Assembly (NCBI GenBank): GCA_963663385.2
Contig: CAXXXD010000003.1
Location: forward strand, 999,471 to 1,023,470
From: Oceanispirochaeta sp.
Lineage (GTDB): Bacteria > Spirochaetota > Spirochaetia > DSM-2461
Direction of reading: 5' to 3'
Length of the DNA: 24,000 nucleotides
The notes below the pieces were generated by a model. It saw nothing but the letters and a program-made list of their open reading frames with translations. It was not told the origin of the DNA and did no database searches. Position 1 is the stretch's first letter. The number at the start of each line of letters is the position of its first letter. Below, piece by piece: positions 1-24,000 of this stretch. A program made the translations under genes and the position numbers.

Positions 1-663
1 TTTAAAAAATATTTCAGGGTTTCACCTTCCCTATGGAGGAAAGAAAACGCTGACTATATACCGGATAGCAATCTGAATGAAATCAAAGGCAATTCTGATA
101 AAGAGAGAAGTGGTAGTTTATTCCATATTGAGTATGAAAAGGATATTCAGATATGGAGGACAGTTAATGAGAAGTTAGAAAAAACCGTAACAGTCAAGTC
201 AATACCGCCGCTTACTCTGGCCTACCTCCGTTATGTGGGACCCTATAAAGGTAATGATAGGTTATTTGAAGAATTATGGAACAAGCTGATGCGCTGGGCA
301 GGACCAAGAGGGTTTCTGGGATCAGAGGAAACCTGGTTTATGACTCTGTATCACAACTATCCGGATCTGACCGAAGATGACAAATTGCGTTTATCTGTCT
401 GTCTCTCTGTCCCGGAGGATACGGAAACGGGCCGCGGTATGGGAATAATGGTTTTTGACGGAGGGAAGTATGCCTGTTATGAATGCGTTCTGGGACCGGA
501 GGATTACCAGCATGCCTGGAACTGGCTGTATAGGGAATGGCTCCCTTATAGCGGTTTTCAGCCATCAGACGGAACGCCCGCAGAGATCTACCCCTCGGAT
601 CAAAAGTGTCTGCCTCCGGGGAAACAGAGAGTTATAATCTCCATTCCCGTGATTCCTTTATAA
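1..663 (+). CDS. AraC-family regulator C-terminal portion with GyrI-like effector-binding domain (5' end outside window)
   Basis: Frame 1 is open from base 1 (FKKYFRVSPSLWRKE..., like the end of an AraC-type HTH) and continues into tracked ORF 235..663. The distal part (LAYLRYVGPY ... AEIYPSD ... ISIPV) fits the GyrI-like small-molecule-binding pattern. Confidence 0.6.
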   Translation, partial: FKKYFRVSPSLWRKENADYIPDSNLNEIKGNSDKERSGSLFHIEYEKDIQIWRTVNEKLEKTVTVKSIPPLTLAYLRYVGPYKGNDRLFEELWNKLMRWAGPRGFLGSEETWFMTLYHNYPDLTEDDKLRLSVCLSVPEDTETGRGMGIMVFDGGKYACYECVLGPEDYQHAWNWLYREWLPYSGFQPSDGTPAEIYPSDQKCLPPGKQRVIISIPVIPL

Positions 664-677
664 AGAAGGTGATTTCA

Positions 678-1151
678 ATGGAATATAAATTGAAGACGAT
701 TGCAGAAGTGCTGCAGAAAGGTGGTTTATTTCAGATTGTCATGGATCCGGAATATCGGGACGGTCTGATCGAACTGGAAGGTTTTTCCTATATACAGGTT
801 CTCTGGTGGGCTCATCAAACCGATTCTGAAGAGATGAGGAAGCTTCTTATGTTTGAAAAACCTTATTGCAAAGGACCTGAAAAAGTGGGCGTATTTGCTA
901 CAAGATCTCCGGTCAGGCCGAATCCTGTTGCGGTAACGGCAGTCTCAGTCATCAGTATTGACCGGGATAGGGGTATAATAACTGTTCCGTACATTGATGC
1001 CGATCCGGGGACCCCGGTTCTGGATATCAAGCCCTATCATCCCTGTACCGAGAGAGTAAGGGAGGTTTCTGTGCCAGCATGGTGTAATCATTGGCCGGAA
1101 TGGCTGGAGGACAGTGCCGACTTCCCCTGGGAAGAGGAGTTTAATTTTTAG
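678..1151 (+). CDS. trmO: TsaA/TrmO-like (YaeB family) SAM-dependent tRNA methyltransferase
   Basis: ATG at 678 is preceded by GAAGGTGA; the tracked 606 start would overlap the upstream gene. Family motifs are present: YIQVLWWAH, GVFATRSPVRPNPV, DGTPVLDIKPY-like (PGTPVLDIKPYHP). Confidence 0.7.
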   Translation: MEYKLKTIAEVLQKGGLFQIVMDPEYRDGLIELEGFSYIQVLWWAHQTDSEEMRKLLMFEKPYCKGPEKVGVFATRSPVRPNPVAVTAVSVISIDRDRGIITVPYIDADPGTPVLDIKPYHPCTERVREVSVPAWCNHWPEWLEDSADFPWEEEFNF

Positions 1152-1222
1152 GTGAACTCTTGTTAAAAACCGGATGTTGGCATATGCTAATAACTCAAAA
1201 TAAATATGGACAGGAGTTCAAA

Positions 1223-1609
1223 ATGGCTAAATTATCAGCTGAAGTTCAGGAAGCAATGAAAAAGACAATGCCGACCTGCATTGCCACCGCCAGTTCAGAG
1301 GGTGTTCCCAATCTTGTATATGTTACGTATGTAAAAGCGGTGGGGGATGATACAATAGTTGTTGCGGATAATAAATTTGATAAAACCCGGAATAACCTGG
1401 ATTCCAATCCCTGGCTGACAGTTACCGTACTGGATCCCGATACGAAAAAGGCGTATCAGATCAAGGGAAAAACCGAATGCTTTACCGAGGGCGACAAGTA
1501 TACGGAGGTTGTAGACTGGGTGCATGTCAATCATCCCCAGATGACTCCGAAAGCAGCCTTCTATATGAGTGTTGATGAGGTTTACTGCGGAGCTGAACGG
1601 CTTGCATAA
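1223..1609 (+). CDS. Pyridoxamine 5'-phosphate oxidase family (FMN-binding split-barrel) protein
   Basis: ATG 1223 follows GGACAGGAG. The sequence (ATASSEGVPNLVYVTYVK..., DNKFDKTRNNLDSNPWLTV) resembles small PNPOx-like flavoproteins. Confidence 0.55.
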   Translation: MAKLSAEVQEAMKKTMPTCIATASSEGVPNLVYVTYVKAVGDDTIVVADNKFDKTRNNLDSNPWLTVTVLDPDTKKAYQIKGKTECFTEGDKYTEVVDWVHVNHPQMTPKAAFYMSVDEVYCGAERLA

Positions 1610-1630
1610 CCCGCCACTTTTCCGGTTAAT

Positions 1631-1668
1631 ATAAAGCCGGCCATCATGGTTGGCTTTATATTATGGGA
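1631..1668 (+). terminator. Intrinsic terminator after the PNPOx-like gene
   Basis: ATAAAGCCGGCCAT (1631-1644) pairs with ATGGTTGGCTTTAT (1646-1659), including two G-U pairs. The GC core is followed by TTTATATTAT. Confidence 0.5.
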
Positions 1669-1686
1669 CGGAAGAGGGGAGTACCA

Positions 1687-2865
1687 ATGAGTAAGTATAA
1701 TTTCAGCAGTGTTATTGACAGGGCGGGAACTTCGGACTGTAAAACCAGTGAAGAAATGATAAAAAACCTGTTTGATCTGAATTATTACGACGATACCATT
1801 TCCATGTGGGTTGCGGATATGGACTATTCCTGTCCTCCCCTGGTTCTGGATGCCCTGAAAGAGAGAGTCGACAGGTTGATTCTCGGGTATACCATGGAAA
1901 GCGATGCCTATTATAACAGTATTATCGACTGGTATAAAAGAAGGCATCAGATGGTGATCAAAAAAGAGTGGCTTCTCTACAGTAATGGTACAGTGACGGC
2001 CATCAGGAACTGTCTGAGGGCTTTTACCGAGGCCGGAGACGGGATCATCATTCAGCCGCCTGTCTACTATCCCTTCGAAAATCAGATAAATGAAACAAAG
2101 CGAAGGGTTGTCAGAAATAACCTTCTTGTTGATGAAAACAACAATAACTCCATAGACTTTGAAGGCTTTGAAGCACAGTGCAGAGATCCCCGGAACCGGA
2201 TGTTCATATACTGTAACCCCCATAATCCGGTCGGGACTGTCTGGAGCAGGGAAGATACGCAAAGGCTTCTGAAGATCTGTAACGACAATGATGTTCTGTT
2301 TTTTGCCGACGAGATTCACTGCGATCTTATCCGGGAAAACAGTCTATTCACATCTGCCCTGAATCTGGAATCCAATGACAAATTAATCGTAGCAACAGCT
2401 GTAAACAAAACGTTTAATGTCGCCGGGCTTCATATAACGAATCTGGTAATCCGAAACGAAAATCTCAGAAATACCCTTATTGAGTATACAGGTCATATTT
2501 CCATCTCTCCCTTTGCTCTGGAAACAACCATAACCGCATACAATGAGTGCGAGGACTGGCTGGTTCATCTGAACCGGGCCATAGATGAAAACCTTAACTA
2601 TATGGACGCTTTTATCAAAAAGTATCTGCCTGAAGTGAAGTTTAATAAACCGGCCGGGACCTATCTGGCCTGGCTGGATTTCAGTGCCTACGGTATGACG
2701 GAAGGTGAGATCCTGGCGGTTATGGCGGATAAGGCCCATATCATTGTAGAGGGCGGATCCATATTCGGCGGCAGTGGAGACGGGTTTGTCAGGATGAATG
2801 TATCCTGTCCGAAGGATGTTCTGATGGAGGCCCTGGACAGGATCCGAACAGTCTTCGGCAGTTAG
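1687..2865 (+). CDS. MalY/PatB-type PLP-dependent C-S lyase (cystathionine beta-lyase-like aminotransferase fold)
   Basis: ATG 1687 follows AGAGGGGAG. Class I/II aminotransferase pattern with the PLP-lysine context NKTFNVAGL, and a MalY/PatB-like N-terminus (DRAGTSDCKTSEE..., WVADMDYSCPP). Confidence 0.8.
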   Translation: MSKYNFSSVIDRAGTSDCKTSEEMIKNLFDLNYYDDTISMWVADMDYSCPPLVLDALKERVDRLILGYTMESDAYYNSIIDWYKRRHQMVIKKEWLLYSNGTVTAIRNCLRAFTEAGDGIIIQPPVYYPFENQINETKRRVVRNNLLVDENNNNSIDFEGFEAQCRDPRNRMFIYCNPHNPVGTVWSREDTQRLLKICNDNDVLFFADEIHCDLIRENSLFTSALNLESNDKLIVATAVNKTFNVAGLHITNLVIRNENLRNTLIEYTGHISISPFALETTITAYNECEDWLVHLNRAIDENLNYMDAFIKKYLPEVKFNKPAGTYLAWLDFSAYGMTEGEILAVMADKAHIIVEGGSIFGGSGDGFVRMNVSCPKDVLMEALDRIRTVFGS

Positions 2866-3159
2866 ATAAGCGGGTAACATATATCCGGAGAAAGGGTGTT
2901 TCACCTCCTGGTACAACCGGAAAAAACAGCCCTCTTGTCTTACAAGTATTCCTTAAGATTGAACCGGTCAGGTATAGTGTGATACGTTCTATCCCGGATG
3001 AAGTTTCAGCGTTTGAACGCCGGCGGAAGAGAATCAGGGAAGAATCGCTTTTTCGCGCTCCGAACTTCTTGCAGTCTATCTGCATACCCTGATATCAATC
3101 TGTTGAGGATTCTATCAGGAGTGGTGTTTTCTTCGACAGGATATTTTCGAGGAGGATCC

Positions 3160-5937
3160 ATGATCTCAAAAAACAAATCAGCATTACTATTTTTATTATT
3201 AAGTCTCATTGCTTCTCTCAGCGCCCAGTACGCTCCGGGAGTTGACTGGAAAACTGTCGATACGGAACATTTTCAAATTATATTCCCTGAGGAAATCTCA
3301 GAGCAGGCACTGGTCCTGGCTGGAAAAATTGATCTGATATACGAAGCGGAATCGATGGATTTCGCCGATGTACGGATGTCGAAATGGCCTATAGTTTTAA
3401 CCCATTCCAGCATGGAAGCCAATGGTTATGTTGCCTTGTCTCCCAGGAGGAGTATCTGGTACAGCTCACCGATTGCTGAAGAATGTACGGCGCTGGAATG
3501 GTATGACCTTCTGGGGCTTCATGAAACCAGGCATATGGTACAGTACGATCGCCTGAACAGCCGCCTGATTCATCTGCTGTATCTTCTTTCGGGGCAGAAC
3601 GGGATTAACCTTGGAATTGCTTTCGGAGTACCCGACTGGTACTTTGAAGGGGATGCGGTGGCAACGGAAACCCTCTACTCCGAGTCGGGGAGAGGACGGG
3701 ATCCCCTTTTTTATCGGGGAATGCGGGATGTCGTGACAAATCAGGATTTCAGCTATTCAAAAATGGTGAACGGTTCCTGCAGGGATTGGGTTCCCGATCA
3801 TTATGAGCTGGGGTATTTTTTAACATCCTATGTAAAGAATACCTATGGAGAGGACAGCTTTGACCGGATTTTGAAAGCGCCCACTCTTCTTCCGTTCCCT
3901 TCCTTCGGTATGTACCTTGGTTCAAAAAAAGTTACAGGTCTCTCCTGGTCTCGACTGTATGAAAAGATGGCGGAAGATCTTAAAACCCAATGGGAAGAAC
4001 AGGTTCAAAGGGTGAAATTGATAGATAATACAGCCCTGACTTCAGAGTCGAATGATCGGGTCGTGCAATGGGAACCTGTCTCGATTGAAAACAACCGGAT
4101 ACTGGCCAGGCGGATATCCCTCTCGGAACCGGCGGCACTGGTCCGTATTACAGAAGAGGGGATGGAAGATGTGATGCGGGTACCCGGATACGGCTCCATC
4201 ACCATCGGGGGGGATAAAGCAGCCTGGTCGGTTATAAGGCCTTCTCTGCATCACGCCGATCAGAGCTGGTCGGACATTGTTACGGTTAACCTTGAAACCG
4301 GAACCAGAAAAGACCTCACAAAAAAGAAGCGCTTTATGATGCCCTCCTATAACCATACGGGAGATGCCATAGCCGTTGTCGAATGGAGCAGGGAGAGAAC
4401 AGGATCAATTGTTCTGCTTGATGATACAACCGGGCAGGAGACAGGCCGTTTTCCTGTTGATAAAGATCTCTTCCCGGCTAATCCCGCCTGGTCGGATGAT
4501 GACAGGACTCTCTATTTTACAGTTCAGGGACATGAAGGCAGGGCGATCGCCGGTATACCGCTGGATACGGGAAAAATGTTTCTTCTGACAGATTTCTCCA
4601 TGGAAAAAATCAAGAACATCCATGTCTGGGAGCAGTACATCCTGTACAGTTCGGATTTGAGCGGTCTGGAGAATGTTATGGCAGTTGATACGGTTACGGG
4701 AAAGAAATATCAGGTGTCATCCCGTCTGAATGGTGTGGTAAAACCCATGGCGGGGAGATTCGGGGATAAAGAGATCCTTTTATACGGTGAATTTGCAGCG
4801 GGGAGCAGCAGGAATCTTGCTGTACAGGATCTGGATGAGTCCGCCTGGATTCCGGAAGAGGATATAGAAACCCTCTCATTTGTCTACTACGGAGAGGATA
4901 ATGTAACTAAGGGATCTGCCGAATGGAATCTGGAACGGTTTAGGGAAGAAGCCGGAAATTACAGCCTGGATGATATCAGGGATTATTCGCTGTTCAAGGG
5001 GGATTTCAATGTTCATTCCTGGGGCGTGGGCAGTGAGACTTCCGATACCGAAATTTCCCTTCAGGTTGAATCTGCTGATCTGATGGGTACCATGAACTGG
5101 ACACTGGGAGGGGCTTACAATACAAATGAAAAATCTTCCGGTGCTTTTTTAAATCTGGAATGGAAGCAGTTTTATCCTGAATTCTCCTTCGAAAACGAGT
5201 ACTGGTACCGGGAAATAGACAGTATTGACAGTCACGATCTATCTTCTACCGTTTCAGTATCTTTTCCTCTGAATGTAAGCAGGGGGTTCTGGATAAATGA
5301 AATTAACCCTTCCGCAGGACTGGGAATAGATGCGGTTGTGAATCCTGATAACACGGGTGATCCCGATATGGATATACCGGTTCATTACGGCCTGGAATGG
5401 TCTGCCTATCTGCCGGGGAGCTATCAGAGCCTGCTGCCCCTATGGGGCGCCGGCCAGACCTTCTATTTTGAACACAATCCGCAACAGGATCAGGACCATT
5501 TCTTTTCCGGTTCCTCCACCTTCTACATGCCCGGAGGATTAAGGAACACCGGTCTCTCCCTGAGCGCTGCCTATGAGAATCAGACAGGGGGGTATTCCAG
5601 CCGCGTGCTGTTTTCGCGAGGATATGAAGCTGCCGAAAAGGAGCAGCTGTATCAGTTCCGGGGAAATTATGCTTTTCCCATTGCCTACCCCGATGCAGCG
5701 GTCGGCTCCTACTTTTATTTTAAAAGGTTGAGGGGCAAACTGTTCTATGATTACACAGCCCTGTATGATAAATGGTCCGATCAGAGCAGCTACCAGTCTG
5801 TGGGGGCTGAGCTGAGTCTGGACTTTACCGCTTTGAATATGAAAAACCTCCCCCTGAGTATGGGGCTCCGCTTTTCATGGCTGATTGAAGAGGAAAAACC
5901 GCAGATAGAGTTTCTGTTAATGGATGTGGCTCTGTAG
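3160..5937 (+). CDS. Large secreted/outer-membrane protein: HExxH-containing N-domain, TolB/PD40-like beta-propeller, barrel-like C-terminal region
   Basis: ATG 3160 follows GAGGAGGA and opens a signal peptide (MISKNKSALLFLLLSLIASLSAQ). HETRH lies at 3520-3534. PD40-like segments are present (NPAWSDDDRTLYFT). The C-terminal ~330 aa show alternating aromatic/Gly beta-strand texture. Confidence 0.75.
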   Translation: MISKNKSALLFLLLSLIASLSAQYAPGVDWKTVDTEHFQIIFPEEISEQALVLAGKIDLIYEAESMDFADVRMSKWPIVLTHSSMEANGYVALSPRRSIWYSSPIAEECTALEWYDLLGLHETRHMVQYDRLNSRLIHLLYLLSGQNGINLGIAFGVPDWYFEGDAVATETLYSESGRGRDPLFYRGMRDVVTNQDFSYSKMVNGSCRDWVPDHYELGYFLTSYVKNTYGEDSFDRILKAPTLLPFPSFGMYLGSKKVTGLSWSRLYEKMAEDLKTQWEEQVQRVKLIDNTALTSESNDRVVQWEPVSIENNRILARRISLSEPAALVRITEEGMEDVMRVPGYGSITIGGDKAAWSVIRPSLHHADQSWSDIVTVNLETGTRKDLTKKKRFMMPSYNHTGDAIAVVEWSRERTGSIVLLDDTTGQETGRFPVDKDLFPANPAWSDDDRTLYFTVQGHEGRAIAGIPLDTGKMFLLTDFSMEKIKNIHVWEQYILYSSDLSGLENVMAVDTVTGKKYQVSSRLNGVVKPMAGRFGDKEILLYGEFAAGSSRNLAVQDLDESAWIPEEDIETLSFVYYGEDNVTKGSAEWNLERFREEAGNYSLDDIRDYSLFKGDFNVHSWGVGSETSDTEISLQVESADLMGTMNWTLGGAYNTNEKSSGAFLNLEWKQFYPEFSFENEYWYREIDSIDSHDLSSTVSVSFPLNVSRGFWINEINPSAGLGIDAVVNPDNTGDPDMDIPVHYGLEWSAYLPGSYQSLLPLWGAGQTFYFEHNPQQDQDHFFSGSSTFYMPGGLRNTGLSLSAAYENQTGGYSSRVLFSRGYEAAEKEQLYQFRGNYAFPIAYPDAAVGSYFYFKRLRGKLFYDYTALYDKWSDQSSYQSVGAELSLDFTALNMKNLPLSMGLRFSWLIEEEKPQIEFLLMDVAL

Positions 5938-5947
5938 AGTCAAAATA

Positions 5948-5975
5948 CAGGAAGGGATTCAGAGATGCCTTCCTG
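5948..5975 (+). terminator. Hairpin downstream of the large OM protein gene (weak terminator candidate)
   Basis: CAGGAAGG (5948-5955) pairs with CCTTCCTG (5968-5975) around a 12-nt loop. Only a poor T tract (GCTTT) follows. Confidence 0.3.
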
Positions 5976-5986
5976 GCTTTCCGAAC

Positions 5987-6004
5987 CCCGAGCGTAGTCG
6001 AGGG
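5987..6004. repeat. 18-nt motif CCCGAGCGTAGTCGAGGG, copy 1
   Basis: Exact 18/18 match to 6444-6461. Confidence 0.8.
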
Positions 6005-6010
6005 GGGAAT

Positions 6011-6088
6011 CCATATCCTAATTCGACATCCCAGTCGAATTGTGCTCATCGATTCGCGCCGGATATTCCGCTTCGACTCCCGCAAGAC
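6011..6088. repeat. 78-nt direct repeat, copy A
   Basis: 75/78 identical to 6215-6292. Contains a perfect hairpin AATTCGAC(6020-6027)/GTCGAATT(6034-6041) and ends in TTCGACTCCCGCAAGAC. Confidence 0.9.
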
Positions 6089-6176
6089 AGTTGTTTAAAT
6101 AATAAAATAATTCGCTCACACCCTTTGGGAGAGGAGGGGGAAGATAGGTTGTTTTTCGGGAACGGGGAATCCCTTC

Positions 6177-6203
6177 AAGGAGTTGGCATCCTGCCAACTC
6201 CTT
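6177..6203. repeat. Perfect 12-bp hairpin (inverted repeat)
   Basis: AAGGAGTTGGCA-tcc-TGCCAACTCCTT, with no T tract on either side. Confidence 0.7.
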
Positions 6204-6214
6204 CCAGGCCGGCT

Positions 6215-6292
6215 CCATATCCTAATTCGACATCCCTGTCGAATTGCGCTCATCGATTCGCGCCGGATATTCCGCTTCGATTCCCGCAAGAC
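6215..6292. repeat. 78-nt direct repeat, copy B
   Basis: 75/78 identical to 6011-6088 (mismatches a/t, t/c, c/t). Same internal hairpin. Ends in TTCGATTCCCGCAAGAC(G), identical to the 3' end of the adjacent tRNA-Gly but on the opposite strand. Confidence 0.9.
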
Positions 6293-6302
6293 GGATTTGG
6301 GT

Positions 6303-6337
6303 AAAAAAAAAGCTTAAACTGAAATAGTTTAAGCTTT
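6303..6337 (-). terminator. Intrinsic terminator of the tRNA-Gly transcription unit
   Basis: Perfect 12-bp stem AAAGCTTAAACT/AGTTTAAGCTTT (loop gaaat). On the minus strand it is followed by a T8-9 run (A run 6303-6311 on +). Confidence 0.75.
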
Positions 6338-6345
6338 CATAGTAG

Positions 6346-6417
<72 letters not shown>

Positions 6418-6443
6418 AAATAATAAATATAATATATCGCTTC

Positions 6444-6461
6444 CCGAGCGTAGTCGAGGGA
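6444..6461. repeat. 18-nt motif CCCGAGCGTAGTCGAGGG, copy 2 (in the tRNA-tRNA spacer)
   Basis: Exact 18/18 match to 5987-6004. Confidence 0.8.
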
Positions 6462-6474
6462 CGAAATTGTTAAA

Positions 6475-6546
<72 letters not shown>

Positions 6547-6576
6547 TTTGCTATTTTTGCCCTTAGGCATGGAGGA

Positions 6577-6606
6577 ATATAGCAAAAAAGCGGAATAGGC
6601 GTCAAT
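6577..6606 (-). promoter_or_regulatory. Sigma-70-like promoter for the tRNA-Gly pair
   Basis: The minus strand reads TTGACG-(18 nt)-TATATT, ending about 30 nt upstream of the first tRNA 5' end. Confidence 0.45.
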
Positions 6607-6720
6607 ACTTTTTTAAAAATAATTTTCAGGTTTTTTAAATCGATAAAAATCATGAAAAAATGCATGGATTTCCCATGTCAGACCTCTTTACATAAGTAAG
6701 GGTTTTTGACAGTATTCTGT

Positions 6721-8154
6721 ATGGAAAACAGAAGTATATATCGCAACATTTCCCCTCTGGATCATCGTTATTATCAATCCAATAAAGAGCTGTTCGAAAA
6801 ATTGTCGGACAGATTAAGTGAAGAAGCGTCAGTTGCCTACTGTGTCAAGGCTGAAATGGCTCTCCTCAAAACTCATATCAAGCTACAGAATCTGGGGGAC
6901 GATGCTTTAATTGCCTCTCTGGATAAAGTGGAAAAGTCCATTACTCCCGAAGAAGTTTATATCGAAGAAGAGAAAACCCAGCACAATATCCGTGCCCTTG
7001 TTAATGTCATTAATAGGAAAGTTTCAGAGAAACTGAAACCCTGGGTTCATATGGGCGCAACATCCGTTGATATTCTTGATACGGCCAATGCCATGAGAAT
7101 GCGGGATGTTACCCGTGAAGTTATACTTCCTCTCCTTATGGAGCTGGAAGAAGAGCTGATCCGTATGGCAGATCAGGAAGCGGAAACCCCGCAGGTAGGG
7201 CGGACGCATGGCCAGCATGCTGTTCCTGTTACCCTGGGATTCACACTGGCCGAATATGTTTCCCGGCTGGGACAGTCAATTGAAGAGCTGGAAAGGCTTT
7301 CAGCCGATCAGAGAGGAAAACTGGCCGGTGCTGTCGGCGGGTATAATGCCACAAGCATGATTACTTCGGATCCGCTGGCAATGGAAGAGATGTATCTGAA
7401 TTATCTGGGACTGAAACCCTCCGAGTATTCCACACAGATGGTGGAACCGGAATACCTTTTACGGCTTCTTCTGGAATACAATACTGCCTTTGGGGTTGTT
7501 GCCAATCTGGCTGATGATCTGAGACACCTTCAGAGATCTGAAATAGATGAAGTAAGGGAGTTCTTCTCTGCCACCCAGGTTGGTTCCTCAACCATGCCTC
7601 AAAAGAGAAACCCCTGGAACTGCGAGCATGTAAAGAGTCTGTGGAAAGCTTTTGCTCCCAGAGTAATGACATTTTACATGGATCAGATATCCGAACATCA
7701 GAGAGACCTTTCCAATTCGGCTTCCGCCCGGTTCCAGGCAGACTTTATCGCCGGATTTGCGGCGGCGGCAGCCCGCATGAAGAAGATAGTAGCCGGCCTT
7801 GCAGTTAATAAAGAACAGCTTCGAAAAAATTTGACAGCCGGCGGAGATTTCGTCCTGGCAGAACCGACCTACATCCTCCTGGCAATGTCCGGGGTTAACG
7901 ACTCCCATGAAATTGTCAGAAAAATCACCCTTTCCTGTGAAAAATCGGGAAGAACCATTAAAGAGGTGCTTCAGGAAGAGCAGAAAGAGAGCTGGGAGAG
8001 AATCTCCTCCCAGCTTAAAGAGGTCACTGGACTGGATGCGGAAGACTTTTACTCGGATCCTTCTCTCTATCGAGGCAAAACCGCAGAAAAGGCAAGAACC
8101 CTTTGCCAAAAATATACCGAATCCATCACAGCAATAAGGAGTAAACTGGCATGA
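6721..8154 (+). CDS. purB: Adenylosuccinate lyase
   Basis: N-terminal ISPLDHRY (PurB SP(L/V)DGRY-like) and the fumarate-lyase signature GSSTMPQKRNP. ATG 6721 is preferred over the tracked TTG 6706. Confidence 0.93.
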   Translation: MENRSIYRNISPLDHRYYQSNKELFEKLSDRLSEEASVAYCVKAEMALLKTHIKLQNLGDDALIASLDKVEKSITPEEVYIEEEKTQHNIRALVNVINRKVSEKLKPWVHMGATSVDILDTANAMRMRDVTREVILPLLMELEEELIRMADQEAETPQVGRTHGQHAVPVTLGFTLAEYVSRLGQSIEELERLSADQRGKLAGAVGGYNATSMITSDPLAMEEMYLNYLGLKPSEYSTQMVEPEYLLRLLLEYNTAFGVVANLADDLRHLQRSEIDEVREFFSATQVGSSTMPQKRNPWNCEHVKSLWKAFAPRVMTFYMDQISEHQRDLSNSASARFQADFIAGFAAAAARMKKIVAGLAVNKEQLRKNLTAGGDFVLAEPTYILLAMSGVNDSHEIVRKITLSCEKSGRTIKEVLQEEQKESWERISSQLKEVTGLDAEDFYSDPSLYRGKTAEKARTLCQKYTESITAIRSKLA

Positions 8155-9590
8155 TTCAGATTGAAGAAAAATACAGCTACGATGATGTCCTCCTGGTCCC
8201 TTCCTACGCGGATTTTTTACCCAGTGACAGTAATGTCAAAACCCGTCTGGCAGGGGATATCTACCTGAATGCCCCCATTATTTCAGCAGCAATGGATACG
8301 GTAACCGAGTATCAGATGGCTATCGCCCTTGCCCTTGAGGGAGGTGCCGGTGTTATTCACAGAAATCTCCCTCCCCAGGAGCAGGCTGCTCAGGTGGGGC
8401 GTGTTAAACGGTATCTTAACTGGGTTATCGAAAATCCCGTTACGGTTCAACTGGGACAGTCCCTGGGAGAAGTGGACAAGATCATGATGGAAACCGGTGT
8501 CACAGGACTTCCTGTTCTGGATAATGGAAAACTGTGCGGAATTATAACCAACCGGGATATGCGGTTCTGTACGGACTTTTCCATGAAGGTTGAAGACCTG
8601 ATGACCACAAAGATGATTCTTGAGAAAGGAACGCCTTCTGTTGAATCGGCAGAGAAAAAATTCAACGAATACAAGGTTGAAAAACTGCCTGTTGTAGATA
8701 ATCAGGGGCGTCTTACGGGTCTTATCACTGTAACGGATATGGAAAAACACAGAAGTTATCCCGATGCCGCTCTGGATTCCCACGGAAGCCTTATCGCGGG
8801 AGCGGCTGTCTCTCCCAACGATTTTGAACAGAGGATCCCTCTTCTGCTGGAAAAACGCTGTGACTTTGTTGTTCTGGATACGGCCCACGGCAACAGCCTG
8901 AGTGTTGTAAAAGCGGTGGAAGATATCAAGAAGAAATTCAATATAACCGTAATAGGCGGGAATGTTTCCGATGGAGATGGTGCACGGCGTCTGATTGAAG
9001 CGGGGGCTGATGCTGTAAAGGTCGGAGTCGGTCCCGGTTCAATCTGTACAACAAGAATCATAGCCGGAATCGGTGTTCCCCAGCTTTCCGCTGTAATGGA
9101 ATCAGCCGAAGAGGCGGACAAACATAATATTCCTGTAATAGCAGACGGAGGAATCAAGTACTCCGGCGATATCACCAAGGCAGTTGCAGCCGGAGCCAGC
9201 ACTATAATGATTGGAAACCTGTTTGCCGGTCTTAAGGAATCCCCCGGCAAGGAAGTCATCTTTGAAGGGCGAATTTTCAAACAGTATCGCGGGATGGGAT
9301 CTGTCGGTGCAATCAAGGAAGGCAGCGGTGACCGGTACCAGATGAAAAAGGATGATGATCCGGTTCCCGAAGGGATTGAAGGACGTGTTCCCTATAAGGG
9401 CGAACTGAAACCCTATCTCAATCAGCTTGTTACCGGATTGAAAAAAGGTATGGGATATTGCGGATGTCGCAATATTGAGGAATTGCGCTCATATAAAAAG
9501 TTTGTTAAGATTTCCTCTGCCGGTTTGAGAGAGAGTCATGCCCATGATGTGAGCATTACTCAGGAAGCTCCTAATTATAGCCGCTACTAG
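8151..9590 (+). CDS. guaB: IMP dehydrogenase
   Basis: YDDVLLVPSY start, tandem CBS region, catalytic loop GVGPGSICTTR, GGIKYSGD. ATGA overlap with the purB stop. Confidence 0.95.
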   Translation: MIQIEEKYSYDDVLLVPSYADFLPSDSNVKTRLAGDIYLNAPIISAAMDTVTEYQMAIALALEGGAGVIHRNLPPQEQAAQVGRVKRYLNWVIENPVTVQLGQSLGEVDKIMMETGVTGLPVLDNGKLCGIITNRDMRFCTDFSMKVEDLMTTKMILEKGTPSVESAEKKFNEYKVEKLPVVDNQGRLTGLITVTDMEKHRSYPDAALDSHGSLIAGAAVSPNDFEQRIPLLLEKRCDFVVLDTAHGNSLSVVKAVEDIKKKFNITVIGGNVSDGDGARRLIEAGADAVKVGVGPGSICTTRIIAGIGVPQLSAVMESAEEADKHNIPVIADGGIKYSGDITKAVAAGASTIMIGNLFAGLKESPGKEVIFEGRIFKQYRGMGSVGAIKEGSGDRYQMKKDDDPVPEGIEGRVPYKGELKPYLNQLVTGLKKGMGYCGCRNIEELRSYKKFVKISSAGLRESHAHDVSITQEAPNYSRY

Positions 9591-9635
9591 CGTTTACTAT
9601 ACATTCCGGTCCTAGAAAACATTAAGGATGATTAA

Positions 9636-10868
9636 ATGAAACTTGTTGTTATCGGTGCCCAGTGGGGTGACGAAGGCAAGGGTAAAATGGTGGATTACCT
9701 TGCAGAAGATGCGGATCTCGTAGTCAGATTTTCAGGCGGTGCCAACGCCGGTCATACCATTAAGGTAGGAGATCAGACATTTAAACTGCATCTTGTTCCC
9801 GCAGGTATCATCTATCCTGGTAAAATCGTTGCCCTGGGCAATGGCATGGTCATTGATCCTGAGTCTCTGTTTACAGAACTGGCGGGTATCAAGGAACAGG
9901 GGATTAACTGGGAGGGCCGGGTGTTCGTCTCCGACCGGGCACACCTGGTTCTGCCTTCCTATAAGAAAGAAGATCAGGAGATGGAAAGCAGACGGGCCCG
10001 GCCTATCGGTACAACCGGACGCGGAATCGGTGTAGCCTACAGCCGTAAAGCCGATCGGGATGGAATCCGTGTTGCAGACCTGTGGGACTCTGTTATCTGG
10101 GAATCCATGACAGAAGAGGACCGGAACTGGATTCAGCCGTATAAAGACCTTCTCAAAGACATGAAGGTTAATATGGCTGGGTTCATGATGAGAAATAAAG
10201 ACAAGCAAATCCTTCTGGAAGGAGCCCAGGGAGCTCTTCTGGATCTGGATCATGGTACCTATCCCTATGTTTCTTCAGGTATCTCTACCTGTTCCGGCGC
10301 GGCGCTGGGTGCCTCAATCGGTCCCAAGCATATCGATAAAGCCCTGGGTGTATTCAAGGCGTATCAGACAAGAGTCGGGAACGGACCTTTCCCTACGGAA
10401 ATGCTGAAAGAAGGTCCCGAACTGGATTTGGGAAATACGCTGAGAGAGCTGGGTCATGAGTACGGAACCACAACAGGCCGTCCAAGACGGATCGGTTACC
10501 TTGATCTGGTAGCTCTTAAATATGCCGGATGGGTAAATAGTCTGGATGGTTTCATTCTGTCTCATCTCAACCTGTACGACGGTTTTGATCAGATGGAAGT
10601 CTGTGTAGCCTACGAGATCGACGGAGTGGAAACGACGGATTTTCCCTCTTCAACGGTTGATCTGGATAAGGTAAAACCAGTGCTGAAATCTCTGCCCGGC
10701 TGGGAAGGAAAGGTAGGAGACGCCCGTTGCTGGGATGATATACCAGAAGGGGCAAAAGCCGTTGTGAAATTTATTGAAGATTATACAAATATTCCCGTGG
10801 CCGGGTATTCTGTCGGTCCTCTGAGGGATGAAACATTTATGAAGGAGCCTGCGTGGATAAAATCCTGA
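9636..10868 (+). CDS. purA: Adenylosuccinate synthetase
   Basis: GAQWGDEGKGK P-loop, GTTGRGIG, GTTTGRPRR motifs. AAGGATGA RBS upstream. Confidence 0.95.
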   Translation: MKLVVIGAQWGDEGKGKMVDYLAEDADLVVRFSGGANAGHTIKVGDQTFKLHLVPAGIIYPGKIVALGNGMVIDPESLFTELAGIKEQGINWEGRVFVSDRAHLVLPSYKKEDQEMESRRARPIGTTGRGIGVAYSRKADRDGIRVADLWDSVIWESMTEEDRNWIQPYKDLLKDMKVNMAGFMMRNKDKQILLEGAQGALLDLDHGTYPYVSSGISTCSGAALGASIGPKHIDKALGVFKAYQTRVGNGPFPTEMLKEGPELDLGNTLRELGHEYGTTTGRPRRIGYLDLVALKYAGWVNSLDGFILSHLNLYDGFDQMEVCVAYEIDGVETTDFPSSTVDLDKVKPVLKSLPGWEGKVGDARCWDDIPEGAKAVVKFIEDYTNIPVAGYSVGPLRDETFMKEPAWIKS

Positions 10869-12406
10869 TTCTCGATTTCGGCGGACAGACCTGTCAGCTG
10901 ATCGGACGTAGAATACGTGATTTTGGCGTTTTTTCTGAAATCGTTCCGGGGGATGTCGCCCTGACGGATGAAATAGTGACTCCGGATGTGAAGGGAATTA
11001 TCCTTTCAGGATCCCCCTGTTCAGTATATGAAGAGGGGGCGCCCGCTCCGGATCCAAAGGTATTTGAACTGGGACTGCCGCTTCTGGGGATCTGTTACGG
11101 ATTTCAGAGGATGACTCAGCATTTCGGCGGGGAAGTGCTCCCCCTGGAGCATAAAGAGTACGGCCGGACCAAAGTTCATCATCTTGAGGAATCTCCCCTT
11201 ACCCGCGGGATTCCCGATAACTTCCTTTCATGGATGAGCCACGGAGACAGTCTGAACAGGCTGGCTCCCGGATTTACTCTGATCGGCAGAAGTGAAAACG
11301 ATCATCCCGCTATCGGCTGGGATAAAGACAGAAACTTTTACGGCATACAGTTCCATCCCGAAGTAACCCACTGCGATTTCGGAAACAAGCTGCTGGAGAA
11401 CTTCTGCTGCGGTATTTGCGGAGCCGCAAAGGACTGGACTCTTGACCTGTTTATCGGGCAGGTGAGTGAACGGATCCGCAGTCAGGTAGGGAAGGAGAAG
11501 GTTCTTCTTCTCATTTCAGGCGGTGTGGATTCTACTGTGGCGGGTGGTCTCCTGCTGAAGATCCTCGATCCCGAACAGGTTTATCTGATGTACATAGATA
11601 CCGGTATGATGCGAAAGGGCGAGTCGGAAGAAGTAGCAGTCAATCTGAAGAAACTGGGAGCGACCCACCTTCACCTTATTGATGCGCGGGATAGATTCCT
11701 TGATCCTTTGAAGGGGGTTTCCGATCCCGAGGAAAAAAGAAAAATCATCGGGGACCGATTTATCCATGTGCAGGAAGAGGAAGTTGAGAAGCACATCAGC
11801 GGGAATTATTACCTGGCTCAGGGAACCCTCTACACAGACCTGATTGAATCCGGTAAAGGGGTGGGGAATAAGGCGAATGTGATTAAATCGCATCATAATG
11901 TAGGTTCTCCCCTTGTAGAAGCGAAAAGACAGGCCGGTCTGATTGTTGAGCCTCTGGATATGCTCTATAAAGACGAAGTGCGAAAGCTGGGTTTGAAGCT
12001 GGGTATTTCCGAAGATATCGTTTTCCGCCATCCCTTTCCCGGACCCGGTCTGGGAATAAGGATTATCGGTGATGTATCCGCCGAAAAATGCCGGATTCTG
12101 AGGGATGCGGATTACATCTATATTTCCGAGCTGAAAAAACGCAACCTGTATAATGAAATCTGGCAGGCTTTTTCTGTGCTGCTGCCGGTTCGTTCCGTCG
12201 GTGTAACCGGTGATGCCCGTGATTATGGATTTGTACTGGCCCTGAGAGCTGTCGTTTCCCATGACGGAATGACCGCCGACGTATATGACTTTCCAACTAA
12301 GGATCTTCTGGAGATTTCCTCCAAGATTACAAACCTTGTTCCGGAAGTCGGACGGGTTGTCTATGATATATCATCCAAACCTCCTGCCACGATCGAGTGG
12401 GAGTAG
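10853..12406 (+). CDS. guaA: GMP synthase (glutamine-hydrolysing)
   Basis: GTG start overlapping purA by 16 nt. GATase domain (LGICYGFQ, HPE), ATP-PPase loop SGGVDS, and a C-terminal dimerisation end PPATIEWE. Confidence 0.95.
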   Translation: MDKILILDFGGQTCQLIGRRIRDFGVFSEIVPGDVALTDEIVTPDVKGIILSGSPCSVYEEGAPAPDPKVFELGLPLLGICYGFQRMTQHFGGEVLPLEHKEYGRTKVHHLEESPLTRGIPDNFLSWMSHGDSLNRLAPGFTLIGRSENDHPAIGWDKDRNFYGIQFHPEVTHCDFGNKLLENFCCGICGAAKDWTLDLFIGQVSERIRSQVGKEKVLLLISGGVDSTVAGGLLLKILDPEQVYLMYIDTGMMRKGESEEVAVNLKKLGATHLHLIDARDRFLDPLKGVSDPEEKRKIIGDRFIHVQEEEVEKHISGNYYLAQGTLYTDLIESGKGVGNKANVIKSHHNVGSPLVEAKRQAGLIVEPLDMLYKDEVRKLGLKLGISEDIVFRHPFPGPGLGIRIIGDVSAEKCRILRDADYIYISELKKRNLYNEIWQAFSVLLPVRSVGVTGDARDYGFVLALRAVVSHDGMTADVYDFPTKDLLEISSKITNLVPEVGRVVYDISSKPPATIEWE

Positions 12407-13065
12407 ATTTGTTCAAATGCCACTTTGATAAAAATGTCCGGTTCGTGTCGGGCATTTTTTATTTGCTCCTTTTTTGGGGCGTCAACCTGTTTTCCCAGTC
12501 TTCCGTCCTCTATAAAAGTGAAGTCAGGACCAGGTTAACCCGTGATGAGGGGTATGTAACCAATGGGGCGGTTCTTCTGGATGTCAATCCGGAAATCATA
12601 ACAGAAACCATGTCCAAGCTATCCATTGTTGAACAATGGCTCCTTGAGGGGATGGGAGAAGAGTCTGCCCGGAGAAATAAACTTAAAGTGGCCTTGATTT
12701 CCCTGAATCGTAACCCTGAAAACGATAATTCCTGTACTGTAAATTTCTCTCTGCTTGTTACAAAACACTGGCTGATAAGGAACCAGAATATGGATGTGAC
12801 CATTGAGGTTCTTCCGGAAAAAAAATCAGGCTGGATTAACAGAATAATCTATGATCTTCCCTTAAAAAGTCTTTTCATCAAGGAAGGCGGCTATACAGTT
12901 TATATTATCAGCATGGGTAGGGGGCGCTCTCTATTAGTGTATAATTTCACAGTTCATCTTGCGGGAATCCCGGAACAGCTTTTCAGTAAAAAGCTTTACA
13001 AACAGAATATTGAGTGGTATATAAACCAGATTCAGAATAACTGTATTAATTTCCTCCAGGAATAG
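12397..13065 (+). CDS. Hypothetical protein (start uncertain)
   Basis: Long ORF with protein-like composition and no motif I recognise. There is no in-frame ATG near the 5' end; candidates are GTG 12397, TTG 12409 and TTG 12463. The first ~20 codons coincide with the guaA terminator. Confidence 0.45.
   Translation: MGVDLFKCHFDKNVRFVSGIFYLLLFWGVNLFSQSSVLYKSEVRTRLTRDEGYVTNGAVLLDVNPEIITETMSKLSIVEQWLLEGMGEESARRNKLKVALISLNRNPENDNSCTVNFSLLVTKHWLIRNQNMDVTIEVLPEKKSGWINRIIYDLPLKSLFIKEGGYTVYIISMGRGRSLLVYNFTVHLAGIPEQLFSKKLYKQNIEWYINQIQNNCINFLQE
12431..12465 (+). terminator. Intrinsic terminator of the purB-guaB-purA-guaA operon
   Basis: ATGTCCG (12434-12440) pairs with CGGGCAT (12449-12455) around an 8-nt loop. 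It is flanked by an A run upstream and TTTTTTATTT downstream, 25 nt after the guaA stop. Confidence 0.7.
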
Positions 13066-13182
13066 ACTTTATCTCCCTCCTTTACTCTGATATCAAAAAA
13101 GAAAGAACATTCATTAAAATACTTGTTTTTCAAATTTACCTATCAGATAATTAAATAAGAAATATATGACGTATGATTATTA

Positions 13183-13212
13183 TTGATAAATCGATTTTGC
13201 CTGTTTAATAAT
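13183..13212 (+). promoter_or_regulatory. Sigma-70-like promoter upstream of the sensor operon
   Basis: TTGATA (13183-13188), 18 nt, then AATAAT (13207-12) in an AT-rich gap. The -10 ends only ~9 nt before ATG 13221. Confidence 0.35.
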
Positions 13213-13220
13213 GGTATCGC

Positions 13221-15407
13221 ATGTATCCGTCGGGGAGGATTGGTATCAAACGTTTCGGTTTGAAGAAAAACTTCATTCAGACAAATTTTTTAATAACCCT
13301 CGGAATATTGTTGATGGTAGTGCTGTCATTTGGCTATTTATGGATAAAGGATAATTTAAAAAACTACGATAGAGAAATCCGGTATATCGAGCAGCTGTAT
13401 ATTGATGCCAAAAAAGCCCAGATTAAGGATAACACAGAAAATACCATGAACTATATCAAGTCAGTGGAGGAATCCCTTGGACCGGATATCCAGTATGAAC
13501 TGAAATCTCAGGTGGATAAGGCTTTTCAGTTTGTCCGAGCTGCCTATGAAAACATGGCCGATACGGTAACGGGAGAAGAAATCAGCTCCATTGTTGCCGA
13601 AACATTGAGACTGCAGCGTTTTGATAATAATCCGGGATATTTCTTTATATACCGGATGGATGGGTTCTGCCTTCTGAATACAGCTGATTCCCGGCTTGAA
13701 AATACATATGACTCATTTCATTACAGAGATATAAATGGCGCGTATCCCTTAAAATCCATGATTGAACTCCTTGAAACTGACAATGAAGGTTACTTTGATT
13801 ACTATTATATAAAACCGGGCGGAAGCAGTCAGGAGGCCAAAAAATCCTATATCAGGAAATTTGAAGCTCTGGACTGGTTCCTGGGTTGCGGGATGTATAT
13901 TGATTCTATTCAGCTGGCAAAACAAAACGAAGTTCTGCGGACAGTAAGAGAGGACCATCTTATCAATCAGGAACCCTACAGGATTTTCGATACACAGTAT
14001 AACTGCCTTCTTGATCCCTATCATCCGGCCAACGAAGGCAGGAACATAAAGGAGATAGACGACAGGGCGGTTTTTGAAATCCTGCAGGGAACAGTAGCTT
14101 CCCTGGGAACAGATGGAGCAATCCGAAGCCGGTTCTGGGATGACCGGGGGACTCCGGACAGAGAAAACCGGAATATAACCTATACATCCGTATTCCCCGA
14201 ATGGAACTGGATTATTATCGCCGAAGATTCCCTTTATGATATTGAATATTATGTGGCATTGAAAAAACGTGAGCTGAAAGGCTCTATCCTTAACAAGATA
14301 CGTCGTGTCTTTGTATTAATGATTCTCTCCATGGGAACAGCCGCCTTCCTGTTTCACAAAATGTCCCGGCATTTTAAAAGAAGCATTGAACTCTTTATGC
14401 AGTTTTTAAAAAAAGCCAGCAGGGAAAATGTTCTGATCGATACAGGACAGATCCATTATGATGAGTTCAAACTGCTCTCCCGGATGGCAAACAGAATGGT
14501 AAAAAATCTGAAATCCACCCAGGAAGAGTTAAATCAAAGCCGTACTTTTTATCAGCATATACTGGATACATCCCCCATTATCTTTTATGTCAAAGATGAA
14601 AAGGGAGCCTTTATTCAGGTTAACGACGCCTTTGTAAAGATCAGCAGTACAGGCAGGGACGGGATTATCGGTCAGAGCAACGCCGGTATATTCCAAAAGG
14701 CGGATGCCGCTGAATGGAATGCAATCGATAACAGGGTGCATCAGACAGGGGTGGAAGAATCTCATGAATTAAGTCTGATGGTTAAGGGGGAGCCCCACAC
14801 CTTTCTGAAATATTACTCTCCGGTCTATCGAAACGATAAAAAAACGGTGGATTATGCAGGCTGGGCAATAGATATTACAGACCGCAAGGAAATCGAATCC
14901 AGACTGGAGGAGAGCGAACTGAGGCTGAAGAAAATCATAAGCTGCATTGATACGGGAATTATAATCATTGATCCGGAAACCCGCAGGATAACTGATGCAA
15001 ATCCGGCAGCGGTAAGGATGTTCGGGGCTTCCAGGAAAAACCTGATAGGACAGATGTGTCATAACCATATCTGCCCGCGCGAGTATGAGAACTGCCCTAT
15101 TCTGGACAGGCATCAGAAAATCAACAAAACGGAAGCCGGCTTTATTACCAGTACGGGAGAAGCCCTTCCCATTATGAAAACAATTGTACCGATTACGATT
15201 AAGGGGAAAAATCTGCTGCTGGAGAGTTTCTATGATTTGAGCAGGCAGAAGGAGGCTGAGCAGAAGCTGAAACTCAATATCAGGGAACTGGAAGAGTTCA
15301 ACCGTTTTACTATTAACAGAGAGGAGCGGATGATTGAACTGAAACAGGAAATAAACCAATTATATGCCCGGATGAATAAGGGTATAAAGTATAAGATTGT
15401 CATGTGA
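13221..15407 (+). CDS. Membrane sensor: TM - double Cache-like periplasmic domain - TM - HAMP-like linker - 2 PAS domains - coiled coil; no recognisable output domain
   Basis: Two hydrophobic segments (FLITLGILLMVVLSFGYLW; VFVLMILSMGTAAFLF) bracket ~300 aa with a Cache signature (GYFFIYRMDGFCLLN). PAS S-box-like segments follow (ILDTSPIIFYVKDEKG...; IDTGIIIIDPETRRITDANPAA). The C-terminal coiled coil is LEEFNRFTINREERMIELKQEINQL. Confidence 0.85.
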   Translation: MYPSGRIGIKRFGLKKNFIQTNFLITLGILLMVVLSFGYLWIKDNLKNYDREIRYIEQLYIDAKKAQIKDNTENTMNYIKSVEESLGPDIQYELKSQVDKAFQFVRAAYENMADTVTGEEISSIVAETLRLQRFDNNPGYFFIYRMDGFCLLNTADSRLENTYDSFHYRDINGAYPLKSMIELLETDNEGYFDYYYIKPGGSSQEAKKSYIRKFEALDWFLGCGMYIDSIQLAKQNEVLRTVREDHLINQEPYRIFDTQYNCLLDPYHPANEGRNIKEIDDRAVFEILQGTVASLGTDGAIRSRFWDDRGTPDRENRNITYTSVFPEWNWIIIAEDSLYDIEYYVALKKRELKGSILNKIRRVFVLMILSMGTAAFLFHKMSRHFKRSIELFMQFLKKASRENVLIDTGQIHYDEFKLLSRMANRMVKNLKSTQEELNQSRTFYQHILDTSPIIFYVKDEKGAFIQVNDAFVKISSTGRDGIIGQSNAGIFQKADAAEWNAIDNRVHQTGVEESHELSLMVKGEPHTFLKYYSPVYRNDKKTVDYAGWAIDITDRKEIESRLEESELRLKKIISCIDTGIIIIDPETRRITDANPAAVRMFGASRKNLIGQMCHNHICPREYENCPILDRHQKINKTEAGFITSTGEALPIMKTIVPITIKGKNLLLESFYDLSRQKEAEQKLKLNIRELEEFNRFTINREERMIELKQEINQLYARMNKGIKYKIVM

Positions 15408-15421
15408 TAAGGAGCCTTGTT

Positions 15422-16225
15422 ATGAAGAAAAGTGTACGGGAAGATTCTCTGGGAGATGAACTGTCAAATAAAGTACTGGATCAGCTTCCTACGCCGGTAA
15501 TGGCTATAGATAAAGATTATAATTTAATTTTTATGAATCAGGCCGGATTTAACTTTCTGGGAAGAAGCTGGGACGAAATAGCCGGGAAAAAATGTTATGA
15601 TGTTTTCTGTTCAGAGCACTGTGGAACGGATGATTGTCGCATGCGCGCTGTTATGAAGGGAGAAGATCCTGAAACAGTCAGAAATAACATTAAAATCAAA
15701 GATACGGTAGTGCCAATCGAGTATACGGCGGACTCTCTGAAAGACAGTGAGGGGAATGCTATCGGCGGGCTGGAGTATATTATCGATATTACTGAAACTG
15801 TAAAAAAAGAGCAGAAACTTAAACAGCAGAGCAGAACCATTATGGAAATCTCCACACCGGTTATCAAGCTTTGGGATAGAATCCTTATTCTTCCGATTGT
15901 GGGTGTGGTGGATTCTTTCCGGGCTATGCAGATGATGGATACCATGCTGAACAAACTGAAGGAAACTTCATCAAAAATCATTATTCTGGATATTCAGGGT
16001 GTGGCGGCAGTCGATACGGCAGTGGCGAACCACCTGATAAAGATTGCAAAAGCAACCAGGCTTATGGGTTGTCAGTGTATTATTTCCGGAATATCTCCTG
16101 CAGTCGCGCAGACCCTTGTACAGCTGGGAATTGAAATGGTGAATATTCTGACCACATCGGATTTGCAGGAAGCTCTTGCTGACGCTTTTGAAATAATGAA
16201 TTTTGAAGTAAAGAAGAGGGAATGA
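15422..16225 (+). CDS. RsbR-like stressosome protein (N-terminal PAS sensor + C-terminal STAS)
   Basis: AAGGAG lies 7 nt before ATG 15422. The STAS block STPVIKLWDRILILPIVGVVDSFRA...ILDIQGVAAVDTAVANH...GISPAVAQTLVQLGI closely follows the RsbR C-domain pattern. S165 and T199 sit 34 residues apart, like B. subtilis T171/T205. Confidence 0.88.
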   Translation: MKKSVREDSLGDELSNKVLDQLPTPVMAIDKDYNLIFMNQAGFNFLGRSWDEIAGKKCYDVFCSEHCGTDDCRMRAVMKGEDPETVRNNIKIKDTVVPIEYTADSLKDSEGNAIGGLEYIIDITETVKKEQKLKQQSRTIMEISTPVIKLWDRILILPIVGVVDSFRAMQMMDTMLNKLKETSSKIIILDIQGVAAVDTAVANHLIKIAKATRLMGCQCIISGISPAVAQTLVQLGIEMVNILTTSDLQEALADAFEIMNFEVKKRE

Positions 16226-16229
16226 AAAA

Positions 16230-16625
16230 TTGAGTCTGGATAATTTCAATAATAGTGAAGATTTACTCAATATAGGACTATATGAAATGGGTTTTTCCTT
16301 GATTGTTCCTGTTCCGGACATGATTGATCCAAGGTCTGCCGGGAAAATGCTGCAGAAAGTTATGCAGGAGATAGACAGGAGAAGATACAGGAAAGTTGTT
16401 ATCGATATTTCTGCCGTTTCTGTTCTGGACAGGATGTCATTTAAAATACTGCAGGATATTGCTAAAGGAGCGGAGCTTATGGGAGCCAGGACAGTATTCA
16501 TCGGAGTTCAGCCGGGGGTTGCCTCTGCTATGGTGGAACTTGTAGCGGATGTGGATACAATTGTCAGCGCTCCGACATTGAATGAAGGTCTCGCCATACT
16601 GGAAGGAAATCATGGTAATGGGTAG
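16230..16625 (+). CDS. RsbS-like single-STAS protein
   Basis: TTG start 4 nt after the upstream stop. VVIDISAVSVLDRMSFKILQDIAKGAELMGARTVFIGVQPGVASAMVEL aligns without gaps to the RsbS/RsbR STAS core. Confidence 0.85.
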   Translation: MSLDNFNNSEDLLNIGLYEMGFSLIVPVPDMIDPRSAGKMLQKVMQEIDRRRYRKVVIDISAVSVLDRMSFKILQDIAKGAELMGARTVFIGVQPGVASAMVELVADVDTIVSAPTLNEGLAILEGNHGNG

Positions 16626-17043
16626 GGATAAAAACTGCCTGACCGAGATTTGTGAAACCATTGAAGATTCGGCAGATGTGGCAAATGTTGTTATCCTTGC
16701 CAGAGAATTTGCCGCGGATCTGGGATTCTCTCAAACAGATCAGCATCTGGTTGCTACGGCTGTTTCGGAATTGACTACCAATATTGTGCATTATGCAGGC
16801 AGGGGGAAACTGACGATACAGGAGATCTCATCGCCGAAAAATGTCGGCCTTCAGATTATCTGTGAGGATAGGGGGCCGGGAATCGCTGATATAGAAATGG
16901 CGTTAACCGACGAATATTCCACAGGAGAGAGTCTTGGTATGGGTTTACCCAGTGTTAAGAGACTCATGGATTATTTTGAAATAGAAACTGAACCTCAGGC
17001 AGGAACGCGCGTTATGATCCGGAAGTGGAGAGATTCCAATTGA
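16612..17043 (+). CDS. RsbT-like anti-sigma-type serine protein kinase (GHKL/HATPase_c_2)
   Basis: ATG 16612 follows GGAAGGA and overlaps the RsbS-like gene by 14 nt. N box SELTTNIVHYA, G1 EDRGPGI, G2 GMGLPSVKRLMD. Confidence 0.88.
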   Translation: MVMGRDKNCLTEICETIEDSADVANVVILAREFAADLGFSQTDQHLVATAVSELTTNIVHYAGRGKLTIQEISSPKNVGLQIICEDRGPGIADIEMALTDEYSTGESLGMGLPSVKRLMDYFEIETEPQAGTRVMIRKWRDSN

Positions 17044-17627
17044 ACAAGGTGGATTATGCCTCCGGGAAAGAATCCATTTACGGCCCTGATGAAGTGGAAT
17101 GCGGTGATGCGGTTCTCATCCTTCCGGATGAGGAATCTGTGTTTTTAGCCCTGATCGACGCTTTGGGGCACGGAGCAAAGGCTTATGAAGCAGCATGCCT
17201 GGCCGTCAGTTTTTTAGAACAGCACTATAAAGAGCCGCTCCCTGAACTGATGAAACAGCTTCATATCCATCTGCAGGGGTCCAGAGGTGTTGTCGCCGGT
17301 CTGTGCAGGATTCATGTTGCCGAGGGATACCTTGATTATGTAGGAGTGGGGAATATCAGCACAAGAATTTATGGTGAGGAGAAACAGTTTCTTCTTTCAA
17401 AGGATGGTGTCGTTGGTTTTTCCATGACCGAGCCGCATGAAATTCAGGTTGTTCTCAGGGAAAATGATCTGCTTATTCTTACGTCGGACGGGATTAAGGA
17501 TCTTTTTCCCCTGGAAGAATATCCGGATATTCTGCGGGGAAAATCGGAGAATGTTGTTCAATTCATAATGAAGCAATTCCGCAAGTTTGATGATGCTTCC
17601 TGTATTGTTTTGAGGTATAAAAAATGA
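17025..17627 (+). CDS. RsbX-like PP2C/SpoIIE-family phosphatase
   Basis: ECGDAVLI, IDALGHGAKA, LTSDGI and DDASCIVL motifs. The start is GTG 17025 or TTG 17040, which overlaps the upstream TGA. Confidence 0.8.
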   Translation: MERFQLNKVDYASGKESIYGPDEVECGDAVLILPDEESVFLALIDALGHGAKAYEAACLAVSFLEQHYKEPLPELMKQLHIHLQGSRGVVAGLCRIHVAEGYLDYVGVGNISTRIYGEEKQFLLSKDGVVGFSMTEPHEIQVVLRENDLLILTSDGIKDLFPLEEYPDILRGKSENVVQFIMKQFRKFDDASCIVLRYKK

Positions 17628-20600
17628 AAACGGAACTGGTAACCTTTGCTCCTGCCAACATGATTCCCATGAGTCTCCTGCGGCGGAAGATACTTCACCT
17701 TTGCCAGGATCTGGGATTTTCGCAAATTCAGGCGGTTCGAATCACTACTGTATTCTCGGAACTGGCTGAACAGGATTCACAGTACTATCTTTCCCGTAGA
17801 ATCACCCTTTCTCTCAAAAGGAAATCCATCCAGAATGACCTGTCACCTGCCCTTGTATTCTCTATAAAAAAATCAAGCCTGGATTTTCCGGATTCTATAG
17901 CTTCTCATTTTTTTAATGAATTCACTGTAAAGGAAACAGGGCCGGGGCTCTTTATGATAGAAGCTGTGAAGTACTTTCCTTCGGAGGTTTCCTATCCGGA
18001 CGAAAAGAGTATCAGCAGGTGGCGAAAAGCTCTTTCTGAACCGACAAAAGATGCCCTGTTCAAAGAGCTGGAGTTGAATAACCGTAAACTGGAAAAACAG
18101 GCAGATGAACTGATTTATGCAAAAAACAATGCCGAGAAAACAGCGGATGAACTGAAAATCCGTATTGATGATCTGGCCAAGGCCCGTACAGCCATGCTGA
18201 ATGTTATGGAAGATCTCGATTTAAGCAAAGCCAGTATGCAGGCTCTTATCGATTCCCTGCCGGATGTTACCATTATTTATGATGAAAACGGTTACTATCG
18301 TAATATATACCTTAGCAGAGATGAAAACTCACAAAATAACCAGTTAAACGGTATAACCGATATCAACGAGTTAATAGGAAAAAGTATCCGAGATGTGATG
18401 ACCGGGGAAACGGCCGATCTGATTCAGGCTTCCATCACCAGGGCTATAGAGGAGAAGAAAACCGTTCAAATGGAGTATTCCCTGGATACAGATTCAGGGA
18501 TTATCTGGTATGACGGGAGATTCTCCTCCATGAATACCCTGGATGCCGGTCTGGGACTGGTCGTCTGTGTTGTCAGGGACATTACAACTCTTAAAAAACT
18601 GACCAGTGATCTGGAGAATGCCAAAGAAGAAGCCATTGCCGCCACCAAAGCGAAAGGGGATTTCCTTGCGAATATGAGCCATGAAATCCGAACCCCCATG
18701 AATGCCATAATCGGCTTGAACAGTCTGCTGATTAAAACGGATATGACCCCAAAACAACAGGACTATACAGAGAAAATCGGAAAATCCGCCAGGAGCCTTT
18801 TGGGGATTATCAACGATATCCTGGATTTTTCCAAAATCGAAGCAGGGAAGATGGATATAGAAAAAACAAATTTCCTGTTAAGCGATGTTCTGGAAAATCT
18901 TCTGAATATTATTGGCGACAGGGTCCGGGATAACGGATCGGAGCTTATATTTAAACAGGATCTGACCATACCGAACAATTTGATCGGAGACCCTCTCCGT
19001 CTGGGACAGATTCTGCTGAATCTGACCAACAATGCTGTGAAATTCACCGAAAAGGGCGAGATTGTTGTTTCTACAAAACTGGAAAAAAAAGTAGATAATT
19101 CGGTCTATATCAAATTCAGTGTAAGCGACACTGGTATAGGGTTAACCGAAGAACAGCAGAATAAACTGTTTAAATCGTTTTCACAGGCAGACACTTCAAC
19201 CACCAGAAAATACGGAGGTACAGGACTAGGTCTGGCTATCAGTAAAAAGCTTTCCGAGTTGATGGAAGGCAGTATCGGGGTGAAAAGTAAATCCGGGAAG
19301 GGGAGTACTTTTTATTTCACAGTCAGGATGGGGGTTGGTGAAGAAAAGACCCGGAGGACTGTTCCCCGGGATCTGAACGGTCTGCATGTTCTCGTGGTGG
19401 ACGATAACGAAACAGCCCGGGAAGTGATTACTTCCTATCTGGAGGACTTCTGCCTCTCCGTGACAGAAGTATCCGGAGGGAAACTTGCCCTAAGGGAGCT
19501 GAATCAGGCCAAAGCGGCAGAAAACAGGGATTACGACCTGGTCCTGATGGACTATCAGATGCCCGATCTTAATGGTATTGAAACTTCCAGGCAGATCCGG
19601 GAGGGGCTTGAGAATATCAGGCAGCCAAAAATTATAATGATTACAGGATTCGGCCGGGAAGAGGTAATGAAACAGGCCGCCGGAATGGGCCTGGACGGGT
19701 TTCTGATAAAACCTGTCAGCCCTTCCATTCTGTTCGATACGATTATGGAAGTTTTTGGAAAGGGTCATGGTATGTCCGTAAGGAAAAAGAGGGCCGAAGA
19801 CTCCAGGCCGGAAAACTTCCGTCTGATTCAGGGGGCCCGGATCCTTCTGGCAGAGGATAATCCTATCAATCAGCAGGTGGCTCTGGAAACAATGGAACAG
19901 GAGGGGTTCCGTATCGATATTGTTAATAACGGTAAAGAGGCTGTAGACAGAATCAGCCTGGATTATGATTGTGTCCTTATGGATCTACAGATGCCGGTTA
20001 TGGATGGTTATCAGGCTACGTCGGAGATACGAAAGAATCCCGAATACGCGGATATGCCCATTATCGCCATGACCGCGGATGCCATGGTGGGTGTTAAGGA
20101 ACGTGTTATCAGTGAAGGGCTGAACGATTATATTACCAAGCCCTTTGATCCTGCCATGTTGTGGGAAACTCTGATGAACTGGATCAAACCGGGGAACCGC
20201 CCTCTGCCCGAGAATTATAGGACTGCCTCTGAAAAAGGCAATCATGATGGACCGGATATTCCTCCCATAAAAGGAGTTGATCTGGCTGACGGCCTCAAGC
20301 GGGTAGGAGGCAATAAAAGGCTGTACAGGGATCTGCTTGTTCAGTTTGCCAGGGATAACGGTTCGGTTACGAATGAGATACAGGATTGTTTGTCCAGAAA
20401 TGATATCAGGAGTGCGGAGAGACTGGCTCATACCATTAAAAGTGTAGCGGGAAATATCGGCGCTCATTCTCTGCAGAATAAGGCTGAAAGTCTGGAATGC
20501 GAACTGAAAAAATGGACGAGTCATCTTGAACCTGAAATTCTGAATGATTTTGATTTCCATCTGCATAAAGTGACTGAAGCCATAACGCAGGCCTGTCCGG

Positions 20601-20860
20601 GTGAGGATGAACAGGATATTGTTGAGGTAGAGGTGGTTTCTGATGATGTTCTGAAACCTCTACTGGACACTTTGGGGCCTTTTCTTAAAAAGAAAATGGC
20701 TGTTAAATGCAAGGCTGTTCTTAGGGAGATTGAACAGTATCGATACTCAGCGGACAGACAGAATTCCATAGAAGAGCTTTCCTCCATGATCAGGAGGTAC
20801 AACTACCACGATGCGGAAGACCTGCTCCATAATCTGATGGATGAGATAGACTGTTCCTGA
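17624..20860 (+). CDS. Hybrid sensor histidine kinase: degenerate RsbT-like N-domain - coiled coil - PAS - HisKA - HATPase_c - REC - REC - HPt - C-terminal helical extension
   Basis: ATGA overlap with the upstream stop. H box ANMSHEIRTPMN (His codon 18680-18682), N/G boxes (LLNLTNNAVKFT, DTGIG, GGTGLGL), REC Asp codons 19550-19552 and 19982-19984, HPt HTIKSVAGNIGA (His codon 20429-20431). Confidence 0.93.
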   Translation: MKTELVTFAPANMIPMSLLRRKILHLCQDLGFSQIQAVRITTVFSELAEQDSQYYLSRRITLSLKRKSIQNDLSPALVFSIKKSSLDFPDSIASHFFNEFTVKETGPGLFMIEAVKYFPSEVSYPDEKSISRWRKALSEPTKDALFKELELNNRKLEKQADELIYAKNNAEKTADELKIRIDDLAKARTAMLNVMEDLDLSKASMQALIDSLPDVTIIYDENGYYRNIYLSRDENSQNNQLNGITDINELIGKSIRDVMTGETADLIQASITRAIEEKKTVQMEYSLDTDSGIIWYDGRFSSMNTLDAGLGLVVCVVRDITTLKKLTSDLENAKEEAIAATKAKGDFLANMSHEIRTPMNAIIGLNSLLIKTDMTPKQQDYTEKIGKSARSLLGIINDILDFSKIEAGKMDIEKTNFLLSDVLENLLNIIGDRVRDNGSELIFKQDLTIPNNLIGDPLRLGQILLNLTNNAVKFTEKGEIVVSTKLEKKVDNSVYIKFSVSDTGIGLTEEQQNKLFKSFSQADTSTTRKYGGTGLGLAISKKLSELMEGSIGVKSKSGKGSTFYFTVRMGVGEEKTRRTVPRDLNGLHVLVVDDNETAREVITSYLEDFCLSVTEVSGGKLALRELNQAKAAENRDYDLVLMDYQMPDLNGIETSRQIREGLENIRQPKIIMITGFGREEVMKQAAGMGLDGFLIKPVSPSILFDTIMEVFGKGHGMSVRKKRAEDSRPENFRLIQGARILLAEDNPINQQVALETMEQEGFRIDIVNNGKEAVDRISLDYDCVLMDLQMPVMDGYQATSEIRKNPEYADMPIIAMTADAMVGVKERVISEGLNDYITKPFDPAMLWETLMNWIKPGNRPLPENYRTASEKGNHDGPDIPPIKGVDLADGLKRVGGNKRLYRDLLVQFARDNGSVTNEIQDCLSRNDIRSAERLAHTIKSVAGNIGAHSLQNKAESLECELKKWTSHLEPEILNDFDFHLHKVTEAITQACPGEDEQDIVEVEVVSDDVLKPLLDTLGPFLKKKMAVKCKAVLREIEQYRYSADRQNSIEELSSMIRRYNYHDAEDLLHNLMDEIDCS

Positions 20861-21138
20861 ATCGTTCGGGAAATAAATCCGATACCCTGGAAAAAACAGG
20901 GCTTTATGCCTCTTTACTAACTAATTCAACAATGCGCTGGCTGGCAAATCTTTTTGCCTGGTCACCCACTTTTGCCTTACTGATTCTTTTTAAAAAATAA
21001 GACCTGATATGTCATTGAAGGATTTTAAATAGCGGAATTACAATCAGTGCAGCGAAGCAGGCCCTCCGGGAAGGATCAGTATTTGCTCAACTCTAAAGAA
21101 CCTTTCCTTATAAAGGTATGACCTGTTACATCCCAAGA

Positions 21139-21167
21139 TTGACCACCACTGTTCATATCTTTATATT
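21139..21167 (+). promoter_or_regulatory. Sigma-70-like promoter for the OMP/S41 pair
   Basis: TTGACC (21139-21144), 17 nt, then TATATT (21162-21167). The ATG is at 21177, only 9 nt after the -10. Confidence 0.45.
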
Positions 21168-21176
21168 TCTCCCCAC

Positions 21177-21983
21177 ATGAAAAATACCTGCAAACCATTT
21201 ATATTGTTTCTGTTTCTGCTGATACTCCCCCTTTGTATTCTGGCACCCCTGTTTGGCGGAGAGCAGAAAAAAGCCCCTGTCCACGGGCTCAGCTTAACAA
21301 CGGCTTTTCTCAACCCCAACTTCTCGGACCCTTTGGTCACACCCTTTCATACCCACGGTATGGGAGCCGGACTGGAACTGGCCTACACCCTGAGAATGTC
21401 CTCCTTTGCCCTGGATACAGGCTTTGCAGGAGGGGGAGGGCGGCTCTACAGCGGCAACTCCAACTTCTACGATCATGACGACTCCTTCGGCACGGCCTCC
21501 TTTTATATCAACACAGCCTGGCGGCGGTCAGTGATTGTGGAGAAAGCCTTCCTGCTGGCAGGACTGCGGACGGAATATCAGGGAGAAGTCTACCTTATCA
21601 GCCATATTGATTCGTATAACTGGAACGGGGACCTCTCATTTATGCCCTTTGCAGGCCTGGAGTACAATTTTTCCCGGAGCAGGCTCACCAGCTCCCTGGC
21701 GTTTTCGCTCTTCAGCCTGGTCAACCGTCCCCCCTGGACCATCTACGACGATGACCTGGATGCCCGGATGAGTGAGTCCCCCCTGTCCGTGCTCTTCAGA
21801 GGAGACTCCTCCGGTATTGATAAATACTTCAGAATGGTCTATGACCTCCACTGGGAGACAGAACTGTCCCGTCATTTTATCCTTATAAGCGGCGGATCCT
21901 TTCAATACATCAGAACCACCTTACCCCAGGAGGCAAAGTTTCTGACCGCCTCCGCAGACCTGGGAGTACGCTATGTTTTCTAA
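21177..21983 (+). CDS. Outer-membrane beta-barrel protein (unknown family)
   Basis: Signal peptide MKNTCKPFILFLFLLILPLCILAPLFG, alternating beta-strand pattern, and a C-terminal OMP-type ending GVRYVF. Confidence 0.7.
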   Translation: MKNTCKPFILFLFLLILPLCILAPLFGGEQKKAPVHGLSLTTAFLNPNFSDPLVTPFHTHGMGAGLELAYTLRMSSFALDTGFAGGGGRLYSGNSNFYDHDDSFGTASFYINTAWRRSVIVEKAFLLAGLRTEYQGEVYLISHIDSYNWNGDLSFMPFAGLEYNFSRSRLTSSLAFSLFSLVNRPPWTIYDDDLDARMSESPLSVLFRGDSSGIDKYFRMVYDLHWETELSRHFILISGGSFQYIRTTLPQEAKFLTASADLGVRYVF

Positions 21984-23004
21984 GTATGTAAAATTCCTTC
22001 TCCTTCCCCTGTGCTTCCTCCTGGCGGGCAGCTGCTCTCTGGTGCTGGGACCCGAAACGGGATCGGACAACGGATCGGTTTTCGATTATTTCTGGGACAC
22101 CTTCGACAAACAGTACTCCCTGTTCGAGCAGAAGGGGATCGACTGGGATGCTCAGAGAGAAACCTACCGGGATCAGGCCGTGTCTGCCCCCACAGAGGAT
22201 GCCCTGTTTGATGTCCTTGCGGAGATGATCGAACCAATGGACGATGCCCATGTCTGGCTTTCCGGTACAGGCGGGTATCCCTACTGCGATACCTGGGAAG
22301 AGCCGGGGATTCCCTCCCTCTGGTACAGCTTCTCCCTCTACGGTGTCCGGGAGTATACCGGGCCCCTCAGCCAGACCGCCGGGGATCTTGTCTCCTACGG
22401 TATACTCGCAGAGCGGAACATCGGCTATATCCATATCTCTTCCATGGCCGCCGATCTGGGGGGGATGACCACTCTGGAATCCTGGGTAGACGATGTCGAC
22501 AGGGTTATTGACCAGTACATGGATACGGATGCCCTGATTATAGATATCCGGAATAATACCGGCGGCTACAGCGCCAATGCCCGGCACATCGCCTCCCGCT
22601 TTGTCTCTCACAAAAGTCTCTACCTGAAAACCAGAACGAGAGTCGGTCCCGACCATAATGATTTCGGTACCGTCACCGATCACTACATCGAACCTCGGGG
22701 GCAGATTTACACTAAACCGGTTTACCTGGTGACCGATCCCCGGACCGTCAGTGCCGCCGAGTGGTTTACCCTGATGATGAGGAAAAGTGACAATGTGACC
22801 CATATCGGCTGGCGGACTACAGGCGCCACGGGAATGGTCTCCTTTCATGAACTTCCCAACGGCTGGGAGTTTTCCACCACTATTGGTTACACCACCGATG
22901 AAGAGGGCCGATGCTACGAAGGAACGGGTATTCAGCCGGAAATCGTCATTCCCTATGATCCCTCCGAAGCGGACAGTGTCCTGGCGTGGATTATGAATCA
23001 GTAG
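21973..23004 (+). CDS. S41-family serine peptidase, probable lipoprotein
   Basis: Signal plus lipobox-like LLAGSC. S41 motifs IIDIRNNTGGY and VYLVTDPRTVSAAEWF. Overlaps the upstream OMP gene by 11 nt. Confidence 0.8.
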   Translation: MFSKYVKFLLLPLCFLLAGSCSLVLGPETGSDNGSVFDYFWDTFDKQYSLFEQKGIDWDAQRETYRDQAVSAPTEDALFDVLAEMIEPMDDAHVWLSGTGGYPYCDTWEEPGIPSLWYSFSLYGVREYTGPLSQTAGDLVSYGILAERNIGYIHISSMAADLGGMTTLESWVDDVDRVIDQYMDTDALIIDIRNNTGGYSANARHIASRFVSHKSLYLKTRTRVGPDHNDFGTVTDHYIEPRGQIYTKPVYLVTDPRTVSAAEWFTLMMRKSDNVTHIGWRTTGATGMVSFHELPNGWEFSTTIGYTTDEEGRCYEGTGIQPEIVIPYDPSEADSVLAWIMNQ

Positions 23005-23148
23005 AAGATAATGAACAGTTCTCCCGGCTAAAAAATCTGCAGGATTCGGTATTTATGCCAGCAGTACCCTGGAATCATCCTTTAATGTTGTAATCTCCGA
23101 TTTCAGGCTGGAATCCTGTCTCTGGAAGGTACATGCATAAACCGGTCT

Positions 23149-24000
23149 TCAGTAGGCAACTGTGACAGCGAAGGAGAGGTAATATATCGTCTCTTCCGCC
23201 AGCAGCAGTGTCTCCCTGTAGTCCAGAGAGAGGTGATCATTCAGTATAAAGGTCCCTTTGCAGAACAGGATGTTCGTATATTCATACTCCCGCTCCGGTT
23301 CATCCTTATAGTTCTCAATTATTTCCACACCGACCAGATGGCTCTCCGGATTGGTCTTCCAGAACTCCCATCCGCCGGAAAGGTTCCACTTTTCACGGTA
23401 ATAATCCATCCGGAAGGTAAGGTAGAGGGCATCCGAACCCAGAAACATCCCGGTGGGTGTATCAATATACTCGTTGCTCTCCAGACTGGTGGAATACAGC
23501 TTTCTACGGGAGTAAAAACTGGTGTAGGGATGCCACCTCTCGTAGGTATAGGGACCGGTTATCCCAAATTCCATATTGGAAACAATACTGGCCTCTTTAG
23601 ACGGGAGCTGATACTGTACTCCACCCAAACCTCCCAGTGATGTGGGGACGGTATAGCTGTCTTCAAAAGTGTTTCTGATATCGTCTATCATAAACTCCCC
23701 GTATATCCCCAGACCGGGCAGGATGGTCCACCAGGCATCAAATCCTATCATCACATTGCTGTAGTTTTCTCCATAGACATTATGGTAGAACATGGTGGGG
23801 GGGATATCCTCAAAGTTCGGAAAACGGCCTCCCACTACAAGGATATCTGTAAAACCGAGAATCAGACTGTCCGCAAGTCTGAACTCGTACCGGTGTCCTG
23901 TCAGGAACTTGGACTGCTGGTCCATCTCCTTGTCAAAGTGTCCTTCGGGTGTCAGGTCATTCTCCAGGGCTTCGGCGATAACCCTCTTCTCCCACTTCTT
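23149..24000 (-). CDS. Outer-membrane beta-barrel-like protein, 5' end outside window
   Basis: The minus-strand frame stays open beyond the tracked Met at 23925 to base 24000 (KKWEKRVIAEALENDLTPEGHFDKE-MDQQ...). Aromatic/Gly-rich strand pattern and an aromatic C-terminus (AVTVAY). Confidence 0.6.
   Translation of the reverse strand, partial: KKWEKRVIAEALENDLTPEGHFDKEMDQQSKFLTGHRYEFRLADSLILGFTDILVVGGRFPNFEDIPPTMFYHNVYGENYSNVMIGFDAWWTILPGLGIYGEFMIDDIRNTFEDSYTVPTSLGGLGGVQYQLPSKEASIVSNMEFGITGPYTYERWHPYTSFYSRRKLYSTSLESNEYIDTPTGMFLGSDALYLTFRMDYYREKWNLSGGWEFWKTNPESHLVGVEIIENYKDEPEREYEYTNILFCKGTFILNDHLSLDYRETLLLAEETIYYLSFAVTVAY

Follow-up and report, generated by a model that had tools for sequence, protein, structure and literature searches.

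Stressosomes of Bacillus and Listeria consist of a large, pseudo-icosahedral RsbR/RsbS core of STAS proteins that sequesters the switch kinase RsbT, together with the feedback phosphatase RsbX, and act through RsbU, RsbV and RsbW on sigma-B. In B. subtilis, the phospho-serine of RsbS is required for the release of RsbT, and the Listeria stressosome is reported to be tethered by a membrane miniprotein, Prli42. The output protein of these systems joins an N-terminal partner-binding domain, the four-helix RsbU_N, to a helical linker, and RsbT is known to act on such an N-terminal domain plus coiled coil in RsbU and is proposed to do so in kinases carrying RsbU_N (PMC12143880). The rsbRSTX-type system of Moorella thermoacetica (MtR, MtS, MtT and MtX) controls a diguanylate cyclase, MtG, that also has an RsbU_N domain (PMC12143880). 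In the minimal Vibrio-type locus, described in V. vulnificus, rsbR, rsbS, rsbT and rsbX are followed by the sensor kinase VvD1 and the response regulator VvD2 (Pane-Farre 2005, Heinz 2022, Cutugno 2023). A stressosome mutant of V. vulnificus shifts expression (PMC10014275), and the rsbRSTX module is conserved, with HisKA, REC and HPT domains among its outputs, though how most such modules couple to the downstream protein was stated to be open (Heinz 2022, PMC9237108).

We analyzed six genes at positions 13221–20860 of the 24-kb window, the whole stretch of DNA under study, all in forward orientation. Judged by sequence similarity, they are a Vibrio-type minimal stressosome (RsbR, RsbS, RsbT and RsbX) wired to a phosphorelay: rsbX directly follows rsbT, a large hybrid kinase comes next, and RsbU, RsbV, RsbW and sigma-B are absent. 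The closest parallel is Vibrio aquimaris, where the order is an RsbR with three PAS domains, RsbS, RsbT, RsbX, a hybrid kinase and a REC-HD protein. That kinase has the layout HK_N–HisKA–HATPase–REC–REC–HPt, HK_N being the N-terminal domain described below, and is 42% identical to the kinase of the window across 750 aa, identity within HK_N being 26%; the comparison is with the V. aquimaris homologue and not with VvD1 of V. vulnificus. As the V. aquimaris RsbR has PAS domains, a globin-coupled RsbR is not universal in Vibrio. A preceding sequence-only reading had called parts of the architecture nonstandard; rsbRSTX followed by a hybrid kinase is a published class (PMC9237108) and V. aquimaris has the same type of kinase, and the locus is less unusual than was stated.

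The differences from the Vibrio-type locus lie elsewhere. The REC-HD (D2) regulator is absent after the kinase, a position that holds REC-HD in the surveyed loci L002, L014 and L158 and a REC-cyclase in L069; an output-less dCache–PAS–PAS membrane protein, here called G1, is added upstream; the phospho-serine of RsbS is replaced by arginine; and the host is spirochaete-like (its GuaB falls into a 90% cluster with Spirochaetaceae bacterium 4572_59). Unlike in V. vulnificus, the sensor of RsbR is a Cys3-His PAS domain and not a haem globin. With Bacillus and Listeria the locus shares the STAS core, the switch kinase, the feedback phosphatase and an output protein made of a partner-binding domain and a helical linker, but it has a histidine phosphorelay in place of a PP2C phosphatase and sigma factor, a pseudo-GHKL domain in place of RsbU_N, rsbX directly behind rsbT, and no equivalent of RsbS S59. 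It resembles the Moorella system in being of rsbRSTX type with a non-sigma output and in its RsbX, which is closest to MtX, whereas its output is a kinase with HK_N. Neither a sigma factor, nor a second STAS/GHKL (RsbV/RsbW) pair, nor any REC domain beyond the two of the kinase itself was found in the 24-kb window, in agreement with the earlier statement that no response regulator or sigma factor is nearby.

The six genes and their setting

The operon layout and junction sizes of the sequence-only reading were reproduced from the open reading frames, with gaps of at most 14 nt and overlaps of up to 19 nt, and its domain calls for the six proteins were all recovered with Pfam except for a HAMP domain in G1. 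G1 (13221–15407, + strand, 728 aa) consists of a transmembrane segment (aa 17–43), a periplasmic dCache_2 domain (aa 47–332, E = 2e-53), a second transmembrane segment (aa 360–381) and two PAS domains (aa 448–557 and 568–674; PAS_4, E = 2e-12, and PAS, E = 1.5e-15) followed by a helical tail, as delineated by hydropathy and Pfam. In the 73 residues behind the second transmembrane segment, Pfam gave no HAMP match even at E ≤ 10. The conserved C-terminal tail, ELEEFNRFTINREERMIELKQEINQLYARMNKGIKYKIVM (15285–15404, +), belongs to no Pfam family but terminates the protein directly upstream of RsbR in L001, L006, L016 and L035. Of these, L001 is a close relative of the source and also has G1 5' of RsbR, and the other three, from other bacteria, have output-less, tail-bearing membrane sensors 5' of a PAS-RsbR; among the surveyed loci, G1 is present in some lineages only. 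The tight linkage and the tail-bearing sensors elsewhere make G1, by analogy, a plausible input protein of the stressosome, a role in the pathway that we infer from adjacency alone. It is akin to Prli42 in the idea of a separately encoded membrane protein feeding or anchoring a stressosome, but is a 728-aa ligand-binding dCache–PAS–PAS protein whose interaction is putative.

After the G1 stop at 15407 and a 14-nt gap, the RsbR-like co-antagonist starts at ATG 15422 (15422–16225, +, 267 aa; open reading frame 15404/15422–16225 with alternative starts), 8 nt behind AAGGAG and at the same start as in the L001 gene call. It has an N-terminal PAS domain, in which C58, H66, C67 and C72 are invariant, which suggests a redox or metal cue, and a C-terminal STAS domain (Pfam, E = 1e-16). 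The best PDB match of the latter is the V. vulnificus stressosome RsbR (7O0I_B, E = 1e-42), behind which Listeria RsbR chains, among them 6QCM and 7B0U, come at E about 1e-27. T199 (VDTAVANH), equivalent to B. subtilis T171, is invariant in eight PAS-RsbR sequences, and T231 (AQTL), equivalent to T205, is present here and variable among relatives. The RsbS-like single STAS protein (16230–16625, +, 131 aa; Pfam STAS, E = 4e-9) starts at TTG 16230 after a 4-nt gap and matches Listeria 6QCM_A (E = 1.3e-13) and B. subtilis 6JHK_A (E = 4e-11) above all other STAS proteins. At the site of the phospho-serine (B. subtilis S59, Listeria S56) it has Arg68 (16431–16433; lDRm versus iDSf), a change overlooked in the sequence-only reading and shared with L001. 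Serine or threonine is kept at this site in 107 of 123 aligned RsbS-like open reading frames, two having a gap. The site is lost in 12 of 44 HK_N-type loci, this one included, and in none of 44 loci with other outputs, counts that ignore kinship; RsbS thus seems to work in another way in loci of the HK_N type and, with no phospho-serine present, the canonical RsbT release step may not apply here.

The RsbT-like GHKL Ser/Thr switch kinase (16612–17043, +, 141–143 aa; Pfam HATPase_c_2, E = 8e-12) starts at ATG 16612, overlapping rsbS by 14 nt, or at ATG 16618, overlapping it by 8 nt, the latter fitting the 141-aa database version. Its motifs are intact (N-box N55, G1 DRGPGI and G2 GMGLPSV). SpoIIAB is its best PDB match by sequence, the PDB search having returned no solved RsbT chain for direct comparison, and it matches the NCBIfam anti-sigma F factor weakly (59 bits, cut-off 135); its homologues carry the name RsbT in their source annotations (JGI). 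The RsbX-like single-domain PP2C phosphatase (17025–17627, +, 195–200 aa; Pfam SpoIIE/PP2C, E = 2e-9) starts at GTG 17025 (19-nt overlap) or TTG 17040 (4-nt overlap), retains the metal-binding aspartates and matches Moorella MtX (3ZT9, E = 7e-21) and B. subtilis RsbX (3W40, E = 4e-7). The earlier assignment to a stressosome-type module is borne out in that solved stressosome proteins, not SpoIIAA-type switches, are the top-scoring matches of RsbR, RsbS and RsbX; the refuting condition set by the sequence-only reading, a better fit to SpoIIAA/SpoIIAB-type partner-switchers, does not hold.

We assumed that the six genes are cotranscribed. A promoter-like site, TTGATA-18-AATAAT (13183–13212, +), lies in the AT-rich 155-nt gap 5' of G1 and matches 10 of 12 consensus positions; this is weak evidence, as promoter-like sites in the region were no more numerous than in shuffled sequences, and the region scan found no convincing promoter or terminator for the operon. 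The rsbRSTX–kinase order recurred in loci of several phyla, under the labels Desulfobacter, Clostridium, Victivallales, cyanobacteria, Legionellaceae and Vibrio, which supports a single functional unit. A foreign origin, hinted at earlier from a GC contrast with a purine operon of about 52–55%, was overstated: the operon genes have 42–46% GC, the purine genes 47–50% and the window 46.5%, and genes of 53–55% lie downstream, at 21177–23004. The synteny purB–guaB–purA–guaA–orf–G1–rsbRSTX–kinase is also found in L001, whose RsbT is 82% identical, and a recent foreign origin is thus not supported.

A pseudo-GHKL domain heading the kinase

The hybrid kinase (17624–20860, +) starts at an ATG overlapping the rsbX stop as ATGA and has the layout HK_N–linker–PAS–HisKA–HATPase_c–REC–REC–HPt. 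Pfam upheld the earlier HisKA–HATPase–REC–REC–HPt call (HisKA, E = 6e-22; HATPase_c, E = 3e-29; the two REC, E = 3.5e-49; Hpt, E = 3e-8). A helical, coiled-coil linker (18071–18250, +; helices at residues 127–149 in the AF2 model) carries the motif KARTAMLNVMEDLD (from 18185), common to the kinases of L001, L002, L006, L014 and L035, and is followed by a PAS domain (aa 210–324, 18251–18595, +; PAS_4, E = 6e-6). The kinase core (18650–19330, +) comprises HisKA (aa 343–408) and HATPase_c (aa 455–569) and is BarA/TorS/LuxQ-like in NCBIfam, under the equivalog cut-offs. Behind it lie two receivers (19364–20170, +) and the HPt domain (aa 903–980) with a 98-aa C-terminal extension (20330–20860, +). 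The phospho-acceptors are all present: H353 in HisKA, D643 in the first receiver, D787 in the second and H936 in the HPt domain.

Residues 1–150 of the kinase (17624–18073, +) have no Pfam match, and Pfam detected no RsbU_N in the protein. The sequence-only reading had overlooked a domain here, HK_N, which aligns with the RsbT family in hhalign (96.2% probability, E = 2.4e-9, and 98.1%, E = 1.4e-13); the matches are reciprocal, an RsbT HMM finding the N-termini of the family and an HK_N HMM finding authentic RsbT open reading frames. In a Foldseek search of the PDB with an AF2 model (pLDDT 79.6, from an alignment of only five sequences), the top 10 matches were all RsbW, SpoIIAB or anti-sigma-F factor (probability 1.0, TM-score 0.47–0.68, rmsd 3.7–5.4 Å). 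HK_N has the overall alpha/beta fold of RsbW, SpoIIAB and RsbT (Pfam HATPase_c_2) and shares their first two helices; its S45–E46, of which S45 is invariant, aligns with the S–E of the RsbT N-box helix. It differs in being fused to the N-terminus of signaling enzymes, in being invisible to Pfam and in lacking the ATP motifs: another residue stands in for the N-box asparagine (SELAEQ; family consensus SE..R), and the hhalign comparison with RsbT shows a 19-residue deletion that takes in the G1 box and ATP lid. With these motifs missing, HK_N should not bind ATP and is a pseudo-kinase domain outside the active family.

The HK_N family comprises 657 clusters. Among 73 members, the domain heads HisKA/HATPase proteins (59–62), SpoIIE-type phosphatases (9), cyclases (2) and a GGDEF protein (1), a modularity resembling that of RsbU_N. 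It directly follows rsbX in 13 RsbT-seeded loci, and in HK_N-seeded metagenome loci, a sample of one marine-sediment subfamily, rsbX lies upstream in 71 of 71, rsbT in 52 of 52 and rsbS in 44 of 45. The coupling domain that published accounts leave unidentified is probably HK_N. More tentatively, and at somewhat less than even odds, we propose that it is an undescribed pseudo-RsbT domain derived from the stressosome's own switch kinase and a general adaptor from RsbU-less (Vibrio-type) stressosomes to histidine kinases, PP2C phosphatases and cyclases, with the tail-bearing membrane sensor of one subfamily plugging into the same hub. If true, this would tell how most rsbRSTX modules are coupled to the proteins encoded behind them, the question raised in Heinz 2022.

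Proposed routes from the core to the phosphorelay

The explanation that we favor as a whole, with a probability of roughly 0.55, runs from the stressosome core through HK_N to the phosphorelay, with G1 as input. PAS-RsbR and RsbS would form a STAS core holding RsbT, which upon a signal would phosphorylate RsbR at T199 and possibly T231; RsbS, having Arg68, would not be phosphorylatable at the canonical site, and RsbX would reset the core. The state of the core would reach the hybrid kinase by protein–protein contact through HK_N, in the position that RsbU_N takes in Bacillus. In the favored version, freed RsbT would pair with HK_N, its degenerate paralogue, much as kinases of the SpoIIAB type form pairs with themselves, and the pairing would set the coiled-coil linker and alter autophosphorylation at H353. 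From there phosphate would pass via D643/D787 to H936 and finally to a response regulator whose gene lies elsewhere in the genome. G1 would add an extracytoplasmic ligand input, from dCache through the two PAS domains and the conserved helical tail, probably by contacting RsbR or the kinase linker.

Contact between RsbT and the kinase would be unneeded if HK_N mimicked RsbT and docked the kinase on the RsbR/RsbS STAS core, with phosphorylation by RsbT and its reversal by RsbX freeing or recapturing the kinase. We consider this rather unlikely. In its favor, STAS binding is the function common to all solved relatives of the fold, and RsbW–RsbV and SpoIIAB–SpoIIAA complexes top the Foldseek list; against it, the G1-box/ATP-lid segment that forms much of the STAS-contacting surface in SpoIIAB–SpoIIAA structures is deleted in HK_N. 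The loss of the RsbS phosphosite in HK_N-type loci also points toward docking, but through a statistic blind to kinship. A further point for it is that no interaction between VvRsbT and VvD1 was detected (Heinz 2022, PMC9237108), which argues against a stable RsbT–HK_N complex. RsbT might instead act enzymatically and not by stable binding, through transient phosphorylation of Ser/Thr residues of the hybrid kinase inside or outside HK_N, a mechanism put forward for Vibrio D1 by Heinz et al. (PMC9237108). All catalytic motifs are kept in RsbT and the invariant S45 could be the target; the alignment of S45–E46 with the N-box of RsbT may however mark a structural relic, and a mere substrate site would not call for a whole fold of 150 residues, conserved and always N-terminal. 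We regard this route as improbable.

Weaker still, to the point of being very hard to sustain, is the view that the genes are neighbors that share no pathway, with G1 an independent sensor or split-kinase remnant, the kinase an ordinary PAS-regulated phosphorelay and the rest a generic SpoIIAA/SpoIIAB-type switch. The anti-sigma F and SpoIIAB matches of RsbT, the kinase's own PAS domain and the confinement of G1 to some lineages can be cited for it. They are set against stressosome proteins as the best matches of RsbR, RsbS and RsbX, the lack of a sigma factor or RsbV/RsbW pair nearby, genes that overlap or stand at most 14 nt apart, an order kept in loci labelled from Desulfobacter to Vibrio, and the linkage of rsbX to HK_N in every one of the 71 loci.

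The six-gene locus and its class

The locus at 13221-20860 contains six co-oriented reading frames on the forward strand: G1, a membrane sensor (13221-15407; 728 codons), followed by RsbR (267 codons, or 273 from the first GTG), RsbS (131), RsbT (141-153), RsbX (195-200) and a hybrid kinase (1078). The junctions read out from the sequence are as the sequence-only reading had described them. G1 stops at 15407 and the RsbR ATG at 15422 follows after a gap of 14 nt, with AAGGAG before the ATG; RsbS starts with a TTG at 16230 after a gap of 4 nt; RsbT starts with an ATG at 16612 or 16618, giving an overlap of 14 or 8 nt; RsbX starts with a GTG at 17025 or a TTG at 17040 (overlap of 19 or 4 nt); and the kinase ATG at 17624 lies in an ATGA overlap. 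Scans for promoters and terminators were uninformative.

Most of the domains proposed from the sequence were confirmed with Pfam. In G1, a dCache_2 domain (E 2e-53) flanked by two hydrophobic segments precedes two PAS domains, while the HAMP domain expected there gave no match even at E ≤ 10. RsbR consists of PAS and STAS, RsbS of STAS, RsbT of HATPase_c_2 and RsbX of a SpoIIE/PP2C domain, and the hybrid kinase reads PAS-HisKA-HATPase_c-REC-REC-Hpt; the catalytic and phospho-acceptor residues are all present. The kinase continues for 98 residues after the HPt (aa 981-1078; 20564-20857), and this extension gave only a subthreshold match to DUF6483 (E 0.0024).

The locus would have had to be read differently if its proteins resembled the SpoIIAA/SpoIIAB partner switchers more closely, but RsbR, RsbS and RsbX match stressosome proteins best. 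The C-terminal half of RsbR was most similar to the Vibrio vulnificus RsbR cryo-EM chain 7O0I_B (E 1.2e-42), the Listeria RsbR chains coming next; RsbS matched RsbS of Listeria (E 1.3e-13) and Bacillus (E 4e-11), and RsbX matched Moorella MtX (E 7e-21) and B. subtilis RsbX. Homologues of the RsbT in the protein database are called RsbT wherever they carry a name; by sequence, SpoIIAB was its sole match in the PDB (E 2e-5) and no solved RsbT chain was found. The earlier reading of the locus is correct in outline, and the finding is real.

The architecture had been called nonstandard, which holds in part. According to Heinz et al. (2022), the four genes rsbRSTX form a conserved module behind which eleven architectures are found, HisKA/REC/HPT phosphorelays among them (PMC9237108); the module of V. 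vulnificus precedes a sensor kinase, VvD1, and a regulator, VvD2 (PMC9237108; PMC10014275). In the cultured Vibrio V. aquimaris, 3xPAS-RsbR, RsbS, RsbT and RsbX are followed by a hybrid kinase of 913 aa, which is 42% identical to that of the window from HisKA to the end, and then by a REC-HD regulator. The window shares this gene order up to the kinase but is without the REC-HD gene. The locus belongs to a known, Vibrio-type class and its core is not novel; the tail-bearing upstream sensors and the absence of a cognate regulator in this lineage are beyond the literature searched.

For comparison, species-representative genomes were scanned with an RsbT alignment, which gave 80 loci, and these were searched by tblastn with pieces of the window proteins. 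The full pattern of PAS-RsbR, RsbS, RsbT, RsbX and REC-REC-HPt hybrid kinase was found in six of them (L002, L006, L014, L033, L035 and L069), labeled as Desulfobacteraceae, Desulfobacter, Deltaproteobacteria, Clostridium and Victivallales. The PAS-RsbR proteins of the full-pattern loci are 54-64% identical. In relatives, the kinase is followed by a response regulator of type REC-HD (L014, L002) or REC-adenylate/guanylate cyclase (L069), which is absent from both the window and L001, a metagenome contig of a close relative. As the sequence-only reading had it, there is no response regulator or sigma factor nearby: outside the locus, we found no further receiver domain, sigma factor or STAS/GHKL gene in the 24-kb window.

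The N-terminal domain of the hybrid kinase

Residues 1-200 of the kinase gave no Pfam match but are conserved among related kinases. Within them, residues 1-150 (HK_N) resemble RsbT: in profile-profile comparison with the RsbT family, the probability was 96.2% (E 2.4e-9) with an alignment of 9 sequences and 98.1% (E 1.4e-13) with 24. The alignment covers the whole RsbT domain save for a 19-residue stretch of the G1 box and ATP lid, which HK_N lacks, and the Asn of the N box is lost as well. The similarity is seen in both directions, as the RsbT HMM matches residues 6-80 of many members of the HK_N family and the HK_N HMM matches the authentic RsbT frame of almost every locus. An AF2 model of residues 1-150, made from a five-sequence alignment, had a pLDDT of 79.6 and a pTM of 0.76, and its ten best matches in the PDB were all RsbW, SpoIIAB or anti-sigma-F factor (probability 1.0, TM 0.47-0.68). 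Judged by these profile, HMM and structure matches, together with the lost G1/lid stretch and N-box Asn, HK_N is a degenerate relative of the switch kinase that is presumably noncatalytic.

A word-indexed search with HK_N alone gave no matches, which may be explained by the 90% cluster representative of the kinase being a 322-aa fragment, and a search with the nine-sequence alignment found only four short fragments. When 1.84 billion representatives were searched exhaustively with HMMER, on the other hand, 657 clusters were identified at E ≤ 1e-3 and 299 at E ≤ 1e-10, and of the 150 best matches nearly all had HK_N at the extreme N terminus. Among 73 longer members, the domain was combined with HisKA/HATPase_c (59-62 cases), REC (37), Hpt (20), PAS (~18), SpoIIE-type phosphatase (9), cyclase (2) and GGDEF (1), a range of partners that matches the known modular behavior of RsbU_N. 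The V. aquimaris kinase belongs to the family with 117 bits (E 4e-38).

In the loci sampled, the linkage of HK_N to stressosome genes is strict. Directly after rsbX, HK_N is present in thirteen of the RsbT-seeded loci, whose labels include Acidobacteriota, Legionellaceae and three cyanobacteria. In 76 metagenome loci seeded with HK_N, rsbX was immediately upstream in 71 of 71 testable cases, with rsbT upstream in 52 of 52 and rsbS in 44 of 45, although this sample is biased, coming from a close-subfamily seed and representing one marine-sediment subfamily. Neither HK_N nor its strict linkage to rsbSTX had been described in the literature searched.

Some loci deviate in their arrangement. In the marine-sediment subfamily (L082-L157), RsbR is transcribed divergently and located ~2.8 kb upstream of HK_N, not at the head of the operon. 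In L016, HK_N is reduced to a remnant of 73 aa behind rsbX (6303-6521), and a hybrid kinase encoded convergently on the minus strand (~6700-9000) has no HK_N; the locus appears to be rearranged or in decay. In three high-GC loci (L040:1399-2907, L057:10018-11385 and L074:4025-4993), the gene after rsbT combines RsbX with a second, apparently intact RsbT-like kinase domain as a PP2C-GHKL fusion. We had considered these as intermediates with an intact RsbT-kinase fusion but dropped the idea, the proteins being RsbX-RsbT2 fusions.

Proposed coupling of the stressosome to the kinase

Stressosomes occur widely, yet only for those with RsbU and sigma-B is the output understood. For the common rsbRSTX modules with two-component proteins behind them, Heinz et al. 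state that RsbU_N is missing from most of the proteins downstream, V. vulnificus included, and that the coupling step is unknown (PMC9237108). Ho and Bradshaw showed that RsbT acts on RsbU via an N-terminal domain and a coiled-coil linker, and proposed the same design to be exchangeable among phosphatases, kinases and cyclases (PMC12143880). HK_N sits exactly where the RsbT-responsive domain of RsbU sits: it is N-terminal, and behind it a conserved helix (SRxEL..KNxEL) and then a coiled coil lead into PAS or HisKA. We favor HK_N as the candidate stressosome-coupling domain of the hybrid kinase, in which RsbT would pair with its degenerate paralogue. The main rival to such pairing is that HK_N would itself dock on the STAS core in the place of RsbT. 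As a third possibility, RsbT could phosphorylate the hybrid kinase; Heinz et al. suggested transient phosphorylation by RsbT, and an interaction between VvRsbT and VvD1 was not detectable (PMC9237108). We found no papers describing HK_N in the literature searched. As a conserved, rsbSTX-linked pseudo-RsbT domain, HK_N offers a concrete and directly testable target for the coupling question.

In B. subtilis, phosphorylation of RsbS releases RsbT. The rule cannot apply unchanged here because the phospho-serine of RsbS (S59 in B. subtilis, S56 in Listeria) is replaced by Arg68 (16431-16433); L001 likewise has Arg. The site was other than S/T in 12 of 44 HK_N-type loci but in none of the 44 that have other outputs (Fisher P = 2e-4, ignoring kinship; about seven lineages), a recurrent loss that is beyond the literature searched and suggests a switch logic unlike the Bacillus model. 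Acidic residues often come after the non-S/T sites (DPDEF, DAEDW, DLQDF). The threonines of RsbR are retained, T199 being invariant.

The upstream sensor and the genomic surroundings

G1 has no output domain but ends in a helical tail of 45 residues (…ELEEFNRFTINREERMIELKQEINQL…KYKIVM; 15285-15404). A tail of ~45 aa with the consensus FNRxxIxRExxMIxLKxEINxL…KYxIVE forms the C terminus of output-less membrane/PAS sensors that otherwise differ from one another and are encoded just upstream of RsbR; we found it on the immediately preceding protein in L035 (8500-8650), L016 (3870-4008), L006 (near 2176) and L001. The L035 protein combines two TM segments with three PAS domains, and in L016 an SBP_bac_3-TM-PAS protein and then a PAS-PAS protein precede RsbR. 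The tail has no Pfam family; a His_kinase match (E 0.024) was weak and judged to be noise. The kinases of the window, L001, L002, L006, L014 and L035 share a linker motif, R/K-x-A-M-L-N-x-x-E/D/K-D-L (18185-18220 in the window), placed after HK_N (or PAS) and before the following domain. The motif and the G1-type tail largely go together, and neither was found in the 77 loci L082-L158. Judged from these sequences, the pattern points to a subtype of the stressosome module that carries an attached membrane sensor, the periplasmic domains of which are interchangeable; the tail-bearing sensors upstream of RsbR again suggest a switch logic different from that of Bacillus. The contact partner of the tail may be, as a guess, the PAS of RsbR or the kinase linker.

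The PAS of RsbR contains a Cys-x7-His-Cys-x4-Cys motif (15593-15637; C58/H66/C67/C72) that is invariant across the full-pattern loci and in the PAS-RsbR of eight loci from several phyla, which suggests a metal, Fe-S or redox-sensing site. A similar Cys/His-rich stretch is present in the second PAS of G1 (MCHNHICPREYENC).

Upstream of G1 lie purB, guaB, purA, guaA and a conserved frame of 222 codons with a signal-peptide-like start (12397-13065). The latter, which is also found in L001, gave no Pfam match and encodes a hydrophobic segment at the N terminus; a strong stem-loop with a 13-bp stem and a T-run (12430-12459) is located within its 5' end, just past the guaA stop. Unrelated genes, among them an S41 peptidase, follow downstream. 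A foreign origin had been proposed from a GC contrast with the purine genes, but this was overstated and we reject the proposal as stated: GC is 42-46% in the operon genes, 47-50% in the purine genes and 46.5% in the window. The GC boundary of the window is instead at 21177-23004, where a predicted signal-peptide protein and the S41 peptidase reach 53-55% (GC3 64-67%). Recent acquisition is also argued against by L001 (RsbT 82% identical), where purB, the kinase and the genes between them, G1 included, are arranged as in the window. Old horizontal spread of the module is compatible with the 54-64% identity of PAS-RsbR across four phyla. Even if none of our inferences holds, the locus is a clean, well-conserved Vibrio-type example in a spirochaete-like genome; the 90% cluster of its GuaB contains a protein from 'Spirochaetaceae bacterium 4572_59'. 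In L001 (ENA contig ctg90373l), many genes are split (guaB, purA, guaA, G1 and the kinase), likely reflecting frameshift errors of a long-read assembly and not pseudogenes.

Follow-up and report, generated by a model that had tools for sequence, protein, structure and literature searches.

A hybrid histidine kinase downstream of an Oceanispirochaeta stressosome module carries a putative pseudo-RsbT domain in the position of RsbU_N

RsbU_N (PF08673) is found, together with its linker, in RsbU of Bacillus subtilis, in the GGDEF protein MtG of Moorella, and in the RsbU_N histidine kinases of RSTX loci. It lies at the N-terminus of the product of the first gene after RsbX/RsbT, in loci whose RsbR-S-T(-X) module is complete, and leads through a helical linker into a dimeric effector. 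The domain and its coiled-coil linker are exchangeable among PPM, GGDEF, and histidine kinase (HK) effectors (PMC12143880), which is a precedent for a modular input domain. In the account given there, which cites Hardwick 2007, B. subtilis RsbT requires Arg19 for binding to RsbU, and Arg19, Arg23, and Asn24 of RsbT are implicated in this contact. Most proteins encoded downstream of rsbRSTX, including VvD1 of Vibrio vulnificus, lack RsbU_N (Heinz et al. 2022). The same study reports that an interaction of V. vulnificus RsbT with VvD1 could not be demonstrated, and proposed that RsbT phosphorylates downstream kinases that are devoid of RsbU_N. Signal transfer from stressosomes outside Bacillales is an acknowledged gap.

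Here we describe a stressosome locus of Oceanispirochaeta sp. in a window of 24,000 nucleotides (contig CAXXXD010000003.1, positions 999,471 to 1,023,470), which is the whole stretch of DNA that was analysed; coordinates refer to the window, and all features lie on its + strand. The RSTX module is complete, and its overlapping or closely spaced ORFs (15404-17627) all have Pfam matches. It consists of an RsbR-like PAS-STAS protein (15404..16225; PAS_4, E = 6.5e-13; STAS, E = 1e-16), an RsbS-like single STAS protein (16230..16625; STAS, E = 4e-9), an RsbT-like serine kinase whose N, G1, and G2 boxes are intact (16618..17043; HATPase_c_2, E = 8e-12), and an RsbX-like single-domain PP2C phosphatase (17025..17627; SpoIIE, E = 2e-9). 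The start of the RsbT-like gene in the database protein P0025 (100% match) is Met13 of the ORF opening at 16582. Upstream lies the gene of a dCache-PAS-PAS membrane sensor without output domain (13221..15407; dCache_2, E = 2e-53, plus PAS), which probably belongs to the operon because its end overlaps the RsbR start. The PAS and C-terminal region of this sensor is seen again upstream of RsbR in four other loci (L002, L005, L021, and L041).

The ATG of the following ORF (17624-20860, 1078 aa) overlaps the stop codon of the PP2C gene. Its product is a hybrid histidine kinase, in which HisKA, HATPase_c, receiver, and Hpt are all matched by Pfam. The start is correctly called, because the N-terminus lines up with the 'MIELG...' N-termini of homologues. 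Residues 1-120 (17624..17983), supported by hhalign against RsbT, AlphaFold, Foldseek, and motif counts, form the domain under study, here termed the pseudo-RsbT domain. A linker helix (127-138) and a long signalling helix or coiled coil (142-199), placed at 18002..18223 by predicted secondary structure and family conservation, connect it to the effector part of the protein, and the linker motif P-[ST]-[RK]-x-[EA]-L-x(3)-L-x(2)-[KN]-N-x(2)-L is conserved in the family. The effector part comprises a PAS domain (residues 205-324; 18236..18595; PAS_4, E = 6e-6), a histidine kinase core of HisKA (343-408) and a catalytically intact HATPase_c (455-569; 18650..19330; Pfam E = 6e-22 and 3e-29), and a phosphorelay tail (19364..20563) with two receivers (about 581-709 and 740-849; Response_reg in two stretches, E = 3.5e-49) and an Hpt domain (903-980; E = 2.8e-8).

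A preliminary description of this DNA had aligned residues ~15-125 of the kinase to the RsbT-like protein and had placed a degenerate domain at 17624-18010 (residues 1-129). The segments it quoted are present, and the span covers the domain, the last modelled strand of which is 109-117. When residues 1-159 were compared with the RsbT-like protein by BLASTP, DLGFSQIQAVRITTVFSELAEQ paired with DLGFSQTDQHLVATAVSELTTN without gaps (12/34 identical, pairwise E = 6e-4), and a Smith-Waterman shuffle test of the same two partners gave z = 4.9, with the observed score reached in 2/2000 shuffles. By itself, this pairwise match is only weakly significant. Searches against existing models gave no match to PF13581 or PF02518 above the Pfam gathering score, and relaxing the limit to E <= 10 added none in any of 11 members; NCBIfam likewise has no model for this region, and a word-indexed homologue search with residues 1-200 returned no match. 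The matches that surfaced in Pfam, NCBIfam, and PDB sequence and profile searches (DUF772, TnsE, an RNA polymerase subunit, and an antibody chain, all at E > 0.01) were not meaningful. Members of the family were gathered by an exhaustive phmmer search, the two top hits of which (P0001 and P0002) were discarded as artefacts: they are translated perfect tandem repeats with scores summed from weak matches.

Profile comparison was decisive. When 11 N-domains were aligned with 29 RsbTs by hhalign, residues 6-115 of the N-domain matched residues 6-134 of RsbT over 110 columns (probability 97.6%, E = 3.2e-12), and the alignment recovered the second block of the preliminary description, FFNEFTVKETGPGLFMIEAVK of the N-domain paired with LMDYFEIETEPQAGTRVMIRK of RsbT. 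The full range of N-domain against RsbT comparisons was 97.6-97.8% in probability, P = 9e-13 to 3e-12, and 106-115 columns. Controls were clean, with P = 0.02 against the kinase's own HATPase_c and P = 0.2-0.6 against STAS, PP2C, REC, and reversed profiles. The relationship is reciprocal: the N-domain HMM retrieves genuine RsbTs with scores of up to 38-51 bits, and the RsbT HMM picks up the N-domains as a match separate from the kinase catalytic domain. The preliminary description had spoken of a copy of the neighbouring gene, which overstates the case. The median score with the N-domain HMM is 28-30 bits for canonical RsbTs but 12.6 bits for the partner RsbTs, and the N-domain is therefore an old paralogue, not the product of a recent local duplication. 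The same HMM gave 11-32 bits for five further HATPase_c_2 paralogues from the loci, which, set beside the median of canonical RsbTs, lends weak support to a kinship with RsbT rather than RsbW.

The residues that make RsbT a kinase are missing from the domain. The position of the N-box Asn is occupied by Gln50, as had been noted from the sequence, and Asn is found there in 0/18 family members vs 85/85 RsbTs. A single deletion of 19 residues relative to RsbT, located after Lys83-Ser84 and before Ser85 (17873..17878) and the sole gap in the hhalign alignment, takes out GPGIADIEMALTDEYSTGE, which contains the G1 glycines (DxGxG) and the ATP lid. The G2 box (GxGL; GMGLP in RsbT) is aligned to LDFPD, in a segment that is not conserved in the family, and has therefore been substituted rather than deleted. 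The earlier account of a lost G1 box and a deleted lid thus stands, whereas its deletion of G2 becomes a substitution. A domain that lacks the N-box Asn, both G boxes, and the lid cannot be a kinase; judged by these motifs, its ATP site is gone and it cannot bind ATP.

An alignment-based AlphaFold model of the domain (pLDDT 83, pTM 0.75) contains a strand (2-8), a helix with Arg20 (16-29), a helix in which Ser45-Glu46 are retained and Gln50 takes the N-box Asn position (34-49), two strands (59-69 and 72-84), a short helix (92-96, at Phe96-Phe97), and two further strands (99-106 and 109-117). The predicted topology is the Bergerat alpha/beta sandwich of GHKL proteins. A model made from the single sequence was rejected (pLDDT 64, with 41-72 per ten-residue block in the domain). 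In a Foldseek search of the PDB, the eight best matches were RsbW, SpoIIAB, and UsfX (probability 1.0, E = 8e-4 to 9e-3), at TM-scores that are moderate (0.44-0.64) and count against our interpretation. They were followed by a histidine-kinase ATPase domain, with another chain of the same LOV-HK at 0.60 and all others below 0.35. The claim of an RsbT/RsbW-type fold had been offered for checking by profile and Foldseek comparison; both were run, and GHKL anti-sigma kinases rank first.

We conclude that residues 1-120 are very probably an ancient, catalytically dead paralogue of RsbT, that is, a pseudo-GHKL domain. It is hardly conceivable that the similarity arose by chance or convergence in a domain that is no GHKL homologue: the short pairwise match and the empty Pfam, NCBIfam, and HMM-against-PDB-sequence searches would agree with this, but a profile-profile P of about 1e-12 with clean controls, the reciprocal HMM matches, and the independent fold prediction all speak against it. 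The closest relatives, the partner-switching kinases and anti-sigma factors of the HATPase_c_2 class (RsbT, RsbW, SpoIIAB, and UsfX), share a homologous profile and predicted fold with the domain, in which helix 1 still has its Arg and the N-box helix its Ser-Glu. In contrast to this domain, which is the N-terminal part of a large effector and falls below Pfam thresholds, they are free-standing proteins of 130-160 aa. Caulobacter DivL is a pseudo-histidine-kinase that, as the pseudo-RsbT domain appears to have done, lost catalysis and kept the kinase fold for signalling by protein contacts. However, DivL belongs to another kinase class and pathway, and the pseudo-RsbT domain would instead be paralogous to the very kinase that signals upstream of it.

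The family is rare: in databases of 1.8 billion proteins, it makes up about 12 clusters at 50% identity. It occurs in at least six phyla and was found in Spirochaetota, Desulfobacterota, Myxococcota, Gammaproteobacteria including a Vibrio, Cyanobacteria, and a Clostridium MAG; the conservation in related operons that the preliminary description had set as a check is borne out. Eight members were looked up by protein, and seven of them come immediately after an RsbR-RsbS-RsbT-RsbX set. The RSTX association holds with differing RsbR sensor domains (PAS, protoglobin). The domain and its helical linker precede histidine kinases of several layouts (hybrid HKs, a PAS-HK, and a small HK) and, in three cyanobacteria, a PPM phosphatase, an arrangement that reproduces RsbU with its N-domain exchanged. 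RsbU_N is likewise swapped between PPM phosphatase and histidine kinase effectors.

The pseudo-RsbT domain had been suggested to stand in for an RsbU-type N-domain, and a genome survey bears this out. The survey was anchored on RsbT and covered 80 loci, in each of which we scored how the gene downstream of RsbT begins; this is the gene directly after RsbX wherever a single-domain RsbX is present. The pseudo-RsbT domain was found in 14 loci and RsbU_N in 32, in the same slot and never both. A local RsbU_N HMM matched the 32 other loci and none of those with the pseudo-RsbT domain, and Pfam gave no PF08673 match in the domain. The two folds are unrelated, RsbU_N being a four-helix bundle and the pseudo-RsbT domain a predicted alpha/beta GHKL domain. 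The locus nearest to ours in this survey is that of an Oceanispirochaeta MAG. The literature searched contains no published description of the domain, and this, together with the lack of a Pfam or NCBIfam model, agrees with the earlier remark that such a coupling is undescribed.

From its position and context, the pseudo-RsbT domain probably acts as an input module, and we infer that it may be the receiver of the stressosome signal. A different view is that it serves for dimerisation or as an independent sensor, with no physical link to the stressosome, and sits beside RSTX merely by co-inheritance. RsbW and SpoIIAB are homodimers, and the kinase requires a dimeric N-terminus. Moreover, one family member, P0005 (L085), is preceded by a GerE fragment and no RsbX in the 394 bases of contig visible upstream, which also counts against our main model. 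We consider this view improbable given the association with RSTX across at least six phyla and varied RsbR sensors, the mutual exclusion with RsbU_N in one slot, and a dedicated RsbT clade with a changed partner-binding helix.

The RsbTs of pseudo-RsbT loci form one clade in 28/30 bootstraps. The position of B. subtilis RsbT Arg19 holds Arg in 63/63 other RsbTs and in 0/19 of these partner RsbTs, which have V, I, S, or L instead (Val at this locus), followed by a residue that is hydrophobic too. RsbU_N binding requires an Arg19 that the RsbTs partnering the pseudo-RsbT domain do not possess. This difference came from direct inspection of known contact positions; a column comparison of RsbTs by partner type (70% rule) differed only by K/R at one column. 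Since a single clade implies a single evolutionary event, the co-variation of RsbT and domain is one observation, not nineteen.

With moderate confidence, we favour a model in which the pseudo-RsbT domain and the linker/coiled coil form the input module through which the RSTX stressosome controls the output enzyme, in replacement of RsbU_N. Upon stress, RsbT would phosphorylate the STAS scaffold and depart, and free RsbT would bind the dimeric pseudo-RsbT domain and/or the linker, making contact through its helix-1 face, which is hydrophobic in the partner RsbT clade. Binding would alter the conformation or rigidity of the coiled coil leading into the PAS and DHp helices and so switch autophosphorylation and the REC-REC-Hpt phosphorelay, and RsbX would reset the scaffold. 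Within this model, RsbT as the direct ligand of the domain is plausible, if just short of probable, and has indirect support from the co-varying RsbT clade. The RsbT-VvD1 result from V. vulnificus counts against the model, as does the observation that no response regulator gene follows the hybrid kinase within the window.

The preliminary description had offered both docking on the STAS scaffold and pairing with released RsbT as possibilities. The pseudo-RsbT domain could conversely act as a decoy that, like RsbT, binds unphosphorylated STAS domains of RsbS or RsbR, rivals RsbT, and holds the output kinase (or PPM phosphatase) on the stressosome. RsbT would then be solely a STAS kinase, and scaffold phosphorylation would release or activate the output enzyme. 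The domain retains partner-facing residues of this kinase class, which points in this direction, namely Arg at the position of RsbT Arg19 and SpoIIAB Arg20 (15/18 members) and the N-box Glu (14/18). The cognate RsbTs are without that Arg (0/19), and helices 1-2 of the domain are closer to canonical RsbTs than its own RsbT is (28-30 vs 12.6 bits). A dimeric kinase would offer two such domains to a STAS dimer, and the negative VvRsbT-VvD1 result reported for V. vulnificus would also fit. However, RsbT must still bind STAS without that Arg, which is therefore not diagnostic of STAS binding, and the domain has its ATP lid deleted and its G2 region exchanged. In SpoIIAB-SpoIIAA complexes, lid and G2 region give much of the STAS contact. 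The slot is, moreover, exactly that of RsbU_N, which binds RsbT and not STAS. We regard the decoy as rather unlikely; if true, it would be a case of partner switching with a dead paralogue of the switch kinase as cargo, and would account for the absent RsbT-VvD1 interaction in Vibrio.

In another reading, RsbT would transiently phosphorylate the domain or the kinase on Ser/Thr, with the pseudo-RsbT fold as a mere docking or substrate platform. Thr42 and Ser45, which are nearly invariant in the domain, might be taken as acceptor sites, but both come from the RsbT motif ATAVSEL and are, being inherited, more likely structural. To our knowledge, the substrates of this kinase class are STAS domains and not GHKL folds, and the alignment shows no conserved new Ser/Thr motif. 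Phosphorylation has been proposed for this class of locus (Heinz et al. 2022) and sits well with the absence of a stable interaction; even so, we see little likelihood in it.

VvD1 (VV2_0077) resembles the Oceanispirochaeta kinase in locus type and position, being a hybrid kinase after rsbRSTX, and has a similar size (gene over 3.18 kb), a PAS domain, the hybrid kinase architecture, and no RsbU_N. RsbR is globin-coupled in that locus and PAS-coupled in ours, and VvD1 would, by these resemblances, be a candidate member of the pseudo-RsbT family. In Vibrio sp. Of14-4 (locus L019), a hybrid kinase with a pseudo-RsbT domain and no PAS is followed by a REC-HD-GYP gene.

The presence of the pseudo-RsbT domain in the RsbU_N slot suggests a route by which the signal of stress-sensing operons enters two-component systems. 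The domain would be a second, structurally unrelated module in the 'exchangeable toolkit' of stressosome outputs, and would illustrate how the dead paralogue of a signalling kinase can become the pathway's receiver. Proteins encoded downstream of rsbRSTX without RsbU_N would thereby gain a defined, conserved, RsbT-derived input domain, identified here alongside the RsbT clade that goes with it, in which the partner-binding helix is altered.

The hybrid histidine kinase is the last of six closely packed genes that form an operon on the + strand (13221-20860). The operon opens with a dCache_2-TM-PAS-PAS membrane sensor of 728 aa (13221-15407), which has a C-terminal coiled coil but no output domain. 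It is followed by an RsbR-like PAS-STAS protein (15404-16225), an RsbS-like single-STAS protein (16230-16625), an RsbT-like HATPase_c_2 kinase whose N, G1 and G2 boxes are intact (16582/16618-17043), an RsbX-like single-domain PP2C of 200 aa (17025-17627), and the 1078-aa hybrid kinase (17624-20860), whose own ATG overlaps the RsbX stop codon. For RsbT, the ATG at 16582 would give a 44-base overlap with RsbS; P0025, a database protein of 141 aa with the same sequence, begins at Met13 of this ORF (16618) and overlaps RsbS by only 8 bases. The stop codon of the membrane sensor gene overlaps the RsbR start. Since the PAS and C-terminal part of the sensor (residues ∼440-727) is found again immediately upstream of RsbR in the related loci L002, L005, L021, and L041, this protein may sense extracytoplasmic signals as an accessory input to the stressosome. 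Downstream of the kinase, no response regulator was recognised in the window (20861-21176 and 21177-21983); a REC-HD-GYP gene occupies this place in related loci L004, L019, and L087. The next ORF (21177-21983) starts with a signal-peptide-like hydrophobic stretch, and G+C rises past the kinase (20861-21983) from 0.45 to 0.50-0.56. Further on, a long minus-strand ORF of 312 aa (21910-22848) and a long plus-strand ORF of 343 aa (21973-23004) overlap in the part of the window with the highest G+C (0.56), and one of the two is presumably spurious.

Pfam assigns to the kinase a PAS domain (residues 205-324), HisKA (343-408), HATPase_c (455-569), two receivers, and an Hpt domain (903-980), and has no match in residues 1-200. 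The preliminary description had read the N-terminus as a degenerate copy of the neighbouring RsbT, and both sequence blocks quoted for this are present. In BLASTP the ungapped DLGFSQ...SEL match (12/34 identical) has a pairwise E of 6e-4, and the observed Smith-Waterman score was reached by 2 of 2000 shuffles (z = 4.9). Taken alone, this pair is suggestive of homology rather than conclusive. Profiles gave a much stronger signal: hhalign of 11 N-domains against 29 RsbTs returned a probability of 97.6% and E = 3.2e-12 over 110 columns, aligning residues 6-115 with RsbT 6-134 across a single gap of 19 residues. An 18-member alignment trimmed to the domain matched the RsbT profile with P = 9e-13, compared with P = 0.02 for the catalytic HATPase_c of the same kinases and 0.2-0.6 for STAS, PP2C, receiver, and reversed profiles. 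Genuine RsbT proteins are also matched directly by the first half of the N-domain HMM, with scores reaching 38-51 bits, and the RsbT HMM matches the N-domains apart from the catalytic domains. An alignment-based AlphaFold model (pLDDT 83, pTM 0.75) has the predicted order strand, helix, helix, two strands, short helix, two strands. Its eight top PDB matches are all RsbW, UsfX, and SpoIIAB chains (probability 1.0, E = 8e-4 to 9e-3), followed by the ATPase domain of a LOV histidine kinase; lower ranks hold unrelated folds (probability <0.35) and another LOV-HK chain at 0.60. With both the profiles and the predicted fold pointing to the RsbT/RsbW class, the proposed relationship stands.

The loss of catalytic motifs was described correctly for the N box, and for G1 and the lid, but not for the G2 box, which is replaced rather than deleted. 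The N-box Asn is present in 85/85 RsbTs and in 0/18 family members (Gln50 in the window), and the N-box Glu is retained in 14/18. The 19-residue gap takes out GPGIADIEMALTDEYSTGE, and with it the lid and the glycines of G1, and at the G2 position stands LDFPD, which is not conserved. The domain is thus a predicted pseudokinase.

A word-indexed homologue search gave no matches, and an exhaustive phmmer search over 1.8 billion cluster representatives gave 12. The two with the highest scores, P0001 and P0002, were rejected as artefacts: they are translated perfect tandem repeats (units of ∼58 and 87 aa across 2350 and 1175 aa) whose scores sum weak repeated matches and do not reflect homology. 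The other 10 all match at the extreme N-terminus (residues 3-143) of histidine kinases or kinase fragments. A profile search returned 13 matches, one already known from phmmer and 12 further cluster representatives, most of them short fragments; none carries a name beyond 'hypothetical'. The family sample is thus small, at ∼35 sequences. The family N-terminus reads MIELG; the helix-1 Arg, LGF, ATRLAT-x(2)-SEL in helix 2, an invariant Phe-Phe, and a linker motif, PSR-x-ELL-x(2)-L-x(2)-KN-x-EL, are conserved. No Pfam or NCBIfam model covers the domain. One member, P0012 (259 aa), joins the domain and coiled coil to a T2SS/pilus-platform-like C-terminal membrane segment (...MIEPFMMVFLGVVIGG...), probably a chimeric contig or mis-call; locus L001 likewise has a T2SSF fragment upstream.

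Seven of eight members looked up by protein lie directly after RsbR-RsbS-RsbT-RsbX, with a PAS or protoglobin sensor in RsbR. The eighth, P0005 (L085, 1-2461), has only 394 bases of contig upstream and does not visibly adjoin RsbX; these bases include a 59-aa GerE fragment, and a receiver gene follows the kinase. We also scanned all ORFs of the 80 genome loci most similar to the window RsbT, the nearest being an Oceanispirochaeta MAG (54% RsbT identity). The full domain starts the gene after RsbX in 14 of these, from Oceanispirochaeta, a Spirochaetales MAG, Desulfobacter and other Desulfobacterota, delta- and gamma-proteobacterial MAGs, Vibrio sp. Of14-4, a Clostridium MAG, and three cyanobacteria. 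RsbU_N (PF08673) starts that gene in 32 others, joined to kinases of the HisKA_3 or HisKA type, to PAS-GAF-HD-GYP, or to HD domains; the rest are truncated or without RsbX. No locus has both domains, and the domain thus occupies, as had been supposed, the slot of an RsbU-type N-domain and is conserved in related operons.

The domain and linker precede varied effectors: HisKA directly (from residue ∼165-200), PAS-HisKA as in the window, a small non-hybrid kinase, and, in three cyanobacteria (Caldora, Brasilonema, and a Coleofasciculaceae MAG), a PPM/SpoIIE phosphatase. These three fusions are in loci L043 (8105-9412), L049 (5885-7219), and L078 (8043-9263). The L078 fusion follows protoglobin-STAS, STAS, RsbT, and RsbX, and the examined flanks of these cyanobacterial loci showed no RsbV/RsbW-like substrate pair. 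The fusions share the architecture of RsbU but differ in the N-domain. This agrees with the report that RsbU_N, together with its coiled-coil linker, can be swapped between effectors of the PPM, GGDEF, and HK types (PMC12143880). In L001 (8001-9217) and L004 (1760-2979) the domain and linker form their own ORF (186-188 aa), ahead of a 217-aa HisKA-HATPase_c ORF. The L001 split suggests a frameshift or assembly error, because the H-box already lies in the first ORF; the L004 split may be real, as HisKA has no match in its first ORF. A variant locus, L088 (1240-5064), holds two single-STAS genes, RsbT, RsbX, a 407-aa pseudo-RsbT histidine kinase, a receiver, and a KaiB homologue.

The partner RsbTs are also distinct. 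All 19 RsbTs from domain loci group in one clade (28/30 bootstraps) when 85 RsbTs are compared in a neighbour-joining tree; the clade also takes in three from contigs ending before the downstream gene and no RsbU_N-type RsbT. RsbU binding is reported to involve Arg19, Arg23, and Asn24 of RsbT (PMC12143880, citing Hardwick 2007). Where B. subtilis RsbT has Arg19, 63/63 other RsbTs have Arg but the 19 domain-locus RsbTs have V, I, S, or L; the following Gln/Thr becomes hydrophobic, and Arg23 is retained as Arg or Lys. The domain itself keeps the Arg19 equivalent in 15/18 members (Arg20 in the window), and its HMM scores canonical RsbTs (median 28-30 bits) above its own partners (12.6 bits). It is therefore an old paralogue with ancestral helix-1/helix-2 features, which the partner RsbT has altered. 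Resting on a single evolutionary event, the pattern is suggestive of co-evolution between domain and RsbT rather than statistical proof.

The evidence best supports a role for the domain as the module through which the stressosome would act on the output enzyme, in functional replacement of RsbU_N. By parsimony with RsbT-RsbU, RsbT released from the scaffold is favoured as its ligand: it would bind the dimeric domain and linker, and the coiled coil would then relay the signal to PAS and DHp. The main rival, raised in the preliminary description, has the domain dock on the STAS scaffold as RsbT does. The retained Arg and Glu would suit such docking, as would the published failure to detect an interaction between V. 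vulnificus RsbT and VvD1, the hybrid kinase VV2_0077 (Heinz et al. 2022), which we infer to be a family member; loss of the lid and G2 region speaks against it. Less probable are transient phosphorylation by RsbT, which Heinz et al. put forward, and a role that is structural only. RsbRST modules followed by two-component systems were already known, as was the lack of RsbU_N in most proteins downstream of RsbRST, VvD1 included. For these proteins, an N-domain of the RsbT-like or pseudokinase kind is undescribed in the searched literature, in which subscription journals are incompletely covered and an earlier mention is possible. The evidence fits best with a new domain family that occupies a known slot in a known pathway.
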